Below, piece by piece: positions 1 through 63,240 of a DNA stretch of 63,240 nucleotides; within the stretch, counting starts at the first letter, position 1, and each line of letters starts with the position of its first letter. The stretch is from a virus (taxonomy: Duplodnaviria; Caudoviricetes): positions 1 through 63,240 of the IMG/VR virus record IMGVR_UViG_3300044580_000304. The stretch is one strand, 5' to 3'. The notes under the pieces were generated by a model, which saw only the letters and a program-made list of their open reading frames with translations, did not search any database and was not told where the DNA came from. Both the position numbers and the translations under genes were made by a program.

Positions 1-55
1 CCTTTCCCGCCAAACCATACTATTGGAGATCGCATACAAGCTCCTGTAATAACTC
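1..55. repeat. 55-bp terminal direct repeat (copy 1), indicating circular assembly
   Basis: 1-55 is identical to 63186-63240; 55 is a typical assembler k-mer overlap. Confidence 0.95.
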
Positions 56-59
56 TTTT

Positions 60-539
60 CTATTCGTTTTTATTATCATAATATCCACTATACTCTTTCA
101 CTCGTTTAATGTACCAGTTACTTCCACCATACCTCCTTACTCCATTAACACCTTGCCTATGAGCGGCAATGGCAAGATCTGAGCTTCCAAGCCTTTTTAG
201 GTTGTCTACGTATAAATATCCCGCAATTATAGCCGACTCTAAAGGATCAAAGGGATCGTATTCACCGTACTTTTTAGCACGTTCGGCATGATAGCTCTCA
301 TTCAATTGCATCCTTCCCTTACTTATTCCATCATCACCAATAGCGGTATCATCTTCTCCCGATTCTGTAATAGCTATTCCACGCAGGATATGAGATGGAG
401 CACCAGTAATTTCCTCCGCGATTTCATAAATTGTTTTATCCTTCTTTGGCAACGCGACTTTTTCATCTTGTGGTCTTGACGATGACAGCATCAAAACAGA
501 GAAGAGACAGCACGAAATGATAATAGTGATCACTTTCAT
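60..539 (-). CDS. Lytic transglycosylase (SLT-like) with N-terminal membrane anchor/signal
   Basis: Motifs IAITESG, GRMQL, AGYL and AIAAHRQG match the SLT layout; hydrophobic N-terminus. Confidence 0.75.
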   Translation of the reverse strand: MKVITIIISCCLFSVLMLSSSRPQDEKVALPKKDKTIYEIAEEITGAPSHILRGIAITESGEDDTAIGDDGISKGRMQLNESYHAERAKKYGEYDPFDPLESAIIAGYLYVDNLKRLGSSDLAIAAHRQGVNGVRRYGGSNWYIKRVKEYSGYYDNKNE

Positions 540-540
540 C

Positions 541-603
541 TGGGGCTAGGTGGAATTGGACCACCGCAGGAAAGGAGGTAGGACCTGCCCACATGGTAGC
601 CCC
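541..603 (-). ncRNA. tRNA-like RNA (acceptor stem plus T-arm, no D-arm) with an anti-SD loop
   Basis: GGGGCTA/TAGCCCC-A acceptor stem; GGTGG-TCCAATT-CCACC T-arm; GCAGG-TCCTACCTCCTTT-CCTGC stem-loop. Confidence 0.55.
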
Positions 604-670
604 AAGCGCTGCATCGCGCTTATTTAACCAGCGGCACTAAAGATGTGCGGTAGCCGCCAACCGCAATATG

Positions 671-851
671 CGCTTCGTAACTCTTGGTTTTCTTATTTAC
701 CATGGCTCGCTCAAGCATGTTGGTTTTCTCCCCTATGTTGACTCGCTCTCACATTATGGTTTTCTCATTTTTTTTGGCTCGCTCGCGTACACTGGTTTTC
801 TCGCCGAAGGTGGCTCGCTCTTTCCAAGTGGTTTTCTCACTAAACATGGCT
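671..851 (-). ncRNA. TIGR-like dual-repeat array, 5 x 36 nt
   Basis: Plus-strand TGGTTTTCT at 685, 721, 757, 793, 829 and TGGCT(CGCT)-type repeat at 703, 739, 775, 811, 847; exact 36-nt period with unique spacers; minus-strand unit AGCCA-N9-AGAAAACCA-N9-AGCG. Confidence 0.75.
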
Positions 852-894
852 TACACCTTTACCATTTCCACACGTATTTAATGTAGAGCCTTTT

Positions 895-1122
895 TCATGG
901 CTTCGCTCCTTTCGCGCAGAGCAAGGTATCATGTTTTTCGTGCGCGTCTTGCTCGATGCATCCTTTACCGTAGAGTGACTGCAAAGCCTTCTGCGCTTGA
1001 TGCATTGTGATTCCAAACACAAAGGCGACATCGGTCGAGCTAGGCATATGTCCCATTCTCTTTTTTTGCCTTATGCAGAAATTCAGCACGTCTTTTTCAT
1101 CCTCGGTCAGTTTTACCGCCAT
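895..1122 (-). CDS. LexA-N-like winged-helix DNA-binding protein
   Basis: LTEDEKDVLNFC...GHMPSSTDVAFVFGIT...LQSLYGKGCIE; start placed at ATG 1122 behind GAGGAG. Confidence 0.6.
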   Translation of the reverse strand: MAVKLTEDEKDVLNFCIRQKKRMGHMPSSTDVAFVFGITMHQAQKALQSLYGKGCIEQDAHEKHDTLLCAKGAKP

Positions 1123-1279
1123 GATTCTCCTCTCTTTCTTTTTGCCTTTCTCTTTGCCATTGACGCTCCTCCCATAAGTTTTCTTCATCGATTTCTCGCT
1201 GGTTTATTATCTCCTCGTCCTCCGCATCGTCGAAAAACCCTGGAGGAAAAGGCCTATCAGGCAAATCTCCGCCGATCAT
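1097..1279 (-). CDS. Small acidic hypothetical protein
   Basis: ORF with AAGGAGG RBS. Confidence 0.55.
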   Translation of the reverse strand: MIGGDLPDRPFPPGFFDDAEDEEIINQREIDEENLWEERQWQRERQKEREENHGGKTDRG

Positions 1280-1290
1280 CCCGAACCTCC

Positions 1291-1470
1291 TTACTTGATC
1301 TTCAATCCAGCCTTTATGGCTTCCAACCTACACGCCCTACATATTTTCGATCTGTCAGGCTCATCATCTGTTTCTTCATCATCGAGACGCCATGTTTTCC
1401 CACAGTACGCACGTGCAGGATGCGTTGATCGCAGAATGTGCCATATATCGCCTTCTTTCATGTAAGTCAT
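1291..1470 (-). CDS. Small Cys/His protein (59 aa, below the ORF-track cut-off)
   Basis: Hand translation MTYMKEGDIWHILRSTHPARAYCG...ICRACRLEAIKAGLKIK. Confidence 0.5.
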   Translation of the reverse strand: MTYMKEGDIWHILRSTHPARAYCGKTWRLDDEETDDEPDRSKICRACRLEAIKAGLKIK

Positions 1471-1689
1471 TCTCTGCTTCCTATTTTTCTCTCTAAGACT
1501 TTTAGTTTTTCAAAGTTTGCACTGCAAACTGGGCATTTTCTGCTTTGCTCCTGCTTCATTTTATTTCGTCCTCTCTTTTAACGCTCTCATCGTTTTGCTC
1601 ATGTGCAATGTTTAATAGCGCTGCAAGCGCAAAACCAAAAATAAACCCAATAAATCCAACAGCTGCATACAACATTGCCCGCTCCTTTG

Positions 1690-2427
1690 CTATTTCCTGC
1701 TTAATTTATTGCCTGCCTTTCTCCAGTCTTCGCCAGTGAATTTAATTAGCACACCATTCTCTGTAAGGCGCGACATAATGTCTTCAGAGATATAGTTCTC
1801 AAGGCAGCTGTCGCATCCATTTACTGGACAATCCTTACGTAAATGCTTATTGCTAATAATGATGGTCGGTAGCATTCTTGCATGACGCTTGTCGATTATG
1901 TATGATAGCCAGTTTGTCTCGGCATCGCTGCCCTTAGTACGACCAAGCTCATCGATCGCAAGTAGTGGCAGTCTTGCAAGCTCATCGACGACGTTAAGCT
2001 CATCCTCGTGCGCCCGCTGTGTGTAGGTCGCGCGAATCCTTGTCGCTATCTCGTACATCGAATAGATACGGCCCCCTAACAGTTTGACAGCCGCAACAGC
2101 AAGGTGCGTTTTCCCAGTGCCGTTTTTCCCGATCATAATAATCTGCTGGATTTCTCTTGATATAAGCTTGCGCACAAGTTCAACGGCTCTTTTTAGTTCT
2201 GGTGTATTGGCTACAAAGTTCTCCAGCGTCGCGTTATAAAACATCGGCTCAATGTTCATTGCAGCATATTTTGCCAGTTCGCCTTCTTTTCGCCTCTCCT
2301 CATCTTTTTGTTTCTCTTCGCTGTCTATTTCTTCTAGGCACTGTGGGCATTGTCGCATAATTGAGAGAGAACCAATTTTAAGCTCGTTATCATAAACAAC
2401 CCCATGCTTTTCACATCTTACCTGCAT
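1690..2427 (-). CDS. DnaC/IstB-like AAA+ helicase loader
   Basis: N-terminal CxxH...CxxC; Walker A GKNGTGKT; Walker B LLAIDELG; PTIIISN. Confidence 0.9.
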   Translation of the reverse strand: MQVRCEKHGVVYDNELKIGSLSIMRQCPQCLEEIDSEEKQKDEERRKEGELAKYAAMNIEPMFYNATLENFVANTPELKRAVELVRKLISREIQQIIMIGKNGTGKTHLAVAAVKLLGGRIYSMYEIATRIRATYTQRAHEDELNVVDELARLPLLAIDELGRTKGSDAETNWLSYIIDKRHARMLPTIIISNKHLRKDCPVNGCDSCLENYISEDIMSRLTENGVLIKFTGEDWRKAGNKLSRK

Positions 2428-2428
2428 G

Positions 2429-3391
2429 CTAGCCCTCCTGTATGTCCAAAAATTCAGTGCGAGAAAAAACTTTTGGAGGCGCTACTCCAGAATGTACGGA
2501 GATAGTCTTACGGTTCATCTGCGCGATAAGTGTCGGGAATTTTTCACGCAGTTTTTTGCCTGATATTATATTCGATGCCCAGAAACTGTCATTCTTCGCC
2601 CAGCGAATAACATGCTCTATTTCCTGCCAGTCTCTCCCATCGATCCTATGTAGCCTCTCAATGTCCTTTGCCCATGTTTCAATCCTCGCATCAGAGACGT
2701 TGAATTTTTGGTCGACTATTCCCTTGTGCAGACTGTAGAGTAAATTTGCGAGCATAAACTCTTGGGAGTTATGATCTATTTTTATGACAGCAGATTTTTT
2801 TTCATCCCCTTCTTCCATTCCCAATCCCTCTTCTTCTGTCTCTGTCTCTCTTTCTTTTTCTTGGTCATTTGTATCTTCACTAGAGAGATTTGGTAAAGAT
2901 TCAACTAAAGACTCCTTTTGCGTGGATGGCGCTGTTGTAGCGCCACTATTATTTAAATCAGAATCAGAATCAGAATCAGAATCAGAATAGTTCGACTCAT
3001 ATGCATAACCATCGATATGATATCTATATCCTATGGATACCATATAGGAGATGATATTTTTAGGTAATTCTTTAAGGATAGCGTCAATTCCATCTTTAAT
3101 TTTCGATCTTGTATCGGCCTTTTGGTGTTGTGGCCATGCTGGAAGAATTATGTATCCATTATAATAATAAGCCTTCTTATCTTTTTGGAATTTTTCTAAT
3201 ATCTCACTAACACGAGCTTCATCGAGGCCCACATCAAATACAATTCTTCGGATAGTTATTTTGTAAACCCCTGCAATATTGGTAAGGGTGTTTGTTAATA
3301 AATATAAATACATTAGCTTTTCATCGGGATTTAGTGTTTGTACCCACTCATCATCCCAAAAGCCAGTTGATATATACCTATTGGTCGCCAT
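2429..3391 (-). CDS. Phage replication initiator / replisome organiser
   Basis: N-terminal FWDDEWV...KLMYLYLLTN domain; C-terminal FWASNIISGKKLREKF (lambda O-like); lies upstream of the DnaC-like gene. Confidence 0.8.
   Translation of the reverse strand: MATNRYISTGFWDDEWVQTLNPDEKLMYLYLLTNTLTNIAGVYKITIRRIVFDVGLDEARVSEILEKFQKDKKAYYYNGYIILPAWPQHQKADTRSKIKDGIDAILKELPKNIISYMVSIGYRYHIDGYAYESNYSDSDSDSDSDLNNSGATTAPSTQKESLVESLPNLSSEDTNDQEKERETETEEEGLGMEEGDEKKSAVIKIDHNSQEFMLANLLYSLHKGIVDQKFNVSDARIETWAKDIERLHRIDGRDWQEIEHVIRWAKNDSFWASNIISGKKLREKFPTLIAQMNRKTISVHSGVAPPKVFSRTEFLDIQEG
2958..2987. repeat. (TCAGAA)5 tandem repeat inside the initiator gene (SDSDSD), possible origin region
   Basis: Direct reading of the sequence. 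Confidence 0.6.
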
Positions 3392-3392
3392 T

Positions 3393-4199
3393 TTATTTAG
3401 CCTTTTGTATAATTAAGAAATCTGCTACCAGTTTTTTTGCCCGTTCTACTCTGCCCTGAAGATGTGGATATTTCTGCAAGAACTCTTCCCAGCCTTTTTG
3501 ATGCTGTTCTCGATGCTCCTCGGGAGTTAGCGCAAGCCAATTGAAAGGCTTGTCGATGGCGAGTGGAGCGGCGCCTCTCGAGACAATATGTGCCTTTTCT
3601 AGTCGCCCTCCGATTCCTGACGCATCAGATACCTTGTGGTTCGCCCACCACTCGGCTTCTGACACTTCATCATCGTCTTCTCGGAAATCTAATGGATCTC
3701 TATCGAGTGTTCCTCGCCACTCATGCCATTGGTAAAACAGTTTACGGACGTCTGCTTGCTGATCTATAGTGAGATCGCAGTAATCAACGATGATATCGAA
3801 GCATGCTTGGATAAGCTTCGCTGCATGTACAACATCGCTCTCGGATATGTGTATAGGCCTTAATTTGTGTGCAAACCTAGTCGGCACCCTATCCGCGTAT
3901 TCCTCGAGGATATCCAGATAGAGATCATACTTTTCAGCCTGTGTCGGCTTTCGCCCGTTCATCGATTCAAAAATGATTGTGATCAGGGCCCAGAGCGTGT
4001 CGTTCTGTTTGTATGTTCTCTCGCGCTCGGGTAGGTGGATCGTGACTATCGGATAGACGTTGGAGCCAGTCTTTTCGCGTCTTTTTGCTATCGCCTCAAA
4101 GACTTTCACAAAGGCTTGCTCGTCCTCGTGGTTGGGACGTATCCACGCTACATGCTTTTCTTCGATCCAAACTGTCTTGCAGGGCCCTGTTACTTTCAC
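3393..4199 (-). CDS. NinB/Orf-like protein with C-terminal HNH-like nuclease
   Basis: RTYKQNDTLWAL (NinB-like); HIVSRGA...NWLALTPEEHREQH. Confidence 0.55.
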   Translation of the reverse strand: MKVTGPCKTVWIEEKHVAWIRPNHEDEQAFVKVFEAIAKRREKTGSNVYPIVTIHLPERERTYKQNDTLWALITIIFESMNGRKPTQAEKYDLYLDILEEYADRVPTRFAHKLRPIHISESDVVHAAKLIQACFDIIVDYCDLTIDQQADVRKLFYQWHEWRGTLDRDPLDFREDDDEVSEAEWWANHKVSDASGIGGRLEKAHIVSRGAAPLAIDKPFNWLALTPEEHREQHQKGWEEFLQKYPHLQGRVERAKKLVADFLIIQKAK

Positions 4200-4207
4200 G
4201 GTTTGCC

Positions 4208-5182
4208 TCAGAAAATATCAAGATCCTCTGGCACATCTGATGCTGTAGGCTCTGGTTCAATTCGAGCTGCCTCAACTTTCACTGTCGCTTGCGGTATTGG
4301 TTGAGACGGAGCCTTTATAGTAGTAGGCTGCGTTATTTGTTGCGGTTGAGATACCTTACCATAATCAATAGCGACCTCTTCACTATGATGAGCATCTTCG
4401 CTAATTCCGAGTGTATATTCCTCATTGCCGACGTCTATTTCCTCGCGCTCTGCTCTGGATACTGCTTCGAGAGCTTCGATGCTGATCGGGCAAAGCTTGA
4501 GTGTTTTGATAACGACTGTCTTCAGAGCCATCTCGTCGAAATTTTTGTCCCAGATTGACTCTTCTCCTGGCTTCGTTTTTTGATGCGCTTTGCTATAGCG
4601 ATCACGATGCTTCTCTGCTTCAGCCTTAGTCATTACCTCAAACTGCACACCGCCATTTTGCAATTCAACGATACAGTAGTATGCGATTGGCTCTCCACGA
4701 TCTTTCCTAATGTCAACCTTGTGCGTGATATGCCTATTCATCCCGAGCTCGACCTCGACATAATCGTTTGAATAAACGATTTCCGCACAGATTGTCTTAA
4801 TAGTCTGTGATCTCCGAGCCAGAACGATAAGTCCTTTATAGCCGAGCTGGAAATGACAGGTCATTACCTTCGTCGGCTGACCATTGATTAAGCGTGTCTC
4901 GTTGTAAGGGATGAGCCACGCCTGCCCGAGTAGCGATCCTACCTCGAGGCCATAGCGCGCAGCCTGCCCGAGTGCCATGACGATCGATCCGCGATCACAC
5001 GCCATAAGAGTAGGGTTATTACTGATCTCCATGGCAGCAGCGGCAATAAACCGCTCAACGTTGATTGTCCCTTTCGGCAACGCAGCCTCAAATGAGGCCT
5101 TGTTGCGCACAAGGAACTGCTTCAATGTCTCTTTTGGCGCTTGCATGGTTACGGCGCCTGCGTCCTGTCCATTTGATTTCAT
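4208..5182 (-). CDS. recT: RecT single-strand annealing protein
   Basis: GQAWLIPY, FQLGYKGLIVLARRS, W...FDEMALKTV. Confidence 0.92.
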   Translation of the reverse strand: MKSNGQDAGAVTMQAPKETLKQFLVRNKASFEAALPKGTINVERFIAAAAMEISNNPTLMACDRGSIVMALGQAARYGLEVGSLLGQAWLIPYNETRLINGQPTKVMTCHFQLGYKGLIVLARRSQTIKTICAEIVYSNDYVEVELGMNRHITHKVDIRKDRGEPIAYYCIVELQNGGVQFEVMTKAEAEKHRDRYSKAHQKTKPGEESIWDKNFDEMALKTVVIKTLKLCPISIEALEAVSRAEREEIDVGNEEYTLGISEDAHHSEEVAIDYGKVSQPQQITQPTTIKAPSQPIPQATVKVEAARIEPEPTASDVPEDLDIF

Positions 5183-5754
5183 ACTGTCCTCCTTTGGGCA
5201 AATTTCTCACGGATTATTTCCGCGATTTTATAAGTCATCTCGATATCGCACGCAGCGTCGTGATTGTTGACTGGCTCAATGCCATACATGCGTGCGAGCG
5301 TCTCGAGCTTCCGATTCTCTGGCTTCTCTGCTACTCCCAGCCATTCGAGCAACCTATGGTTGCGGTAAATGTCGAGCGGTACGCGTTCAAACCATGAGTA
5401 GAAATACTTGTCCCCACAATCAAGCCATAGCTGCTCTAGGAAGGACAAATCAAAATCAACGTTGTAGCCAGCAGGGATAAACTTATCCTGTCTGTCATAC
5501 TTGTCGACGAATTGCCCTAAAAACTTTTCTATCTCATTTTTAGCGACTATGGCTGATGGATAGGCAGCGAGCTGCTCGGGAGAAATCCCGTTTGTCTCCA
5601 TTGCCTGCGGGTCAATCTCTCTGCCAACTGGATTGATGCGATAATCCGCCCGAGTCACCTGTCCATCTATCTCGATAAGAAAGGCCACTTGGATAAGGCC
5701 GTTTTTTATGGGATCAAGCCCCGTAGCCTCTGTGTCAATCCATGCGAGCTTCAT
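5179..5754 (-). CDS. DEDD 3'-5' exonuclease (DnaQ-like)
   Basis: WIDTEATG, GYNVDFD, HDAACD; start placed at ATG 5754 (ATGA coupling). Confidence 0.88.
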   Translation of the reverse strand: MKLAWIDTEATGLDPIKNGLIQVAFLIEIDGQVTRADYRINPVGREIDPQAMETNGISPEQLAAYPSAIVAKNEIEKFLGQFVDKYDRQDKFIPAGYNVDFDLSFLEQLWLDCGDKYFYSWFERVPLDIYRNHRLLEWLGVAEKPENRKLETLARMYGIEPVNNHDAACDIEMTYKIAEIIREKFAQRRTV

Positions 5755-6998
5755 AGGGGCTCCTTCGCATGGACAACCTGGCCCTCTTCTAGCCAAATAA
5801 TCCCATCATCCGCTTTGTCATAACGATCGTCGACAATTTCTATAATGACCTGGACGTCGTGCTGTTCGGCGAATGCCTTTATCGCGGCCAGCGATGCGCT
5901 GTCAAATGACTCACCGCGTTTTATGTAGATAGTTTTAAGCTCGCCCGAATACGCGACCGCAAGCATGAGCGCTATCTTGAGGCTCTCAGAGGTCGACCAG
6001 TTCTCGCAGGACGAGCCCTTGTACTCAAGGCCAGTCTCGGTAATCTTGAGTCCTCTTATCGGTACGCGAGCGTTGTTCATCATTTCGCTTTTTTCCTGTC
6101 GCAGTCGCTCAACCTCAGCTTGCGCAGCCTCATATTCTTTCTCTTTTTGTTGCCTCAGTTTGAGCTGCTCTTGGTAGGCCTGATATCTCCTTGCTTTTTC
6201 GTTTTCTGCTTCTGCATTTGCAATTTTTCGATCTATCTCGTCGAAGCTCATAAGCGGTTGAGGCTTCGGAGGGATCTTAGCTTTCGCTTTGTCGATTACC
6301 ACTTTCCCTTGAGCGAGTGCAGACTCCATCTCATCGATAGATATCGCACCATTAAACTGCCCGCATACCTCTTGGATCAGAGAATCAAAAAAGGAGCTAT
6401 ATACCTGTTCTGCCTTCTTTTGTGCTTCATTGAAAGTCTGAATCTTTTGTCTTTCCGCGAGTAGTTCTGATATCGATACAGGCTCTGCAAATGGCACTTC
6501 TTGGGGAACACCTATCGCCTTAAGCTCGCGTCCTTTAATGAGCCTCTCTTGCTCTGCGGACGCGATCGCTGCATCGATACCGGTAAAATCAAGGCCCGAC
6601 ATGTTGACAATCATTGAGCGCTTTTCAGCAGGCGGAAGGGTCATGAAATACTCTGGATCGAGAAATTGACCAGAGATGGCGTCCAGGAATTCTTGTGGAC
6701 GTGCTATCTTTCCGCCATCCTTCTCGATGGCGAGCGCGGTCCTTCCATCGCTCTTGATCACTCGTCGAACGATGTAATCGTTGATGCGGCCTATAATGAC
6801 AGCTTCGGGAGAATCATGGTTGACTACGTTCTCAGGAATGTCTCTACTGCCTTTAAGCAAATATTTTATTGCATCAATGACTGTTGACTTCCCTGCGCCA
6901 TTCTGACCTCGTATCTGCACAAGGTTTTGGCCGTCAAAATCAAGCTCGGCGGCCATGATCTTTCGTAGGCCTTCTATGGACAGCCCTATGAGCTTCAT
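5751..6998 (-). CDS. SMC/RecN-like ATPase with coiled coil
   Basis: Walker A GQNGAGKS, long coiled coil, degenerate signature WSTSE. Confidence 0.8.
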   Translation of the reverse strand: MKLIGLSIEGLRKIMAAELDFDGQNLVQIRGQNGAGKSTVIDAIKYLLKGSRDIPENVVNHDSPEAVIIGRINDYIVRRVIKSDGRTALAIEKDGGKIARPQEFLDAISGQFLDPEYFMTLPPAEKRSMIVNMSGLDFTGIDAAIASAEQERLIKGRELKAIGVPQEVPFAEPVSISELLAERQKIQTFNEAQKKAEQVYSSFFDSLIQEVCGQFNGAISIDEMESALAQGKVVIDKAKAKIPPKPQPLMSFDEIDRKIANAEAENEKARRYQAYQEQLKLRQQKEKEYEAAQAEVERLRQEKSEMMNNARVPIRGLKITETGLEYKGSSCENWSTSESLKIALMLAVAYSGELKTIYIKRGESFDSASLAAIKAFAEQHDVQVIIEIVDDRYDKADDGIIWLEEGQVVHAKEPL

Positions 6999-8020
6999 GC
7001 TTTCCTCCTTTTGACCGTGAACCTACTCGTCTGGATTTCTTCGCAATATTTCTCGTATACGCCTGGATAATCTTTATTAAAGCGATCTTTATTGAATTGT
7101 TTTTTACTGAAGCGCAACCATGCAGCCTCGATGCTGCCAGCAACTCCAGCCTTTGCGTCGCCAATAGCAGCCTTATACTGCGCCTTAATGCGCTCTTTCT
7201 CAGCCGCAATTTGCGCCTCTTCTGCCGTGAGTTCGAGATAGCGCTCTCCCAGCGCTTCCATATCTGGTGGCAATGATTTCACAATGTCGGCTGAAAAAGG
7301 GTACAGAGTCTCAAGGTATTCATCCTCTCCTTCTGTCCCTGCGGGCGCAGGAAGCTCGCCCTTCTGTATAAAATCAGTCCAAAAGTTTCGTTCTGCATTG
7401 ATTAGTTTTGTCTGGAATTCAAGGTTAAGCGGGACAATCCTATACTCGATGCGGTTTACTATTAGAACCGCAACGATAGCCCATTGCATACCAAGGACTG
7501 TCATGTAGTGCGTCACCTGGCAGTAATACATATCGGGCACCGAGTCGTCTTCCCAACCCTTTTCTGACGAGGTTGCTTTGCATTCAAGCAGCCCCATCCC
7601 TTCAAGATGGATATTGTCTGGTGTGACAAAACCGCCTTCTGGCATTTTTACCACACCATCAATATTCGCGATCATCCATGGATATATCTTCGATCGATAC
7701 ATCCATGGCGAGGCGAACGTTTCTGGAGTAACACCTGTTTCTTCTGAAAATATAGAAGGGAACTCTCTACGGATGACTGGCTCCATTCGCCTGCCGTGTT
7801 TCATCGCGGCGGTTTCTGCTTTCGGTGGAGCCTTGCCCTGCTTATCAAGCGCAATCATGAAGGCGCTCGAATACGGGTTCATATTCATAACGGCGCCCGC
7901 ATCGCTGCCCCCAAGACCAGTACGACGTAACACAAGCCACTCGTCATGAGTGAGCTGTCGTGTGTCTGCGAGAGCCTCGAAAGTTTCTCCTTCCAGCTTG
8001 ATCGTTGGCTCAGCATCCAT
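6995..8020 (-). CDS. YqaJ/lambda-exonuclease family recombinase
   Basis: WLVLRRTGLGGSD, ANIDG, LECK, YYCQVTHYM. Confidence 0.92.
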   Translation of the reverse strand: MDAEPTIKLEGETFEALADTRQLTHDEWLVLRRTGLGGSDAGAVMNMNPYSSAFMIALDKQGKAPPKAETAAMKHGRRMEPVIRREFPSIFSEETGVTPETFASPWMYRSKIYPWMIANIDGVVKMPEGGFVTPDNIHLEGMGLLECKATSSEKGWEDDSVPDMYYCQVTHYMTVLGMQWAIVAVLIVNRIEYRIVPLNLEFQTKLINAERNFWTDFIQKGELPAPAGTEGEDEYLETLYPFSADIVKSLPPDMEALGERYLELTAEEAQIAAEKERIKAQYKAAIGDAKAGVAGSIEAAWLRFSKKQFNKDRFNKDYPGVYEKYCEEIQTSRFTVKRRKA

Positions 8021-8336
8021 AGCAGAGCTCCTCTATTCTGAGCCCGTACCATGTCAAAAAATCTTGAAAGCTCACCTTTTTGACTGTTGATGGATCGGCG
8101 CCATACGGAATAACCTGGGCGTCCATATTGCCGATCCATATGATTTTGTATTCGAATCCAACGCGCGCCCATACAAGTCGTGGGCCAACGAGATCATAGA
8201 GCTGAAGCGCCTCTTGCTGGCCTATCAGTCTTATTTTTCTGCTAGGGAATCTGCGTTGCCACGCGGCAGGAAGGCTTGCAAAATCGAAACATCGCCTATC
8301 CATTTTCTTGATCCATGCCACGATTTTTCTGATCAT
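8010..8336 (-). CDS. Hypothetical protein
   Basis: Start placed at ATG 8336 behind GGAGG. Confidence 0.55.
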   Translation of the reverse strand: MIRKIVAWIKKMDRRCFDFASLPAAWQRRFPSRKIRLIGQQEALQLYDLVGPRLVWARVGFEYKIIWIGNMDAQVIPYGADPSTVKKVSFQDFLTWYGLRIEELCYGC

Positions 8337-8424
8337 ACATTGCCTCCTTTTTGGCAAGCTAAGAAACCTTGCAGCTCCGGGCCGAAACACCGTGAACCGC
8401 AAGGAAACCGCTTTACAGCGGACT

Positions 8425-8637
8425 TTACACCTTAGGAACTTTCTCTTCTCGTCTAATCCGTAGACGCTCCTTTTTTGACATGTGGATCTTGCCATGCTTG
8501 AGATGAGCAGGGCGAATAAGAGAAATGCCAATGCCACAATTTGGGCAATGGCAGGAATAACGTCCTTTTGACCAGGAAATCTCTTTCCCATCGAGATTAA
8601 ATGTGTAATGGCAGGAGGGACACTGAAGTGGATTCAT
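8425..8637 (-). CDS. Zinc-ribbon protein
   Basis: CPSC...CPNC. Confidence 0.65.
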   Translation of the reverse strand: MNPLQCPSCHYTFNLDGKEISWSKGRYSCHCPNCGIGISLIRPAHLKHGKIHMSKKERLRIRREEKVPKV

Positions 8638-8969
8638 TTGACTGTCACTCCATGAATTTTTTGGCGCTTCTCTATCTGTCTTCGTTCATCCGCAGACAGA
8701 GAAGCCCAATCATGGGCATGTTGCCTTAACGGCACTACAACCCACTTTAGGAATGACTCTCGGCTGAAAGCCCGATGCTCGGGGTCGTCAAAGACCCCGA
8801 AATTCGGCAGTAGGTATCTCCTGCGATAGAAATAGCTGCGCTCGAATCCCCATGCGAGCGCGCAGTCTTCGATCGAGAACCACCATTTGTCATGATTCTT
8901 GCCGAGGGCATTGAAGAGCGCCTGCAGGGCCTCCGTTTCAATCTCGATTGTCATAGGATTTCTCTCCAA
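8634..8969 (-). CDS. Putative excisionase-like/DNA-binding protein
   Basis: Position just after the cro-like gene; WFSIEDCALAWG helix-turn-helix-like segment. Confidence 0.4.
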   Translation of the reverse strand: MERNPMTIEIETEALQALFNALGKNHDKWWFSIEDCALAWGFERSYFYRRRYLLPNFGVFDDPEHRAFSRESFLKWVVVPLRQHAHDWASLSADERRQIEKRQKIHGVTVK

Positions 8970-9135
8970 TTTCTTCTTTAATTGCTTTTAGAATTACGAT
9001 CCGAGCCCATGGGCCAGCTGAGCGGCCAGTGCTTTTTAAAAAGGCTCTGAAAGTCTGCACTTCGCTTTCACTAAAGGGAATTTTGAGATTTATCCACGAC
9101 GAGTTTGATTTTTGTTGCAATTTTGCCTTGCTCAT
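8938..9135 (-). CDS. Cro-position small regulator (possibly ribbon-helix-helix)
   Basis: First gene after the leftward promoter and divergent from the repressor; ATG 9135, near-leaderless. Confidence 0.55.
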   Translation of the reverse strand: MSKAKLQQKSNSSWINLKIPFSESEVQTFRAFLKSTGRSAGPWARIVILKAIKEEIGEKSYDNRD

Positions 9136-9191
9136 GATTGTATAATAAGGCAATATTGCCACATTGTCAATACATAAATTGCAATTTTGCC
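9117..9191. promoter_or_regulatory. Lysis/lysogeny switch: three operators plus leftward promoter
   Basis: GCAAT(T/A)TTGCC at 9117, 9150, 9181; minus-strand TTGACA(9170-9165)-17-TATTAT(9147-9142). Confidence 0.8.
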
Positions 9192-9216
9192 ACTTTTTAT
9201 TTCCGATAATCTATAT

Positions 9217-10071
9217 ATGAATGATTTTTGGAAGCGTGTTAAAGAGAAAATTAAAGAATCAAATACTACAATGGAGTGGATTGCAAACCAGATTGGAGTA
9301 AGAGCTGATTCTTTTAGAAGATGGTCACAAAGAGAGACTATTCCAGATGCAGAAAAAGCCTACAATATAGCCAAATCGCTAAATACATCTGTCGAATATC
9401 TTATTACTGGAGAGGAGCCACGCTATATATCGAAAGAAGATTATTCATTTCTAATTAGGGCTAAGAAATGGAAAAACATAATAGATGATTTAGAGATGCT
9501 AAGTCCACAAATCTCTAATAGTTTCTATGAAAGTATTCATCTATTAGCAAAAGAAGCTTATGGATTTTCTAATGCCAAAAAAATTTTCAAGAATCCCAAC
9601 GAGCTTGCGATCGAGATCCGCAATCAGCGTGGAGAGTCAGAGGAGATTGATTATTTCGATGTTGTGCCTGTCCCCGTCTTTTCCCAAAAAATTGCAGCAG
9701 GCAATGGGCAACAGGCACTCGCAGACAGCTCAATTATCGGTAAAATTCCTTTCCTTAAACGTATGCTCCGAGGTATCCATCCCTCTCGCGCAAGAGCAGT
9801 AGAGGTGCGCGGAGACTCGATGACAGGCATCCAGCTTTTTGATGGAGATATTGTCGTCTTTATACCAGGCGAGATACACGGAGATGGAATCTATGTCATT
9901 AGAATTATGGACGATCTCTATGTGAAACGTGTCGAGTTTGATCCTATCAACAGAAAGATAAGAATTATGTCTGAGAACCCTCGGTATCCCGACCGCATCG
10001 AATCGGCTGACGGTCAGACCGTAGAGGTAGTAGGCAAAGTGTACGGTTGGATACATGCGCATCCATATTGA
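9217..10071 (+). CDS. CI-like repressor (HTH plus S24 peptidase)
   Basis: N-terminal HTH; VRGDSM (catalytic Ser) and YVKR (Lys); likely ATG 9217. Confidence 0.92.
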   Translation: MNDFWKRVKEKIKESNTTMEWIANQIGVRADSFRRWSQRETIPDAEKAYNIAKSLNTSVEYLITGEEPRYISKEDYSFLIRAKKWKNIIDDLEMLSPQISNSFYESIHLLAKEAYGFSNAKKIFKNPNELAIEIRNQRGESEEIDYFDVVPVPVFSQKIAAGNGQQALADSSIIGKIPFLKRMLRGIHPSRARAVEVRGDSMTGIQLFDGDIVVFIPGEIHGDGIYVIRIMDDLYVKRVEFDPINRKIRIMSENPRYPDRIESADGQTVEVVGKVYGWIHAHPY

Positions 10072-10186
10072 AAGTAATAAGATTTAATCTTTCATCGAAG
10101 ACCCTACCATCACATTTGCACGAGGTCGCAATAGTCCGACCATATTCCTTACTATGACCTAAAAGGAATTTCAATGCAAAGGGCAT

Positions 10187-10216
10187 AAAAAAAGCCAGGC
10201 GATGAAACGCCTGGCT
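10187..10216 (-). terminator. Intrinsic terminator
   Basis: AGCCAGGCG/CGCCTGGCT stem with A-tract on the plus strand. Confidence 0.75.
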
Positions 10217-10265
10217 GTATTATTGAGAGGATAAACGAGATTTACTATAGATTTATGACATTACC

Positions 10266-10901
10266 CTAAAAGTCTAGCATTGATCTTGCTCCTTCTCTTT
10301 CTTGCCGATAATCCGCTATTGCTTTGTCCAATAATGGAGTAAGCCATTCTTCATCTATATATGTCACATATTCTAAAGCATAATTACTTGTGACCCAAAC
10401 AATATAGCGCTGTTTGCGGTCACGCCATGCCGCAGCATCCCAGAACATTATCCCCTCAACATGATGGATTGGCTGTACTTTGCCATATTGTCTTTCCAGT
10501 TCTTCCAGTATAGGCTCGCCTGCAAAAGTTAATTCAACAGCAATAAGCTTACTATCCACGAAATAGAATTCATTTATAGAAGCAGAAATTGACTGGCCTT
10601 GAGTATAGCCAGCATAATATGCTGTAATTTCTCTTTCCTCATATGACAACGGGCTAGATCGTTCCTCTGGTTTTATTTCATCTCTGTAAAGATAATAAAA
10701 TGCAAATCGCGGAGTATTAAAATAGGCATGATCATCATACTTTAACGTAGGACATTTTTCCTTTACTTGTTCAACAGTCATCCCCCATATATAGTCCTTG
10801 TAGCCGCTCTGTGCATTGAGGCTACGTACACCAAGGAACGCCAACGCAACAACAAGCCCGATCAATACCTTTCTTTTCATACTATCACCTCTTTCATTCA
10901 A
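10266..10901 (-). CDS. Exported hypothetical protein
   Basis: Signal peptide MKRKVLIGLVVALAFLG...NAQ; WGMTVEQVK motif. Confidence 0.7.
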   Translation of the reverse strand: MNERGDSMKRKVLIGLVVALAFLGVRSLNAQSGYKDYIWGMTVEQVKEKCPTLKYDDHAYFNTPRFAFYYLYRDEIKPEERSSPLSYEEREITAYYAGYTQGQSISASINEFYFVDSKLIAVELTFAGEPILEELERQYGKVQPIHHVEGIMFWDAAAWRDRKQRYIVWVTSNYALEYVTYIDEEWLTPLLDKAIADYRQEREGARSMLDF

Positions 10902-11598
10902 TCGGAATATTTTCTAATACATCATGTCTATCGAAAAGCTTATAGACAAAATAGGTTGGGTAATACTTCATCGTTATCGGATCATAGCAAGGATCGAGGT
11001 CGACATAGTGTATGCCATTCGCGCTCCTATTTATTCTTGTCCTAAGCTCTATGGCTTCTTTCCCTGGCATTTTTATGTATAGGGGATTCTGTATCAATAT
11101 CTTATGTGACCCGGTATATCCACCGGCATATTTACCCTGAATTTGAAGCATCATATTTCCACGCTGAAATTCCACTATGTAAAGATAGTAGCGATTTGCC
11201 ATGGCAGCAGAGAGATTCGTATCCCACTCAGCGCTCTTTGCAAAGATCCATTGATTGAGATAGTTCATATATCTTTCGACCGCTCCAAGAGAGAGAATAT
11301 CACCATAACAGATAGCGCTGGTATCTGCTCCCTCGATATCGAAGATTACCATGGAAATTATTCTATCTCCCGATATTTCGATTGAAAGATAGGTTGGAAA
11401 TCTTACAGGCTCATTGGCAATGATATTGGCAAAAATGTTTGCATCTACAATATGCTTAATACTAGAGGGTAGGTAATTGTCGAACTCAATATAAGTAGAA
11501 TCATAAGGTTGAGCATTTGAATTTTCTTTCTCATTTGTTGACGCGCAACTAGCCAATAAAATTGGCAGTATAAAAACGGCAAGAACAAACCTTTTCAT
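10894..11598 (-). CDS. Lipoprotein
   Basis: MKRFVLAVFILPILLAS-C lipobox. Confidence 0.8.
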   Translation of the reverse strand: MKRFVLAVFILPILLASCASTNEKENSNAQPYDSTYIEFDNYLPSSIKHIVDANIFANIIANEPVRFPTYLSIEISGDRIISMVIFDIEGADTSAICYGDILSLGAVERYMNYLNQWIFAKSAEWDTNLSAAMANRYYLYIVEFQRGNMMLQIQGKYAGGYTGSHKILIQNPLYIKMPGKEAIELRTRINRSANGIHYVDLDPCYDPITMKYYPTYFVYKLFDRHDVLENIPIE

Positions 11599-12821
11599 TT
11601 TTCTGCGTCCTTTTTGATTATTGGCTCGAATACTCTGTCGATAGTATCAACAAGACCTTTCATGTCGGTGACAGAGAAGTGAGTATAGCCTCTCTGAACC
11701 TTCGTCAATTTATTGCTATCCTCGCTCCATCCAAGATATTCTCTTATAATAATAGGACTTGCTCCTTGCATAAGCAAGAGCGTGTTAAGGGTGTGCCGTA
11801 AACTGTGCGGGGTTCGCTTATGGCCATCTGAATCATAAAGGGGAAGCTTTGACTTTTTCATGGCGCTATCGAAGTTCTTTTTCCACCATTGAGCGCTATG
11901 GCGCCTGCCAGTTTCTGGGTCACAGAAGATCAGGTCATCATCGTCGAGCATTGTGTTTCTGGTAGCCTTGTGCTCGCTGATAATGCACCAAGCCGACCTA
12001 CTTATAGGGACCGTTCTTGGCTTGTTCCCCTTTGGCTCTCCCTTTTCTGCGATATCTTTCCAGTTATTGACGATAGCCAGTTCCTGTTCGCTTACGCATC
12101 CCCAAGGGAGGGCAAGAACTTCGCCACATCTCATTCCGGTAACGGCCACCAGGCGAAAACAATTCCACGCCTCTGTGTTATTCCAATTCTCCTGTCGTAA
12201 AAGAATTCTAAGCTCATCTATCGAAAAAGCGCCTCTTGGATTGTCATAATTCGAGCCAAGTCTCACAATCCCGACGCATGGGTTATAGGGGATATCCCGA
12301 TTTATTACAGCTTCCCCAAAAACTGTTTTCACTGCATTCATGATTTTGTCGATAGTCCCCGACGAAAGCGGGCGAATGGGAACGGGTGGAATTTCATTCC
12401 TATTCTTGTCCTTCTTCGGTTGCGACATGACCATTTTCTTTTGCAACCTGGCACGGAATGCCGTAATGTCGCGTGTCTTTATTTCATATATAGTCATGTC
12501 TGCTATGGGATCCGCGAGGACATGGTTTTTAATATATGACCTTATTATCCTGGCTGATTTTTTTGAAATGCTCTTTTGACCAATTCTCTGAATATGTGGA
12601 CAGCGTTCATAATCATAGAATGGTTCAATATACTGTCGAAGAGTATTTCGCCCTTCTTTTGCCAGCTCTTCCTTTCGAAGTGCTTCCTTTAAGGCAGCCT
12701 TAGCGGCTGCTTCGTTTCTGGTCCCTGTTGATACATAATTCTTCATCCCAGGCAATCGATAGCGGAAAATTCCAGATCCTGGCCTTCGTTTCAGTGAGTA
12801 TGGTAATTGATTGCGTCCCAT
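11595..12821 (-). CDS. int: Tyrosine integrase
   Basis: TGMRCGE, K, HSLRH, LGWS...Y catalytic set. Confidence 0.95.
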   Translation of the reverse strand: MGRNQLPYSLKRRPGSGIFRYRLPGMKNYVSTGTRNEAAAKAALKEALRKEELAKEGRNTLRQYIEPFYDYERCPHIQRIGQKSISKKSARIIRSYIKNHVLADPIADMTIYEIKTRDITAFRARLQKKMVMSQPKKDKNRNEIPPVPIRPLSSGTIDKIMNAVKTVFGEAVINRDIPYNPCVGIVRLGSNYDNPRGAFSIDELRILLRQENWNNTEAWNCFRLVAVTGMRCGEVLALPWGCVSEQELAIVNNWKDIAEKGEPKGNKPRTVPISRSAWCIISEHKATRNTMLDDDDLIFCDPETGRRHSAQWWKKNFDSAMKKSKLPLYDSDGHKRTPHSLRHTLNTLLLMQGASPIIIREYLGWSEDSNKLTKVQRGYTHFSVTDMKGLVDTIDRVFEPIIKKDAEK

Positions 12822-12899
12822 ACCATTCTTTTATACACCGTTTCCTGATTCCGTCAAGATATAAATTGTCAATAGATTGTCACATAGCGCCATAAAACA

Positions 12900-12928
12900 A
12901 AATAGCCACTCTCTTTGAGTGGCTATTT
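12900..12928. terminator. Hairpin downstream of the tRNA fragment
   Basis: AAATAGCCACTC-tcttt-GAGTGGCTATTT 12-bp stem. Confidence 0.7.
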
Positions 12929-12953
12929 CTTTATTATGGAATATCTTATCTTT

Positions 12954-12997
12954 TGAGCCGCCCCAGGATCGAACTGGGGACCCACGCCTTAAAAGGG
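12954..12997 (-). other. attP core: 3' half of tRNA-Lys(UUU)
   Basis: CCCTTTTAAGGCGTGGGTCCCCAGTTCGATCCTGGGGCGGCTCA gives anticodon loop, T-arm and 3' acceptor strand; no 5' half; adjacent to int. Confidence 0.85.
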
Positions 12998-13163
12998 CAG
13001 GAAATACTGCAAATAAGCAATGATTTATCATTGTCTCCTTGCAAAATTCGCATTGAATGGTATAATTTGTCATATCATGACGGCTTTAAGGACGATTTTT
13101 TTGTTTCTCGATAGATTCTCGAAAATAAAATCACGATAAAATCACGATGATGGAGGAATCAAG

Positions 13164-13955
13164 ATGCCCAAGGAAGTGCCAGTTATACAGAATGTATATG
13201 ATGCAAGTTTCCCTGTTCGAGATAAGTACCATCTCAAATATCTACAAAACCTCTACGGCGAGAATGTCACTACTACCGAGATAATAGAAGCCCTACGATC
13301 TCAAAAGAGGGAATCAATCGAATCAGTAGTCAAGGTCTCATCAAACAGAATGAAATCATCTATTCTGCTCATCGGCGTCGCATGTGTCATAATTGATCGC
13401 GAAAACCTCTATTCGGAAGCTGGGCATAAATCTTATCTTACCTATGCGCTAAGTCTTGCCGATCTCGCTGGCATGCCGCCACAAACCTTGAGCGATGCAA
13501 AGATTATCGGAGAAGTCTTCATTGATTATTTCAACGAGCTCCAAAAAGTAAATTTCAATCCTGAAGGGAATGCTCATAAACTGCGATACATCCGAGCTGC
13601 CTTGGAAAATCATCCAGGACAAGAGTCCGAAGTATTCAAGCGTGTCGTCAATGATCCAATCCGCAAGTTTCGCGATTGGGCTTACGAAGAAGCCCCCAAA
13701 CAGCTCCCTGCTCCAGAACCTGAATCTCATGTATCAGTGAGGGTGTCAGGCCAGAGTATCTATGTGGATGAAAAACCAATATTGAATTTCCCCGATGATC
13801 TACCTCTAGAGGAAAAAAAGAATCTAACAAAATACCTGGGGGCTTTATATCGCATCCGTGCCGTTGGAAATGAACCATTTATCGTGTCCACGTATGATGA
13901 ACGAGAACAAAGAGCAATCATGAATTTCTTGAAAAAATACCGCATGAAGAAATAA
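13164..13955 (+). CDS. Hypothetical protein, possibly partition-related
   Basis: Clean plus-strand ORF with GGAGG RBS; LIG...I.RENLY.EAG.KSY resembles ParB-associated/spirochaete plasmid partition proteins. Confidence 0.45.
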   Translation: MPKEVPVIQNVYDASFPVRDKYHLKYLQNLYGENVTTTEIIEALRSQKRESIESVVKVSSNRMKSSILLIGVACVIIDRENLYSEAGHKSYLTYALSLADLAGMPPQTLSDAKIIGEVFIDYFNELQKVNFNPEGNAHKLRYIRAALENHPGQESEVFKRVVNDPIRKFRDWAYEEAPKQLPAPEPESHVSVRVSGQSIYVDEKPILNFPDDLPLEEKKNLTKYLGALYRIRAVGNEPFIVSTYDEREQRAIMNFLKKYRMKK

Positions 13956-14001
13956 AAAAGCCCCACCTAGGTGAGGCTGATATTGGCGCTTGTTTAATTT
14001 G

Positions 14002-14337
14002 CTATTCGACGGGTTTCTTGCGGGGTCTGCCCCCTTTTTTGCCGTTTTCACGGCTTGCCTGGGCTCGGCGCTCCGATGGTATCGCGCGGAGCGCGCGGGC
14101 TGATACTGCTGGCTCAGTATAGGGCGCAAGAGCGCGCCTAAGCGCCGCGAGCTCATCCGGTGTGGCCTCCTTGACTTGGTAGCCGAGGAGTATCCACGAT
14201 TGGATCGACAATGCCTCTCCGTCCGGCAGTACTACCACGGGTATGCCGTAGCTGCTCGCCGGATGATCTGTGGTGACCTCTGCGGTCACCGTATGGCGAC
14301 GGCGGTCGCCCAGAATGTCTACATAGCTGATTTTCAT
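14002..14337 (-). CDS. Small protein with C-terminal SRENGKKGGRP basic DNA-binding motif
   Basis: ORF coupled to the upstream gene; motif read from the translation. Confidence 0.65.
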   Translation of the reverse strand: MKISYVDILGDRRRHTVTAEVTTDHPASSYGIPVVVLPDGEALSIQSWILLGYQVKEATPDELAALRRALAPYTEPAVSARALRAIPSERRAQASRENGKKGGRPRKKPVE

Positions 14338-15047
14338 TCCACGCTCCTTTTTGCCTCTTCTACCGCCTTGCGGTAGGCGTCAACCTCTTTTTGATACTGC
14401 CGGGTGCTCTCCACCTCGGCAGCCGATAACCGCATCTCGTTGCCGTCGACATAGATACGATTGCCGCCATAAATTTTGCCGTTCCAGCGGCCAGCAGGAT
14501 AGCATGCCGGTTTCGCGGGCTTGGGTACAGCTGCGACCGCCTCGGCAATTTTTTTCTTTTCAGCGAGGCGGTTTTGTGCCATCGCTATATCAAAGTCGCT
14601 ACAGCCAATGGCGAATTTTGCGCCAAGGCTTTTTAGCGCCTCGACTTCGGCCTGCCAGGCTGGCGTCTTATTGAGAACGTCCTCCAGGCGCACCATCTTC
14701 TGCCAGGCCTGCTCTGATCTGGCTGCGCCAAGGAGCTGAGCGATGCCACCACGGGTCTCGCCCCAGTGATAGCCCATCGCTTTGATTTTGTCCTTGACCG
14801 GCATGGTGCCACCGGTAAGGACTACCCATGCGACGAGATCTCCATCGGCGGTCTCGTCCATGCCATTGAGCATGAGGGTGGCGGTTATGGGTTTAGCGGC
14901 CTCCTCAGCTCTCTTTTTCTCTCGCCAGCACGCGGGGCAAAGTTGCCCAGCGAGCCACTCAAGCTTGCGCTCGCGGTTTTTGTTGTTGCTATACAAGGTA
15001 ACCACGCCAGCATGTCCACACGCATAATTGACGGTATATTGTGCCAT
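14334..15047 (-). CDS. Hypothetical protein with N-terminal Zn-binding motif
   Basis: YACGH...CPAC; strong AAGGAGGT RBS. Confidence 0.75.
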   Translation of the reverse strand: MAQYTVNYACGHAGVVTLYSNNKNRERKLEWLAGQLCPACWREKKRAEEAAKPITATLMLNGMDETADGDLVAWVVLTGGTMPVKDKIKAMGYHWGETRGGIAQLLGAARSEQAWQKMVRLEDVLNKTPAWQAEVEALKSLGAKFAIGCSDFDIAMAQNRLAEKKKIAEAVAAVPKPAKPACYPAGRWNGKIYGGNRIYVDGNEMRLSAAEVESTRQYQKEVDAYRKAVEEAKRSVE

Positions 15048-15099
15048 ATCTTACCTCCTTGCCTCGGCGCCTTATCGCGCCCGCGGGCTTTCTCATCCT

Positions 15100-15136
15100 T
15101 ACAAGTATAATATAACCCGACGTCAGGTAATTGTAC
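15100..15136 (-). promoter_or_regulatory. Promoter with imperfect palindrome ACCCGACGTCAGGT
   Basis: TATTAT/TATACT -10 candidates next to the palindrome at 15115-15128. Confidence 0.5.
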
Positions 15137-15287
15137 ATAGATAAATAGATGTTTTGAGCAAGAAATCCATAAATTTTGAAGAAAATTACTATACAAAAAA
15201 CGGAAAACTACTATACAAAAAAGCCCCCGTGAGGAGGCGCACGAGGGCACCGGAGACTGCCGGTACAGCTTGCGGGAAAGGACGATA

Positions 15288-15353
15288 GCCGAGCCAAAGA
15301 TTCGAACTTTGCATAATGCGCTTACAGGGCGCTTATGGCACCAAGCGCTCGGC
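15288..15353 (-). ncRNA. Degenerate tRNA / tRNA-like element
   Basis: GCCGAGC/GCTCGGC acceptor stem; CAAAG-TTCGAAT-CTTTG T-arm; only 66 nt with a non-canonical D/anticodon region. Confidence 0.55.
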
Positions 15354-15376
15354 ATCAAGTACACACCAAGTGGGCA

Positions 15377-15604
15377 TCAAGCAGGCAGGTGGTTCTCGGC
15401 GCAAAGCTCAAGGAAATAATCGCGGATCTTTTCCACCGCCTCATCGGCCGATTTGAAATTATGCCCATACTTTTCCCATGCTCGAAGCTGCTGCTTCATG
15501 TCGTCAATGATAGAGACCATCTGGCGGGCATGTGCATAGAGATCAATATCTTCCGGTTCCCGTGCGTAGAAGGCTGCGAGAATTGGCAGGTTTTCTTCAT
15601 CCAT
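15377..15604 (-). CDS. Hypothetical protein
   Basis: ORF with AGGAGG RBS. Confidence 0.6.
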   Translation of the reverse strand: MDEENLPILAAFYAREPEDIDLYAHARQMVSIIDDMKQQLRAWEKYGHNFKSADEAVEKIRDYFLELCAENHLPA

Positions 15605-15656
15605 AATTTCCTCCTATTCTCCAGCAAGTTACTATTTGCGATACCTACTGGAGAGA

Positions 15657-15947
15657 TTAGTCAACTAAATCGCTGAAATCAGTCCAGCCTTGCGCAGCGC
15701 AAAGCAGGATAAGATAGCCGATTGTGTCGGCAATGTCGTTTTTTCGCAGACTTTCGGGATGATTTTTGATACGCGCTAATTTATCGTCTAGACGTACCTT
15801 AATTCCCTCGGTTGCGTTAAGCGTAGAAAAGATACCTAAAGGAGACAATGCAGAATCACCGTAGCGCTGGTTCTTTTCCAAAAGCAGCGCCTTCATACTA
15901 TCGCAAAGAGCGATAATTTTTTGTTGTGAATCGACTATGCCAGCCAT
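15657..15947 (-). CDS. DUF1599/Nmad1-like nucleotide-modification-associated protein
   Basis: KNQRYGDS, VRLDDKLARI, D.IGYLIL. Confidence 0.75.
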   Translation of the reverse strand: MAGIVDSQQKIIALCDSMKALLLEKNQRYGDSALSPLGIFSTLNATEGIKVRLDDKLARIKNHPESLRKNDIADTIGYLILLCAAQGWTDFSDLVD

Positions 15948-16240
15948 GTAGGTTTTTCTCCTTTCGGCCCCCCTTGCTCGGCAAGTTCAAGGTGGCGTAC
16001 ATACAGGTAGCGGTCAGAAACTCTAAACGCACGGGCAAGTTCTTTTTTGTTTTTGCGGTCGTAAAACTCCCACAGAAGCCAGTCTTTTTCGGACGTCCAC
16101 GTTATACGCCGTGAATTTTTGTCTGGCAGTTTTTTAATATGATCCAGTAGCGCGAGATAATCATCGGCAGTACCATCCATTGTTATAATGCTTCTGCTTT
16201 CGCTGCCGCAAATCGTGGAATTAATCTGTGTAGTTTCCAT
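15935..16240 (-). CDS. Hypothetical, possibly HTH protein
   Basis: WTSEKDWLL...KELARAFRVS. Confidence 0.5.
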   Translation of the reverse strand: METTQINSTICGSESRSIITMDGTADDYLALLDHIKKLPDKNSRRITWTSEKDWLLWEFYDRKNKKELARAFRVSDRYLYVRHLELAEQGGPKGEKPTWLA

Positions 16241-17004
16241 GTAAATTCCCCCTTGTCAGAGATCCACCACTCGAGAAATCCATACGAGATTGTTTTGCTC
16301 ATACGGGTTCCACCGTATCGCGTCCATCCCTGTAGTGCAGGCGTTACAAATGCAATGAAATTATCTTCTATGACTGAAAAAAATGTATGAAGATGCGAGC
16401 GAAAAAATACGTTCGCTTTTGGTTGCAGTTCATGTTCTGACCATAACAGATTCCACACTGCCTCGCGGGGAAGTGCAGGCGGTATCGATCTAGGCACTGA
16501 TGAACTGCCAAGATGATGCTTAAAGTCAATCACACATCCGGCATGTTCGAGCCATGCATGTTCTTGGAGGCGAGTTCCAAGCTCTTTTGCGATAGGTGCT
16601 TCGAATTGCTCCGCATCGCCTGTATGATAATTTGTGCCCTCTATAACTGTAGCCCGATCGAAATCAAATTGATGGATGCAATAAAGCGCCATTTCAGCTT
16701 GTTTTATTCGATCTGTTTCGCATAGCTCCGTCCCGCCACTTCGTATTCCATTTCCCTCAACCGCATCGCCATTGATAACAATACGGTCAAGATGGCCGAG
16801 CGATTGCGCGGTCGCTTGATACCAGTCCCATGTCTTCATTTGCCATAATCGAATCTTTTCTCGGAGGGGATCATCGCTTTCTTGCTCCCACATATATGGC
16901 GGGCAGAGGCCAAATTTATGTCCGCAATGTAAATCAGATATTGTTACACCATGCTTCGCCATAATTTCTCCTGGCATGTCTGAGGGGCATGTTCCTATAT
17001 TCAA
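16183..17004 (-). CDS. Calcineurin-like metallophosphoesterase
   Basis: SDLHCG, NGDAVEG, GTNYH, KHH, SHLH. Confidence 0.8.
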   Translation of the reverse strand: MNIGTCPSDMPGEIMAKHGVTISDLHCGHKFGLCPPYMWEQESDDPLREKIRLWQMKTWDWYQATAQSLGHLDRIVINGDAVEGNGIRSGGTELCETDRIKQAEMALYCIHQFDFDRATVIEGTNYHTGDAEQFEAPIAKELGTRLQEHAWLEHAGCVIDFKHHLGSSSVPRSIPPALPREAVWNLLWSEHELQPKANVFFRSHLHTFFSVIEDNFIAFVTPALQGWTRYGGTRMSKTISYGFLEWWISDKGEFTWKLHRLIPRFAAAKAEAL

Positions 17005-17660
17005 TAAACACCTAGTTCGTCCAACCCCCAGCCAAGCGCAAGCAATGCAATGATTACTTCGAGTACAATCTTATTACTTTTGAGTGCCTGCACCGATTTT
17101 TCGTAGCCCTTCAAGGATTCCAGTGCCTTCTTGTATGAGCTCTGTTGTGCCTGATAATCCTCCAAGAGCTGATTGTATTTTCCCTTCCAGCTGGCTAAAT
17201 CCGCTTCCAAGTTCGCTGATTTTTGCTCCAAGTCCGTTACTTGTTGACTCAAGGTTTGTAATTGTTCCTGCAATTTCTGATTGTCGGCTGTCAATGCTTC
17301 CAATTGTTGTTTTAATTGATTGTACATCTCTTGTAATGCTTTGTACTGTGCTTGCAAAGTCGCTATTTGATTTTTTAAGTCCTGATATTGTTGACTCAAT
17401 TCCCCGTACATCGCTCTCGATTGTGCTAAAGCGCTCTGCGAGTCCGCTAAGGCTTGCCCCGTATCTGCCAATTTTTTCCCCAAGGTCTGAAAAATCTCGA
17501 TCAAACGCTGCCTGTCGTTCTCGGATAATTGATAATTCTCGGTTAGTGGTGCAGGTAGTGATTCCTGCGAATACAACCGTAGCAATGACGGCCCCAGCGA
17601 AAAAATAACGAACAGAAATAGGAATTTTAGAGAGCCATAAGGAAATTTTTTCCGCCACAT
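17001..17660 (-). CDS. Coiled-coil protein with signal peptide and C-terminal TM (spanin-like subunit A)
   Basis: Q/L heptads; hydrophobic termini; lies after holin and endolysin. Confidence 0.65.
   Translation of the reverse strand: MWRKKFPYGSLKFLFLFVIFSLGPSLLRLYSQESLPAPLTENYQLSENDRQRLIEIFQTLGKKLADTGQALADSQSALAQSRAMYGELSQQYQDLKNQIATLQAQYKALQEMYNQLKQQLEALTADNQKLQEQLQTLSQQVTDLEQKSANLEADLASWKGKYNQLLEDYQAQQSSYKKALESLKGYEKSVQALKSNKIVLEVIIALLALGWGLDELGVY
17074..17658 (-). CDS. Overlapping-frame coiled-coil protein with N-terminal TM (spanin-like subunit B)
   Basis: Independent I/L/F heptads; GTG at 17658 shares the GGAGG RBS with ATG 17660. Confidence 0.55.
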   Translation of the reverse strand: MAEKISLWLSKIPISVRYFFAGAVIATVVFAGITTCTTNRELSIIRERQAAFDRDFSDLGEKIGRYGASLSGLAERFSTIESDVRGIESTISGLKKSNSDFASTVQSITRDVQSIKTTIGSIDSRQSEIAGTITNLESTSNGLGAKISELGSGFSQLEGKIQSALGGLSGTTELIQEGTGILEGLRKIGAGTQK

Positions 17661-17662
17661 TC

Positions 17663-17926
17663 TTACCCTCCATTTTCATCATCCCCCGCCTTTGGGATTT
17701 TCTTGGTTGCTATATCCCGATCTAATTCTGGTCGATAATGCGCTGATTTTTGCCATGCATCTCCCACTTGAGCAGCCTGGTAGCCGAATCCTGCAAACGC
17801 GAGCGCACCAATAATCGTTGGACCAACGACTGCAATCGCCGAAGGAAGGGTAAAAACAGTAAAAACATATACCGCCAAAAGCGCCCAGAATGTAGCCCAA
17901 AATGCTGTTGCTTTTCGCGTTTTCAT
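17663..17926 (-). CDS. Holin
   Basis: Two TM helices and a charged C-terminus; coupled to the endolysin. Confidence 0.7.
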   Translation of the reverse strand: MKTRKATAFWATFWALLAVYVFTVFTLPSAIAVVGPTIIGALAFAGFGYQAAQVGDAWQKSAHYRPELDRDIATKKIPKAGDDENGG

Positions 17927-18519
17927 GCAATCACCGCATGCATATAAGCGTTCTGGAGCTTTTTGGAATATTGCTCCACAGCCCCTGCGCCATTATAACG
18001 TCGCGCCATAGTTTCGAAATCATGCTGCAAGAGTGCATTATGCAGCGCTGAATCCGACATAATAAAATGACAAAACGCATCCAGATGATCGGCTTCAGCG
18101 TGATTTTTTACGCTATACATCTGATTGATAAAATCCTGCAAAGAAGGAGCTCCGACCCGCTTCCAGTTTGCGCCCATGATCTGAAACTTTCCCCAAGATG
18201 CTGACTGCAAGCCAGCCTCCCTATTTAACGAGCACGCCTCGTCTAATCTATCGTATTCCTTCTTGCCAAACACATAGAGCGATGGATTATAGTTTCTACT
18301 TGATATTTGGGGATGCGTCATATCATAAACATGATTTGTAAGTCTCGAAAAATAATGCGCCTCGAACAGGATGGCGGGCCGCCAATCATCTGCCCCAAAT
18401 TGCCAGAATCCATAACTACCCGATTCGACTATTGCGAATGCCTTAATGATGGCAACGTCACATCCAAGCATCGCTGCGGCGGTAGTAAAATCATTATCTG
18501 ATAATGGCCTAGGTTTCAT
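17923..18519 (-). CDS. Endolysin, N-acetylmuramidase (DUF3380-type)
   Basis: VESG, ILFEAHYF, SASWGKFQIMGAN, ARRYNG. Confidence 0.92.
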   Translation of the reverse strand: MKPRPLSDNDFTTAAAMLGCDVAIIKAFAIVESGSYGFWQFGADDWRPAILFEAHYFSRLTNHVYDMTHPQISSRNYNPSLYVFGKKEYDRLDEACSLNREAGLQSASWGKFQIMGANWKRVGAPSLQDFINQMYSVKNHAEADHLDAFCHFIMSDSALHNALLQHDFETMARRYNGAGAVEQYSKKLQNAYMHAVIA

Positions 18520-18528
18520 GGCATTGTC

Positions 18529-18915
18529 CTACTTGGCTCCAGTGTCAAGTAGTTGCCCAATGATAAGCCCTATGCCCCCAGATATGAGGGCGGTAATCAC
18601 CGAATATTTTATGATCTCCCATGTCTTCAACGGTTTTCCTTTCAAAATTTCAACATCATCGGAAACAGGCTTTATAATATCTTTTATGTCTTTCATTGCC
18701 TTTTCGTTGTTCTTCGACATGTTTTCCATGGACGTTGTAAGTAGCTGTTTAATTTCTCCAAGCCGCTGAAAAATCTGTTTCTGCTTTTCGTCTTGTCGGG
18801 CGAATGATTCTTCTAGTGATTTTATTCGCCTTTCGTGATCCTTCTGCGTTTCCTTGATTTCGCTGAATCGTAGTTCATAGTCTGGTTTTATAAGATTTTC
18901 AGTATCGGTTGTCAT
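18529..18915 (-). CDS. XhlA-like/holin-associated coiled-coil protein with C-terminal TM
   Basis: HERRIKSLE coiled coil plus C-terminal TM; first gene of the lysis cassette. Confidence 0.6.
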   Translation of the reverse strand: MTTDTENLIKPDYELRFSEIKETQKDHERRIKSLEESFARQDEKQKQIFQRLGEIKQLLTTSMENMSKNNEKAMKDIKDIIKPVSDDVEILKGKPLKTWEIIKYSVITALISGGIGLIIGQLLDTGAK

Positions 18916-18930
18916 GCACTCCTCCCGAAA

Positions 18931-19025
18931 GCAAAAGGGCTGGTTATCCCTGTTACGGAATAATCAGCCCTTGTCTCCACTTGGCGATCAATAGGAATTT
19001 TACCATAGCCACACCCCGCCGTCAA
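18931..19025 (-). promoter_or_regulatory. Lysis-operon promoter, 19-nt box and terminator hairpin
   Basis: TTGACG(19025-19020)-17-TAAAAT(19002-18997); box 18985-18967; long stem followed by U-tract. Confidence 0.7.
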
Positions 19026-20058
19026 CATTCGATGCTTGAAACACAATGGAGTTTAAGATTCCAATAGTTGTTGTGCGGCACCGGCAATGCTTCGTGTATC
19101 CTAAAAACGAGAGAATGCTTTGTTTTGCTTTTTCCAGTATTCTAGGATTTGATCGATATAGTTCGGCATACCTTTTCAGCCTCCTGCGGGTTCTTTGTAT
19201 GGTTGCCTTTTTAGGCTTGATGTGAGTGGGCCAAATACGATAGCCACAAAAATCAATACCTTGTTTCCAGAGGAATATTCTTGACTTTGGATTCAATTCC
19301 AAATCAAGATACGCATTGAGATATCCTTCTATCAAAATCCACAATCGTCTTAAATGCTGCTTTGATGGATGCAGAATGATCATATCATCCATATACCGTA
19401 CATAATACCTTGCACCACAAATATCTTTTATAAAATGATCCAGTGCATTCAGATAAATATTGGCCGATAATTGACTTGTGAGTGCCCCGATCGGCAAGCC
19501 GCGGCCATCGGTCTCAAAGCTATCGATAACGACCCTATAAAGTGCGTTGACCATTTTATCAGAAATAGCTCTCGCAAATTCCTTCTTGAGAATTGCGTGG
19601 TTAATGGAAGGGAAAAATCTATGTACATCCAATTTAAGTACGTAAAATTCTCCATAATTTCGATGCGCAATCCGCGCAAAATGTTGTATTCTTGCGACGG
19701 CTGCATGCGTGCCCAATCCTTTTCTGCATGCAAAAGAATCCGAAATGAATTTCTTTTCAAAGATAGGCTCTATCACCTGCACGAGTGCATGATGCACCAC
19801 CCTATCCCGAAAAGCAGGCGCTGATATAAGACGCCTTTTCGGATCACTCACCCAGAATTGTCTGTAAGGAAGAGGTGTATACATATTCCATATTAACTCG
19901 TTTTGGAGTTCGATAAGATTCTCTTCGAGGTTCTCTTTGAATCTCAGCGCTTCGATTCTATATCTTTTCCCTCGCTTGGCTTTTACGTAGGCATTGTAGA
20001 GATTCTCATAATCGACAACGGACGTAAAAAGGTTATTATATGCTTTCATCTTGTCCAT
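19000..20058 (-). CDS. DGR reverse transcriptase
   Basis: PKRRLI.AP.FRDRVVH, GLPIGALTSQ, YVRYMDD, IDFCGY; no intron maturase/endonuclease tail; TR and avd upstream. Confidence 0.97.
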   Translation of the reverse strand: MDKMKAYNNLFTSVVDYENLYNAYVKAKRGKRYRIEALRFKENLEENLIELQNELIWNMYTPLPYRQFWVSDPKRRLISAPAFRDRVVHHALVQVIEPIFEKKFISDSFACRKGLGTHAAVARIQHFARIAHRNYGEFYVLKLDVHRFFPSINHAILKKEFARAISDKMVNALYRVVIDSFETDGRGLPIGALTSQLSANIYLNALDHFIKDICGARYYVRYMDDMIILHPSKQHLRRLWILIEGYLNAYLDLELNPKSRIFLWKQGIDFCGYRIWPTHIKPKKATIQRTRRRLKRYAELYRSNPRILEKAKQSILSFLGYTKHCRCRTTTIGILNSIVFQASNVDGGVWLW

Positions 20059-20207
20059 TATAAAGTAGCGCGAACCACAGTCGGGGATCGCCCCTACCAG
20101 CCGCCCGCGCCTTTTAATGTTTTCCTATAAAAGGAAGGAACAGGACTCCTTTTTCTCTATGCTCTGCCCATGTGCCCGTAAGCGCATGGTTTCTGACATT
20201 GAGAGAG

Positions 20208-20322
20208 AGCAGGGCGAAACCCGATGTTGTTGTTCGAGTTGACGCGGCGATTATTCAGATTCAAGTACGCCAATCCAGCATTCGCGCCATTGTTCCAGTT
20301 GCCGCCCCGAAGGGGAACCCGC
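20208..20322 (-). repeat. DGR template repeat (TR), 115 bp
   Basis: Ungapped match to VR 20760-20874; rich in AAC/AAT codons. Confidence 0.95.
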
Positions 20323-20342
20323 CACATTTTTCAGCCCTGTCC

Positions 20343-20687
20343 CTAAACACCAGGCGAATGTAACCATCCACCCAGCATCTTTCCTATTTCCACCATCTGC
20401 CCTGAGAGGACCCCGTATTTTTTCATGTCCATAAATTTAAGAAGCATCCCCATTCGCACGAGAATCTTAAGCCGCGAAAGCTCCATATCAGCGGCCTCGA
20501 TCATGCGCCGACGCTCTTGCGTGGCGCGTATCATGTTCGCACGCGTGATATAGGTGCCAATGTTCCAGAGCGCATTCGTTGTATCCGCTACTAAAGTATG
20601 CCGCTCAGATTTGGGATACTGTTTCATTGCAATATATAAATAGAGTGCCATATCCTCCCACTTCTGAACAACCTTCATTGGCTCCAC
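20343..20687 (-). CDS. avd: DGR accessory variability determinant
   Basis: YPKSERHTL...EIGKMLGGW four-helix bundle lying between VR and TR. Confidence 0.93.
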   Translation of the reverse strand: MEPMKVVQKWEDMALYLYIAMKQYPKSERHTLVADTTNALWNIGTYITRANMIRATQERRRMIEAADMELSRLKILVRMGMLLKFMDMKKYGVLSGQMVEIGKMLGGWLHSPGV

Positions 20688-20747
20688 AGCTTTACTCCTT
20701 AAGTTTAGGCATGAAAACCATCAGAATCCAGATTCTCAGAAAACAGA

Positions 20748-21881
20748 TTACAACACAAAAGCAGGGCGAAACCCGATGCTGGTGGCCGAGATGACGCGGC
20801 GATTATCCAGATTCATGTACGCCAATCCAGCATTCGCGCCAGAGTTCCAGAGGCCGCCCCGAAGGGGAACCCGCTCTCCATAGTTGCGCACTGAAACATA
20901 ACCCTTTGCTTCATAGCCCTGCGTAGCGAATACCAAGGAGCCGTCCTTACTCACCTTCGGCGCGATCATGAGCGCAGCGAGCTTCTGCCTTAGTGCAAGC
21001 TCCATTGAGTCATAGGTCGCCACATACGTCATGCTTCTCCAACCATTCTCTCCGCTAATTGTGGCATAGTCAAAATCTCCCGTGTCGCCGCCACCAGCAG
21101 GAGTAGGTGTTTCAGTATATTTTGTAGGAGTAACATTCGATAATACTGGATCACCACTATCTGCGGCGCCGTTTCTGTCTCCAGGGCCTACGGTCGCATC
21201 AAAATAAGCCTCTCTGGCTGGCCACGACGATTCAGCTAGGTTGAAGTTGTTATCGTCGGGGAAATACATCCTTCCATCGATGATCTTAAAGCCATCGTTC
21301 CATTCGGAAATATTCCCGACCAGATCGGCAATCCCTGCATAGGTATTGTCGTGCCGCCACGAATTTGGGCCCGATCCCGTCAAGGTGCTTGGAGTACCAG
21401 TTGAATCCCCAGGAGTCCCACCATCCACACGCACACCAGTTTCATAGGTTAATGCATGCGAGCGGCCATAGTTTGTATTCCCTCTTGGCTGGAAGCCGTT
21501 CTTAAGGCACCACAGTGCAATTGCCGCCCATTCCCACGCGGTCATCATGTGCCATCCAGCGCCCTTGCTTGTGCAGGCCGATCTTGCAGCATCAAAAGTA
21601 ATGCCTGTCTTCGGGTCTTGTCCTGGTAGCGAGTATGCGCGGCCATCGATAACAACTGCCTGATAAGCTCCAATCCAGATCTCTGGTTTTGTTACACCAC
21701 CCACAATAAATGCGGGGTGCGGCCCAGTGCCGAGTTCTGCGCTGATATCTTCCAAATTGAACTTTGGAATCCTCACCATGTAACTGGGATTGCCCAGGTC
21801 ATCGTACATGATCTTCACTTTACCGCCTGATGCTGCAAAGATCGCAGCACTCATGGCATCCTTCGTAAAAGTTGCTGGCAT
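20748..21881 (-). CDS. DGR target protein, Mtd-like C-type-lectin/FGE-fold receptor-binding protein
   Basis: WHMMTAWEW, GIADLVGNISEW, RGGxW...IGFRPAF C-terminus containing the VR. Confidence 0.92.
   Translation of the reverse strand: MPATFTKDAMSAAIFAASGGKVKIMYDDLGNPSYMVRIPKFNLEDISAELGTGPHPAFIVGGVTKPEIWIGAYQAVVIDGRAYSLPGQDPKTGITFDAARSACTSKGAGWHMMTAWEWAAIALWCLKNGFQPRGNTNYGRSHALTYETGVRVDGGTPGDSTGTPSTLTGSGPNSWRHDNTYAGIADLVGNISEWNDGFKIIDGRMYFPDDNNFNLAESSWPAREAYFDATVGPGDRNGAADSGDPVLSNVTPTKYTETPTPAGGGDTGDFDYATISGENGWRSMTYVATYDSMELALRQKLAALMIAPKVSKDGSLVFATQGYEAKGYVSVRNYGERVPLRGGLWNSGANAGLAYMNLDNRRVISATSIGFRPAFVL
20760..20874 (-). repeat. DGR variable repeat (VR)
   Basis: 11 mismatches to TR, 10 of them at TR adenines. 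Confidence 0.95.
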
Positions 21882-21884
21882 TAT

Positions 21885-22232
21885 TTATACCTCCAATTCG
21901 TTATTATCCGCTATTGCGAGCGGCCAAAGCCTTAATAAAACCCTCTCAGGATCAAATGGCACTGCAACTTGTCGTGTTGCCATTTGTCCATTCTCATCTT
22001 CGTATTCCTCTATCGTGTACCTACGAGGGGGAATATCGACGTCTGCAATAAAGCCTCTGTTTCCATGTGGCCCTAGAACAGGTCCATCATCGCTCAGCGA
22101 TATGGTGATGATGTTTTCCGTATCCTCTTCGGCTTCAGGTAAATTTACACTGAGCCCTGCGATAGTCAAATCTCCAGACTCCTCATTAAATTCGTGGTTT
22201 GCCACAGGTTGGCCTAGTATTCGTACTCTCAT
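21885..22232 (-). CDS. Tail-fibre-associated hypothetical protein
   Basis: Position; IPPRRY...VPFD..V.LRLW. Confidence 0.55.
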   Translation of the reverse strand: MRVRILGQPVANHEFNEESGDLTIAGLSVNLPEAEEDTENIITISLSDDGPVLGPHGNRGFIADVDIPPRRYTIEEYEDENGQMATRQVAVPFDPERVLLRLWPLAIADNNELEV

Positions 22233-22243
22233 TTATCCCTCCG

Positions 22244-23167
22244 TTATACCTTTGGATTATAAATAGACCATCGTACTACTATTTGGTCTGCGATGCCGTT
22301 GTAAACGATATTAAACCCGTTTACATTTCTCGTACTGATGTAAAGGTCTCCACCTTGTAAGAGCCCTGCACCTTGGGTTGATACAACATCGAGGCTGATA
22401 AGATAGTTCGAGTCTAGAAACGCATATGGAAGCGCGACCGCGGCATAGGATGCACTTGCAAACCATGTCGGGAAATTCGGCTCTAGCCTGCGAATATCAG
22501 TCAGGGTAACGTTCGCAAGATAGGGATCATTTAAGTCGTTGTTGCCTGCGGGGACCGTGAGTTGATAGAGCACAAGTGCAGTATCAGGAGCGGCCTCGTT
22601 TAAGTTTGTACAAGCAAAGCTAATGGTGCTCGTTGGGGTAACATACAGATAAGCGTAGCAGACTGCGGCACTTTGCCCTGGATTCGATGGTACAGATGCA
22701 CCAGCGGACTCTGCTGTTACTGGGAATATTCTTCCCGCCATAAAAATGGATCCTGCGGTGATTGCAAGGTTTCTCGATGCGACCTCCGACTTCGAGACGG
22801 TACATCCGCTAATGACGCCTCTATTTTTGATAGTAACAAGGCCAGTCTGTTTGCGAATATTCTGAAGCTTTGCAAGTTCCTTGTTTGCAAGCCCTGCCTG
22901 TCCCGCTGCTTGCATTGCAAGCGCGATAATTGCGTTTGTCGTTGAGGCCTCAAGCGGTTCGAGTGTATCCATCCTATCCTTCAATGTAGGATACGTTCCG
23001 CGAGATGCAATAACATCATCGGTGATGCTCTTGAGATACTTTGTCCTCGATGCTAACTGTTTATGTGGCAGATTATCGATGCCATTCGGCCCGCCACCAA
23101 CAGGATCAGAGACCTCAATCTGATATACTCCAGTTTCCCAGTTTTCGGATTCAACTACATATGCCAT
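22244..23167 (-). CDS. Tail fibre protein
   Basis: W..GVYQIE..DPV.GG..GIDN...QLA.RT.YLK baseplate-attachment N-terminus. Confidence 0.75.
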   Translation of the reverse strand: MAYVVESENWETGVYQIEVSDPVGGGPNGIDNLPHKQLASRTKYLKSITDDVIASRGTYPTLKDRMDTLEPLEASTTNAIIALAMQAAGQAGLANKELAKLQNIRKQTGLVTIKNRGVISGCTVSKSEVASRNLAITAGSIFMAGRIFPVTAESAGASVPSNPGQSAAVCYAYLYVTPTSTISFACTNLNEAAPDTALVLYQLTVPAGNNDLNDPYLANVTLTDIRRLEPNFPTWFASASYAAVALPYAFLDSNYLISLDVVSTQGAGLLQGGDLYISTRNVNGFNIVYNGIADQIVVRWSIYNPKV

Positions 23168-23209
23168 TTTCCCTCCAGCGGGCTCCGTTTGGCGCCCTAA
23201 TTTTCAATA

Positions 23210-23554
23210 CTATAAAAGGATAGTGATAGTGCCATCATAGCTCGTGTCTGCATCCTTCTCTATCACATCTTTTACTTCCCGCGCGACAAGCGTTCCATCT
23301 TCAGTAAATAAGCCTATTTCGCGGATTGTTTTTCCATTTGCTTCGTTGTATCCCAGCGAGTAACTAAATTCGACCGAAGAATTATCAACAACGCGCGAGG
23401 AATTTAATCGCTTTATATAAGGATTTGTAAGGCTAGTATCATCAGGAGTTGGGATATTGCCCCCCTCTCCGAAACCAACTTTTGCTATCGCCTTGCCCGA
23501 AGATGGATTTATCAATAGCGTTGCTATTGTCGCTTTTAATGCTTTTGTTTGCAT
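23210..23554 (-). CDS. Tail-collar fibre (DUF3751-like) protein
   Basis: GFGEG...EANGKTIREIGLF..DGTL.A. Confidence 0.75.
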   Translation of the reverse strand: MQTKALKATIATLLINPSSGKAIAKVGFGEGGNIPTPDDTSLTNPYIKRLNSSRVVDNSSVEFSYSLGYNEANGKTIREIGLFTEDGTLVAREVKDVIEKDADTSYDGTITILL

Positions 23555-23563
23555 ACCGCCTCC

Positions 23564-25117
23564 TTATATATAGTAACTCATCAATTGCCTCGACGAGACA
23601 TCGTAAAGCCCATCGTGCAGAATCGCTCCATCATGATACTTTGTAGCGTCGTAAACCGCCTGTGCCGCGCTAATTACTGTCACGTATTTATTGAGCTTTA
23701 CACGATCTATACCTATCGTCACGCCATAATTTTTGCCTGAATGATTAAAGCTGCCGTTGTATTGTACCTTTTCATTATGGCAAATGTCCTGGCAAATCAA
23801 TTCTCTATATTTCCTTAAATAATCGTGTATCCATCCATAGTGACCTTCATAATAGACCTCTGTTATTGTGTATTTGCCATCATGCAAAATCGATGCGTTA
23901 TGTAGCTTACTGTTGTTATAAAGCGTTTGCATTTCAGACACTATGGTTATGTATCTATCGCGAGAATCAGGTATGCCATAAGTGCGGCTATTATTAAATG
24001 TCCACGTGCCATCGTGCTTAAGAGGATTTGTTGCATCGATAGTGTCAGAGACTCGAATAGTAACCTTGTCCCATGGAAGGTTAAGCCGCTCCGAAAGTAA
24101 GAAAGTTTCTCCTTTTACCCCAGCGGCTTTTGTATTCTCCATGATATCTTCGAGCCCTTCAAGGATGTAATAATGATAAAACCCATTGTGGCTCAAGGTA
24201 TTATCGTGCTTTACCTTCCCGTCATAAAAAACCTCAGGATCTGTGACAAGTAGTGCCCGAACGTTGGGGTATTCCACTGGCCCAAAGGCAACTGCATCTA
24301 GCAAGAAGCCCGCGCTTGAAATACTCGAAAAACTCAGCGCTATTGTGCCAGTTTCGACTGGCATGAATAGTTGCTCGAGCGTGTATGCTCCAGGCGTGGG
24401 ATCATCGACTAAATATTGCGTTGTCTTTTTAGACGTTTGCCAAAGCTTCGTCCCTGGATTCCAGTATTTTCCATTCGATACATTTTGAATTGTGACTTCG
24501 AGCGCTCCAAGCCCTTTTTTAGTGCTCGAAACGAAAAACACCAAAGAGTACCATCCTGCTTGACAAGAGATATTTTGTTTGATGGTCCCCTTATCCTGTG
24601 CTGTTGTGGGAATTATTTGCAGTGCCGAAGCGTTCTCGAAGCTTTTTGAATAGATGATCTTCGCTTCAGCATTACCCGACATTGTCCAGCCATCAAGCGT
24701 ATCAAAGCTTCCGTTTACGACAAGATTCGTAGTGGGGTGAGCTTCAATAATAAAGATATTCTTTTCATCGAAGAAGTAGGAGTAACTTTTTCTAAGTGCT
24801 TCAGAAGTAGTCCAATTGTCATACCCATGTCGCTCAATAAGAGACTTGTAGCGCAGCCTGAAATAGTCGTCAGGTTCGGAATAGAACCTGGTCAATCCAG
24901 AAAAGAGTTCGACAATCTTGTCGAGAAGTATATCTGAGGCATCATCAACATCGGTTGTTCGGCTATAATATTCACGAAATGCGCCAAGTTCACCAAGTTC
25001 CGATGCAATGGCCCCGCCCGATTCTCCATCAGATATAAGAAGCTTATAGCCTTCAGATTCGGTATCGAAAATCGCAGGCATGAGGCTGTCAAGTTTTTTT
25101 TGTATGCTCTCACTCAT
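23564..25117 (-). CDS. Baseplate wedge (gpI-like) protein with CBM-like insert and HDG repeats
   Basis: Follows baseplate J; E.DD.FR.R motif; NLVVNGSFD. Confidence 0.6.
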   Translation of the reverse strand: MSESIQKKLDSLMPAIFDTESEGYKLLISDGESGGAIASELGELGAFREYYSRTTDVDDASDILLDKIVELFSGLTRFYSEPDDYFRLRYKSLIERHGYDNWTTSEALRKSYSYFFDEKNIFIIEAHPTTNLVVNGSFDTLDGWTMSGNAEAKIIYSKSFENASALQIIPTTAQDKGTIKQNISCQAGWYSLVFFVSSTKKGLGALEVTIQNVSNGKYWNPGTKLWQTSKKTTQYLVDDPTPGAYTLEQLFMPVETGTIALSFSSISSAGFLLDAVAFGPVEYPNVRALLVTDPEVFYDGKVKHDNTLSHNGFYHYYILEGLEDIMENTKAAGVKGETFLLSERLNLPWDKVTIRVSDTIDATNPLKHDGTWTFNNSRTYGIPDSRDRYITIVSEMQTLYNNSKLHNASILHDGKYTITEVYYEGHYGWIHDYLRKYRELICQDICHNEKVQYNGSFNHSGKNYGVTIGIDRVKLNKYVTVISAAQAVYDATKYHDGAILHDGLYDVSSRQLMSYYI

Positions 25118-26178
25118 ACAAACTCCACATCGATGCTACTTATACGCGCAATCATAGTAGCATCGAAAACATCAGGCATTCCTGCTACCTCTACGCCATC
25201 CATCGATACTATGCCATACTGCCCTTTTACAAGGTTCTCGAATATATTTTGCGAAGGGGCTTCTCCAATACCAAGGCTCAATACATAGCCCGTGATTTTA
25301 TTTTTTATTTCGTCTTCTATGTATTGCTGAGGAATACTCCAGTCAATATGCGCAAAAACCGTTACTGTCAACATCACAATGGTTGGCGCCAATATCCTGG
25401 ACCGCAATCCAGCAGCCCTTATCCCTGTATGTGTAGCGTCCCCGTCGAGCAATGTCTGAATTGAATTTAACAATTCCTGTGGAAGCGTTCCTGTACCATC
25501 TTCGGCATACACTGTAAAGTTATAGCCAGACACTGGCGGGAAATGTTCAACGACAGAGCATGACTTTATGCCGTTTATGCCAAGCACCGCAGCCTTTATC
25601 CCGCGGACACTAGATTGGCCCAATCCAAGAATAAACTGCCTAAATCTATTGCTGTACTCGTCATCGGTTTCCTCGTCGACTCCTCCTGCACAAGCAGACT
25701 CATTCGTAACTGCGGTAATCCCAGGAATAATTGAAGTCATAACGCTGACCGTGTTCGCCGCAACATTGCCAATCGTTCCAATACTTTTGCATTGTATGAT
25801 GACTGGCTCGCTCGTAAGTTCTCCTGCGCTAAGCACTACATCGTTCATTGTCACGAAACCGACACCATCTGTAGTTGCTATCTCTGTGCCAGCGGGAATG
25901 TCTATATTGTTGCCAAAAGCTGAATTCCTTGTAAATATAACACTGCCTGTTGCGGCTAACCCAGCCTTTTTTTGAAAATCGAATTGTGCAAATGCGATCT
26001 TCTTTTGATAAGTATCGACATTCGCAAGAATTGCTACATATTCTGCGGAGATTTCGCGGGCAACAGCCTCAAAGATGGAGGCAATAACGGAACCTTCATT
26101 GAGATCAGTGACTTTGTTTTGGTTGGTGACAAAATAATTTTTCATTGTGTCGAAAATTTCGTCATAGGTCTTTATCAT
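25114..26178 (-). CDS. Baseplate J/gp47 protein
   Basis: GSV...EA, G..GNV.ANT, VTN..A..GGVDEETD. Confidence 0.92.
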   Translation of the reverse strand: MIKTYDEIFDTMKNYFVTNQNKVTDLNEGSVIASIFEAVAREISAEYVAILANVDTYQKKIAFAQFDFQKKAGLAATGSVIFTRNSAFGNNIDIPAGTEIATTDGVGFVTMNDVVLSAGELTSEPVIIQCKSIGTIGNVAANTVSVMTSIIPGITAVTNESACAGGVDEETDDEYSNRFRQFILGLGQSSVRGIKAAVLGINGIKSCSVVEHFPPVSGYNFTVYAEDGTGTLPQELLNSIQTLLDGDATHTGIRAAGLRSRILAPTIVMLTVTVFAHIDWSIPQQYIEDEIKNKITGYVLSLGIGEAPSQNIFENLVKGQYGIVSMDGVEVAGMPDVFDATMIARISSIDVEFV

Positions 26179-28130
26179 GCTGTCCCCCGATAAGTTCCAT
26201 GCTGGCCGTCAATAAGCAAATAATCAAACTCAACATAAATTCGGTCCCCAACACCGCGAAACACAAAATTCTCAACCCTTGAAACCCGTGGATCGTGGAT
26301 AACGGTATCTTTTATTGATGTTGCAACATAAGCCGAAGCTGAAGAGAGCGGCTTGCCTATGTTTGCCTTAATTCCATAAACAGTGAGTCTTATTCTATTT
26401 CCTACAGCTTCCGCGAGCCGCATCTGAAGTGCTTGGTTGATATTTGTCTCTCCAGAGACTGTCGACAATTCACCAGATGCATCGACTATTAACTTGCCTG
26501 ATTCCGATAGTGCTATATCTACCCCATAATTATCGGTGCGAGAATAGACCTCATTATTGTAAACAATATTGTTTTGTGTTGATAAAGGAATCCTCAAAAT
26601 ATCTCCAGGTTCTATTTCTGTCTCTTCGGAAATACCATTCGCGAGAGCAATAAATACGGCATCATCTGGATCGCCGAGATATTTCGCCGCAAGTGCATCG
26701 AGCGATGTTTCCCCGCTAGAGGCGACATACATATACCCATAAGCCAATGTTACGCGAATATTGGTATTGTCTTTGGAAGGCACTATATAAATATCTGGAG
26801 AGGTTTGTGTATTTTTGCTAGAGGCCGCAACAGCAGCTATATTATTTTCAGCTTTATAAGTACAGGCCTCGACCTCGCTTTTGAATTGTTCGACAACATT
26901 ATTATATCTATTTTTAACATACTCAGGAACAGCACCTGTCTCTATGTCATGAGAAATCGACTGTACTCCTTTTCGTACTTTTTTGAACTCAGACATTACG
27001 GAACAGGCGATGTCTGCGGGAGCAGTTATAATCCCCACCCCGAGGTCTTGCACATCTTTGACTAATCCAATGGCCTGCAATGGAATCGAAAAAAGAGTAT
27101 TATTGATTATTGCTGAGGTTAAGTTCTTATAGGTTTGAACCTGCGACTTTAGTTTTGATATCTGTTTTCGTACATTCCTTACTGGGCTAGCAATCTGCGC
27201 GCTCCATTTGTATGTGTTTTCCAGCCAAAGATTGGCTTTTTGCAGAACGGTCATCTGCTTCTCTCGCGAATTTGCCACCTTGTCTAGGCTCGGCTTTAGT
27301 TTTTCCCCTTTATGATCTCGTTCATACTTTGCTAAGACACGCGGAGAAAGCTTGTTGTCAACCAATGCAACCTTAAGACGCTCCTCTACAGGTTGTCCGA
27401 CGCAATAATCCGAAGGTAGATACTCATCGGCCATTTGGTGCATATCTGATAGCTCTTGTGCCGACACATCGCCGCTCTGTATCATCATCAGCTCTTCTGG
27501 ACTTTCAAGCGGAGCAATAGCGGCGTCGGCATCATCGAGTAATTGAATCGGGTTTTCGCTCGCAGGAGATATTTCACGTGCTGCTATTGATTCTTTTTCT
27601 CTTCCGAGTACACGAAGGCCAGTGAATTCAATGGAATATGTATACCAAAACGGCCTGTCCTTAGACTGCGTTATCCTAAAATCTTTAAGGATAACCTCCC
27701 ATGAATCAGTTGCGGCGCTATAATTTCCATTTGTTAGTTCCTCTTCGGATATTGTTGAGAGGTTATAGAGATAGAGTTTTGTATCGCCATAGTTTGGATT
27801 GTTCTCTTTATATCGAATGATATGGTCCCTTATGTAGTAAATCTCGTCTTTTCCCGATAACCACAAGTCCCCACGAGCCCCTCGATATATCCTTCTTACT
27901 TCAGAGTTCCCTGTATTGCCAGATAGAGCAATTTTTGCGACATCAAAACCATAGTCATCAACAAAAAGCCCCCCGAAGGTTTTTGTTTCGGAGATTCTCT
28001 GAGGATAGACAATTTCAATATTTTCAGGTGGCAATGAAAAGGTAAATATCTCCGATGGTTCAGCACTAGGGGTGACAATTTCGAGGAGGAATGATTTTTT
28101 CCAAATCTCTGGATAGGCAAATTTGCTCAT
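26175..28130 (-). CDS. Fused baseplate protein (tube-initiator-like, LysM-like and gp25/gpW-like)
   Basis: ETSLDALAAKYLGD...IALANG...PGDILRIP; C-terminal NINQAL.MRL...DPRVSRV. Confidence 0.7.
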   Translation of the reverse strand: MSKFAYPEIWKKSFLLEIVTPSAEPSEIFTFSLPPENIEIVYPQRISETKTFGGLFVDDYGFDVAKIALSGNTGNSEVRRIYRGARGDLWLSGKDEIYYIRDHIIRYKENNPNYGDTKLYLYNLSTISEEELTNGNYSAATDSWEVILKDFRITQSKDRPFWYTYSIEFTGLRVLGREKESIAAREISPASENPIQLLDDADAAIAPLESPEELMMIQSGDVSAQELSDMHQMADEYLPSDYCVGQPVEERLKVALVDNKLSPRVLAKYERDHKGEKLKPSLDKVANSREKQMTVLQKANLWLENTYKWSAQIASPVRNVRKQISKLKSQVQTYKNLTSAIINNTLFSIPLQAIGLVKDVQDLGVGIITAPADIACSVMSEFKKVRKGVQSISHDIETGAVPEYVKNRYNNVVEQFKSEVEACTYKAENNIAAVAASSKNTQTSPDIYIVPSKDNTNIRVTLAYGYMYVASSGETSLDALAAKYLGDPDDAVFIALANGISEETEIEPGDILRIPLSTQNNIVYNNEVYSRTDNYGVDIALSESGKLIVDASGELSTVSGETNINQALQMRLAEAVGNRIRLTVYGIKANIGKPLSSASAYVATSIKDTVIHDPRVSRVENFVFRGVGDRIYVEFDYLLIDGQHGTYRGTA

Positions 28131-28146
28131 TCTATCTGTATCCTCG

Positions 28147-28416
28147 CTAAGAGATTGTCCCTGTTCCTGTACCAGATGTTACGCAGGATTCATCAGGTAT
28201 AGGCGTTTGTGTAGCGTCCAAAATAACTCCCGTTGCCGTTGTAGTCACAGATATTTCTCCATTTGCAGTAATGTGAGAAATTATTTCATCGGCGATAGCC
28301 GTCCAGAATTCACGCATACTGGCTTTTGTGTCATCGGGTACTACAACCCCGAACGGAACCATTGTAAGAATCCTGTCGGCAATCGCTTGTCCTAAAACAT
28401 CTTTATCCATTGCCAT
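28147..28416 (-). CDS. Small baseplate/spike-associated protein
   Basis: Position; AIADEII.HI..N. Confidence 0.55.
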   Translation of the reverse strand: MAMDKDVLGQAIADRILTMVPFGVVVPDDTKASMREFWTAIADEIISHITANGEISVTTTATGVILDATQTPIPDESCVTSGTGTGTIS

Positions 28417-28417
28417 A

Positions 28418-29260
28418 TTAAGTTCCTATCACGGTATCACCGCAGTGCGGCAGCCCTGTGATTGGGCAAAAACTGATAGCGCAGAAAGGCCCTGAACCCT
28501 TTGGTGTAACAACCCCACCAACATTAAGCATGCCCCCCGTTATCTTTCCATCTAGAGTAGTAATCGTTAGCCCTCCTGTTTTCATTTCTACTTTGTTCCC
28601 TGTCTTGTCTTGTATGGCAATACCGTCTTCATTTGTCGTTACAATGTTCCCATTTTTGTCTTCAATTATGATTCCATCTTTATCAGCTGTGGCTTTATTC
28701 TCGTTAGTATCCTGCACGAATATACCGTTCTCATCGATTGTAATGGTGTTCCCGCTCCAGTCAGTAATGGTCACCTTTTTTTCGCTCTTCTTAACAGTGA
28801 GAGTAAATCCATTATCGTCATCAATGGTTGTATTGCCTTGAGATTTATCATAGGTCTTCTGCCATCCGCCCTCGATACGCATAAATGCTTCAGTCTCTTT
28901 ATCCTTTTTAAGAAAATCCGCTTTCATAGCTCCAAGGGTCTGCGGAAAGACGGAGGCTATGATAAAACCACTCTCAACCTGGCCTGTAGGCATCAGCATG
29001 AAGACATATGTACCTTCTGGCGGAAGATCACGTGCTCCTGTGGGAGGATCAGACTCTGTGATCCATTCTCGCGAAGCAACAGGCACACGCTCCAAAACAA
29101 ATTTTCTATCTGTCCTTATATCAACAGTGTGATCTTCCGAATGACGTGCAATGACTTTACCCCAGAGGCCATAGACACCAGGTGCAACGTTGAATCCAGA
29201 GCTTTGGATTTCGGCTTGAGTAGAGCCTCCTGGCGCCCTTTTTATGACTATTCGTTTCAT
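28418..29260 (-). CDS. Baseplate spike (gpV-like)
   Basis: OB-fold-like N-terminus; D..GN.I beta-helix repeats; C-terminal CP.TG.PH. Confidence 0.75.
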   Translation of the reverse strand: MKRIVIKRAPGGSTQAEIQSSGFNVAPGVYGLWGKVIARHSEDHTVDIRTDRKFVLERVPVASREWITESDPPTGARDLPPEGTYVFMLMPTGQVESGFIIASVFPQTLGAMKADFLKKDKETEAFMRIEGGWQKTYDKSQGNTTIDDDNGFTLTVKKSEKKVTITDWSGNTITIDENGIFVQDTNENKATADKDGIIIEDKNGNIVTTNEDGIAIQDKTGNKVEMKTGGLTITTLDGKITGGMLNVGGVVTPKGSGPFCAISFCPITGLPHCGDTVIGT

Positions 29261-30621
29261 GCTTTTTCAAGCTCCTTAAGCCTTTTCCCTATGCCAGCTA
29301 TTGGCCCCACCATGGCTCCATTGTTATAGACATATCCCCTCGTGACCCATAGTGTTGTAATTGGCGATTTACCATACGTCCATGTATGATTTGTGCGCTC
29401 AATATACCATTCTCCTCCAAGAAACGACAGCTTCATGCCTATGCTTGGGTACGCCATAAGTTTTTTGTCATCAGCACTAATAATATCAATTTGCCCATTC
29501 ATTAGTTCGTCGTTTTTACCATACCAATTATACATCGTATCAGCTGCTTTTTGGAGTACGCTCTCTATGTCTTGTTGGTTTTCTGGATCTCTCTTAACGT
29601 ACCGAAACGACATCTCTAATGGTCTATAGCCATACATTGGCCATTTATCTTTGTTAATCTTCCTCGTTTTTTGGTAATAATCCACAGTCAGGGCTTCTTC
29701 CCTTGACACGGACCATGGCATGGTTGCAAAAAAGAAGGTCCTCACCTCTGAATTGTCACGCCCAACAGAATAATCTGTCAAAAGATTCGGATTGAGTGTT
29801 GTGCTTTCGAGTTTTTGCCAGTCATCAGCATCAAAAGGTGTAAGTCTTGCGATGATCTTATACTTTTGTGTATCGCTGTCCCATTTACCATAAAGCTCGT
29901 AAAGTGGTGCTGGGATAATTCCCTTCCAAATGCTCCATATATCATTAACACCAGACTGATAGAGGCTTATTGTCATGTCGTACCAAGCCTCAAGATTTTC
30001 AGATATGCCTGAATTTATGTCTACATATCGATCTATGAGCGCCTTTATACCAGCGCTCGATGCTCCATCAGCGCCTAGGGTTGTGAGCAACATAAAGTTC
30101 CGATAAATCGTCACTAAAACATTGCGCATGTTTCTGCCAGCGGCAAGAATTTCATTTAATAGTATTTTTGAGGCAGTATCAGCATCAGGGCCAGCAAGCC
30201 ATAGATGATACTCCATGACAAGTTTAAAATCCTCAAGCAGCTTTCCAAAGCCGCCACCCTGTACCACGATTGATCGAGATGGGCCATTGTCGCTCATTTG
30301 TGCGATATATCGTATCTCAGAAACTAGCCCACAATAACGCACCTTCCCAAATTCTTCAAAGAAAACGAGGTCCATAGGCGCAATCTTGTCGACCCATGTC
30401 TGGCCATCCTTATCAATTGTTGGAAGCAGTGTAATAGAAAAAGGCGCATTAACATCAGAGATAGATTCCTCGAATGAATATCCAACCATATCAGCCGATT
30501 CACCATCTTGTGTTGGGGAAGAAGAAACGAATTTTACGATCGTTGATTCAGTGGCGCTCGAGGTATAATCAGGCCGAACGATTGTGACTGAGGTTTGGAT
30601 TCGACGTACTACACTATTCAT
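29257..30621 (-). CDS. Baseplate hub protein
   Basis: Lies between tape measure and spike; C-terminal WYIE...H.W......T.L.VTRG. Confidence 0.65.
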   Translation of the reverse strand: MNSVVRRIQTSVTIVRPDYTSSATESTIVKFVSSSPTQDGESADMVGYSFEESISDVNAPFSITLLPTIDKDGQTWVDKIAPMDLVFFEEFGKVRYCGLVSEIRYIAQMSDNGPSRSIVVQGGGFGKLLEDFKLVMEYHLWLAGPDADTASKILLNEILAAGRNMRNVLVTIYRNFMLLTTLGADGASSAGIKALIDRYVDINSGISENLEAWYDMTISLYQSGVNDIWSIWKGIIPAPLYELYGKWDSDTQKYKIIARLTPFDADDWQKLESTTLNPNLLTDYSVGRDNSEVRTFFFATMPWSVSREEALTVDYYQKTRKINKDKWPMYGYRPLEMSFRYVKRDPENQQDIESVLQKAADTMYNWYGKNDELMNGQIDIISADDKKLMAYPSIGMKLSFLGGEWYIERTNHTWTYGKSPITTLWVTRGYVYNNGAMVGPIAGIGKRLKELEKA

Positions 30622-33191
30622 TACACCCTCATCGTATTGCCTGCGGCTATAACCAGTTCAGTAGGTTCGGCTATCTTGTCGGCAGCCTTTGCAATCTTTT
30701 CTGCTGCTGCATTGTTGTTAATCGTAAACTCGTTTAGAATATGTGCAAAAGCAATAGCAAAGTCATTCCAATTTATGGCAGGCGTCGGTTCGCTTATTGA
30801 CTTCTGTTGAGCTGCTGCGAAAAGAGCACTGAATTCACGATTGAAACCTTTCTCATTACCTAGTATTTCTCCCCCAGCTCTCTCAGCCCTTGACAGCTGA
30901 ACACCAGCCATATTTTCGTTAGCCTTTGATTGTGAGGGAAAAACTTTTTTTAATATATCGGCCCACTCGCCTTCTGTTATAGCCTTGCCACCGACTGACT
31001 TCTCTGTCATGGCATTTTCCATGGCAGTATTGAGCTTCGTTAAAGTGTCACTCAAGAAGTTTCTAATGGCTTTGTCTTTATCAGCGTCTTTCACTGCCGA
31101 AGAATTTATGTTATTGATGTTGGCCATGATCCACTTGTAAATATCAGCAGCTTGTTTGTTGTTACTCATGACCGCATCTATAAAAGTCATCGGTAGAGCC
31201 TCATATTTTCTTGGCCAATCAGGAGCATATTTATTGAATATGTCGGTCATTCCGACAGCTTGCCCATATGTCACAGGTTTTGGTGAGATATATTCTTCGT
31301 AGCCCTGTGTCCATTCTTTTGTTTTATATTGACCTTGTGCAAGATACTTTGCAATCGAAGGCAGATCATTGACAGTTTTTTTGTCCCAAATATTAGTAAG
31401 GGCTCCAGAAGCAATAAGATATCGGCGTTCTTCGTTAGAGCGCGATTCGATCCATTTTATGATCTCTATTGCGGCCTCTGCGTTGTCTCCAATGCCATTT
31501 TGATTGATATCTGGTCCTTTATCCATTTCGTTGAGGCCTGCATTTAAGATCTTCGTGGCCGCTGCTTTTGCGAGAGCGTCATTTGGGCTGCCTGTATAAA
31601 TAGTCCCAAGGGCAGAGGGTATTTCTTTTTTGTAGCTCTCTACTACTTTATTGCCAACTATGCCATTAAGTATCCCTCGGAGTACCGACATGAGTTCTAC
31701 CTTAGCAGGGAGTACCGCTTCTCCTGCATTAGCAAGCGCAACTTTTATCTCGTTTGTGGCTTGCAAAAGAGTCATCTCTTGCGATGCTGCGCTTGTTGGA
31801 GCTGCGGCAACAGCATACGCATTGGCGAGCGCACTTGGAGTGCCCGCGTTGTATGCATTTATAATCTGCTGCGCTGGGATATACTTTAGGTTAAATGCTT
31901 TTATTACTTCCTCGGTAAATAATTCATACGATCCTTGTGTGATGTTTTTAATAATATCCATCGTTTGCTTAAAGATCTCGGGAGTGAGCCCAGCGTCCTG
32001 TCTCGCTCTCTGAACTGCAAGATAGCCTTCTTTGGTAATGTCCCCATATTGCTTATAAATGCTCCAGTCAACTCCTCCAGTCCCACTTTCGTTTCTAAAT
32101 TGGTGCGCGGCTGCTTCTTTCAGCACTGCTTCGGTTGCTCTGTAGCGAATCACGTCTTCTTGACTTTCAAACGCGGCTTGCTTAAACGGCTCATTCATTG
32201 TTTCATAAAGCCGCGCTCCTTGTTCTCCCTTAAAGAGCGGCTCTAGCGGAGAGCCTTTACCAAGTAGAGCAATAAAGTTTTGCGTCCTTGTTATTTCGTC
32301 AAAGCCCTTTATAACCCCTCTACTAAGTCCTTCCTCGAAGATGCGCAATGTCGCATTGAGATACTCTTGGAATTGCGCGGTTTCTAGCCCTTGCGCATAT
32401 GTTCCACCAAGTGCATAACCTAACGCGTTTGGCCCTGCATTGTAGCGTGCCGCATAGGCTTCTGCACGCATAAGAGTTTCACGTTCTGCACCAGTACCAC
32501 GTTCGTAGGCATATACCCGCTCGGCAGCGGTGTATGGTTCCATGCCTTTGGTAGATACTCCAAGCTTGGCCAGCTGGCTCACCGTAGCCATTCCTTCCTC
32601 AACGCTATAGCCGAATTTGGTTGCGGCCTGAGCTGCTAAATTAAAAGCTCTTTGGAATTCAATTGAATTTGTTCTGTAGTCGCCAGTAAGCTTGCCTAGT
32701 ACCGCAGTGAGGTCCATCACCTGCGGAATCTGTTTTTCCCACTGTTCAGAGAGTTTGTTTGCGGCAACAGCGACGCCAAGGATAGCGGCTCCTACGCCTA
32801 AGCCCACCATAGCGCCAGTTCCTAATGTAGCACCACTAAGAGCTTTTGCTCCGCTAACCGCCCCAGAGGCCATATTCAGTGCGGCTCCTGCGGCATTACC
32901 TCCCCCCATTGCTCCAATATAGCCTGGCGCTTTAGCTATAATTTTGTTGGCATCTTCAACTACTCGTAAAATAGTCGGCTTGCTTGCTTCCTCTGTTTTC
33001 GCTTCTTGTAAGCCGACAGCACCTTTATATTTTGTGAGAGCATTTGCATAGTCAATAACGCCTTGCGCGTTTCCAGCGATGGCTGCTTTTTCAAGCGCTT
33101 TACCAAGAGAGTCAATTGCCTGTGTTGCCTGATTTGCATTTGCAACAGCGTCGCCAGTTTCTAGCTTCAGCCTTATACCAACTTCATCCAT
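30621..33191 (-). CDS. Tape measure protein
   Basis: 856 aa, Ala/Gly-rich helical, follows the chaperones. Confidence 0.8.
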   Translation of the reverse strand: MDEVGIRLKLETGDAVANANQATQAIDSLGKALEKAAIAGNAQGVIDYANALTKYKGAVGLQEAKTEEASKPTILRVVEDANKIIAKAPGYIGAMGGGNAAGAALNMASGAVSGAKALSGATLGTGAMVGLGVGAAILGVAVAANKLSEQWEKQIPQVMDLTAVLGKLTGDYRTNSIEFQRAFNLAAQAATKFGYSVEEGMATVSQLAKLGVSTKGMEPYTAAERVYAYERGTGAERETLMRAEAYAARYNAGPNALGYALGGTYAQGLETAQFQEYLNATLRIFEEGLSRGVIKGFDEITRTQNFIALLGKGSPLEPLFKGEQGARLYETMNEPFKQAAFESQEDVIRYRATEAVLKEAAAHQFRNESGTGGVDWSIYKQYGDITKEGYLAVQRARQDAGLTPEIFKQTMDIIKNITQGSYELFTEEVIKAFNLKYIPAQQIINAYNAGTPSALANAYAVAAAPTSAASQEMTLLQATNEIKVALANAGEAVLPAKVELMSVLRGILNGIVGNKVVESYKKEIPSALGTIYTGSPNDALAKAAATKILNAGLNEMDKGPDINQNGIGDNAEAAIEIIKWIESRSNEERRYLIASGALTNIWDKKTVNDLPSIAKYLAQGQYKTKEWTQGYEEYISPKPVTYGQAVGMTDIFNKYAPDWPRKYEALPMTFIDAVMSNNKQAADIYKWIMANINNINSSAVKDADKDKAIRNFLSDTLTKLNTAMENAMTEKSVGGKAITEGEWADILKKVFPSQSKANENMAGVQLSRAERAGGEILGNEKGFNREFSALFAAAQQKSISEPTPAINWNDFAIAFAHILNEFTINNNAAAEKIAKAADKIAEPTELVIAAGNTMRV

Positions 33192-33193
33192 GC

Positions 33194-33460
33194 TTACGAT
33201 CCCTCAAATGCTCTCTGAATATCAGCTATTTCGTCCTCACTATAGCCCAAGTCAATAAGTTCTTCTTTACTAAAGTGTGCCCGATCTCGATGCTCGCGCC
33301 ACACACTTCTGATTGCCTCTTCGTCGTAGGTAACCCAATACTGAAAGAGGATGGCTACCTGCTCATCGGACATCTCATGAAGGCGAGGATCCGTTGGCAA
33401 TACCCGAAAATGCTCCATCAGCCACAGCCTCTGGAACACTTGCGGCCTTGTCGATTTCAA
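33194..33460 (-). CDS. Tail assembly chaperone extension (probably reached by frameshift)
   Basis: LWLMEHFRVLPTDPR; no good start/RBS; its frame is open from the TCCTTTCGT site. Confidence 0.65.
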   Translation of the reverse strand: MKSTRPQVFQRLWLMEHFRVLPTDPRLHEMSDEQVAILFQYWVTYDEEAIRSVWREHRDRAHFSKEELIDLGYSEDEIADIQRAFEGS

Positions 33461-33905
33461 TGCTTCCTGGAGATCGAGATTGTCGAATTCGTTCCTGTAC
33501 GCTTGTACGAAAGGAGTCGACCTGGCGATAAAGCTCTATTATAAGCTCTTCGTCAGGGCACTCCTCCCAGGACCATTCGTTGTCCTTGCTACGAACATCT
33601 TTCCACCAATCTGGACCGTCGATCACCACAACATCGAGTGTAGAAAATACCTCATTATTGTAGAGCGCGGAGACGTCGAAAGCCGAGGCTGGCAACCCAT
33701 TGCGTCGCACAGCCTTAAGCTGATCGATGTGGACCCTGTCCCTCCCAGTGGGATACTTAATCTTGAATACCCCTCGCGCTGTTTCAACTGTTTTCGTGAC
33801 CGCTTTGCCCTCAAGCATCACAGTAAAGAGGTCGATATTCTCATCTTTTGCTTGGATCTTAGCCTTATCTTTACGAGGAGTATCTTCGACATTAAAATCA
33901 GCCAT
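33375..33905 (-). CDS. Tail assembly chaperone
   Basis: Lies between tube and tape measure; GVFKIKYP, P.WW. Confidence 0.75.
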   Translation of the reverse strand: MADFNVEDTPRKDKAKIQAKDENIDLFTVMLEGKAVTKTVETARGVFKIKYPTGRDRVHIDQLKAVRRNGLPASAFDVSALYNNEVFSTLDVVVIDGPDWWKDVRSKDNEWSWEECPDEELIIELYRQVDSFRTSVQERIRQSRSPGSIEIDKAASVPEAVADGAFSGIANGSSPS

Positions 33906-33915
33906 ATTGCCTTCC

Positions 33916-34449
33916 TTATACTACGACGCTAGGACCAAACGGATTACTAAAACCGCCACCACCAGCCTCGTCGAGTGGGATTCTTTCGAGAGCCCAAAGC
34001 CTAATATTCGACTTCGCGTAGGCATTGCCACCTACGTTCATCCCGGACGATGCAACAACGACGCCCGAAAAGGCCGCTAGTACGGTGTCAGTCTTTTTAT
34101 TGTAGAATTCCAGATATTGGAATTTTGCACCATCATCAAGAGCAGTCTGTCGTGTAGGAATGAGCTCGGAGAGTGCCTGCGTACCCCCTGGTGCGTCATT
34201 GGTGTCCATTTTGCGCTTTGCGGGCACAAAGGAGCCAATCGTGATCTCGCAGGAATAATCCATCGGGTCTATCGAAATAGGCCCCAAATGTCCTATAACA
34301 TTAGCTTTTTGCAAATTAAAGTCATCATTATACGCGGCATCGGATGCCAGGCCTATCTCGATCTCTGGAGTGTCACTACTCCGACCTACACGTACCACCG
34401 CGTTTGCGCCAGAAGCTACAATCTGCTTCGTTACGTTATTCATTGCCAT
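33916..34449 (-). CDS. Tail tube protein
   Basis: Directly after the sheath; size and beta-rich pattern fit. Confidence 0.75.
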   Translation of the reverse strand: MAMNNVTKQIVASGANAVVRVGRSSDTPEIEIGLASDAAYNDDFNLQKANVIGHLGPISIDPMDYSCEITIGSFVPAKRKMDTNDAPGGTQALSELIPTRQTALDDGAKFQYLEFYNKKTDTVLAAFSGVVVASSGMNVGGNAYAKSNIRLWALERIPLDEAGGGGFSNPFGPSVVV

Positions 34450-34469
34450 TGTCTATGTTCCTCCCTGTC

Positions 34470-36206
34470 TTATACGACGACAGATTCCATTGAGCCGAAA
34501 TAATGTTGATTTGCAGTGATGAAGAAGAAGTTCTGAGGAGCAGTAAGATTTGTATGATATTCGATATATGTTGCACTACCGACTCTTCTAATTAACAGCC
34601 CCCATGCAGTTCTCCCCTTTACATCCTTAACAATCAACCCTTGCCTAAACCAATCAGCAACCTTTGCCCAGAATATTGCCTCAATGGTGCCATTCGACGA
34701 GGCATCTCCTGGCTTACCGACCTGTTTTGCTATCGCATCGCGAAGATCGCGAGCCATATAGTTCGATTCGCGTTTCATCGACCGCTCGCATCTCTGGAGC
34801 TCATTGCCCTGATAGGTCGTTACTGCGCGGATTGTCGCGAATCTATTATCCTGCGATTTGCCCCCAGCAATCACTCCCGCCTGAATTAGTTGTACAAGTT
34901 CGCTCTTCTTGAGGTCTTTCTCCCAGGCAAGCACATCGACGGATTTGTTCGTCATTGGTTCGTTGACTGCAAGAGCCACTTCTTGGCCGATGAGCTTCGC
35001 AGCATACATTGCGGGAGAAAAGAGCTTAATCTTTGATGCGTCGAGTACACCGTAGGCTTTAAATCCAGGATACGCAAGACTTCCTGTATCAGTTGCAAGG
35101 TTCTTTGCTCTTGTGCAGGCTTGATCGACTGTTTCTCCACTCTCTCCGCCAACAAGGAAGGTCCGCTCTTTTCTGCCCTCTGTACCAGACATGAGGATGC
35201 AATGATTTCTTATGAGTATATGCACTGCCTCATCGGTTGAAGATGTGCCAATGATGGATACTTCCTCAGTTTGCAGTAGATCAAGCGTAGCGGCATATTC
35301 GGTGACCGTACAAGCTCCATGAGTGCCACCAGAAAAGTAAACCCAGTCGGAGTCATTGTCTGGTACGGCTCTCGTTGTCGCACTAGCATAGTATTCTGCT
35401 GAGCCTATATAGGGAGCACTATTAAGCGCATCGATGATCGCTTGCAAGTTGCTTGTGGCAACATACGTTGCTGTTTTTATGTCCTGGCTTGTGACACTAT
35501 CGAGGTGCGTCGACAGCTCTGTGGCAGCATTCGGGGTTTTTGCAACACAAGTATAGGCCGCATGATCGTTGATGTAATTTACAAGCTTGTCAATTGTAGC
35601 AAATGCTGAAAAATCAATGGAAAGGTTGTCACCAGCGGCTCCAGTGACTGTCGTAGTAAGCCCAGTTTTCGTGATCGCCATCATCGCTGCGCTGCCCGTT
35701 CCCACATATTTAATCTCGAAACTTTCCATTATAATATTGTCGACTGTGTATTCGTTGCCTTCAAAACTAACTTGAATCTTTTTTGACCCAGATTGAGTTC
35801 CTGCTACAAGTTTCATCTTGACCTGATTTGTATGCAGGCCATAATCAGCCGTTTTTACGGTAACCATCTGAGCCGCTGTTTTCAGGAGCGCCCTACTTGC
35901 CTGTGTACCAGGGTTCACTCGCATAGCGCCCACATACTGCGGTATGAGGTCTCCGCCAGGGCTAAAGGCGCACAATACCGCCTCAAGCAATGGCCCACCA
36001 CGCAATGTCTCAATCGCTTCCGATGGACTGTAGAAAAAGTACAAAGTATTTGGCTTTCCACCATCAGACTCTCCGATTATCACCGCGCGATTTGCTGAGG
36101 TTCCCCCGACCTCTCCGTTTACAAAGTTTGTTCTGCTATATGCACCAGGGATATAGTGTTCAGTCCTCTGTCCTGCGGATTCAAATGCTACACTTCCAAT
36201 TCCCAT
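34470..36206 (-). CDS. Tail sheath protein
   Basis: PGAYSR, IGESDGGKP, MRVNP, C-terminal sheath motifs. Confidence 0.9.
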   Translation of the reverse strand: MGIGSVAFESAGQRTEHYIPGAYSRTNFVNGEVGGTSANRAVIIGESDGGKPNTLYFFYSPSEAIETLRGGPLLEAVLCAFSPGGDLIPQYVGAMRVNPGTQASRALLKTAAQMVTVKTADYGLHTNQVKMKLVAGTQSGSKKIQVSFEGNEYTVDNIIMESFEIKYVGTGSAAMMAITKTGLTTTVTGAAGDNLSIDFSAFATIDKLVNYINDHAAYTCVAKTPNAATELSTHLDSVTSQDIKTATYVATSNLQAIIDALNSAPYIGSAEYYASATTRAVPDNDSDWVYFSGGTHGACTVTEYAATLDLLQTEEVSIIGTSSTDEAVHILIRNHCILMSGTEGRKERTFLVGGESGETVDQACTRAKNLATDTGSLAYPGFKAYGVLDASKIKLFSPAMYAAKLIGQEVALAVNEPMTNKSVDVLAWEKDLKKSELVQLIQAGVIAGGKSQDNRFATIRAVTTYQGNELQRCERSMKRESNYMARDLRDAIAKQVGKPGDASSNGTIEAIFWAKVADWFRQGLIVKDVKGRTAWGLLIRRVGSATYIEYHTNLTAPQNFFFITANQHYFGSMESVVV

Positions 36207-36218
36207 TTATTCCTCCCG

Positions 36219-36422
36219 TCAAACCTTTCGGCTGAGCATTTCTTTTATCGCTTTACTCCATTCTGTCTCGGTCTTCATTTGACCACGAAACAGAACCTTC
36301 AACATGTCATCAATGCTCTTCGCATTGGGATTTTTGGCCAGATATTTTTGTATATCAATCTCTGGCGCCCGCCCTATCTGTTCCTCATTTAAGACAACCT
36401 CGTCTTCCTTTTTATTCGCCAC
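36219..36422 (-). CDS. Hypothetical protein
   Basis: Small ORF upstream of the sheath. Confidence 0.55.
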   Translation of the reverse strand: MANKKEDEVVLNEEQIGRAPEIDIQKYLAKNPNAKSIDDMLKVLFRGQMKTETEWSKAIKEMLSRKV

Positions 36423-37125
36423 TTAGTACCTCCGCCCATACGCTTTGATTAAGTTCGATAATCTCAGAATCCAAAATGGTCTGCTGCACTATATAATCAG
36501 CTTCAAAACTGATTTGTCCTCCATAAAGTGCTTGGCCAAAGTCAAAATTATAATTTCCGCTCCGTTGGCCTCGCACCGTATCGTCGAATATCTCGAGGTT
36601 GAAGTCCTTTTCCATTTGGACTTTTAATGGCCCAGCAAGGAAAAGCTCGAGCATGCTGTAGATTTCGTTTTTCAGTTGGATATTCTCGGCCCACACCTCG
36701 AGCGATACATGATCTCGTCGGTGCGTCGCACCCGATATGCCGTAAAGTTTTTCGTTCTCTTTGAAATAGTCATTAAGCCATGCAATAGCTCCTGTAGATA
36801 TTTGATACTTGCTAGCCCCTAGGTCTACCATATCATTGGCCGTGATTTCGCAATGTTGGAACGCATGCAGTTCGGATAGCTCGGGGACTTTCTCATCGGA
36901 GAACGAGACAACAGTAATCGACGGGAATAGCGTCCGCATGTCCCTATGCCTATTCTGATCAAGCAAGGATGCAAAAGGATGCTCAAGTCCTATATGGACC
37001 TGATTCACGATAGGATAAAGCTCGGAAAATCGCAAAGTCGCAAAGTAGTCTTGGAGTTTATTAACAAGGATGTTTTCTATATCTATTCCCTGATTTATGA
37101 TGATAACCATCTCACTGCACTCCAA
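36412..37125 (-). CDS. Tail terminator/completion protein
   Basis: Position; FPSITV motif. Confidence 0.55.
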   Translation of the reverse strand: MECSEMVIIINQGIDIENILVNKLQDYFATLRFSELYPIVNQVHIGLEHPFASLLDQNRHRDMRTLFPSITVVSFSDEKVPELSELHAFQHCEITANDMVDLGASKYQISTGAIAWLNDYFKENEKLYGISGATHRRDHVSLEVWAENIQLKNEIYSMLELFLAGPLKVQMEKDFNLEIFDDTVRGQRSGNYNFDFGQALYGGQISFEADYIVQQTILDSEIIELNQSVWAEVLSGE

Positions 37126-37963
37126 GGTCTACTTTAAGACCATCCTGAATCATTTCTTCCACCACATTGCGAACGTTGTCCGCGACATGCTGTGCGATAT
37201 GCATTGCAGGAGTAGCAGGCTTAATCCATGACCCTGCTGGCGATTCGGCAGAGATTACCCGAAAGGTAAAATAGGTCGATGATCTTTTCTTGGCAGTATT
37301 GGCTGCCATAACCGACATACCTTCTATATCTCCTCCGATTCCTCTTAATATCGATCCCCAATTGCCTCTTTCGTCTTCTCCTTCATACTCAGCACGCTGC
37401 ACCTGCTCGCCCCAAAAGTTAGGCTCTGTGTGCGTGCTCGGCAATACTTTCGTTCTTGTAAAAACTCCAGCTTTTATTTGCAATTGTAGCATCGCATAAA
37501 TCTGCTCGGGGATTATGTTTCTAAAATGCCCCCCTGTCGCCCTTGGTGTTCCCCACCTGAATGGCACAATGAGGTAAGGTACCCACCGTGGATTGTTTTT
37601 TGTCCCATGATTTGCAACACGCCCTTTCTGCCCATAAGGATGTGTCGTTTTCATATCGAGCTGTGGAGTCCCTTCCTCAAGGGCGTGTGCTACCAGCGAA
37701 TCATTGTAGATCGTATAATCGAAAGGGCCATCGTTGCGAGCCTTAATTCCAGCTGCATACCCTCCCGTAGGATTCTTTAGTTTATAAGAGGTGCCAGGTA
37801 TTTGAGCTCCCATCGCGTAGCTTTTCCATTCCGACTGGATAATCTTTACGCCTTGCTTAAATGCATCCACTGTCGCAGGCAGGCTTGCTGAGCCGATCTC
37901 TTTCAATCTTGCCTGTAAAGTCGCGAGGAGATTGCTTTCTGGGATGATCTCAATCTTTATCAT
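37112..37963 (-). CDS. Neck/tail completion protein
   Basis: A.ALEEG...DMK, YLIVPFR, YFTFRVIS..S...SWI.P. Confidence 0.65.
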   Translation of the reverse strand: MIKIEIIPESNLLATLQARLKEIGSASLPATVDAFKQGVKIIQSEWKSYAMGAQIPGTSYKLKNPTGGYAAGIKARNDGPFDYTIYNDSLVAHALEEGTPQLDMKTTHPYGQKGRVANHGTKNNPRWVPYLIVPFRWGTPRATGGHFRNIIPEQIYAMLQLQIKAGVFTRTKVLPSTHTEPNFWGEQVQRAEYEGEDERGNWGSILRGIGGDIEGMSVMAANTAKKRSSTYFTFRVISAESPAGSWIKPATPAMHIAQHVADNVRNVVEEMIQDGLKVDLGVQ

Positions 37964-39096
37964 ATCATCTTCCGTTCGCCGTATGTCGACAGTAGCTTTA
38001 GCGCCACTCGACGCGGCAATCCCTGGTTCTCACTTGATCTCACATTCGGAAATTCGCGCACGACTCGATACGTAGGAAAGTAACGAAAAAGAACAAATAA
38101 CGAATCGCCTGTTTTTGGAATACCTGCAACATTCCGCCACTTTACTTTATTGACTCCCCATGCGTCGAAATGCTCACCCTGGTAATACTTAGAATCTCCT
38201 TTCTGTATATACTCAATGGAATCGACATAAAACACTGGTATTGTGTCAATTCCAGATGAATTCTTATCGATTATTATTTTCCCAACCTGGCTATTGGCGA
38301 GTATCGTGACGATATCTCCCTCTCCAACGCCTGCCCATTCAGGGAATGTCATAGATGCATCCCCACCAACTAATTCCAGAAACTTCCAGTCCGATTCGCT
38401 ATACTGTTGTCCGACAATCGCAAATAAGAATGGTTCGATGTATCGTACATTTTTTGCGACTAGGATATCACTCAAATCAGGCTGCGCGTCAGCGAACACA
38501 AAATTGCGTCGATAACTTTCTGGATCATAAGATTCGCTCTTCGTTACATTCTCAATCGATTCTACAGAAACTATATCGACAGGCGTTGATTGCTCTTGCG
38601 CGATCCCTTTTTCTCCTATAACACGAAGGCCTTTGGCTTCAAAGCATCCAGCACCCTGATAGGCAAGCGAGACATCGGTAAGTATTTTTATAAGAGGCCT
38701 TACGAGTGTTGCCTGCATTTGTTCGTCGTTGTAGGGCGTTCGCGGGCCTGCAATCTTTGCGAATTTGCCATATTGAGCTACAACGCTATACTCCAACCCC
38801 ATGTAGTCATGAACAGTAGTGACTGTCGCATCACTATATGGTAGCTCGATAATATTGTCGCCGTGACAATATACTGAGCATGTTTCTTTTGCCTTGTCCT
38901 GGAAGCCATAGAGCCAGCCATCTCCGCCACATTTGGCGCAATTGACATCTGGCCTGCCGTTATCACTAACACAGGTACATTTTGTCGCCCGTAGCCAGCG
39001 TACCCACTGGCCGTGGCGTTCTATGAGACCCTCGTAGTTTTCCCGATTAAGGCTTAATCTTATCGAGGACTTGCGCTGTAACCCATAGCCTCTCAT
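37960..39096 (-). CDS. Head-closure/neck protein
   Basis: I.RHGQ.V.W.RA..C.C...C..C.G.GW. Confidence 0.65.
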   Translation of the reverse strand: MRGYGLQRKSSIRLSLNRENYEGLIERHGQWVRWLRATKCTCVSDNGRPDVNCAKCGGDGWLYGFQDKAKETCSVYCHGDNIIELPYSDATVTTVHDYMGLEYSVVAQYGKFAKIAGPRTPYNDEQMQATLVRPLIKILTDVSLAYQGAGCFEAKGLRVIGEKGIAQEQSTPVDIVSVESIENVTKSESYDPESYRRNFVFADAQPDLSDILVAKNVRYIEPFLFAIVGQQYSESDWKFLELVGGDASMTFPEWAGVGEGDIVTILANSQVGKIIIDKNSSGIDTIPVFYVDSIEYIQKGDSKYYQGEHFDAWGVNKVKWRNVAGIPKTGDSLFVLFRYFPTYRVVREFPNVRSSENQGLPRRVALKLLSTYGERKMI

Positions 39097-40220
39097 ATGC
39101 TTCCCATCACTTGTACGCCGAACTTATCCCGATTCTCCCGAAGATATGTTGCAATATCCTTAAGGTAAACCTGGATACGCGCACCAAAATAGGCATTCGT
39201 CGCACTCTGAGTCGAGCTAAATGATTCCGAAAGCCCATCAATAGAAAGCGAGGAGGATGAGAATCCTGCAAGTAGACCATCACCAATAATATTGAGTAAC
39301 TTACAGGCAGCCACCTTGCCAATTATATCTCTTAGATCGTCAGGTATTTGCGAGGCGTCCTCAAAACCAGCAACATAATCTACCTTGTAGCCATGTGGAT
39401 AGTCTCGCGTCAAAAGATTTGAGCCTATCGTTAATGCCGCGGGGATGATGCGATACGCATTTTCAGAGCCAGCTCTTGGGTAAAAGTTGATGACCCCTTT
39501 GCGATGATCAATTCTCGCCCATGAGAGTAAGTCCAAAATTTTTTGGTCAGTAATCCCATATAATTCAAAGCGGGAGACGTTGATTACTGGTCTTTTGCGT
39601 AGCACAATACGGCCGTAGCCATTCCATTTATCGTGTCTATAGGCGTAAGGATCTTCAGCCTCATCATAATCGACCCCGAGTACAAGTTCTGGCGATGGCT
39701 GGCATACAATTCTTGTCTTCCCAATGGTGATTTTAAGCGCCCGCGCCATTTCACTCACCGCCGAGCGAATCTTCGCGGCGACCTGCGCATCAGTAAAGAT
39801 ATCTCCGTTTTGCGCTCGAAAGTCGATTCCCCATAGATAGGTCTTTTTGAGGTCATCGACAGTCAGGACATCGCCAAATCTGGCTTCTGGTACTACATAG
39901 TTACCAAATGTCCATCCTAAATAGTCCTCACCTACTTTAACCCAGTCAGAGTAGGCGTATTCTGATAGCCCTTCTGTAGTGGCAATTGCACAGCGATATT
40001 GGTAAATGCCGTCTGCAACATCGTAATCGGTAAACCGTTGCGTTTGAATCAAATATGGTGTATCATTTGAAAAAGAAGCGCCGTCCCAGACTTTCCAATC
40101 TTCCTGCTCTCTCTTGCGTTCAATGCGGTAGCCTGTTTTGTTTGCTGGCTCCGCGAACGATTCAAGCGTGAGTATAACATTTTTATTTAATGAGACGGCG
40201 CTGATTTTCAGCATACTCAA
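39093..40220 (-). CDS. Head-tail adaptor with N-terminal Fn3-like domain
   Basis: YL.GID, VDYVAGF, AGFSSSSLSIDGLSES. Confidence 0.7.
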   Translation of the reverse strand: MSMLKISAVSLNKNVILTLESFAEPANKTGYRIERKREQEDWKVWDGASFSNDTPYLIQTQRFTDYDVADGIYQYRCAIATTEGLSEYAYSDWVKVGEDYLGWTFGNYVVPEARFGDVLTVDDLKKTYLWGIDFRAQNGDIFTDAQVAAKIRSAVSEMARALKITIGKTRIVCQPSPELVLGVDYDEAEDPYAYRHDKWNGYGRIVLRKRPVINVSRFELYGITDQKILDLLSWARIDHRKGVINFYPRAGSENAYRIIPAALTIGSNLLTRDYPHGYKVDYVAGFEDASQIPDDLRDIIGKVAACKLLNIIGDGLLAGFSSSSLSIDGLSESFSSTQSATNAYFGARIQVYLKDIATYLRENRDKFGVQVMGSI

Positions 40221-40471
40221 ACACCTTCATATCCAGGAACTTTCAAGAGATGCTCAAGATCAGCTTCGTTAGGCTGTGCAATTCCATCAGCGTCAAAGAC
40301 AATAGGCTCTCCAGTTACCCCAAAGACAGTCTGATTCGCCCTTGCAAGATTCTTGACCTTGCAGGGTTTTTTGTTCGTTTTTTCTTTTGTGGTACCTTCC
40401 GCTGCTTCAGGAATTGCAATATTTTCAACAGCTACCTCTTGGTCCACCACTTCCTTCTTTGGCCTTGGCAT
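40217..40471 (-). CDS. Hypothetical virion-associated protein
   Basis: Start placed at MPRPKK behind GGAG. Confidence 0.55.
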   Translation of the reverse strand: MPRPKKEVVDQEVAVENIAIPEAAEGTTKEKTNKKPCKVKNLARANQTVFGVTGEPIVFDADGIAQPNEADLEHLLKVPGYEGV

Positions 40472-40481
40472 TAGCTTCTCC

Positions 40482-40784
40482 TTAGATTGGGTCAACGCTC
40501 TTTGACGTCACAAGATTTGCAGTCGTAGAGATAGTCGTCACAGCTGATCCTGTTAGTGTATTGGTGGCATCAGGATGGGCAGCTTCCGCTATATGTGCTG
40601 TGTACTTTGTCGCAAGGTTTTCCGTTCTTGCAATCACCTCGTTCAGTTTAGCTGTAACTGCCGCCATCTCGGCATTGTAGTCAGCCTTGATTTCATTTAA
40701 TAGAGTAATTGCATCCTCAATCCTATTAGCCAATTCATGGAGTGTCGGACAGGCTTTGTTTATTCTCTCTTTTGTTTCACTCAT
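40482..40784 (-). CDS. Head fibre/decoration-like protein
   Basis: Follows the capsid gene; coiled coil; GGAGG RBS. Confidence 0.5.
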   Translation of the reverse strand: MSETKERINKACPTLHELANRIEDAITLLNEIKADYNAEMAAVTAKLNEVIARTENLATKYTAHIAEAAHPDATNTLTGSAVTTISTTANLVTSKSVDPI

Positions 40785-40841
40785 TATTATCCTCCAAGGA
40801 TATAAGCCATGACTAAGTATTCCCCAGCCATGGCTCAGTTT

Positions 40842-42254
40842 TTAATACCAACCAAGGCTTGAATATCCGACGTTTTTCACGACACCATGATACCAAGGCA
40901 CCTTAACATCGAGAGCACCGAAGAGAACAATGAGGAACGGAGTAACCGCACTCTTCGTAGGATAAAGATCGAACTTCATAAGAGGCAGGAATTGATCCCA
41001 CTGTACAGCAGGTTCCACAATATCGTGGCTAAGATAAACTATCTCGCCAGTACCTGGTAGATCAGCGTTCTGATCGAGCACTACTGTGGTAGCGCTGCCA
41101 GAATCAGCAACGCGAACCATCTCTCGACAATCCGTACCGTCTCCAGCGTCTTTCTTGCTTCTGCAAATAATATAACCAGTCCCCCTTGTGCCTCCAGGAG
41201 TAATAGTAATCTTTACTTCTTGCCCAGCGGTGACCGCAACACTAGCAGCAGCCGCACCTGTGGAAATTCCATACTCATTGATCGCAAAGACGGTGTAGTA
41301 ATATGTCCCCGCAGTGGCAGCAACAAACCCAGGAGATCCGCCAGAAGTTAGTGACTGAGCCGCGAGAGCAAACGTTGGCGCGCTTGGCCGTTTTGTGGCA
41401 TCCCCTGACGCGACGATAGGTCCCTTTACACGGAACATCTTATTTGGTCCCGCCTCTTTTCCTGCAATCTTTATGGGATCACTGAACGGGGTCGGATACT
41501 CCTCGATGACCATTGCACCAGCCCTGTCAGCAGGGTTGAGCCTTAAACGGTCACGAGCGAGCGTCTGGAAGTCCTGTGCAATGATCGATGGCATAAAGGC
41601 ATGAGTAAGATTGCCACCATTATCATGCACCATACGGGCAATTTCAGTAATGCTGTCCTCTCCCCCTGTATCTGTCATCTTTTTGCCACGCAGGTCCACG
41701 ATATTTTTCCGTGAAGCGTTGGCGAGTATCTGCTTTTGCAACGAATCAAACTGCACAGGGACAGCGGCAGAATCACCGTGGAACATTGAATATTCAGCGC
41801 CCTTGAGGACCACGAGCGTGCCAGCGATTTTCTCGCTTGTAATCGCGTCCTCAATCGTCTTCGCGACCTGCATCTGGAGCGTCACTTCGCGGTAGGTCTG
41901 CAAAAACTTCACAGTCTTGGTGACGCGCTCTATCTGTTGATCGGTCGCGGCAGATTCGGCGCCTTCCGCAACGAATACGTTCTCGAAACCGCCCGCATCA
42001 TTGCGGCGAGTATACTCATGCACAGTAGACTTTACAGGCTCTTTCTTGAGTAGGTTCATCACCTTGAAATCTTGTGGTTTCTGCGCCAATGCATTGACCA
42101 TGGTCATCTCAATATCCTGTGGGATGAGCGCACGGCCACCAGTCATAGCTGCCGAATCAGTGCCAGAACCAGCCTGAAGTGCTTTCAAAAGAGCGTCTTC
42201 AGAAACTGACCCCACGCCATATTCTCCAATTTGACTTTGTTCTAAAAAGTTCAT
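40842..42254 (-). CDS. Major capsid protein
   Basis: 470 aa after the protease; KAL.AG.GTD..TGG.AL N-arm; STVHEY; LPLMK.DL. Confidence 0.88.
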   Translation of the reverse strand: MNFLEQSQIGEYGVGSVSEDALLKALQAGSGTDSAAMTGGRALIPQDIEMTMVNALAQKPQDFKVMNLLKKEPVKSTVHEYTRRNDAGGFENVFVAEGAESAATDQQIERVTKTVKFLQTYREVTLQMQVAKTIEDAITSEKIAGTLVVLKGAEYSMFHGDSAAVPVQFDSLQKQILANASRKNIVDLRGKKMTDTGGEDSITEIARMVHDNGGNLTHAFMPSIIAQDFQTLARDRLRLNPADRAGAMVIEEYPTPFSDPIKIAGKEAGPNKMFRVKGPIVASGDATKRPSAPTFALAAQSLTSGGSPGFVAATAGTYYYTVFAINEYGISTGAAAASVAVTAGQEVKITITPGGTRGTGYIICRSKKDAGDGTDCREMVRVADSGSATTVVLDQNADLPGTGEIVYLSHDIVEPAVQWDQFLPLMKFDLYPTKSAVTPFLIVLFGALDVKVPWYHGVVKNVGYSSLGWY

Positions 42255-42271
42255 CGAGCTTTTCCTCCGTA

Positions 42272-43774
42272 TTATATCGATTTCAGCAAGCGTAGACTTG
42301 CGTCGTCGATTGGTAGACCTTTATTGAGACGTTCCTCAAGCACACCAGCATCATAGATAGACATCTTTCCATCCTGTACGGCTTTCTGTGCTTTTGCAAC
42401 AATCTCTGCGCGTGTTAGAGTTTCCGACTTTCCATCGGATCCTAAAAATGTCCGCTGCTGTTTATTGAGGATAGCCTGCCGTGGAAGTGGAACGTCAGCG
42501 ATTGATTTCAAGAGTTTTCCAGTGTTTACAACGCCTCCGCCGAGAGCTTTTTGCATTTGTTTCACTGAATGAAGCTCTTTTTCAATCGCATCAAAACGCT
42601 TAGAAAGAGATTTCGTCATGCTGTTAAGGAACGCGGAAATGTCAAGATACTCTTCATTTCCTTCTCGCACTTCGTCATAGAAAGATTTTTTCAGCTTCTT
42701 TTTGCTGAAAGGAGGCTTCTCTTCTTCCTCTTCTTCCTCTTCTTCTTCCTCCTCCCCATCTTCCTCTTCTCCCTCTAGTTCTTCCTCATCTTCCTCCTCA
42801 TCTTCAGGAGGAACCGCTTTTACCGCTTCTTTTGGCGGTTCATCCGCATACCCTTGTTCGGCAACTATATCGGAATCTTCATCTTTATCCTTGCTTTTGC
42901 CGACCTTTTTGCATGCTTTTTCCAGAGTCTCCATCGACTCATCGAATGCTTTTAGCAGTTCAGAATCTGCCATTTTTTGCACCTCCGATCTAAATCTGTC
43001 TCGGTCAGCTAATATTGACCGAATTATTTTTTTTGCTTCTTCAGCACTAGCTCCGCGATTAACAAGATACCGCTCAGCCTCTTCGGCATTGCTTATCTCT
43101 CCATTCACAAGCCCACTAATAATAGCCCACGCTCTCGCTTTTCTTTTCTTTTTCCCTTGCTCAAGATCTTCTGTTATAAGGGCACCGCCACCAGTTTTTG
43201 CTGCACTATCAGTCTCAAAACCCGCCTGTAATGACTTTACAAAAGCAGCGGGCGAGAGAGTTACAGGTGTAAGAGATTGATTAACAGGCTTAAAAGTAAT
43301 TGCCAGCTCGTCCCAGAGAACTTTCGCCACTTTTTCTACAGGCCTACCAAGCTTGTAGTCATATTCCGTAACTATTTCTGGCTGCCTTCCGCCTACTGAC
43401 GTCTTGATTCGAGTTGAACCGTCTTTCAGTTTTGATACAATTTGTTGTGCAAGCGGATTAGACTTATAGAGTTTCGCCTTAACATATGTTTTACTGCCCT
43501 TCTTATACACATCGATCGGTTCGCCGATAATGTATTTTTCAGGGCTCCAATTGGGGTCATCAGCATCAGCGTGCAGATGACGGTGGTCGTATGAAATTAC
43601 GCCATTTTTGAGAAAGTAGTCTTTTGAATCTAAGAGTGCACGCTGTAAAACAACCTGTCCATCGAAGTCAAGGTTCTCGTTTGACGCTTCGGCTTCGATG
43701 ATCCAGTTGCCATTCTCATCGGTCTCGATGGCCTTGGAGAGTTGTAACTCTAGGTAAACTCGGTCGTCTCTCAA
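42272..43774 (-). CDS. Prohead protease-scaffold fusion (nested scaffold start at 42973)
   Basis: ASNENLDFDGQ, ISYDH, IGEP, SVGG, LAIT.KPVN; acidic tract; TTG 43774 with AGGAG; in-frame ATG 42973 with GGAGGTG. Confidence 0.82.
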   Translation of the reverse strand: MRDDRVYLELQLSKAIETDENGNWIIEAEASNENLDFDGQVVLQRALLDSKDYFLKNGVISYDHRHLHADADDPNWSPEKYIIGEPIDVYKKGSKTYVKAKLYKSNPLAQQIVSKLKDGSTRIKTSVGGRQPEIVTEYDYKLGRPVEKVAKVLWDELAITFKPVNQSLTPVTLSPAAFVKSLQAGFETDSAAKTGGGALITEDLEQGKKKRKARAWAIISGLVNGEISNAEEAERYLVNRGASAEEAKKIIRSILADRDRFRSEVQKMADSELLKAFDESMETLEKACKKVGKSKDKDEDSDIVAEQGYADEPPKEAVKAVPPEDEEEDEEELEGEEEDGEEEEEEEEEEEEKPPFSKKKLKKSFYDEVREGNEEYLDISAFLNSMTKSLSKRFDAIEKELHSVKQMQKALGGGVVNTGKLLKSIADVPLPRQAILNKQQRTFLGSDGKSETLTRAEIVAKAQKAVQDGKMSIYDAGVLEERLNKGLPIDDASLRLLKSI

Positions 43775-43793
43775 ATAAGCTCCTGTGCCTAAA

Positions 43794-43902
43794 ACAAAAA
43801 GGGCCAACTCCCCTTTTTGGGGGAATCGGCCCTTGTCTCCACTCGGCACCTTTCCTCTAACTATGCATGTTATATTATAATGGTCGCAACATCAAAACGC
43901 AA
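43794..43902 (-). promoter_or_regulatory. Capsid-operon promoter, 19-nt box and terminator hairpin
   Basis: TTGCGT(43902-43897)-17-TATAAT(43879-43874); box 43847-43829; hairpin followed by U-tract. Confidence 0.7.
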
Positions 43903-43911
43903 TACCCAAAT

Positions 43912-44160
43912 TCACGTTTTCTCCACCTTTTGCTCTCTATGCGTTCCAGATAGTGTTCCCCTCCCGCGAAGCAACGCCATATATGCCGCCTGTGCCTTTT
44001 GGTCTCCTCGCGCCGCCAAAAGCCGCAGCTTTTCAATATTCGCCTGGTGTTCATCAAACATAGCATCAGCGGCCTGTGCTAACTTTTGCCTTGCTTCTTC
44101 AGCTTCGGCTTTTCTGTGTGCAATTCTTACCATAAGATTCAATAACTCTTTTTCACTCAT
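43912..44160 (-). CDS. Hypothetical protein
   Basis: ATGA-coupled to the helicase gene. Confidence 0.6.
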   Translation of the reverse strand: MSEKELLNLMVRIAHRKAEAEEARQKLAQAADAMFDEHQANIEKLRLLAARGDQKAQAAYMALLRGRGTLSGTHREQKVEKT

Positions 44161-47100
44161 GCTGCTTTCTCCTGCTCAAGGCCTTGCATATAACGATCAT
44201 GCTTTAGTTCTGCAATAGTCGCTGCAAGCCCCGTGTCATCGAGCTCTCCAGGGTCTTCTTCAAAAATACCCCCTAGAGCCTTTTTGCGCTGTATCCTTTG
44301 CCAACGCTTGTGTTCTTGCTCAGTATCAGAAACCAGGTCATGATATTCAATTTCGGGGTGTGCTTGCCCTGGCCTATCAATACGCCCTTCACGTTGCTGC
44401 TTAACCCATGACGTCTGCGGTAGGTCAAAATTAACAAGATAGGCTGCGTTCTGTAAATTGAGCCCTGTAGCACCTGCGTCTGAACAGACAAGCACATCGT
44501 AAATTCTGTCAGACGGATTTGGAGGATTGAAGCCTACTTTTACCTTTTCTTTTTCGGCTCCATTCATCGAACCTTGAATAATCCCTACACGCAATCCCTG
44601 TTCTTCTAGGCCTCGCTGTAAGTTCTGGAGCGTCGCAATATTGTGCGTAAAAATAACACCAGGCTTCTTGTCGCCTTTTTTTGAGGCTGTTTTTGGATTA
44701 TCTTCCTGATAAACTTGCGACTGGACAATTCTCATAGTCTCCTTGATCTTTGCATTATGAGCATAGTCAAATTGGTTTATTACTCTATTGTATGCTTCTT
44801 CTTTGACAATACCCACCGATTCCTGCAACCTTTCTGCTAACTCCTGTTGTTTTTCTTCGGAGACTCCCCTAAATGTGTTTGGCGACAAGAACTTCATGGC
44901 CTCAACATCGACACGACCTTCGCGCTGTGCCTTTGATGCTCTCTGATACATGGTGGTCACTTTGTCATATTCGGCCCGCTGCTCTGGCGTGAGCTGTATA
45001 TTATGCCGTGTATCATGGCGAACGGTGCCCGTAACAGTCCTGCTTGCATAATTATACCGATTGATAAGTCGTTGCAACGACCGTCTCGAAAACTCTGTAT
45101 CAACGCCATACTTTTTTAAGAAAGAGTCACGATCATCGAATTTGTCAGGCGCTACTTTATGAAGCATATCGAATGCCTCTGATGCATCATTCTTTACTGG
45201 TGTTGCTGATTGATTCATAAAGTATTTGACGTTCTGATTGAGCGCATCGAGCACGTTGGACAGCGTTGTGTCCTCTTTCCCCTTCCTGTTGACAGTATAG
45301 TGCGATTCATCGACGGTCAGCATATCAAAAGCAATTCCTTCAGCTTGCATTGCAGCTCTTAGTGTGTCTCGTCGTTCCTCTTGGTTCATTCCATTAAACC
45401 TTTTTTGCATCGCCTCATCGCTTATATCCCCGTTGTGACGAGCCATAACATGTATAAGGTCATTGCGTAGGCTCTCATGCGTGCATACCACCATATCAAG
45501 TCGACCATCTTTGAGTGCCTGGATACGCTCCTCTTGGTTAAGCGATGGGTCTGATTTTATATGGTATTTACCTGGTTTACAGAACACATTGACTTCGTTA
45601 CCAAACTGACCTTGTACAGCAGATGGGACCGCGAATATTGCCCTCTTTGCTTTCCCTTGTTCGTGTAAGTCTGTAAATGCTCCTATCGAGAGGATTGTTT
45701 TGCCTTTTCCTGTTCCAAACGTGAGATTCATTCGGCCTACTGTCTCGAACATCTTTATTGCGCGCTGCCGCTCTCCTCTAGTATCCATGGTCGATACGTT
45801 GAACTTTTGTCCACGCCGTTGATTGACCGCAAGCTGCGGTACTATCGATGCAAGCTGCGCCTCCGCTCTTTTCCCAATAGACAATATCTCTGTTCCATCA
45901 TCCTGCTTTAATTCTTCTCCGCCGAATAGTTCAGCCTGCGCGGCATCCTCACGCTTTTTTTGCTCAAGATATTCAAGCGCCTTTTCCTTCCATGAACCTA
46001 GTGCAAATTGACCACGAGCCGACCGATTCGCAACACTAGCTCCTGCGCTTGCGAGTTCTGCCTGTACTTTGTTGATAACAGAATCTCTCATCTGTTTATC
46101 GAGCATCCCTAGCACATGGTCCTGCCAATTATGTATCTTTTCAACCTTCGTTTGCAGTTTTTTCTTTGTCACCCGAGCGTACTGCTTCGTGAACTTATCT
46201 ATAAAATCTCCCTTAATGATATCAAGGACCGCAGCTTGCGCTCTCTTTGTATCGCCATGCATGCGTACATACTCTCCCCATGGAGTCTGTTCCTCGCGCT
46301 CAGCACCAGCATCAAGCTGCTCCTCGGAATATCCCGACATCCATTTGAGATAATGATCGCGCATCTGTGATTCATAAAGCTCGGTAAGGCGTTCTGGCAA
46401 CTCCTCTTCGAGCCGCTGTGCCTCACGTTCAGCGGCTTCCTTATTTATCACTGTGGCGGGATCGCGTAGCTCTTCTATCTCCTGGAATAATGCCTCTGCG
46501 CCGTCTACATTGCCTCTATAGGTTTTCCAATCCCCTTGCACTACCCTGGCAAGTGGAGGAATATCTGCTATCCCAAACATATCCTCTGTCGAATGGTTTT
46601 CTATAAGGTCATTCTTAATCGCTTCAAACGCAACAGTTTTATCGTCTGCACATTTACCGCGCAGGAATTGTTGCCATGCCGCTTGCCTCGATATTACCTT
46701 GCCAGTGACCATATCACGCATCGCAGTTCGCTCAGCCATTGAACCCTTATAAATATGCCTCTCCCAATACCTGCGTAAGTCTGTTTGTTCTTCGGCAGTA
46801 AGATCTTCGACATCCTTAAATGCAAACCTTCCTTCTGGTAACATTCCTAGTGTTCTATGCACTGCCTCTTCGGTCTTTTCAATACCTTGTGCATCATCGG
46901 CGAGGCTTTGATTTTCAACGCTTGTTGCCGCATATTCGGCATCAGGACCAGGGTCCTCAAAACTTTCTGTGCTTCTTCTTACCAAACCAGCAGGCATCCA
47001 GCCTGGCTCATCCTTGAGTCCTGCCTTTATCTGCTCTACTTCTCGTTCTATCTTCAGGTCTGTAGGATCGGCGAATTGCATTAGTTTTTGTAAGTTACTT

Positions 47101-49079
47101 ATCTTTGCAAACTTTGTGCCATCGACAGTGCTTAGCTCGTAGTCGCTCGCACTAAGCCCAATGGCATGAAGTCTGATAATTGCATCCTCAGTTAATATCT
47201 TCCCAAGCGCAACCTCGATTAAGTCTGGATTATTTTTATTTTTGAGTTCCACTACCATCGCAGCCGACGCCTCGAGGCTTCCTAGCGCCTGACCAACAAT
47301 CCTATTTGCCTCATCAAGATATTTAAGCCTCTGTTCATTAAGCTCTGCGACCGCAGCTAAATCGTTAGGATTCGCATCAATTTCTGCCTGTATCGATTCA
47401 GCTCGAGCTAAAAGTTCATTGCCTTTCGTTACGGCTTCGCGAGCTATCGTCTCATTAACTCCTTGATGATACTTCTCCATCGCATTCGCAAAATCGTCGT
47501 AGTCTTCGCTTGACATGCTTTGTCTTGCTTCCATGGCGAGTAGCTTTGCGCTTGCCCCTATTCCAAGCACATCGACGACATCACGATCAAGGCCTTCCAC
47601 TCCAAGCGCAGCAAGAGCAATTGAGTTGAGGCCCGCATAGTTTCCATTAGCAATCCACTTGCCCGCTCCTCCAGGATTCTTTTTAATCGTTTCAAGAAGA
47701 GATGAATGTATCGCTGCCTGTCGTTCAGTGAGCATGGCCTGCGCTTCGTCTTCTATGTCCGCATCAAGAAGCTCAGAATAAGAGAGTTCGACACCCTTCC
47801 CGTATTCAATATCCTCAGCCGATTCTTCAGCATCCTCGATAGTACCATCAAGGTTAACCTGCACATCTTTCTTGCCCTTTATATATCTTAGAGTTTTTTT
47901 CATTTCTAGATATTTTTTGAGCATCTCAACCTTTTTATCAGCATCCTGGATAGGCTTTATGGGAGCATTATCCTCTTCGTAAATTTGATTCTTCGCCGCG
48001 GCAATCTGCTCATTGGTCATAATCCCTTTCATAATCATATTCGCGGTTCTTGGATCGTCGGCAGCAATCTCGTTTATTCTCTTCGTAAACTCTTCTTTTT
48101 TTCTTTTCTCTAGATCTTCATCGCTTAATCCTTTTTCTTCAGCTTCATTCCTATACTTCGTCGCAAAGCCAAGCGAATTACCAGCATTCTCTTTCTTTAT
48201 GACCTCTTCAATAGCAGGTGCAGTATTTTCAACCTCTACTAAGACTTTCTCTCTCAGTTCGGGGTCGATGATTAGCTCTCGCTCTATGGACCGCACACTG
48301 TCTTTTGTGACTGCCAACAGATTTGCCATTTGTGATTTTTTGGCTCTTTTTTTTGCTTTCTCTAAGAGATCGATCTGTTTTTTTAGTCGCGCTTTCTCAG
48401 CCTTGTCTCCAGATTCTTCGGCATTGGCTAACTGCCTTTGCAGGTCTGCTAGCTTTGCGCTAAACTTTTTGTCATAATCTATAATCTGCCATCCCATTTC
48501 ACTTGCGACATAACTCACAAATTCCTGCTTCGCTTTCTGTTCTTTCTCTTGTAGTTCTTGCTCGCGTGTTTTTTTAATCTCTTTCGCAAGCTTCTTTTGC
48601 TGTTTATATTCTCGCCGTTCTTCTGGCGACATTCTAGCTATTTGCTCTTGTTCTTCAAGCTTCTCCTTCATTTTCTGCGTTTTTTCTTTTTCTTTTAGCT
48701 CGGCGATTATCTGTCGATATTCTTCTTTGCTTTTTATTTTATTAAGCTTAAGCCCATTAAGCCTTCCACCAGCTCCAGCAATAACATGCGCGGTCCCATT
48801 TCCTGATTCCTGAATGAGTACGGGCTGCCCTTCATTCCCCCTTCCGTTAGGGTGTACAGTAATCCAGCGAGCTCCTACTGGCACTGAAATCTTAGCCTTT
48901 TGGAGGCGCAAATACTTTTCAGCCATGGACAGAGATTTTCGCATGGCTATATATTCGCTTAAGGATAGCTCAACATATCCATCTGGCTCGACATTGAGCA
49001 CACCAGTCTTGCGTAAGGTCTCCAGTGCTGCCCTATCGTAGGAATAACTTTCAATTCGGTAGAACATATCCGCCCTCAC
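44157..49079 (-). CDS. Large SF2/SNF2-type helicase, head-associated (DarB-like position)
   Basis: GTGKGKT, VDESH, SATP.KN, SDAGATGLNLQ, QREGRIDR.GQ. Confidence 0.85.
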   Translation of the reverse strand: MRADMFYRIESYSYDRAALETLRKTGVLNVEPDGYVELSLSEYIAMRKSLSMAEKYLRLQKAKISVPVGARWITVHPNGRGNEGQPVLIQESGNGTAHVIAGAGGRLNGLKLNKIKSKEEYRQIIAELKEKEKTQKMKEKLEEQEQIARMSPEERREYKQQKKLAKEIKKTREQELQEKEQKAKQEFVSYVASEMGWQIIDYDKKFSAKLADLQRQLANAEESGDKAEKARLKKQIDLLEKAKKRAKKSQMANLLAVTKDSVRSIERELIIDPELREKVLVEVENTAPAIEEVIKKENAGNSLGFATKYRNEAEEKGLSDEDLEKRKKEEFTKRINEIAADDPRTANMIMKGIMTNEQIAAAKNQIYEEDNAPIKPIQDADKKVEMLKKYLEMKKTLRYIKGKKDVQVNLDGTIEDAEESAEDIEYGKGVELSYSELLDADIEDEAQAMLTERQAAIHSSLLETIKKNPGGAGKWIANGNYAGLNSIALAALGVEGLDRDVVDVLGIGASAKLLAMEARQSMSSEDYDDFANAMEKYHQGVNETIAREAVTKGNELLARAESIQAEIDANPNDLAAVAELNEQRLKYLDEANRIVGQALGSLEASAAMVVELKNKNNPDLIEVALGKILTEDAIIRLHAIGLSASDYELSTVDGTKFAKISNLQKLMQFADPTDLKIEREVEQIKAGLKDEPGWMPAGLVRRSTESFEDPGPDAEYAATSVENQSLADDAQGIEKTEEAVHRTLGMLPEGRFAFKDVEDLTAEEQTDLRRYWERHIYKGSMAERTAMRDMVTGKVISRQAAWQQFLRGKCADDKTVAFEAIKNDLIENHSTEDMFGIADIPPLARVVQGDWKTYRGNVDGAEALFQEIEELRDPATVINKEAAEREAQRLEEELPERLTELYESQMRDHYLKWMSGYSEEQLDAGAEREEQTPWGEYVRMHGDTKRAQAAVLDIIKGDFIDKFTKQYARVTKKKLQTKVEKIHNWQDHVLGMLDKQMRDSVINKVQAELASAGASVANRSARGQFALGSWKEKALEYLEQKKREDAAQAELFGGEELKQDDGTEILSIGKRAEAQLASIVPQLAVNQRRGQKFNVSTMDTRGERQRAIKMFETVGRMNLTFGTGKGKTILSIGAFTDLHEQGKAKRAIFAVPSAVQGQFGNEVNVFCKPGKYHIKSDPSLNQEERIQALKDGRLDMVVCTHESLRNDLIHVMARHNGDISDEAMQKRFNGMNQEERRDTLRAAMQAEGIAFDMLTVDESHYTVNRKGKEDTTLSNVLDALNQNVKYFMNQSATPVKNDASEAFDMLHKVAPDKFDDRDSFLKKYGVDTEFSRRSLQRLINRYNYASRTVTGTVRHDTRHNIQLTPEQRAEYDKVTTMYQRASKAQREGRVDVEAMKFLSPNTFRGVSEEKQQELAERLQESVGIVKEEAYNRVINQFDYAHNAKIKETMRIVQSQVYQEDNPKTASKKGDKKPGVIFTHNIATLQNLQRGLEEQGLRVGIIQGSMNGAEKEKVKVGFNPPNPSDRIYDVLVCSDAGATGLNLQNAAYLVNFDLPQTSWVKQQREGRIDRPGQAHPEIEYHDLVSDTEQEHKRWQRIQRKKALGGIFEEDPGELDDTGLAATIAELKHDRYMQGLEQEKAA

Positions 49080-50779
49080 CTTTTACTAAACATTGACTTT
49101 AGCAATGCATCGTTATCTTTGAACCATTTATCGATGAGTCCTTCTATATCTTTTTCAAAGACGTCCTGCTTGCAATACTCGCCTTTTTTATTAGTGCTTT
49201 TTTGAAAATCATCAGATTCGCCACGCTTTGTGGCAAAGTATTGTTCAAATGCTCTTGCGAAGCATTCATTAGTTTGATTTATATGCTCAGAGTTTTGCCT
49301 GACCGCCATTTTTTCCCTAAACTTTTTTGCAATCTGACCCGACAAAGAGTTCCAATCATCAGACGCATACCTATACTTGCCCCCTTTTAAGCCAAGGTAG
49401 TTATCCATAAAGTGAGCCCATTCATGCGCCAAAGTGAAGCCAAAGCCTTGGGGGCCATTCATCATAGTTACACCAATTGCATGATAGATTGGGAAATAAA
49501 TTCCGCACAACTTTCTTGCGTGCATTAACATGTAGCCAGAGTGAGATATCTTTAAGCCAAACTTACGCGCCATTTCGGAGCGGTCGCCATATACTGCAAA
49601 AACATCATCAAGAGCTTTTTTGATTTCTGATATCTCCTGCTTAGTAATAGCGTCTCCATTCTGCCTTTTCACCAGCACGCCATACATATCGAGTAAATCT
49701 TTGTTTACTCCCTTGTCACCATAAGACGTCTCTTCTCCTTTCACATAGCTGTTTATATATTCTTCCAGCTGTATGTTCATATCGTCCGATTTTTGATGCA
49801 TATCATCTAGCGCCGCGTTGATAGCATTAAGAGCTTTATGCATATCTCTCCCAAGCAATACGTATGCCATATTGGTCGTTCGCATTGTTATTCTTGTTCT
49901 CGGCAAGACTCGAATTGGCGGTAGTCTTTTTTGCCTTAGCTTATGCTCTATAGCCCTGTTCGCCTTCGCTCGTTTAAGGTAGTAGTCTTGTGTCGCGGCA
50001 AGCACTTCAAGGTTCACTCTTGCATAGCGTGCTGAGTCTTGGTTCGATTCAAGAAGGATGCTATAGTCATTTTCACCTATCTTTATCGCTTCTATTCTGT
50101 AGCCTATTCTCGAGAAATATTTATCCGATATTTCAGGAATCCATGACGGCCTCGGCTTATTCAGTATGTCTTTCTCAGGAACGAAAGATATTTTCAGTGG
50201 TACCACCTTCCTATAATCGAGCACCTCTGCTAAGCCTTCTTTTGTTATTTCTGGTGTAAAGTCATATTCAGGCTGAATGTCTGGTTCTTGTAGCTTTGAT
50301 CCAAATAAGGCTGCCGTCACTGCACCCCTGTTTTCAGGCGTCGCACTGGCTATTGCGCGGTGAACTACTTGAGGATTTTTTGTTGGCAATACTACATCAA
50401 TATTAGAGATAGCAACCTTATTGCCATCAGCGAGCGTGACCGAATCTGCTTCTGTCTTGGCTATTTCACCAGTCTTTTTGACACCATTGAGTGTATACTT
50501 AATCGTGGCACCTGTGGGCAATTGCGAAACGATATGTCTTTTATTCTCATAATCCGCGATTTCCTGCTCCGCAAAGAGGTCGAGCTGCGCTGTATGGACA
50601 ACCGAGCTCTCAGCTTCTTCGGGTAATACCCACACAGTTGTAAGATAGCGGGATCCATCACGCTCAACCCATACTTTCTTAGGCACAAGGCGCGGCGACT
50701 TTCTACTCTTTACTAGCAACACGGGAAGAACAGTCGAATAATGCTCAGAGCTCTTATTGCTTCTCGAATTTATTCTCAT
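49076..50779 (-). CDS. Polyvalent-type protein with zincin (HExxH)/LPD1-like domain
   Basis: LAHEWAHFMD; ECFARAFEQY. Confidence 0.7.
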   Translation of the reverse strand: MRINSRSNKSSEHYSTVLPVLLVKSRKSPRLVPKKVWVERDGSRYLTTVWVLPEEAESSVVHTAQLDLFAEQEIADYENKRHIVSQLPTGATIKYTLNGVKKTGEIAKTEADSVTLADGNKVAISNIDVVLPTKNPQVVHRAIASATPENRGAVTAALFGSKLQEPDIQPEYDFTPEITKEGLAEVLDYRKVVPLKISFVPEKDILNKPRPSWIPEISDKYFSRIGYRIEAIKIGENDYSILLESNQDSARYARVNLEVLAATQDYYLKRAKANRAIEHKLRQKRLPPIRVLPRTRITMRTTNMAYVLLGRDMHKALNAINAALDDMHQKSDDMNIQLEEYINSYVKGEETSYGDKGVNKDLLDMYGVLVKRQNGDAITKQEISEIKKALDDVFAVYGDRSEMARKFGLKISHSGYMLMHARKLCGIYFPIYHAIGVTMMNGPQGFGFTLAHEWAHFMDNYLGLKGGKYRYASDDWNSLSGQIAKKFREKMAVRQNSEHINQTNECFARAFEQYFATKRGESDDFQKSTNKKGEYCKQDVFEKDIEGLIDKWFKDNDALLKSMFSKR

Positions 50780-53700
50780 CCGATACCTCGATACCGAATT
50801 TTTTCGCTGCCCTTAATATCCTATTCCACATCGCATGCCGCTCGTCGGGAGAGTATATGGAATAGTTTTTTGGTTTTGAGAAATAGGCAATTGCTGCCCG
50901 CACGTGCTTCTCGGTGTCGAGAGGATACTTATAATTGTTCGGATCCGCATATTTCTTTTTGGTCTTCGGATACCCCTTAGGCGGAGTCTTGTGTGTATAC
51001 TCAACATCGCCTTCTTCAGGTAACGACTTGCTAATCACGAATCGAATCGATTTACTTAACCCCATTTTCTTTGCCTCCACAATAGCTTCTGGTTCGTCGA
51101 CAAGATCAGCTGCCAAAAGCTTTTTATAATACTTATCATTCTCAGATAAATGCTGCGCCGCGATGATCTCTGCAATATGAGGATCGTTGGTATGCTCCAT
51201 CTCGACCTTCGCGCCAACAGCAAACTCGTCAGGATAAAGCTTCTTCATTCTTGCTATCAGGCCGTTTGCCTTACTTTTTTCTTTTCGCCCTAAAAGCTTA
51301 GATCCTATATTCACTATTGCCTTTTTTATTGATACTTTTTCCAGTTCAGGCATCTTCATTATCTGATCAAGTCGTCGTAGCTCATCAGCCAGCTCTTTGG
51401 AGTATGGCACACGCCACCCTATCGCACCAGCGCCGCCAGTCCGAACATTGTTAATGCCCCAATTGTCGGTATCCATACCGTTATTTCTGACATACCATAT
51501 ATAATCGTTTCCTACTACAAACCAATCACCACCGCCGTAAATGTCCTGCGTGTCCAGTAGTCTTTCGCCCTCTGGATTATTATCTCCATGCGGAAATTCT
51601 CCTTTTGTCTTTATGAAGTCAATTATTTCTTCCTCACGGCCTTTTACTTTTGCTATTCTCTCTCTTCTTTCGTCTTCTTTTCTTAGTTGTTCCGATTCAT
51701 CTTCCGTTGCTTCTCTAGTAAAAGCTTCATAGACATATCCTTTCTCGTCTCCAACACCAAAAGACATGCCGTCGTAAGGATAATATTCCTTAGATGCGCT
51801 TAGGACATATAAATATTTAGGCTCACCATTGCGAGTATAGCCAAGAAGCTCGTATTCTGGGTTGCGGATAACGGTGTCTGGATAGAATTCATGAAATCCA
51901 TAACCTGATCCACCAGCAATATGATATACTTTCCCTTTGTAGCCTCTCGTTTCTCTATATTCTTTCTGCCTTTCGTAAGCTTCTTTTAATTCTTTAAGCT
52001 TGCTTTCATACTTCTCTGTATCTACGCCATATTGGTTCTTCAGTTTTGCTATATTCTCAAGCACACGGCTTTCGCCTTTTGTAGACCAATACTTACCTAA
52101 ATTATCCTCAATATGCTCAAGGTTCTTTTTTGTATCCATTCTAAGAGCCACCCGTTCTGCTTTTGTCATAGCCTCTTTAAGTCGCTCATCAAGATCTGGC
52201 CATTTCTCAATATGTAGTTCTTTTAGCTTACTTACGCCATTCTGATACAGATATCCATCATTAGCCTTATCCTCTACATAACCAAGCCACCGCTCTATTT
52301 CCTTTTTATTTTCTGCCTCAATGCGCTGCTGAAGCGCTGCTTTGTTTTTTTCATGCTCGATCTCATTCTTTTTCTCAATTTCTGCACGCTTCTCTGCGTC
52401 AACATCCACTGGCCAATACGTGAGCTTCGTCCCGTATTTGTTTACCTCTTTCTGCTCAATAGCAGGGAATGTATAGCTCTTGCCTGGCTCGAAGTCTTTT
52501 GTGACGTCATTGATTGCAACGTTAAAGTCAAACGTTTTGCCTTTATAATGAGCTTTGAGATACTTCCTACCCTTTGAGGCAATTTCAACAGTGATCAATC
52601 TTGGTTCTTTATTTTTCACTGCATCAGGAATAGGCTCATAAGCCGAACCACCCTCTGCAACATACGGTACCACAATGGTTTTATGAGGTTCCATGGTATG
52701 TACTTCGCTAGGTAGCACCCATGCTCGACGTTGGAAGACGCCCTCTGGACCATGTACCGTGATAATCCTCTGGACGAGCTTCGGGTTGCGAGCCTTCAAT
52801 AATTCATCATACATATTTTTACCCTCCAACGCCTTTTCGTATTTATCTGTATGCGGCTCAAAAAGATATTTACTTATTTTTGTCGATACTGCTTTTCTAT
52901 TTGCTTTTTTATTGATAATGTATGCATAGTGATCTGTGCCATTGATATCCCGCTGGCTATTATTTATAAACTTCCCTTTATCTACCAAAACAACATCCAT
53001 GAGAACACGGTACTTTCCACCATTGCTTTTGGCTTTATTATCAGCCTCTATCACTGAATCAAAAAAGTCGGCATCAGAAGTAGCAATAAACGCCCTTGCT
53101 CCTCCAGATTCATTAACCGCTTGGTAAATATCCCGAGGGTTAGCAGACTCGAACGGCCTCCATTCGATTATACGTAAGTATGTATCAGTAAGAATCAATG
53201 CGCCTTTTCGACCAGATACCGACATTACGTCAATCGCGTACTTTGCAGCATCGCTATACCCCTTGATTTGATATTTAAGATTTATATCGTATGAACCTTC
53301 TTTTGGCGTATATGATAAACTCACTGCGCTTTGAGCACGTGAGTCAATAAAGGTAGCCTCGTCATGATCAATAATCACGTGCCCGCCAAACTTGTCCCCT
53401 AACATCTTTGAATACGCCTCTGTAACTGCCATATCTTCGGATGATGGAGTAACGTCCCCCGATGGATGGTTGTGCAAAATAATTACATTGTCAGCGCCGA
53501 GACGGTCGATCCTATTGTTTAGAATCCACCTTTCCCCGCTATCAGACCATCTGTGGAATGCTATCGTCATGCCTGGTGTGCCACTGGATATGGCGTTATG
53601 GGCGAGAATCTTTCCTTTAGAGTCAAGATATATAATGTGGAACGATTCTATTTGTGGATTTCTATAGACCTGGAAGAGTTCTGCAATGTCTTTAGGTCCC

Positions 53701-55256
53701 GATACAGTTTGTCCAACGAAGCTAACACGTCGCTGTCCTTTTCTGTTTTCCGTAAATGCTGGATGCACTGGCTTATTTGCTTCACTGAGTAGCGGAGATA
53801 CAGGGGCTGCTCTCCGTCTAGCACCCCCGCCGCTTTCAGCCTCTCCGTGTTCACGTACCTGTCCATCGCCAGCCTTAGTGTATAGGTCTTCATCTCCTCT
53901 CGGAGCGAAGCTGTTGAGCAAAAGCTGGGCATTAGCTCTTTCATAGGCATCCTTACTCCCGTAGACTATTTTAATCGTTTTCTCGTCATATTCAATAGGC
54001 TTATCGTTTACCATTTGGAGCATATAATGCTCACTATCTCCACTATCTCCAAACGCCTGCGATTCTTTTATATCTTGTGAAGCCACTTCATTCGGTCTCA
54101 CCCACCTGGTTGCTTGGTAGGTTTTCCCTTCACGTAAAACTATAACTGGCTTACGAATCAATTTATTTTTGTTGATTGATTTTGTAATATTATCAATTCC
54201 TATTGCGAACCTGCCCTTATCTGTGCTATGCTTAGCGTATGGAGGCACTATAATGCCGAAGCTAGACTTAGACAAAGATGGGCTAAAGTTTTTCGATGTC
54301 GATGACAAGGTATTTGCCTTCGATCCTAAAGCTTGGAAGGCCTTCCGAGTTTTCTCAGAAAGCCATGTCGCATCTTGCGCTATGATGTTTATCGACTTAC
54401 TCCAGAACGGGCGAGCAATTTCAAAAACAGAGGCATTAAAACTTGTCTCATCAAAGTCTCTTTGACTTCTACTAAAATCCCATGCATATCGGTAGATAGC
54501 TCTCTGCGCTTCTACCACATCGCTGTATGGCGCTGGCGGTGGTGGCGGTGGGCACTGTGTCTCTGCTTCCCTCGAGACCTCGTAGAAAATGTGTGCAGTT
54601 TTCTCTTTTGCCTCCAGCATTGCTTTCGTATTGAGCTGAACCTCTGAGATCATGCCATTTGGCAATTTTACATTTATATTGATATCACGATAACCAAGCG
54701 CAGTAGGATGCGCAAAATTGTTCTTAACCCGAATGGTTGCTTTATGAGCTAAGAAATATTTAAGCGCTCGAGCTACACCATCTAAATCATCAAAGACTAA
54801 AGTATGTCCGTCTATGTCGTAGATATGGCTTGCATCTTTCTCGCCGTCAGCCGCTATCTTCTCCTTGACACGCTCTTTACTTTTCAGCGCTGGTCTTGAT
54901 AATAGTTCGGCAGCACCGAGCTCGTTTTTTACCTGTTCCATCCACTCTCTAAAGACTGGCCTTACAGCCTGAGCCCGCTTATAAAGGTCCTCAATATCGC
55001 CTGTCGGTTGCACGAGCTTTGTTTTATCTATTGGCTTATAGTTATCATCACGATCCTTATCAAGAAGCCATTTAGCAGTACCAATTTCGTCGTCCTGGCT
55101 ATTCTCCTTTGGCTTATTTATTACCTGCTCTGGCCTCACCCACCTCGTTTGCTTAAAGGTTGTCCCGCCACGCGTTACAGTAATCTCTTTACGCGTTAGC
55201 TTGGATGTATCGAGAGCCTTATCAAGGATAATAGACGGTTTCAATTGTTCCATCAT
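50754..55256 (-). CDS. Polyvalent protein: RelA/SpoT-like nucleotidyltransferase, JAB/RadC, and small C-terminal phage domains
   Basis: LKSKERVKEK, DIDG, GYRDIN, EVQL, H.FYE; E...HNHPSGDVTPSSED; G.KVEMEHT.D (DUF5661-like); YADP..YKYPLDT.KHVRAA (DUF6582-like). Confidence 0.8.
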   Translation of the reverse strand: MMEQLKPSIILDKALDTSKLTRKEITVTRGGTTFKQTRWVRPEQVINKPKENSQDDEIGTAKWLLDKDRDDNYKPIDKTKLVQPTGDIEDLYKRAQAVRPVFREWMEQVKNELGAAELLSRPALKSKERVKEKIAADGEKDASHIYDIDGHTLVFDDLDGVARALKYFLAHKATIRVKNNFAHPTALGYRDININVKLPNGMISEVQLNTKAMLEAKEKTAHIFYEVSREAETQCPPPPPPAPYSDVVEAQRAIYRYAWDFSRSQRDFDETSFNASVFEIARPFWSKSINIIAQDATWLSEKTRKAFQALGSKANTLSSTSKNFSPSLSKSSFGIIVPPYAKHSTDKGRFAIGIDNITKSINKNKLIRKPVIVLREGKTYQATRWVRPNEVASQDIKESQAFGDSGDSEHYMLQMVNDKPIEYDEKTIKIVYGSKDAYERANAQLLLNSFAPRGDEDLYTKAGDGQVREHGEAESGGGARRRAAPVSPLLSEANKPVHPAFTENRKGQRRVSFVGQTVSGPKDIAELFQVYRNPQIESFHIIYLDSKGKILAHNAISSGTPGMTIAFHRWSDSGERWILNNRIDRLGADNVIILHNHPSGDVTPSSEDMAVTEAYSKMLGDKFGGHVIIDHDEATFIDSRAQSAVSLSYTPKEGSYDINLKYQIKGYSDAAKYAIDVMSVSGRKGALILTDTYLRIIEWRPFESANPRDIYQAVNESGGARAFIATSDADFFDSVIEADNKAKSNGGKYRVLMDVVLVDKGKFINNSQRDINGTDHYAYIINKKANRKAVSTKISKYLFEPHTDKYEKALEGKNMYDELLKARNPKLVQRIITVHGPEGVFQRRAWVLPSEVHTMEPHKTIVVPYVAEGGSAYEPIPDAVKNKEPRLITVEIASKGRKYLKAHYKGKTFDFNVAINDVTKDFEPGKSYTFPAIEQKEVNKYGTKLTYWPVDVDAEKRAEIEKKNEIEHEKNKAALQQRIEAENKKEIERWLGYVEDKANDGYLYQNGVSKLKELHIEKWPDLDERLKEAMTKAERVALRMDTKKNLEHIEDNLGKYWSTKGESRVLENIAKLKNQYGVDTEKYESKLKELKEAYERQKEYRETRGYKGKVYHIAGGSGYGFHEFYPDTVIRNPEYELLGYTRNGEPKYLYVLSASKEYYPYDGMSFGVGDEKGYVYEAFTREATEDESEQLRKEDERRERIAKVKGREEEIIDFIKTKGEFPHGDNNPEGERLLDTQDIYGGGDWFVVGNDYIWYVRNNGMDTDNWGINNVRTGGAGAIGWRVPYSKELADELRRLDQIMKMPELEKVSIKKAIVNIGSKLLGRKEKSKANGLIARMKKLYPDEFAVGAKVEMEHTNDPHIAEIIAAQHLSENDKYYKKLLAADLVDEPEAIVEAKKMGLSKSIRFVISKSLPEEGDVEYTHKTPPKGYPKTKKKYADPNNYKYPLDTEKHVRAAIAYFSKPKNYSIYSPDERHAMWNRILRAAKKFGIEVSDENKFEKQ
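54253..54465 (+). CDS. Antisense-embedded 70-aa protein (candidate immunity/antitoxin)
   Basis: GGAGG-7nt-ATG; TTGCGA-18-TGc-TATGCT promoter at 54203-54232; protein-like composition. Confidence 0.6.
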   Translation: MPKLDLDKDGLKFFDVDDKVFAFDPKAWKAFRVFSESHVASCAMMFIDLLQNGRAISKTEALKLVSSKSL

Positions 55257-55654
55257 TAATAATCCCCCAATGGTGCATCTGGGTCGTGAAGTATATAGCT
55301 ATGCTCTACGCCATAGGCATCAGTCCACCTATGCATAGATAGACAGGCAGGATGCTTTTTGTGGAAATAAACAGCCGCAAGAATTGTTCTAAATTCACTG
55401 CCGTGCCATGCTCGTTGCTTCATCACAGGATCGTCGTGATGTGCCATATACCATGCATCTGGCTCTGGCGCATATTTCTGCAAAGCATCTTTCACCGCCC
55501 ACCAATAGACACCAAATGTTTTATAAAGCTCGGGCCTCTCAATGAGTTTTGGTGCTATAGCTTTTGCTGCTCTCGCGGCAAAGCCCTCGGCATCTCCATC
55601 GAACTTTGTGTCCTTGACAAGATAGTCGATGAATACATCGTCGTAGTACATCAA
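55256..55654 (-). CDS. Hypothetical protein
   Basis: Coupled to the MuF-like gene; FGVYWWAVK. Confidence 0.65.
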   Translation of the reverse strand: MMYYDDVFIDYLVKDTKFDGDAEGFAARAAKAIAPKLIERPELYKTFGVYWWAVKDALQKYAPEPDAWYMAHHDDPVMKQRAWHGSEFRTILAAVYFHKKHPACLSMHRWTDAYGVEHSYILHDPDAPLGDY

Positions 55655-56943
55655 TCTGCCTCCCCAATGATGCCCCGATATATCTCATTTATCCTGTCGA
55701 GATAGCCTGGCGTACTATCATCTGGATTTGCGATTCCTTGGGCTACAAATTCAGCCCTCGCCTGCTCAACTGCCTTCCCCCAAGCCCTCTGCTTGCCTGC
55801 AAGCTTTGCCATGGCGGCATCATACATGCTGGTAGTCTTTTCTGCTGGCGGATACCATCGAGCCCATGAGCCTCTACAATAACAATGCTGAACCCCCGCT
55901 GCCACCCAGTCGTCATTCGCCTTTCTTCCTACTCTTGTCTTTCCGTCCCATATTGCAACCTTCGCATAGGGATCATCAATGTGTTCGTCCATAAGCGCCA
56001 CATCAGACCATAGAGCAATGAGCATATTGATCTTTTGACAATGTTTGCATGTTGCATCGTCGAGGACCTCGTATCGCTGGAAATAAACCTTTTCCCCTGG
56101 CTCTGCATTTGACTTTTGTGAAAGCAAAAAGCCCATATTGAGGTTGTCGCCTACTTCTGTTTCGACAATCCTCTGCCAATCTCGATTAAGGCTCCCCAAT
56201 TGATCGAAAAGATCCTGCGCTATCTCACCTTTTGATTTTCGCTCCTTTATCCCATTGACAATAACCTGGCGTACCGCATTCTTGCTTTTGTCGGTCATAG
56301 CACGCACATATTGTGCAGCACTATCCTTTGCGACATGCAGTCTCGATAAATCATACTCATCGAGCCCAAATGTTCGTGCAGCGTTTTTCTCGTCAGCAGT
56401 AAGCCAATCCCAAGCATGCCTTTTATACTTGATTTCATTGAGCTTCATCTTCTGGATTGCTTCCCACGTGTTATATTTGAGCATTCTGTCGAGCAGTCTA
56501 CCTAAGTTCGACGCTTCGAGGACGATTTTCTTCTCTGGCTCTTGCATTTTTCTATTCAGGAATTTTTCTATCGAATCAATAAGCTCACGCCATTGCTTCT
56601 GTGTAATAGGCTTGCCTGTCTCTGGCGAATAAAGCACCTTGCCCTTATAGATGAGCGGGCCTGTGTCTGTGGCCTTTGAAAAGGTCGAGACGACTGGCAG
56701 GTCAAGTGCATGGCAAAGCGTGCGATAGATACGATCAAGAACACCTGCATAAAAGTAAACCCACTTTTGCACAAGTTCTTTATAGGCTTGATACGGGTAT
56801 TTTTCCTGATGGTCTTCGCCTATCTTAGGCCTTACAAGGATAGGCACCTTCATAGCCTTCGCAAGCGCCGAGACTGCACTGAGATACTTCTGCCTTCGGT
56901 TATCTTCGCGTATATCCGTTACCGTCAATTTTATCTCGCCCAT
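55651..56943 (-). CDS. MuF/gp7-like minor head protein
   Basis: After the portal; RDWQRIVETE, CKHC, H.YCRG.W. Confidence 0.78.
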   Translation of the reverse strand: MGEIKLTVTDIREDNRRQKYLSAVSALAKAMKVPILVRPKIGEDHQEKYPYQAYKELVQKWVYFYAGVLDRIYRTLCHALDLPVVSTFSKATDTGPLIYKGKVLYSPETGKPITQKQWRELIDSIEKFLNRKMQEPEKKIVLEASNLGRLLDRMLKYNTWEAIQKMKLNEIKYKRHAWDWLTADEKNAARTFGLDEYDLSRLHVAKDSAAQYVRAMTDKSKNAVRQVIVNGIKERKSKGEIAQDLFDQLGSLNRDWQRIVETEVGDNLNMGFLLSQKSNAEPGEKVYFQRYEVLDDATCKHCQKINMLIALWSDVALMDEHIDDPYAKVAIWDGKTRVGRKANDDWVAAGVQHCYCRGSWARWYPPAEKTTSMYDAAMAKLAGKQRAWGKAVEQARAEFVAQGIANPDDSTPGYLDRINEIYRGIIGEAD

Positions 56944-56978
56944 CGGTCAACCTATCCTATTCTCTAAACGTGTACTTA

Positions 56979-58484
56979 TTAAACGACGATCTCAATTGGA
57001 CTCTCGCCTAGTGACTTAGTTACCTGCTGGCTCTGCTCAGTTGCACTTTCTTGTGGCTCTGAAAATCCCTGCTCGCCGTAGTCCTTCGGCGCCTGCTGCT
57101 GCAACATTCCCAGCATACCCATCTGGCCTTGAACCATCTGCACGACGTATGGATTAAGCGGAATTTTCGACCATGTTTCGCCGAACGGTTTCTCACCGTC
57201 TTCGATCCTTAACTCGTCGATGCTTTTTGACGTTCGCAGCTCGCTCTCGCGTATTTGCATCTTCTGCATTGGGTCATCTTTTTCATATCCCACAAACTCA
57301 ATCTGATATCGCGGATCCACCTGGTCGAGGATTTTCTGCAAGTGTCCTTGTAAAAAGCCGAGCATAAATCCGAGGCCCCGCGACCTCGAGGCTTCGAGCC
57401 TTGGTGCAGTATTCTGTCCGATGATCGCTGTAGACTTCGAGGTCCGTATGCCCATCTCTTCAAGGTCTACACCGAATATAGCGGTAATGCTCGACCATAG
57501 GAATTCTGTCCATTGTGAAAACTCCATGTCCTTGTTGGAGCCTTGTAAAGAGACCCACTCGAATTTTCTACTCTCATTGCTTTCAGAGGTCGGGTTCCTA
57601 CCAGCGGGGATGATTGGTATGTGCCATTTTGCCACAGGACCGCCAGACATGATGTCGATCAAATAGTCTTCTATCATCTCCACCTCTTCGGTATCGGCAT
57701 CACCCTGGAGGAGTAACATTCCCCTCGGCAACTTGTCCTCCGTAAAGAATCCCATATTGTACATATATGAATTGATAAGGCCTGTAACCAAGTCTACTGC
57801 TTGCTCAACCATCGAGTAGCCATAACCTGCGTGGTCGATGTCGGTTCTTGGATTCATAAACTCAAAGATAAGGTCGTTGCGTGTATAGAGCGCCGTGGTG
57901 GCCATATCGACTTCCTGGATGAACTTTATTTCATCATTGCCGTTATAGCCTTCCTCCGCGGTTCTCACAATCGTTGCACCATCCACCGCCCAGAATGCAT
58001 ACACCTTTTTGACGGCCGTTCTCTGGATCTCCGTTGCTACCTGGTCGAGCGTAAGTGCATCGCGAACAATCTTACTGCAATACTGTCCTAGATCATCTTC
58101 TCTATCAGGGTCGGCTCCAAAACCAGTCTTCGCAAAGAACTGCTCATACACCTTGGCGAGCTTTTTTTCATTCGCCGTCATCTCATGATCGGGGTCCTTG
58201 AACGTGACGTGATAGCCTCGAATGTTTCTGTCGGTTGATGGCTTGAGATAGGGGCGGATATTGCGGATATAGTGCGCAATGATCGCGTTAATAATCCACG
58301 CCCGCTCCGCAACGGTTCTAAGAATGCGATAAGAGATGCCCTTATTTGCTTCGAGAACCGCTCTCGAGCTACGGTACATATACCGCGTCATCGGGTTTAC
58401 GAACGTCGATTTAAGCGGCTCACCATCCTTTGAGGGTTTTACAACATGCGCACGCTGTAACATGTCTGATATATTGTACGTCAT
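56979..58484 (-). CDS. Portal protein
   Basis: VRD.LTLDQ, AVDGATI, NPRTD..GYGYS..E, F.....PRG.L, DMEF..W. Confidence 0.92.
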   Translation of the reverse strand: MTYNISDMLQRAHVVKPSKDGEPLKSTFVNPMTRYMYRSSRAVLEANKGISYRILRTVAERAWIINAIIAHYIRNIRPYLKPSTDRNIRGYHVTFKDPDHEMTANEKKLAKVYEQFFAKTGFGADPDREDDLGQYCSKIVRDALTLDQVATEIQRTAVKKVYAFWAVDGATIVRTAEEGYNGNDEIKFIQEVDMATTALYTRNDLIFEFMNPRTDIDHAGYGYSMVEQAVDLVTGLINSYMYNMGFFTEDKLPRGMLLLQGDADTEEVEMIEDYLIDIMSGGPVAKWHIPIIPAGRNPTSESNESRKFEWVSLQGSNKDMEFSQWTEFLWSSITAIFGVDLEEMGIRTSKSTAIIGQNTAPRLEASRSRGLGFMLGFLQGHLQKILDQVDPRYQIEFVGYEKDDPMQKMQIRESELRTSKSIDELRIEDGEKPFGETWSKIPLNPYVVQMVQGQMGMLGMLQQQAPKDYGEQGFSEPQESATEQSQQVTKSLGESPIEIVV

Positions 58485-60121
58485 AAGCCTCGTCTCCTAC
58501 TCATTGCCGAAAGCACGGATGAAGCGGTTCTCGCTCGCTGCACTGGTTTTTTCTCGCTCTTGCCTTTTTCTTTCATGTATTGCCAGTAGAACCCGCTACT
58601 GCCTTCATCACCATTACCCACCGCGTGGATCGCTAACGCAAGCGCCCAAAACTTATCCGCGTGATTGTTTTGATTTGCATCGCAATCAAAGCGTGCGTTC
58701 TTCGCCGCAGTAATTGTCTTTTTAATTGAGTGAATCTGCTGCTGTAGCTCTCTATCTGGAGGCAACACGATCTTCTGTTTATCAAAGACAAGCCAGGTAT
58801 CGTTTGCAAGCTCTTCCTTCACAGGGTTGGTAAACGTCACTGCTTCCACTTTTCGGGGGAAATAGCTTTTAAGATTTTCAGCAAGGTTCATGCCAAGGCC
58901 AGTCGCATCTATTGCAAAACGATAGATGGGCAGCTCCTTCATAAACCTGATAAGGTTCGCTTCTTGCTCTCTAAAACTCACTTTCTTGAACGATATCGAC
59001 GCAACCACTTGCCTTAAGTCCTTGTCTGGCAGATAACCTATCACCACAAGTTCACTTGCATCGTTCGTCCTGCCTACATCGTAGCCAGCATAAAGGTACC
59101 CATGTTTTTCTTGCTGATAGCCAAGGATAAGATCGTCAACGCTCTTAAATTCCTCTATCTCGTCCGAAGTCTCGGGATTATCGTCATCTCCCGCGAGCGG
59201 TGTGCATTTTTGAATCATCTCGAGCGTAATAAACGCGGCAAGCTCATCACGGAATGAACACTCATACTCCTGCTGGAAGTCCTCGAGCGACGTGTTTTCA
59301 AATATATCTCTGATAATCTCCGTTGCATATTTCTCAACCAGTTCTCGCGTGCCTAAATTATGTGCGTCTTGAATGGCAGCCTTGACGTTCGTACAAAGAT
59401 AGGGCGACATATACCAGTATAGCTCTATCCGCTTAAAGTCAGGAAAACGCCCCTTATCGGTCATAATCTCGTAGAATTTTCCCTTGTTTCCAAACGGCGT
59501 AGAGCCTATTTCAAGGTTGCCACCTCGGGAAATGATCGGCAGAGCAGCAGTGTAGATACTATAGTCGTTCGCATGGAACGCAAATTCATCAAGCGATATG
59601 TCGCCACCCTTACCTCGCGGCGCCTTACAAGGCCAAGATATCAGCCTTGAGCGGCTCCTGCCGTTTTTGTCTTCCCACTCAAGTGCCGTCTTCGAGTCGG
59701 ACACGAGCCGTTTTTGCCCCATACCTTCGGGTATTGACAAGAAAAAGGCTCTCGCTATCGCAATTTTCTCTTTTGCATCTTCCATCGAATAGGAAACGAA
59801 TTGCTTCGTATAGTTATACTTCGCAGGATCAATCGCATTAAGCACTCCATTAAGTGCTGTCAAAAATGACCATCCCACACGTCGAGACTTATTCGCAATA
59901 AGGAAACGAAAAGTATGCCGCAGATACCATTCCTGCCACCAGTCGAGTTTGAATATCTCCCCCTCGTCATAGTTCATAATGCCTGTGCAGATAAGCACCT
60001 TGTCAGCACCACTCCATCCACCTGTCTTTAGTAGATCCAACAGGCGACCAAACTCTGGCGATATTGCAGTTTTTATTATGCTACTTCTGCCCGCCATCTT
60101 CCTGCTCCTTAGGCTTCTCAT
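58481..60121 (-). CDS. terL: Terminase large subunit
   Basis: NKSRRVGWS, LDEFAF, STPFG, FQQEYEC.F, GYDVGR..D, IDATG.G, HAD.FWALALA. Confidence 0.95.
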   Translation of the reverse strand: MRSLRSRKMAGRSSIIKTAISPEFGRLLDLLKTGGWSGADKVLICTGIMNYDEGEIFKLDWWQEWYLRHTFRFLIANKSRRVGWSFLTALNGVLNAIDPAKYNYTKQFVSYSMEDAKEKIAIARAFFLSIPEGMGQKRLVSDSKTALEWEDKNGRSRSRLISWPCKAPRGKGGDISLDEFAFHANDYSIYTAALPIISRGGNLEIGSTPFGNKGKFYEIMTDKGRFPDFKRIELYWYMSPYLCTNVKAAIQDAHNLGTRELVEKYATEIIRDIFENTSLEDFQQEYECSFRDELAAFITLEMIQKCTPLAGDDDNPETSDEIEEFKSVDDLILGYQQEKHGYLYAGYDVGRTNDASELVVIGYLPDKDLRQVVASISFKKVSFREQEANLIRFMKELPIYRFAIDATGLGMNLAENLKSYFPRKVEAVTFTNPVKEELANDTWLVFDKQKIVLPPDRELQQQIHSIKKTITAAKNARFDCDANQNNHADKFWALALAIHAVGNGDEGSSGFYWQYMKEKGKSEKKPVQRARTASSVLSAMSRRRGL

Positions 60122-60671
60122 CCTCTACGATTGCCCACTGTACATCTTCCGTGATCTCTTTATTAGCCTCGCTTTTCCTTTTCCCAATTACAATCCGTTT
60201 TTCGACCATCATGAGCAGTTCGTCGATATTCTCGACGCTATCGGCAAGACTCTTTCTAAGGTCTATTTCCTTTTGCTTGAGCTGAATCATCTCAAGATTC
60301 TTAAGGTCCTCCGCAGCATACCGAAGGGCGTCATTGATCACCTTGCCATCGCCGACATACTTCCCGTCTTTACTCCTTCGTTCCCTCTCGCGCTCGATAT
60401 TTTCCTGATAAAGCCTCAATCGGTACTCAGGCCTCGCTAAAGGCTCTGTCGCATATGCACTATTAAGAATCTCTTCACGCTTTGGCACGATTTTGTCTTT
60501 ATATTTGACGCGATAGTTGCGCACTATACTTTGGCTTAATTCTACTCCACAAGTATCTTTGATATATTGCGCAATCTGCCCAGAAGTCTTTCCTTCAATG
60601 GCTTTTTCGATGATGATCTTTTTTATCTCTGTCGTCACTTTCTTTCTATCCAACATAAGCGTCTCTGGCAT
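60081..60671 (-). CDS. Terminase small subunit (putative)
   Basis: N-terminal HTH; directly upstream of terL. Confidence 0.65.
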   Translation of the reverse strand: MPETLMLDRKKVTTEIKKIIIEKAIEGKTSGQIAQYIKDTCGVELSQSIVRNYRVKYKDKIVPKREEILNSAYATEPLARPEYRLRLYQENIERERERRSKDGKYVGDGKVINDALRYAAEDLKNLEMIQLKQKEIDLRKSLADSVENIDELLMMVEKRIVIGKRKSEANKEITEDVQWAIVEDEKPKEQEDGGQK

Positions 60672-60816
60672 TATTTTTACGGCCCTCGCGCGTGCGATTT
60701 TCGACTAAAAGTGACGACAACACAGTTTACTCTCTTCACATATCTATTTTTCTGCATATTTCATGCATTCCTATTAATCTCAATAAAACTCTCATATACA
60801 CTTCTCCTATTCGGCA

Positions 60817-61077
60817 TTATGCACCTTCGACTTCTTTTTCTCCCTCATTTATATGAGACTCTTCGTTAGTAGCTATCCTTTTTTTAGGAATCACAAGCAC
60901 TCGGCGAGGCTTTATCCCGCTATAAGACTCGACAATTTCGCGCGTATTATACTCCAATTGGTCTTTTACGAGCGTAATTTCTCCATCTTTGAAAAAGAAT
61001 GTGACGCTCCCATAGACGTGCTGCCTACAGAGATCGTCAAGATAGCTGTGGATTTCCTGTCGTGCCGATTCCGCCAT
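60817..61077 (-). CDS. Small hypothetical protein (YezD/DUF2292-like)
   Basis: YGSVTFFFKDGEIT. Confidence 0.55.
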   Translation of the reverse strand: MAESARQEIHSYLDDLCRQHVYGSVTFFFKDGEITLVKDQLEYNTREIVESYSGIKPRRVLVIPKKRIATNEESHINEGEKEVEGA

Positions 61078-61252
61078 TTGGACTCCCCGGGCATATATGA
61101 GGCCTATGCCCGTACACTTTCCTGCCGCTTACCGTGACGATATCCACCTCCTCGCGCTCAACCATCATTGGACCTTTGGCTGTCGCAATCCATAGAATCG
61201 GAGCGCCACAATGAGGACACTTCGCGGTTATGCTCGAGTCACGACCCTCCAT
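61037..61252 (-). CDS. Zn-finger hypothetical protein
   Basis: CPHCGAPILWI.T.KG...H..C. Confidence 0.6.
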   Translation of the reverse strand: MEGRDSSITAKCPHCGAPILWIATAKGPMMVEREEVDIVTVSGRKVYGHRPHICPGSPNGGIGTTGNPQLS

Positions 61253-61823
61253 GACTTGTACCTCCGCCTATGAGCTGGTTTCTCTGCTTGCGCTGTCGTC
61301 CTACTCCGACTTCTCGGAAGTCTACCTCGGGGTACTTCGCAAGAAAGAGCTTCTTTTTGAGCCTATATATCTCTGTCTTATATCCTTTTACATCCTCAAC
61401 GACAGTATGTCCTAGTTCAACATCAAAGTAGCTAAAATCTGCTTTATAGGATATTTTTTGAATCTTCCCGAACGTTTTGTGTATGAATACTTCCTGAATA
61501 ACAAAAGAAGGCTGGCACTGAAGTTCACGAATCTTCCCCGCCATTTCAAGCATTTTCAGCTCTTTATATCGATTCATCTCCGCCTTTGAGGCAAACGTTA
61601 TGCCGTCGCAGGTTCTCTCTTCTTTTTGCGATACCTTTATTCTATTCTTGCTTTTTTGTGTAGTCTCTGCGGCAACTATCGCTCGATTGAGGGCTTGGAA
61701 TTTTTGTCTTATTTCGGGATCTCTTAAGTCGGTATAAAGCATAAGGCTGTCTCGGGCGGTGTAAAGTTTCTTTAACGCCCACCCAAGGTATGGATTATCT
61801 TGCAGGTATTCAGCTCGGTACAT
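61239..61823 (-). CDS. DUF1064 family PD-(D/E)xK nuclease
   Basis: DGITFASK.E..RY, YKADF.Y, VEDVKG. Confidence 0.85.
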   Translation of the reverse strand: MYRAEYLQDNPYLGWALKKLYTARDSLMLYTDLRDPEIRQKFQALNRAIVAAETTQKSKNRIKVSQKEERTCDGITFASKAEMNRYKELKMLEMAGKIRELQCQPSFVIQEVFIHKTFGKIQKISYKADFSYFDVELGHTVVEDVKGYKTEIYRLKKKLFLAKYPEVDFREVGVGRQRKQRNQLIGGGTSHGGS

Positions 61824-61950
61824 TACTCACCTTATCGAATATCCATTTACCCGATAGCCTCTCCTTTATTGTCATCCGAACGTTCGGATAGACTTTGCAA
61901 TATGTATTATAATCTATTATTAGCAAGAAATAAAGAGTACAAACTGAAAT

Positions 61951-62295
61951 TCATACTCCTTCTTTATCTCCTTCTGCTTTCTCTTTTGCATTTTTCTCAT
62001 ATTCGGCAACCGCCCTGCGGACAGCTTCTGCTATTGTGACTCTTAGTTCTGGAGTAATTTCAAATTCATTCTGCTCTTTTATCTCGAATCGATCGCTTGG
62101 ACAATAGCAATAATTCCCGCAGGAATCCATAAAGATAAGCTCGCCATCTTCGGTAAGTGCGAAACCCAGCAGGTTGGTATAGCATAGTCCATAGGCCCAG
62201 TCTTCATGTTGCGCAATATTTCGCATATCTGGCGCCCTGCCTGTTTTCTTATCAATTACCGAAAAACCTTTCCCAATTTGTATAGATAAACTCAT
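61951..62295 (-). CDS. Hypothetical protein
   Basis: Clean ORF; WA.GL.Y...GF...DG.L...D.CG. Confidence 0.65.
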   Translation of the reverse strand: MSLSIQIGKGFSVIDKKTGRAPDMRNIAQHEDWAYGLCYTNLLGFALTEDGELIFMDSCGNYCYCPSDRFEIKEQNEFEITPELRVTIAEAVRRAVAEYEKNAKEKAEGDKEGV

Positions 62296-62366
62296 TAACG
62301 AAGACCTCTTTCAAATCAATTTTTGCTTCGCACTACTTCCATCGACCATCTCGACCATGACCTTCT

Positions 62367-62684
62367 TCATGCCCTTGCTCCTTCCAGCATTGTTTCTTTT
62401 GTTGCTACCGCCTCGCTTTCTGGCTCAATACGCTCGAACCTTGTTTCTGCATATCCCATTTCGATACCAAAGACTGGATGAATAGGATTCGAGACTCCCC
62501 ACAGTCGTACTTGGAACCGCGCATGTTTGTGAATATTCTTGTCGTAGTTACCATCCTGAGCAGGTATGGGATCTACAGCGCGAATTACATAGGCATGCCC
62601 AGCCTGAATTGGCGTCCATGGAGGAGAAGGGATATCAGCCGCATCAATACACACAACTGCATCACCTGGTACAAACATACTCAT
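62367..62684 (-). CDS. Hypothetical protein
   Basis: F.PGD.VVCID...RF. Confidence 0.65.
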   Translation of the reverse strand: MSMFVPGDAVVCIDAADIPSPPWTPIQAGHAYVIRAVDPIPAQDGNYDKNIHKHARFQVRLWGVSNPIHPVFGIEMGYAETRFERIEPESEAVATKETMLEGARA

Positions 62685-62786
62685 AAATTTTCCACCTTTG
62701 CATCTGCATTCTCAATGCATGCTAAACAGAACAACTCCAAAAATAAATCCAACACTAAAAATAAGAATTATTATTAACATAATTCT

Positions 62787-62978
62787 TCACACTGCTCTTT
62801 CCTTTCGGCCTAATTCATTCGTAATTTCCATGCCACCAGCAAGATACAATGGCTTATATGCCTCTGGGCCGAAACCCATATGGTCATAAATAAGATGCCT
62901 GAACGAACCATCCTCTTTCCCATTCTCGACAATATTCCTAAAAACCCATGCAACCTGTTCAATCGTTGGTTTTTCCAT
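62787..62978 (-). CDS. Hypothetical protein
   Basis: Start placed at MEKPT behind AGGAG; GSFRHLIYD.MGF...Y..LY.AG. Confidence 0.6.
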   Translation of the reverse strand: MEKPTIEQVAWVFRNIVENGKEDGSFRHLIYDHMGFGPEAYKPLYLAGGMEITNELGRKERAV

Positions 62979-63130
62979 TCTTATTTCTCCTTTTGTTAAT
63001 TCCCCACTCATCAAATAGTTTCGGTTTTTATTTCTTTGCTGTGGGCACAGTGAATGCAATTGGAAATAACCCTTGACACATTACCATTCACTATTCTTTC
63101 ACTCATTTGATATACCCTTTATTCTCTTAT

Positions 63131-63220
63131 CTAAAGATTGCATAATCTTTTCAGCAAACACATTAGTAGTTTTGCAGTTATATTACCTTTCCCGCCAAAC
63201 CATACTATTGGAGATCGCAT
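63131..63220 (-). pseudogene. Truncated Dam-like DNA adenine methylase remnant
   Basis: AGGAG then MRSPIVWFGGKGNITAKLL, stop after 29 codons. Confidence 0.55.
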
Positions 63221-63240
63221 ACAAGCTCCTGTAATAACTC
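63186..63240. repeat. 55-bp terminal direct repeat (copy 2)
   Basis: Identical to 1-55. Confidence 0.95.

What the first reader, a model, noticed from the sequence alone, without database searches (positions are those of the whole stretch)
541..603. tRNA-mimic RNA presenting an anti-Shine-Dalgarno loop, downstream of the array
Seen on the minus strand: a 7-bp acceptor stem plus discriminator A, a 5-bp/7-nt T-arm, no D-arm, and in place of the anticodon arm a GCAGG/CCTGC stem with loop UCCUACCUCCUUU. That loop contains ACCUCCUUU, as in the 16S rRNA 3' tail. The SLT gene ATG begins one base after the 3' end and has no SD. Inference: an RNase P/Z-processed stable RNA that could sequester GGAGG ribosome-binding sites; its processing could also trim the array transcript and leave a leaderless SLT mRNA.
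Basis: partly seen in the sequence, partly recalled or inferred. Interest (0 to 1): 0.7.

Follow-up and report, generated by a model that had tools for sequence, protein, structure and literature searches.

The report
tRNA-shaped punctuation before a phage gene
A 63-base RNA fold shaped like a tRNA without its D arm sits one base before a phage cell-wall-cutting gene that has no ribosome-binding site; it most likely marks where host tRNA enzymes cut the message, and its ribosome-like loop remains an untested extra.

Summary
The SLT gene's ATG starts one base later and has no Shine-Dalgarno (SD) sequence.

ARAGORN and Rfam do not call it a tRNA, and I found no sequence homologue in any collection.

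Three results support a function:
- The same phage carries a second D-armless tRNA-like fold at 15287-15353.
- Two other phage contigs (L074, L097) carry D-armless tRNA mimics of different sequence. Each ends with discriminator A, one base, then the SD-less ATG of orthologous ABC-permease genes (56% identical). By my reading, 11 of 18 base pairs differ on both sides and none is broken.
- A model built from this element alone ranks those two mimics as its best non-self hits.

The middle loop differs among these mimics, so the anti-SD word does not define the class.

Best reading (about 0.5): a t-element-like punctuation signal cut by RNase P and RNase Z. Cutting would end the upstream array transcript and leave a nearly leaderless SLT mRNA. 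No RNA data exist, so trans-acting SD sequestration is unsupported but not excluded.

The parts
541..603 (-). E1: a 63-nt D-armless tRNA mimic. Plus-strand coordinates: acceptor 5' strand 597-603; linker 589-596; stem 584-588 with 566-570; 13-nt loop 571-583; T stem 561-565 with 549-553; T loop 554-560; acceptor 3' strand 542-548; discriminator A 541.
   Evidence: fold; best Rfam match is tRNA-Sec at 16.5 bits, E = 2, below the gathering score. ARAGORN is silent at default and 80% thresholds and in intron, mitochondrial and tmRNA modes; only at a 50% threshold does it force a poor 68-nt 'tRNA-Arg'; chance estimate.
571..579 (-). ACCUCCUUU (anti-SD-like word) inside the 13-nt loop; on the plus strand it reads AAAGGAGGT.
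   Evidence: mean P(unpaired) = 0.93; it is one of 5 intergenic CCUCC among 24 on minus-strand RNA.
540..540 (-). Single spacer base (G) between the discriminator and the start codon.
60..539 (-). SLT-domain lytic transglycosylase gene (159 aa) with a signal-peptide-like N terminus and no SD.
   Evidence: The start agrees with the 75%-identical homologue in L002, which has an AAGGAG SD and no tRNA mimic.
611..665 (-). Two small hairpins between the array and E1: 646-665 (a weak terminator-like site) and 611-626.
   Evidence: reading.
685..838 (-). Non-coding repeat array upstream on the same strand. RAGAAAACCA and RAGCGAGYCA 10-mers alternate, separated by 8 variable nt. There are 9 loose units, with degenerate units extending to about 668-886.
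15287..15353 (-). E2: a second D-armless tRNA-like fold (67 nt). It has a 7-bp acceptor stem, a 9-nt linker, a long middle arm with 7-nt loop CCUGUAA, no variable loop, a canonical T arm (UUCGAAU) and discriminator U. It lies after the stop of the 75-aa ORF at 15377-15604.
   Evidence: MFE -26.6 kcal/mol, z = -2.31.
15217..15248 (-). Intrinsic terminator after E2. It has a 9-bp stem, an 8-nt loop CGCCUCCU containing CCUCC, and a U run.
   Evidence: (weak ar14 match, 17.9 bits against a gathering score of 58.8).

Best explanation
E1 is a tRNA mimic that works as a punctuation signal, like a t-element, within a minus-strand transcript reading LexA-like gene - repeat array - E1 - SLT.

Inferred mechanism. 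Host RNase P cuts before G603. Host RNase Z (or an equivalent 3' tRNA-processing activity) cuts after A541. This ends the upstream array-bearing RNA, releases a roughly 63-nt tRNA-shaped RNA, and leaves the SLT message with a 1-nt leader (G-AUG). That message could be translated without an SD, as a nearly leaderless mRNA.

Shown: the fold, its strand and position, the missing SD, a second mimic in the same phage, and the same layout conserved through compensatory changes in other phages.

Inferred: every cleavage step and the leaderless translation. Whether the released RNA's anti-SD loop does anything remains open.
For: 1. The fold is robust and perfectly paired and lies on the strand that carries nearly all genes.

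2. The 17-nt T arm is identical to the T arm of three ARAGORN-called phage tRNA-Ile genes in L003, L009 and L022. The part of a tRNA that RNase P and RNase Z are known to read (the 12-bp acceptor plus T stack; established knowledge, recalled) is therefore of genuine tRNA type. U(-1), G1-C72, A73 and the absence of CCA after A73 are read.

3. SLT has no SD, whereas most genes in this phage have GGAGG-type SDs. Its only viral relative has an SD and no mimic.

4. A second mimic with the same grammar (no D arm, no variable loop) lies at 15287-15353. For the acceptor-plus-T-arm layout the window has 2 hits against 0.43 expected.

5. L074:1863-1935 was found by a structural scan that did not ask for a start codon. 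It is a D-armless mimic followed by A, U and the SD-less ATG of an ABC permease.

6. L097 (L100 is identical) has a 59-nt mimic of different sequence in the same place, before a permease 56% identical to L074's. Comparing the helices printed, 11 of 18 pairs differ on both sides and none is broken.

7. The covariance model built from E1 alone, run without filters over 86,711 bases, ranks L097 (16.9 bits, E = 0.057) and L074 (12.4 bits, E = 0.95) as its best non-self hits.

8. Precedent. t-elements direct RNase Z and/or RNase P cuts at mRNA ends in plant mitochondria (PMC1920247, abstract read). tRNA-like elements flanking a crRNA are cut by RNase P and tRNase Z in Haloferax (PMC4946936, passages read).
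Against: - There is no RNA evidence of any kind.
- E1 has no homologue in viral, metagenome or genome collections, so its own structure has no covariation support.
- The E1-to-L074/L097 link is structural. The model scores are not significant at genome scale.
- L097 was found with a pattern that required the T loop and A-N-ATGAAA, so those features are there by construction.
- A single base before AUG roughly halves leaderless initiation in Caulobacter, and the same paper says it inhibits initiation in E. coli (PMC8459731, passages read).
- The host, and so its RNase Z and its capacity for leaderless translation, is unknown.
- A relaxed scan for any acceptor-plus-T helix flush with a start codon was at chance level: 11 hits in the real sequences, where an ORF of at least 60 aa was required, against 31-41 in shuffles run without that ORF requirement. 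The two counts are therefore not strictly comparable.
- E2 is not flush with a start codon.
Confidence: 0.5

Rival explanations
1. One reading: the excised, stable tRNA-shaped RNA acts in trans, with its ACCUCCUUU loop pairing with GGAGG ribosome-binding sites to damp SD-led translation. This is compatible with the processing model and adds to it.
For: - The 9-nt word is exposed (P unpaired 0.93).
- The phage's SDs are of the GGAGG type.
- Of 24 CCUCC on minus-strand RNA, only 5 are intergenic. Two of those sit in hairpin loops beside the two tRNA mimics: E1's loop and the terminator loop after E2.
- L074's loop is also pyrimidine-rich and contains ACCUUCC.
- Earlier notes from this scan describe other phage RNAs with anti-SD loops. 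These are leads only.
Against: - The loop is not conserved among analogous mimics: AACAUUC in L097 and CCUGUAA in E2.
- No specific target stands out. The best duplexes are a mix of coding purine tracts and SDs.
- There is no homologue on which to test conservation.
- In a pyrimidine-rich loop, CCUCC is not rare by chance (my own estimate, not a tool result).
- Titrating SDs would need high abundance, which is unknown.
Confidence: 0.15
2. E1 is a cis-acting structured spacer that tRNA enzymes do not cut. It would protect the upstream RNA from 3' exonucleases and/or throttle SLT translation. The single-stranded pyrimidine loop would act as an S1/standby site for SD-independent initiation.
For: - E1 is intercistronic and lies before a secreted enzyme that is probably needed in small amounts.
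- The L074 and L097 mimics sit between a solute-binding-protein gene and a permease gene, a junction where differential expression is common (the generalisation is recalled).
- The loops are large and unpaired in E1 and L074.
Against: - A plain hairpin would serve this purpose. It does not explain the tRNA-type T arm, the 12-bp acceptor-plus-T stack, the discriminator A or the fixed 1-nt spacing to ATG in independent cases.
- An SD-less start 2 nt from a stable 7-bp helix should initiate very poorly.
Confidence: 0.15
3. E1 is a decaying tRNA gene, an attP/tRNA fragment, or a chance fold with no present function.
For: - The phage is temperate: integrase at 11595-12821 and a CI-like repressor at 9187-10071.
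- The T arm equals that of phage tRNA-Ile genes.
- E1 is an orphan.
- The layout arises by chance in 7 of 300 simulated genomes.
Against: - All 17 pairs are Watson-Crick, which is unlike a decaying gene.
- E1 is 11 kb from the integrase.
- Its 3' half matches no genome among the species representatives; the same holds for E2.
- It is flush against an SD-less start, as in L074 and L097.
- Two mimics occur in one 63-kb genome.
Confidence: 0.13
4. The plus-strand AAAGGAGGT is a real ribosome-binding site for a plus-strand micro-ORF, and the fold is incidental.
For: The SD word on the plus strand is perfect.
Against: - The nearest plus-strand ATG is 13 nt away and opens only 15 codons.
- No plus-strand promoter-like site was found in 1-1600.
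- The neighbourhood is coded on the minus strand.
- The plus strand folds less well (z = -1.63).
Confidence: 0.02

Closest known systems
t-elements: tRNA-like processing signals of plant mitochondria (PMC1920247, abstract read) and of Haloferax (PMC4946936, passages read)
   Same: A non-decoding tRNA-like fold placed at an mRNA or RNA boundary, proposed or shown to be cut by RNase P and RNase Z so as to define the ends of neighbouring RNAs.
   Different: E1 is in a temperate phage of an unknown bacterial host. It has no D arm and no variable loop, lies flush (1 nt) with a start codon, and cleavage has not been shown.
tRNA punctuation of animal mitochondrial transcripts, which yields leaderless mRNAs (recalled; Montoya, Ojala and Attardi 1981 appears in the reference list of PMC4633059)
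   Same: A tRNA-shaped unit directly abuts a start codon that has no SD. Excision would create the translatable 5' end.
   Different: Mitochondria use true tRNAs and a dedicated translation system. Here the unit is a mimic that does not decode, inside an otherwise SD-using phage genome.
C4 antisense repressor RNA of phages P1/P7 (recalled: processed by RNase P; its loops pair with the ribosome-binding region of a downstream gene)
   Same: A phage-encoded small RNA with a tRNA-like end, cut out of an operon transcript, whose loop could mask ribosome-binding sites.
   Different: E1 shows no Rfam match to any family except a sub-threshold tRNA-Sec hit. It has no identified specific target, and its loop copies the generic anti-SD word.
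Cuckoo / alpha-r14 sRNAs with CCUCCUCCC loops (Rfam RF02344)
   Same: Exposed C/U-rich anti-SD-like loops.
   Different: E1 gives no match. Only the terminator region after E2 gives 17.9 bits against a gathering score of 58.8. The architecture is also different.
mascRNA, the tRNA-like small RNA at the 3' end of MALAT1 (recalled)
   Same: A roughly 60-nt tRNA mimic whose excision by RNase P forms the 3' end of a long upstream non-coding RNA. Here the upstream RNA would be the array transcript.
   Different: mascRNA is eukaryotic and nuclear. There is no homology, and no start codon follows it.
Canonical tRNA (ARAGORN; Rfam clan CL00001)
   Same: A 7-bp acceptor stem, a discriminator, and a 5-bp/7-nt T arm identical to that of three phage tRNA-Ile genes.
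   Different: No D arm, no variable region, a 13-nt loop without U33 or a readable anticodon, and not detected by ARAGORN or at Rfam thresholds.

Membership tests
Canonical tRNA | Detected by tRNA finders or covariance models | tested here: not met
   ARAGORN finds 0 genes in the window. It is also silent at an 80% threshold and in intron, mitochondrial and tmRNA modes; only at a 50% threshold does it force a poor fold. The best Rfam match is tRNA-Sec at 16.5 bits against a gathering score of 47. The whole-window scan at E <= 10 gives no tRNA-clan hit.
Canonical tRNA | D arm and a 7-nt anticodon loop with U33 | tested here: not met
   An 8-nt linker replaces the D arm. The loop has 13 nt and starts UC.
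Canonical tRNA | 7-bp acceptor stem, discriminator, and 5-bp T stem with a 7-nt T loop | tested here: met
   The T arm is identical over 17 nt to tRNA-Ile genes in L003, L009 and L022.
t-element / tRNA-like processing signal | Non-decoding tRNA-like fold with an acceptor-plus-T stack at an RNA boundary, on the transcribed strand | tested here: met
   The analogous layout in L074 and L097 is kept through changes on both sides of pairs.
t-element / tRNA-like processing signal | Cleavage by RNase P and/or RNase Z at its borders | not testable with these tools
   No RNA run is listed. Only two 151-nt DNA contigs could be laid.
C4 antisense RNA (P1/P7) | Match to the family model | tested here: not met
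   The Rfam scan of 400-1000 at E <= 10 lists only tRNA-Sec and a snoRNA.
C4 antisense RNA (P1/P7) | Loops complementary to a specific ribosome-binding region of a gene in the same operon | tested here: inconclusive
   The loop pairs with generic GGAGG-type sites. No single outstanding target was found.
Cuckoo / alpha-r14 (RF02344) | Match to the family model | tested here: not met
   No hit at E1. The region after E2 gives 17.9 bits against a gathering score of 58.8.
tmRNA | tRNA-like domain plus a tag reading frame | tested here: not met
   ARAGORN in tmRNA mode finds nothing.
attP / tRNA fragment of a temperate phage | 3' part identical to a host tRNA gene, next to the integrase | tested here: not met
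   Exact 24-mers from the 3' halves of E1 and E2 give 0 hits in the genome collection. E1 is 11 kb from the integrase. The host may not be in the collection.

The most novel reading that the evidence does not exclude
Phages use miniature D-armless tRNA mimics as movable punctuation marks that let host tRNA enzymes turn internal operon genes into leaderless messages. In this phage the excised mimic would do a second job: its anti-SD loop masks GGAGG ribosome-binding sites. One cut would then both create an SD-independent SLT message and release an inhibitor of SD-dependent translation, giving a small switch between two modes of initiation.
Probability: 0.08. Interest if true: 0.85.

Novelty: new variant of a known kind. 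Interest (0 to 1): 0.55.

Why it matters
Bacterial leaderless mRNAs are usually thought to arise when transcription starts at the AUG. If a tRNA mimic and tRNA-processing enzymes can create one inside an operon, phages would have a compact, portable way to uncouple a gene from the SD rule and to set expression ratios within a transcript.

Three full-text searches returned no paper describing this for phages or bacteria. Known cases are in mitochondria, with engineered ones in haloarchaea. The L074/L097 pair gives a testable comparative example.

If the loop is active as well, it would tie processing to global control of SD-led translation. The element also marks the 3' border of an unexplained and widespread phage repeat array.

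Tried and rejected
- tRNA finders and Rfam: ARAGORN at default and 80% thresholds and in intron, mitochondrial and tmRNA modes found nothing; at a 50% threshold it forced one poor 'tRNA-Arg' fold. Rfam at gathering and E-value thresholds gave no family.
- Homologue hunts for E1. The SLT protein found 1 relative in viral contigs, which has no mimic, and none in metagenome contigs. The exact T-arm 17-mer gave 20 loci, of which 3 are true tRNA-Ile genes, one is in no tRNA that ARAGORN called (L015, left unclassified) and the rest look coding. The loop-arm 23-mer gave 0. The 3'-half 24-mer gave 0 in genomes. The loop/T-junction 21-mer gave 0 in metagenomes. A two-gap E1/L074 pattern found only L074.
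- Homologue hunts for E2. The 3'-half 24-mer gave 0 in genomes and 0 in viral contigs. The neighbouring 237-aa protein has no viral relative.
- Model R1 found no homologue in the 63 array-bearing loci with default filters.
- Sequencing runs: no RNA holder is listed. Laying three DNA runs gave only two 151-nt contigs over 272-579, with one difference at 480, plus two contigs over 986-1279. These say nothing about conservation or expression.
- The genome search 'relatives' is not available for a virus record.
- The MAFFT alignment of E1, L097 and L074 misaligned the 5' halves and could not carry a structure. I compared helices from the folds instead.
- The relaxed scan for any acceptor-plus-T helix flush with a start codon was at chance level.
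- The loop-target scan found no specific target.
- The upstream array is not a VIPR array, which has GGY/NN units (abstracts). Its motif strings occur only in unrelated papers among the 10 listed of 202.
- uORF coupling: a 22-codon frame (ATG 614) ends at TAG 546-548, but it has no SD and lies inside the structure (read). I judged it unlikely.
- Supplementary files of papers were not consulted.

Full report
**Setting.** The window is a whole IMG/VR virus record of 63,240 bp with a 55-bp terminal direct repeat. Nearly all long ORFs lie on the minus strand. The phage is temperate: it has a tyrosine integrase at 11595-12821 and a CI-like repressor at 9187-10071. Its large terminase is at most 35% identical to any GenBank phage. 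The host is unknown. Near-identical DNA occurs in a sludge metagenome run.

**The observation.** Read on the minus strand, 541-603 is GGGGCUA, an 8-nt linker, GCAGG-UCCUACCUCCUUU-CCUGC, GGUGG-UCCAAUU-CCACC, UAGCCCC, A.
- RNAfold returns exactly this three-helix junction as both MFE and centroid: -28.9 kcal/mol, z = -2.89, 1 of 200 shuffles as good. It keeps the fold within 201 nt of context.
- All 17 pairs are Watson-Crick.
- One base later (G540) comes the ATG of a 159-aa SLT-domain protein.
- An in-frame TAG 6 nt upstream rules out an earlier start. The 75%-identical homologue in L002 starts at the equivalent place.
- The phage generally uses GGAGG-type SDs. SLT has the third-weakest anti-SD pairing of 69 crude gene calls, +1.3 against a median of -6.4 kcal/mol.
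- The plus-strand reading fails. The next plus-strand ATG is 13 nt beyond AAGGAGGT and opens 15 codons, and no plus-strand promoter-like site was found.

**Is it more than chance?** An all-Watson-Crick descriptor (7-bp acceptor, adjoining 5-bp/7-nt T arm, a third 5-bp hairpin) hits 7 of 300 simulated genomes of this size and composition. The descriptor was written after the fact, so this is an optimistic bound. Three further points go beyond it.
- The 17-nt T arm is identical to that of three ARAGORN-called phage tRNA-Ile genes.
- A scan for a T-loop consensus plus T stem plus 7-bp acceptor gave 62 hits in the window and the loci then held, against 0-5 in ten shuffles. Most hits are true tRNAs.
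- In the window that scan found E1, a probably spurious AT-rich hit inside a large ORF, and a second good element, E2, at 15287-15353.

**E2.** E2 has a 7-bp acceptor stem, a 9-nt linker in place of the D arm, a long middle arm with 7-nt loop CCUGUAA, no variable loop, a canonical T arm and discriminator U. It follows the stop of a 75-aa ORF and precedes an intrinsic terminator whose 8-nt loop contains CCUCC.

**What it is not.**
- ARAGORN does not call E1 at default or 80% thresholds or in intron, mitochondrial or tmRNA modes; only at a 50% threshold does it force a poor fold.
- Rfam gives only tRNA-Sec at 16.5 bits, far below threshold, and nothing in a whole-window scan.
- The 13-nt loop has no U33 and no readable anticodon.
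- The 3' halves of E1 and E2 match no genome among the species representatives, and E1 is 11 kb from the integrase. An attP/tRNA-fragment origin is therefore unsupported.

**Relatives.** I found no sequence homologue of E1.
- The only viral relative of SLT has an ordinary upstream gene and an AAGGAG SD.
- Exact words from the loop arm, the 3' half and the loop/T junction gave nothing in viral, genome or metagenome collections.
- The metagenome search with SLT found no relative.

E1's own structure therefore cannot be tested by covariation. This is the main weakness of any functional claim.

**Analogues.** The structural scan did not ask for a start codon. It turned up L074:1863-1935, which has a 6-7-bp acceptor, a 9-nt linker, a 6-bp stem with an 18-nt pyrimidine-rich loop (containing ACCUUCC), a T arm and discriminator A. 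One base (U) follows, then the first possible ATG of a 272-aa ABC-transporter permease with no SD. The next permease gene has a strong SD.

A last pattern scan (T loop, 10 nt, A, N, ATGAAA) returned 16 loci. Among them, L097 and L100 (identical here) carry a 59-nt D-armless mimic of different sequence, then A, G and ATG of a permease 56% identical to L074's. In both contigs this lies downstream of a solute-binding-protein gene.

Reading the helices printed:
- Acceptor: 4 of 6 pairs differ on both sides between L074 and L097.
- T stem: 2 of 6 differ on both sides.
- Middle stem: 5 of 6 differ on both sides.
- None is broken, giving 11 of 18 overall.

Caveats: this is one pair of sequences. The T loop and the A-N-ATGAAA spacing in L097 were demanded by the pattern. 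I aligned the helices by position.

The covariance model built from E1 alone, run unfiltered over the window plus L074 plus L097 (86,711 bases), ranks L097 (16.9 bits, E = 0.057) and L074 (12.4 bits, E = 0.95) first after E1 itself. This is suggestive but not significant.

All four elements (E1, E2, L074, L097) share one grammar: a 12-bp acceptor-plus-T stack, a short linker instead of a D arm, a middle hairpin abutting the T stem with 0-2 nt between, and a discriminator.

**Mechanism.** The part of a tRNA that RNase P and RNase Z measure is the acceptor-plus-T stack (established knowledge, recalled). E1 has it, together with U(-1), G1-C72, A73 and no CCA after A73.

The simplest account of an SD-less start codon fixed one base after such a unit, in three gene contexts, is punctuation. 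RNase P cuts at 603/604 and RNase Z cuts at 540/541. That ends the upstream array RNA and leaves G-AUG at the 5' end of the SLT message.

Precedents are plant mitochondrial t-elements (PMC1920247, abstract), tRNA-like elements used to release exact RNA ends in Haloferax (PMC4946936, passages) and mitochondrial tRNA punctuation (recalled).

Against this, one extra base roughly halves leaderless initiation in Caulobacter and is said to inhibit it in E. coli (PMC8459731, passages). Nothing here shows that cleavage occurs. I put this reading at about 0.5.

**The anti-SD loop.** The word ACCUCCUUU is exposed. Two of the five intergenic CCUCC on minus-strand RNA sit in loops beside the two mimics, which is curious. 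However, the middle loop varies among the analogues (13 nt here, 18 nt in L074, AACAUUC in L097, CCUGUAA in E2). The loop also finds no specific target in the phage. I therefore treat trans-acting SD sequestration as an unsupported add-on (about 0.15), not as the element's defining role.

Other rivals are a cis-acting stabiliser or standby site that is not cut by tRNA enzymes (0.15), a relic or chance fold (0.13), and a plus-strand RBS (0.02).

**Comparison and novelty.** Functionally E1 is closest to t-elements and to mitochondrial tRNA punctuation. It is not a member of any Rfam family, and it fails the defining tests for a tRNA, C4 RNA, the Cuckoo/ar14 family and tmRNA.

Three full-text searches listed no paper describing tRNA-mimic punctuation that creates leaderless genes in phages or bacteria. 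I read only the listings and the passages named above. Earlier unchecked notes from this scan report similar layouts in other phages and in ultra-small bacteria, and phage RNAs with anti-SD loops. They agree with my reading but are not independent evidence.

I rate E1 a new variant of a known kind, with interest 0.55.

**The array.** The repeat array upstream of E1 belongs to a widespread, apparently undescribed class of phage repeats. Details are under 'noticed in passing'. In 82 of 87 arrays a same-strand ORF follows within 400 nt, and only 5 of 87 are followed by a terminator-like hairpin. Arrays are therefore normally read through into the next gene. In this phage, E1 stands at that junction.

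Noticed in passing
window 685-838 (minus strand; degenerate units to about 668-886); loci L023-L085: The array belongs to a widespread class of phage repeats. RAGAAAACCA and RAGCGAGYCA 10-mers alternate, separated by 8 variable nt (18-nt unit, 36-nt period). An exact-pattern scan found 63 IMG/VR loci. A loose detector found 93 arrays in 61 of 64 sources, with a median of 11 units, a maximum of 51, and up to 4 arrays per locus. No reading frame is consistently open. 82 of 87 arrays are followed by a same-strand ORF within 400 nt. It is not a VIPR array, is not in Rfam, and its motif strings appear in no relevant paper among those listed.
   Followed up: partly
L025:319-1179 (minus strand) and 46 other array loci: A protein family of about 289 aa is encoded in 47 of the 63 array loci, and in several loci the array begins right after its stop codon (seen). 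It matches phrog_4285 'transposase' (E = 7e-37) and, weakly, Pfam Transposase_20/HhH (E = 0.004). The window, a complete genome, has the array but no homologue of this protein (best hmmsearch E = 0.012), so its array is an orphan. A ParB-like ORF clusters in 10 of the array loci and directly follows the array in the two examples read (L026, L028).
   Followed up: partly
window 15217-15353 (minus strand): A second D-armless tRNA-like element (15287-15353) is followed by an intrinsic terminator whose 8-nt loop is CGCCUCCU. The stretch gives a weak ar14 ('Cuckoo') match of 17.9 bits against a gathering score of 58.8. It could be a small RNA gene or a degenerate tRNA. I found no homologues.
   Followed up: partly
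L074:1863-1939; L097:5023-5085; L100 (identical region): In phage-borne ABC-transporter operons, a D-armless tRNA mimic sits between the solute-binding-protein gene and the first permease gene and ends 1 nt before the permease's SD-less ATG. Its structure and position are conserved at 56% protein identity, while its sequence differs.
   Followed up: yes
L028:2193-2272: Another non-canonical tRNA-like fold: canonical UUCGAUU T loop, no D arm, a long middle arm containing the word CCUUUCCC (its hairpin loop is UUUCC in the fold), and discriminator A. It lies 27 nt before an SD-led ATG in an array-bearing contig. ARAGORN is silent, and Rfam gives tRNA-Sec at 18.3 bits.
   Followed up: partly
window 19000-21881 (minus strand): A diversity-generating retroelement: reverse-transcriptase ORF at 19000-20058; RT-14 RNA (Rfam, 66.7 bits) at 20066-20209; template repeat at 20208-20322; a 90%-identical variable repeat at 20760-20874, at the 3' end of the 377-aa ORF 20748-21881; and a 114-aa ORF between them. 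The functional labels (reverse transcriptase, template repeat, variable repeat) are my inference from the layout; no protein search was run on these ORFs.
   Followed up: no
L086, L088, L090 (matches): Further non-canonical acceptor-plus-T-arm folds end 1 nt before ATGAAA of ORFs of 43, 226 and 44 aa; two of these ORFs are hydrophobic. Some may be chance hits of the pattern.
   Followed up: no
L003:1059-1158; L019:2332-2401; L068:5458-5562: Other tRNA-like folds that ARAGORN does not call: a 100-nt one with a long inserted hairpin, a 70-nt one, and a 105-nt one that resembles a neighbouring contig's tRNA with an insertion.
   Followed up: no
L005, L006, L010-L014, L016, L020: A conserved family of loci holds the reverse complement of E1's T-arm 17-mer. 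In L006, L010 and L020 that hairpin, with an acceptor-like helix, ends flush with the ATG of a 67-aa ORF. I did not pursue this; it is probably a coding-region coincidence.
   Followed up: no

What the first reader, a model, noticed from the sequence alone, without database searches (positions are those of the whole stretch)
671..851. Orphan TIGR-like dual-spacer guide array with no tas gene in a complete phage genome
Seen: five 36-nt units, on the minus strand AG(C/T)CA-spacerA-AGAAAACCA-spacerB-AGCG. Spacer pairs are tgtttagtg/cttggaaag, ccttcggcg/gtgtacgcg, aaaaaaatg/taatgtgag, acatagggg/acatgcttg and tggtaaata/agagttacg. Known: a 36-nt unit with two alternating CCA-ending repeats and two ~9-nt spacers is the TIGR architecture that guides Nop-domain Tas proteins. 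Unusual here: the box-D position reads AG, 9 of 10 spacers end in G (so the split could be 10-nt repeats with 8-nt spacers), and I find no Nop/IS110-like ORF anywhere in the circle. Inference: the guides act in trans with another element's Tas, act as decoys against one, use an unrecognised partner protein, or are a relic.
Basis: partly seen in the sequence, partly recalled or inferred. Interest (0 to 1): 0.85.

Follow-up and report, generated by a model that had tools for sequence, protein, structure and literature searches.

The report
Phage guide-RNA array lacking its protein
A temperate phage carries a small, intact-looking array of TIGR guide RNAs but no gene for the Tas protein that normally processes and uses them, so the guides can only work, if at all, with a protein made by some other element in the same cell.

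Summary
Window 671-851 (minus strand) holds five 36-nt units of a dual-repeat TIGR array: loop repeat AGAAAACCA, edge repeat AGCGAGCCA, truncated terminal edge repeats, then a terminator-like hairpin. The same repeat pair occurs in 65 IMG/VR contigs and 21 genome contigs. In 53 of 65 and 15 of 21 a roughly 290-aa TasA-like Nop protein lies next to the array on the same strand, and this protein matches solved TasH chains in the PDB.

The window is a 63,240-bp temperate myovirus closed by a 55-bp terminal repeat. It has no tas by two Tas profiles, hhalign against 27 ORFs, six-frame Pfam Nop and Transposase_20 searches, or Pfam scans of 60 ORFs.

Two other complete phage genomes (89 and 80 kb) also carry single short tas-less arrays, each behind a promoter-like site. 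A distant relative has tas-array-SLT where the window has wHTH-array-SLT.

- **Best reading (0.5):** a guide-only array that depends on a TasA made elsewhere, either to use it or to soak it up.
- **Main rival (0.33):** an inert relic of tas loss.

No donor, target or RNA evidence was found. In the library searched, no paper holds both 'TIGR arrays' and 'orphan'.

The parts
671..851 (-). Five-unit dual-repeat TIGR array (181 nt) of the subtype with G before each repeat
   Evidence: The repeats are identical to Tas-linked arrays elsewhere.
816..851 (-). tigRNA unit 1. Its leading AGCCA belongs to a 5'-degenerate first edge repeat (847-855).
   Evidence: A truncated first edge repeat is described for TIGR arrays in Faure 2025, section 4.
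780..815 (-). tigRNA unit 2
744..779 (-). tigRNA unit 3. Spacer A is identical to a spacer of the tas-less mini-array in L022; spacer B differs from another L022 spacer by 1 nt.
708..743 (-). tigRNA unit 4. It starts with AGTCA, so box C is changed from CCA to TCA. Spacer A is identical to a spacer of the Tas-linked array in L078.
671..707 (-). tigRNA unit 5, 37 nt because of one extra base at 675. It ends in the 3'-truncated last edge repeat (AGCG, 671-674).
646..665 (-). Terminator-like hairpin 5 nt after the array: 6 pairs, 4 of them G-C, with a T-rich tail
   Evidence: It was 1 site found against 1.5 expected in shuffles, so it is weak evidence alone. Its position fits the array-end terminator described in Faure 2025, section 4.
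895..1188 (-). 97-aa winged-helix protein (LexA_DNA_bind-like) immediately upstream, in the position that tas holds in L034. Context only, not shown to be a partner.
   Evidence: Pfam E 1.4e-5; phrog_3502; no relatives in IMG/VR
60..539 (-). SLT lytic transglycosylase downstream of the array. It is 61% identical (blastp) to the SLT that follows tas-array in L034.

Best explanation
Shown: 671-851 (minus strand) is a genuine five-unit dual-repeat TIGR array. It lies at the 3' end of the early/replication operon of a temperate myovirus, and that genome has no tas gene.

Inferred: its cognate effector is the roughly 290-aa nuclease-less TasA family that sits directly upstream of letter-identical repeats in most other loci. 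That family keeps a conserved C-terminal Tyr followed by Gly-His, consistent with the published Y/H processing loop.

From the literature: Tas is needed to cut the precursor into 36-nt tigRNAs and to bind DNA. The transcript of this array is therefore inert on its own.

Most likely mechanism, inferred and not shown: the array came from a tas-array cassette and persists as a guide-only locus. It is transcribed with the early genes and becomes active only where a compatible TasA is supplied in trans by a co-resident prophage, a co-infecting phage or the host. It would then either load the phage's own guides onto that protein and redirect an RNA-guided repressor (about 0.3), or titrate the protein as an RNA sponge (about 0.2).
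For: - **Canonical anatomy.** It has two alternating 9-nt repeats, both ending in CCA, an A-rich loop repeat, 36-nt units, truncated terminal edge repeats and a terminator-like hairpin (criteria).
- **Same repeats next to Tas elsewhere.** Tas sits beside identical repeats in 53 of 65 viral loci: 51 by clustering, 52 by HMM, and L003 by whole-record search. It also does so in 15 of 21 genome loci. The protein matches PDB chain 9mty at E 5.7e-10 and chains named TasH at E 9.7e-6.
- **The profile is sensitive.** It finds 9,450 cluster representatives at E <= 0.001.
- **No tas in the window.**
  - The 41-sequence HMM gave a best E of 0.0076, on a coiled-coil ORF with bias 5.
  - The 190-sequence HMM gave a best E of 0.13.
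  - Alignment A1 run six-frame found nothing.
  - hhalign against 27 ORFs gave a maximum probability of 6.8%.
  - PF01798 and PF02371 found nothing.
- **The genome is closed.** An exact 55-bp terminal repeat joins the ends.
- **The state recurs.** G002 (89 kb, 100% complete) and G006 (80 kb, terminal repeats, 100%) each hold one short array and no Tas. Each has a promoter-like site upstream, scoring 10/12 and 11/12. The G002 array is bracketed by 63-nt direct repeats, 87% identical, that carry that promoter.
- **Repeats are not more decayed.** Tas-less arrays show 3.7% mismatches per nt against 5.2% in Tas-linked arrays. The window shows 1 mismatch in 72 nt.
- **Cross-use is plausible.** Identical repeats serve Tas proteins that are only 27-65% identical to one another.
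- **Tas is required.** Faure 2025, section 5 shows Tas is needed for processing. The Xu 2026 preprint, sections 10 and 12, describes the Y/H loop and TasA as a repressor.
Against: - No donor TasA and no host are identified. The nearest cultured phage terminase is 35% identical, and there are no tRNAs.
- No target was found. No window guide matches the window or any fetched locus with 2 or fewer mismatches, and that search is underpowered.
- No RNA data exist (see Tried and rejected).
- One box C is mutated (739-747), and the last unit is out of register by 1 nt.
- No close relative was available to test conservation. The nearest partial relative, L068, has no array at all.
- The decay comparison is biased. 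Loci were found through an exact three-repeat seed, so decayed arrays could not be seen.
- CheckV rates the record 75% complete despite the terminal repeat.
Confidence: 0.5

Rival explanations
1. Inert relic. The lineage once carried a tas-array cassette upstream of SLT, as L034 does. It lost tas by deletion or replacement, and the remaining five units are drifting without function.
For: - L034, L095 and L105 have tas-array-SLT, while the window has wHTH-array-SLT with an SLT 61% identical to L034's.
- The cassette is accessory. Only 3 of 16 metagenomic SLT relatives carry an array, 2 of them with tas, and L068 has none.
- Tas is required for processing, so an array without it has no obvious activity.
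- The array is short: 10 repeats, against a median of 14 in Tas-linked arrays.
- One box C is mutated and there is a 1-nt slip in the last unit.
- No target was found.
Against: - 8 of 9 full internal repeats are exact.
- No tas remnant is detectable. A read-through HMM gives at most 9.7 bits on a coiled-coil frame and 3.4 bits at the only tblastn hit, while shuffles reach 4.9.
- Tas-less arrays recur in two other complete genomes, in unrelated contexts, each with a promoter-like site. That fits repeated acquisition or retention better than repeated chance survival.
Confidence: 0.33
2. The phage does encode a partner that the searches missed. It would be either a Tas too divergent for the profiles or an unrelated RNA-binding protein, such as the wHTH directly upstream or one of the many ORFs of unknown function.
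For: - Many window ORFs have no Pfam or PHROG hit.
- The wHTH sits exactly where tas sits in L034, and a weak promoter-like site precedes it.
- The Xu 2026 preprint's discussion notes Tas branches without detectable arrays, so pairings need not be adjacent.
Against: - The repeats are letter-identical to those of the TasA family, whose profile reaches 9,450 clusters and scores nothing in the window.
- hhalign gives 6.8% probability or less for all 27 ORFs tested.
- Neighbours of other tas-less arrays are unrelated housekeeping genes: clamp loader, gp32-like protein, primase, DUF3102, and in L022 an ORF I read as radical-SAM-like from its sequence without scanning it.
- The wHTH has no relatives in IMG/VR or in the fetched loci.
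Confidence: 0.07
3. The repeat is really coding. The plus-strand ORF 668-886 (72 aa, GFL/GSL repeats) or ORF 684-881 would be translated, and the 36-nt period would reflect a 12-residue peptide repeat.
For: - Two plus-strand frames are open across the array.
- Across the family, stops in the GFL/GSL frame are fewer than in shuffled spacers: 22 of 222 units against 38.1 +/- 5.8.
Against: - The ORFs are antisense to every neighbouring gene, and no plus-strand promoter-like site was found in 1-1600.
- 10% of distinct units still carry a stop in that frame.
- The same repeats are established guide arrays next to Tas.
- The variable parts are exactly the spacers, with no codon-like pattern beyond position 9.
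Confidence: 0.02

Closest known systems
Dual-repeat TIGR-TasA systems (Faure et al. 2025, PMC12045711; Xu et al. 2026 preprint, 10.64898/2026.09.09.750476)
   Same: It has alternating edge and loop repeats, both ending in CCA (box C), an A-rich loop repeat, 9-nt (or 8+1) spacers, 36-nt units, five units, truncated terminal edge repeats and a terminator. The repeats are letter-identical to arrays flanking TasA-like genes.
   Different: There is no tas anywhere in the closed genome. Box D reads AG rather than the UG described for TasR arrays, but the same is true in all Tas-linked loci of this repeat family.
Virus-borne mini-CRISPR arrays without cas genes. The name and the interviral-conflict role are recalled. 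The review PMC11656645 was seen only as a search listing.
   Same: It is a short guide array in a viral genome with no effector gene, and it could only act through an effector made by another element in the same cell.
   Different: It belongs to a different guide system (TIGR, with a Nop-domain effector). No spacer match to a rival virus was found here, whereas such matches define the CRISPR case as I recall it.
RNA anti-CRISPRs (Racrs; PMC10651486) and phage crRNA-like regulatory RNAs (bioRxiv 10.1101/2024.10.29.618823). For both, only the listing and the start of the abstract were seen.
   Same: These are phage-encoded repeat mimics that engage another element's effector without encoding it. 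That is the model for the decoy sub-reading.
   Different: Racrs are solitary repeat units. Here five full units with ten different spacers and canonical array ends are kept, which a pure sponge would not need.
Orphan CRISPR arrays in bacterial genomes (recalled; no paper read)
   Same: Arrays persist after loss of, or at a distance from, effector genes. Some are relics and some are used in trans.
   Different: This one is in a 63-kb phage rather than a chromosome, so any trans donor must be a different replicon.

Membership tests
TIGR dual-repeat array (Faure 2025) | Two distinct alternating 8-12-nt repeats separated by spacers of about 9 nt, giving 36-nt units | tested here: met
   Searches show five units, with 4 exact loop-N9-edge matches against 0.01 expected. 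The definition was read.
TIGR dual-repeat array (Faure 2025) | Box C (CCA) at the 3' end of both repeats, and a box D dinucleotide at the 5' end that covaries between edge and loop repeats | tested here: met
   CCA is present in 9 of the 10 repeats that precede a spacer; one reads TCA. Both repeat types start with AG rather than UG, so the two still agree with each other. The definition was read.
TIGR dual-repeat array (Faure 2025) | A-rich loop repeat between box D and box C | tested here: met
   The loop repeat is AG-AAAA-CCA, five exact copies. The criterion was read.
TIGR dual-repeat array (Faure 2025) | [quoted passage not shown] | tested here: met
   The first edge repeat (847-855) keeps only AGCCA, and the last (671-674) keeps AGCG. 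A terminator-like hairpin lies at 665->646. The criterion was read.
TIGR-Tas system (array plus effector) | A tas gene encoding a Nop-domain protein next to the array or elsewhere in the same genome | tested here: not met
   No hit came from the Tas HMMs, A1 six-frame, hhalign, or PF01798 and PF02371. The same repeats do have Tas in 53 of 65 and 15 of 21 other loci.
TIGR-Tas system (array plus effector) | The precursor is processed to 36-nt tigRNAs bound by Tas | not testable with these tools
   This needs small-RNA-seq or a pull-down. No RNA run holds the locus.
Viral guide-only mini-array acting in trans (by analogy with mini-CRISPR arrays) | Spacers match rival viruses or host genes, and a compatible effector is present in the same host | tested here: inconclusive
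   No match with 2 or fewer mismatches was found in the window or the 105 fetched loci. Collection-wide target scans were not run. The host is unknown.
RNA decoy of an RNA-guided effector (Racr-like) | The repeat mimic binds the effector and inhibits it | not testable with these tools
   Only the repeat identity with Tas-linked arrays is shown.

The most novel reading that the evidence does not exclude
Tas-less TIGR mini-arrays are a recurrent class of phage 'guide-only' genes. They are short arrays, mostly of the subtype with G before each repeat, and at least two stand behind promoter-like sites. They are carried without tas and exploit the near-universal repeat sequence of the TasA family. 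They would either reprogram or jam a TasA repressor made by a resident prophage, a rival phage or the host. This would be RNA-level warfare between mobile elements, the TIGR counterpart of viral mini-CRISPR arrays and RNA anti-CRISPRs.
Probability: 0.4. Interest if true: 0.75.

Novelty: new variant of a known kind. Interest (0 to 1): 0.6.

Why it matters
The natural role of TIGR-Tas is still open. Both papers I read say natural targets and functions are undetermined. The only published array finder, TIGRFinder, looks only around tas loci, so arrays without tas cannot appear in that catalogue.

A closed phage genome with a canonical array and no effector, plus two more complete genomes in the same state, shows that guides and effector can be inherited apart. 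If the guides are used in trans, or act as sponges, that would point to conflict or cooperation between mobile elements as a native function. It would also give a simple experimental handle: co-express this array with a heterologous TasA.

If the array is only a relic, it still records how tas-array cassettes are gained and lost at a phage module junction.

Tried and rejected
**A tas pseudogene.** tblastn with 41 Tas proteins hit window 61473-61751 (+) at E 0.003. The alignment is to the Tas C-terminus but has 2 stops and 26% gaps, and it lies antisense to a DUF1064 gene. A read-through HMM gives only 3.4 bits there, and shuffled windows reach 4.9 bits. Rejected as chance.

**The HMM hit at 17004-17675.** This is a coiled-coil ORF that matches 128 coiled-coil Pfam families. 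Rejected.

**Self-targeting and cross-targeting.** The window's five guides were searched in four arrangements against the window and the 65 loci then fetched. Only 3-mismatch hits appeared. The 534 guide pairs from other loci gave 3 hits in the window at 2 mismatches, against 3-7 in shuffles. The arrangement test was too sparse to fix the target geometry: A+rc(B) gave 5 one-mismatch hits against 0-1 for the other arrangements, but all 5 are one guide hitting one phage lineage.

**Close relatives of the phage.**
- The DnaC-like protein and the wHTH found nothing in IMG/VR.
- blastn of window 1-6000 against cultured phages found nothing.
- SLT found one contig in IMG/VR, L068.
- SLT alone found nothing in metagenomes; an SLT alignment then found 16 distant loci.

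**Expression.** No RNA holder was listed. One DNA run holds 7% of the sampled words.

**Host.** There are no tRNAs. The terminase is at most 35% identical to that of any cultured phage.

**Not done.**
- I did not scan the public collections for the 18-nt composite targets. About one chance hit per pattern is my estimate, and it would have meant typing joined sequences.
- I did not predict structures of unannotated ORFs.
- I made no complex prediction.

**Closed or unseen sources.** Paper supplements were closed and I did not ask for them. Faure 2025 fig. S4 and Table S1, and TIGRSafari (not yet public), may list this repeat family or tas-less arrays, and I could not see them.

**Literature.** A search for 'TIGR arrays' plus 'orphan' found 0 papers. 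The word 'orphan' occurs 0 times in Faure 2025, the Xu 2026 preprint, the asymmetric-targeting preprint and the review PMC12385481. One search returned mostly irrelevant papers.

Full report
**Observation.** Window 671-851 read on the minus strand is five 36-nt units of the form AG(C/T)CA, 9 nt, AGAAAACCA, 9 nt, AGCG.
- All five loop repeats are exact. Three of the four internal edge repeats are exact, and the one at 739-747 reads AGCGAGTCA.
- The first edge repeat (847-855) keeps only its 3' half. The last keeps only AGCG and sits one base out of register (extra base at 675).
- The loop-N9-edge pattern occurs 4 times with 0 mismatches, against 0.01 expected, and no shuffle of 100 reaches 4.
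- Tandem Repeats Finder sees only part of the array.
- A terminator-like hairpin follows at 665->646 on the same strand. It is a weak call taken alone.

**What it is.** Faure et al. 2025 define TIGR arrays as two alternating 8-12-nt repeats with 9-nt spacers. [quoted passage not shown] I read sections 4, 5, 6, 10, 24 and 49, plus passages of sections 8 and 9. The window's array meets each sequence criterion. The exception is box D, which reads AG, but it does so in both repeats.

An exact scan for loop-N9-edge-N9-loop found 65 IMG/VR contigs and 21 contigs of species-representative genomes. By their record titles the latter come from very different bacterial and archaeal phyla. On the strand where the repeats read AGAAAACCA and AGCGAGCCA, a 235-365-aa ORF lies next to the array.
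- Clustering finds it in 51 of 65 viral loci.
- A profile HMM finds it in 52 of 65.
- L003's copy lies just beyond the fetched flank, which brings the count to 53 of 65.
- It is present in 15 of 21 genome loci.

One member matches PDB chain 9mty at E 5.7e-10. That chain has 331 residues, the length Faure gives for TaTasR, and equating the two is my inference. The same member matches chains named TasH at E 9.7e-6. Pfam gives only sub-threshold Transposase_20 hits in 2 of 4 members tested. The proteins have no nuclease domain by these searches, and their tail carries a conserved Tyr followed by Gly-His. That tail is consistent with the Y/H processing loop of dual-repeat Tas described in the Xu 2026 preprint, section 10. 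I therefore call them TasA-like. A profile of 22 of them finds 9,450 cluster representatives at E <= 0.001 in 1.84 billion proteins.

**No tas in this genome.** The window is an IMG/VR record with direct terminal repeats, and its first and last 55 bases are identical. CheckV nevertheless rates it 75% complete. The searches for tas gave:
- Tas HMM of 41 sequences against all six frames: best E 0.0076 with bias 5, on ORF 17001-17660, a coiled-coil protein.
- Tas HMM of 190 sequences: best E 0.13.
- Alignment A1 run six-frame through the genome search: nothing at E <= 10.
- hhalign of the Tas alignment against 27 ORFs: maximum probability 6.8%.
- Six-frame PF01798 (Nop) and PF02371: nothing.
- Pfam on 60 window ORFs and PHROGs on 10: no Nop or IS110 domain.
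- One tblastn hit to the Tas C-terminus at 61473-61751 (+): not supported by the read-through HMM.

**Context.** The phage is a temperate myovirus with these features:
- integrase at 11595-12821;
- a CI-like S24 repressor at 9187-10071 on the opposite strand;
- sheath, baseplate J, portal, terminase and capsid genes;
- a diversity-generating retroelement.

The array ends a minus-strand early operon. The gene order is YqaJ, an SMC-like ATPase, an exonuclease, RecT, a DnaD-like initiator, a DnaC-like loader, small ORFs and a 97-aa wHTH, then the array, the hairpin and an SLT transglycosylase.

In L034, a 13-kb fragment, the order is tas, then the array starting 4 nt after the tas stop codon, a 65-aa ORF, and an SLT 61% identical to the window's. 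Among 16 metagenomic SLT relatives (43-62% identical), 3 carry an array upstream and 2 of those show tas; the third is cut by the contig end. The others have neither. L068 is the closest partial relative: SLT 75%, the next ORF 73% and another ORF 63% identical. It has no array. The cassette is therefore an accessory insert at this module junction, and the window holds only its RNA half.

**Other tas-less arrays.** Twelve of the 65 viral loci show no Tas. In four of these (L016, L028, L056, L060) the array touches a contig end, so they are uninformative. For the rest I searched the whole records.
- G002 (89 kb, 100% complete) and G006 (80 kb, terminal repeats, 100% complete) each have one short array and no Tas. 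This holds for A1, PF02371 and PF01798.
- The other six records also show none but are fragments, 22-69% complete.
- The neighbours are ordinary and unrelated to one another: clamp loader, gp32-like protein, primase and DUF3102 by Pfam. In L022 the neighbours are ORFs I read from their sequences, without scanning them, as radical-SAM-like and glycosyltransferase-like.
- The G002 array has a 10/12 promoter-like site about 20 nt upstream. It is bracketed by 63-nt direct repeats, 87% identical, that carry that promoter.
- The G006 array has an 11/12 promoter-like site about 120 nt upstream.
- Arrays in no-Tas loci are shorter, with a median of 8 repeats against 14. Their repeats are not more mismatched: 3.7% against 5.2% per nt, and 1 in 72 nt in the window. 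All loci were ascertained through three exact repeats, so this comparison cannot detect decayed arrays.

**The 'G before the repeat'.** Across the first 65 viral loci and the window, spacer position 9 is G in about 50% of distinct spacers and C in 3%. Locus by locus, across 87 loci including the genome contigs, it is often fixed: all G (for example 42 of 42 in L004), all A, or nearly all T. The window, at 9 of 10, belongs to the G subtype, which is effectively 10-nt repeats with 8-nt spacers. Loci without Tas are of this subtype in 12 of 19 cases, against 16 of 68 loci with Tas. These counts are not independent, since some loci are near-copies. On a Tas tree the G subtype is scattered over two of three major clades, one of which includes L034 and L036. 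It is absent from the third clade of 25 rows.

**Function.** Tas is required for tigRNA maturation (Faure 2025, section 5). TasA acts as an RNA-guided repressor (Xu 2026 preprint, section 12). So the transcript of this array is inert unless a TasA is present.

No donor, host, target or RNA evidence could be obtained. Two of the window's spacers are identical to spacers in unrelated loci: L022, which is itself tas-less, and L078, which is Tas-linked. Sharing between array lineages exceeds composition-matched nulls, 18 against about 8 +/- 3. I cannot explain this.

I judge dependence on a foreign TasA, as hijacked guides or as a sponge, the most likely reading at 0.5. The grounds are recurrence in complete genomes, promoter-like sites upstream, intact canonical ends, and a repeat sequence shared by Tas proteins only 27-65% identical. 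An inert relic stands at 0.33, a missed partner at 0.07 and a translated repeat at 0.02. The remainder is unassigned.

**Novelty.**
- TIGR arrays are known.
- TIGRFinder annotates arrays only around tas loci (Xu 2026 preprint, section 5).
- That preprint's discussion mentions the converse case, Tas branches without arrays.
- I found no paper holding 'TIGR arrays' together with 'orphan', and no 'orphan' in four TIGR papers searched.
- Supplements and TIGRSafari could not be seen.

I therefore rate this a new variant of a known kind.

**Limits.** All functional statements are inference. The 'no tas' result is only as good as sequence profiles and cannot exclude a fold-level relative.

Noticed in passing
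window 19000-21881 (-): This looks like a diversity-generating retroelement. It has a reverse transcriptase (19000-20058, RVT_1 E 2.7e-24), an Rfam RT-14 RNA (20066-20209, 66.7 bits), a bAvd-like protein (20343-20687) and an unannotated 377-aa ORF (20748-21881) that may be the variable target.
   Followed up: partly
window 44157-49079 (-) and 50754-55256 (-): There are two giant ORFs among the virion genes. One is a 1640-aa protein with a C-terminal SNF2/helicase module. The other is a 1500-aa protein with RadC-like JAB, DUF6582 and DUF5661 domains. They resemble the polyvalent proteins of some phages, a comparison I make from recall.
   Followed up: no
L009 2969-3245 (record G002, 89 kb): The tas-less array is bracketed by two 63-nt direct repeats, 87% identical, each containing a TTAAAA-16-TATAAT promoter-like site. 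This looks as if the array was inserted, or duplicated, together with a copy of the downstream gene's promoter.
   Followed up: partly
87 loci scored (L001-L065, L069-L089 and the window): The base before each repeat (spacer position 9) is fixed per locus as G, A or T in many arrays and mixed in others. This splits the repeat family into subtypes. Tas-less loci are mostly of the G subtype (12 of 19, against 16 of 68).
   Followed up: partly
L034 about 5739 (-); the same site in L094, L095 and L105: A guide from an unrelated Tas-linked array (L085, a Dehalococcoidales MAG contig) matches 17 of 18 positions, as spacer A plus reverse complement of spacer B, at a site about 100 nt downstream of the TIGR array of the L034-type phages. 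This is a single lineage, so it could be chance.
   Followed up: no
window units 3 and 4; L022 6330-6470; L078; L049: Single 9-nt spacers are shared between otherwise unrelated arrays, in different slots (A or B) and in a different order. Overall there are 18 shared spacers between 62 array lineages, against about 8 expected.
   Followed up: partly
Arrays of L001-L089, antisense frame reading GFL/GSL: Stop codons are under-represented in one antisense frame of the units: 22 of 222 units against 38.1 +/- 5.8 in shuffled spacers. No such depletion is seen in the other two antisense frames. The cause is unknown.
   Followed up: no
L003 12970-13487, L004 3420-4106, L017 4991-5701, L027 4487-5284: A 172-266-aa protein found in 7 loci lies beside tas or between sub-arrays. 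It has a weak ddrB-ParB Pfam hit (E 0.0045), which is reminiscent of the TasParB association described by Faure 2025.
   Followed up: no
L069-L089: The same two 9-nt repeats occur in MAG contigs whose record titles name Halobacteriota, Thermoplasmatota, Woesearchaeota, several Patescibacteria groups, Chloroflexota, Spirochaetota, Verrucomicrobiae, Omnitrophota, Hydrogenedentota and Gammaproteobacteria. The repeat sequence is far more conserved than the Tas protein.
   Followed up: partly
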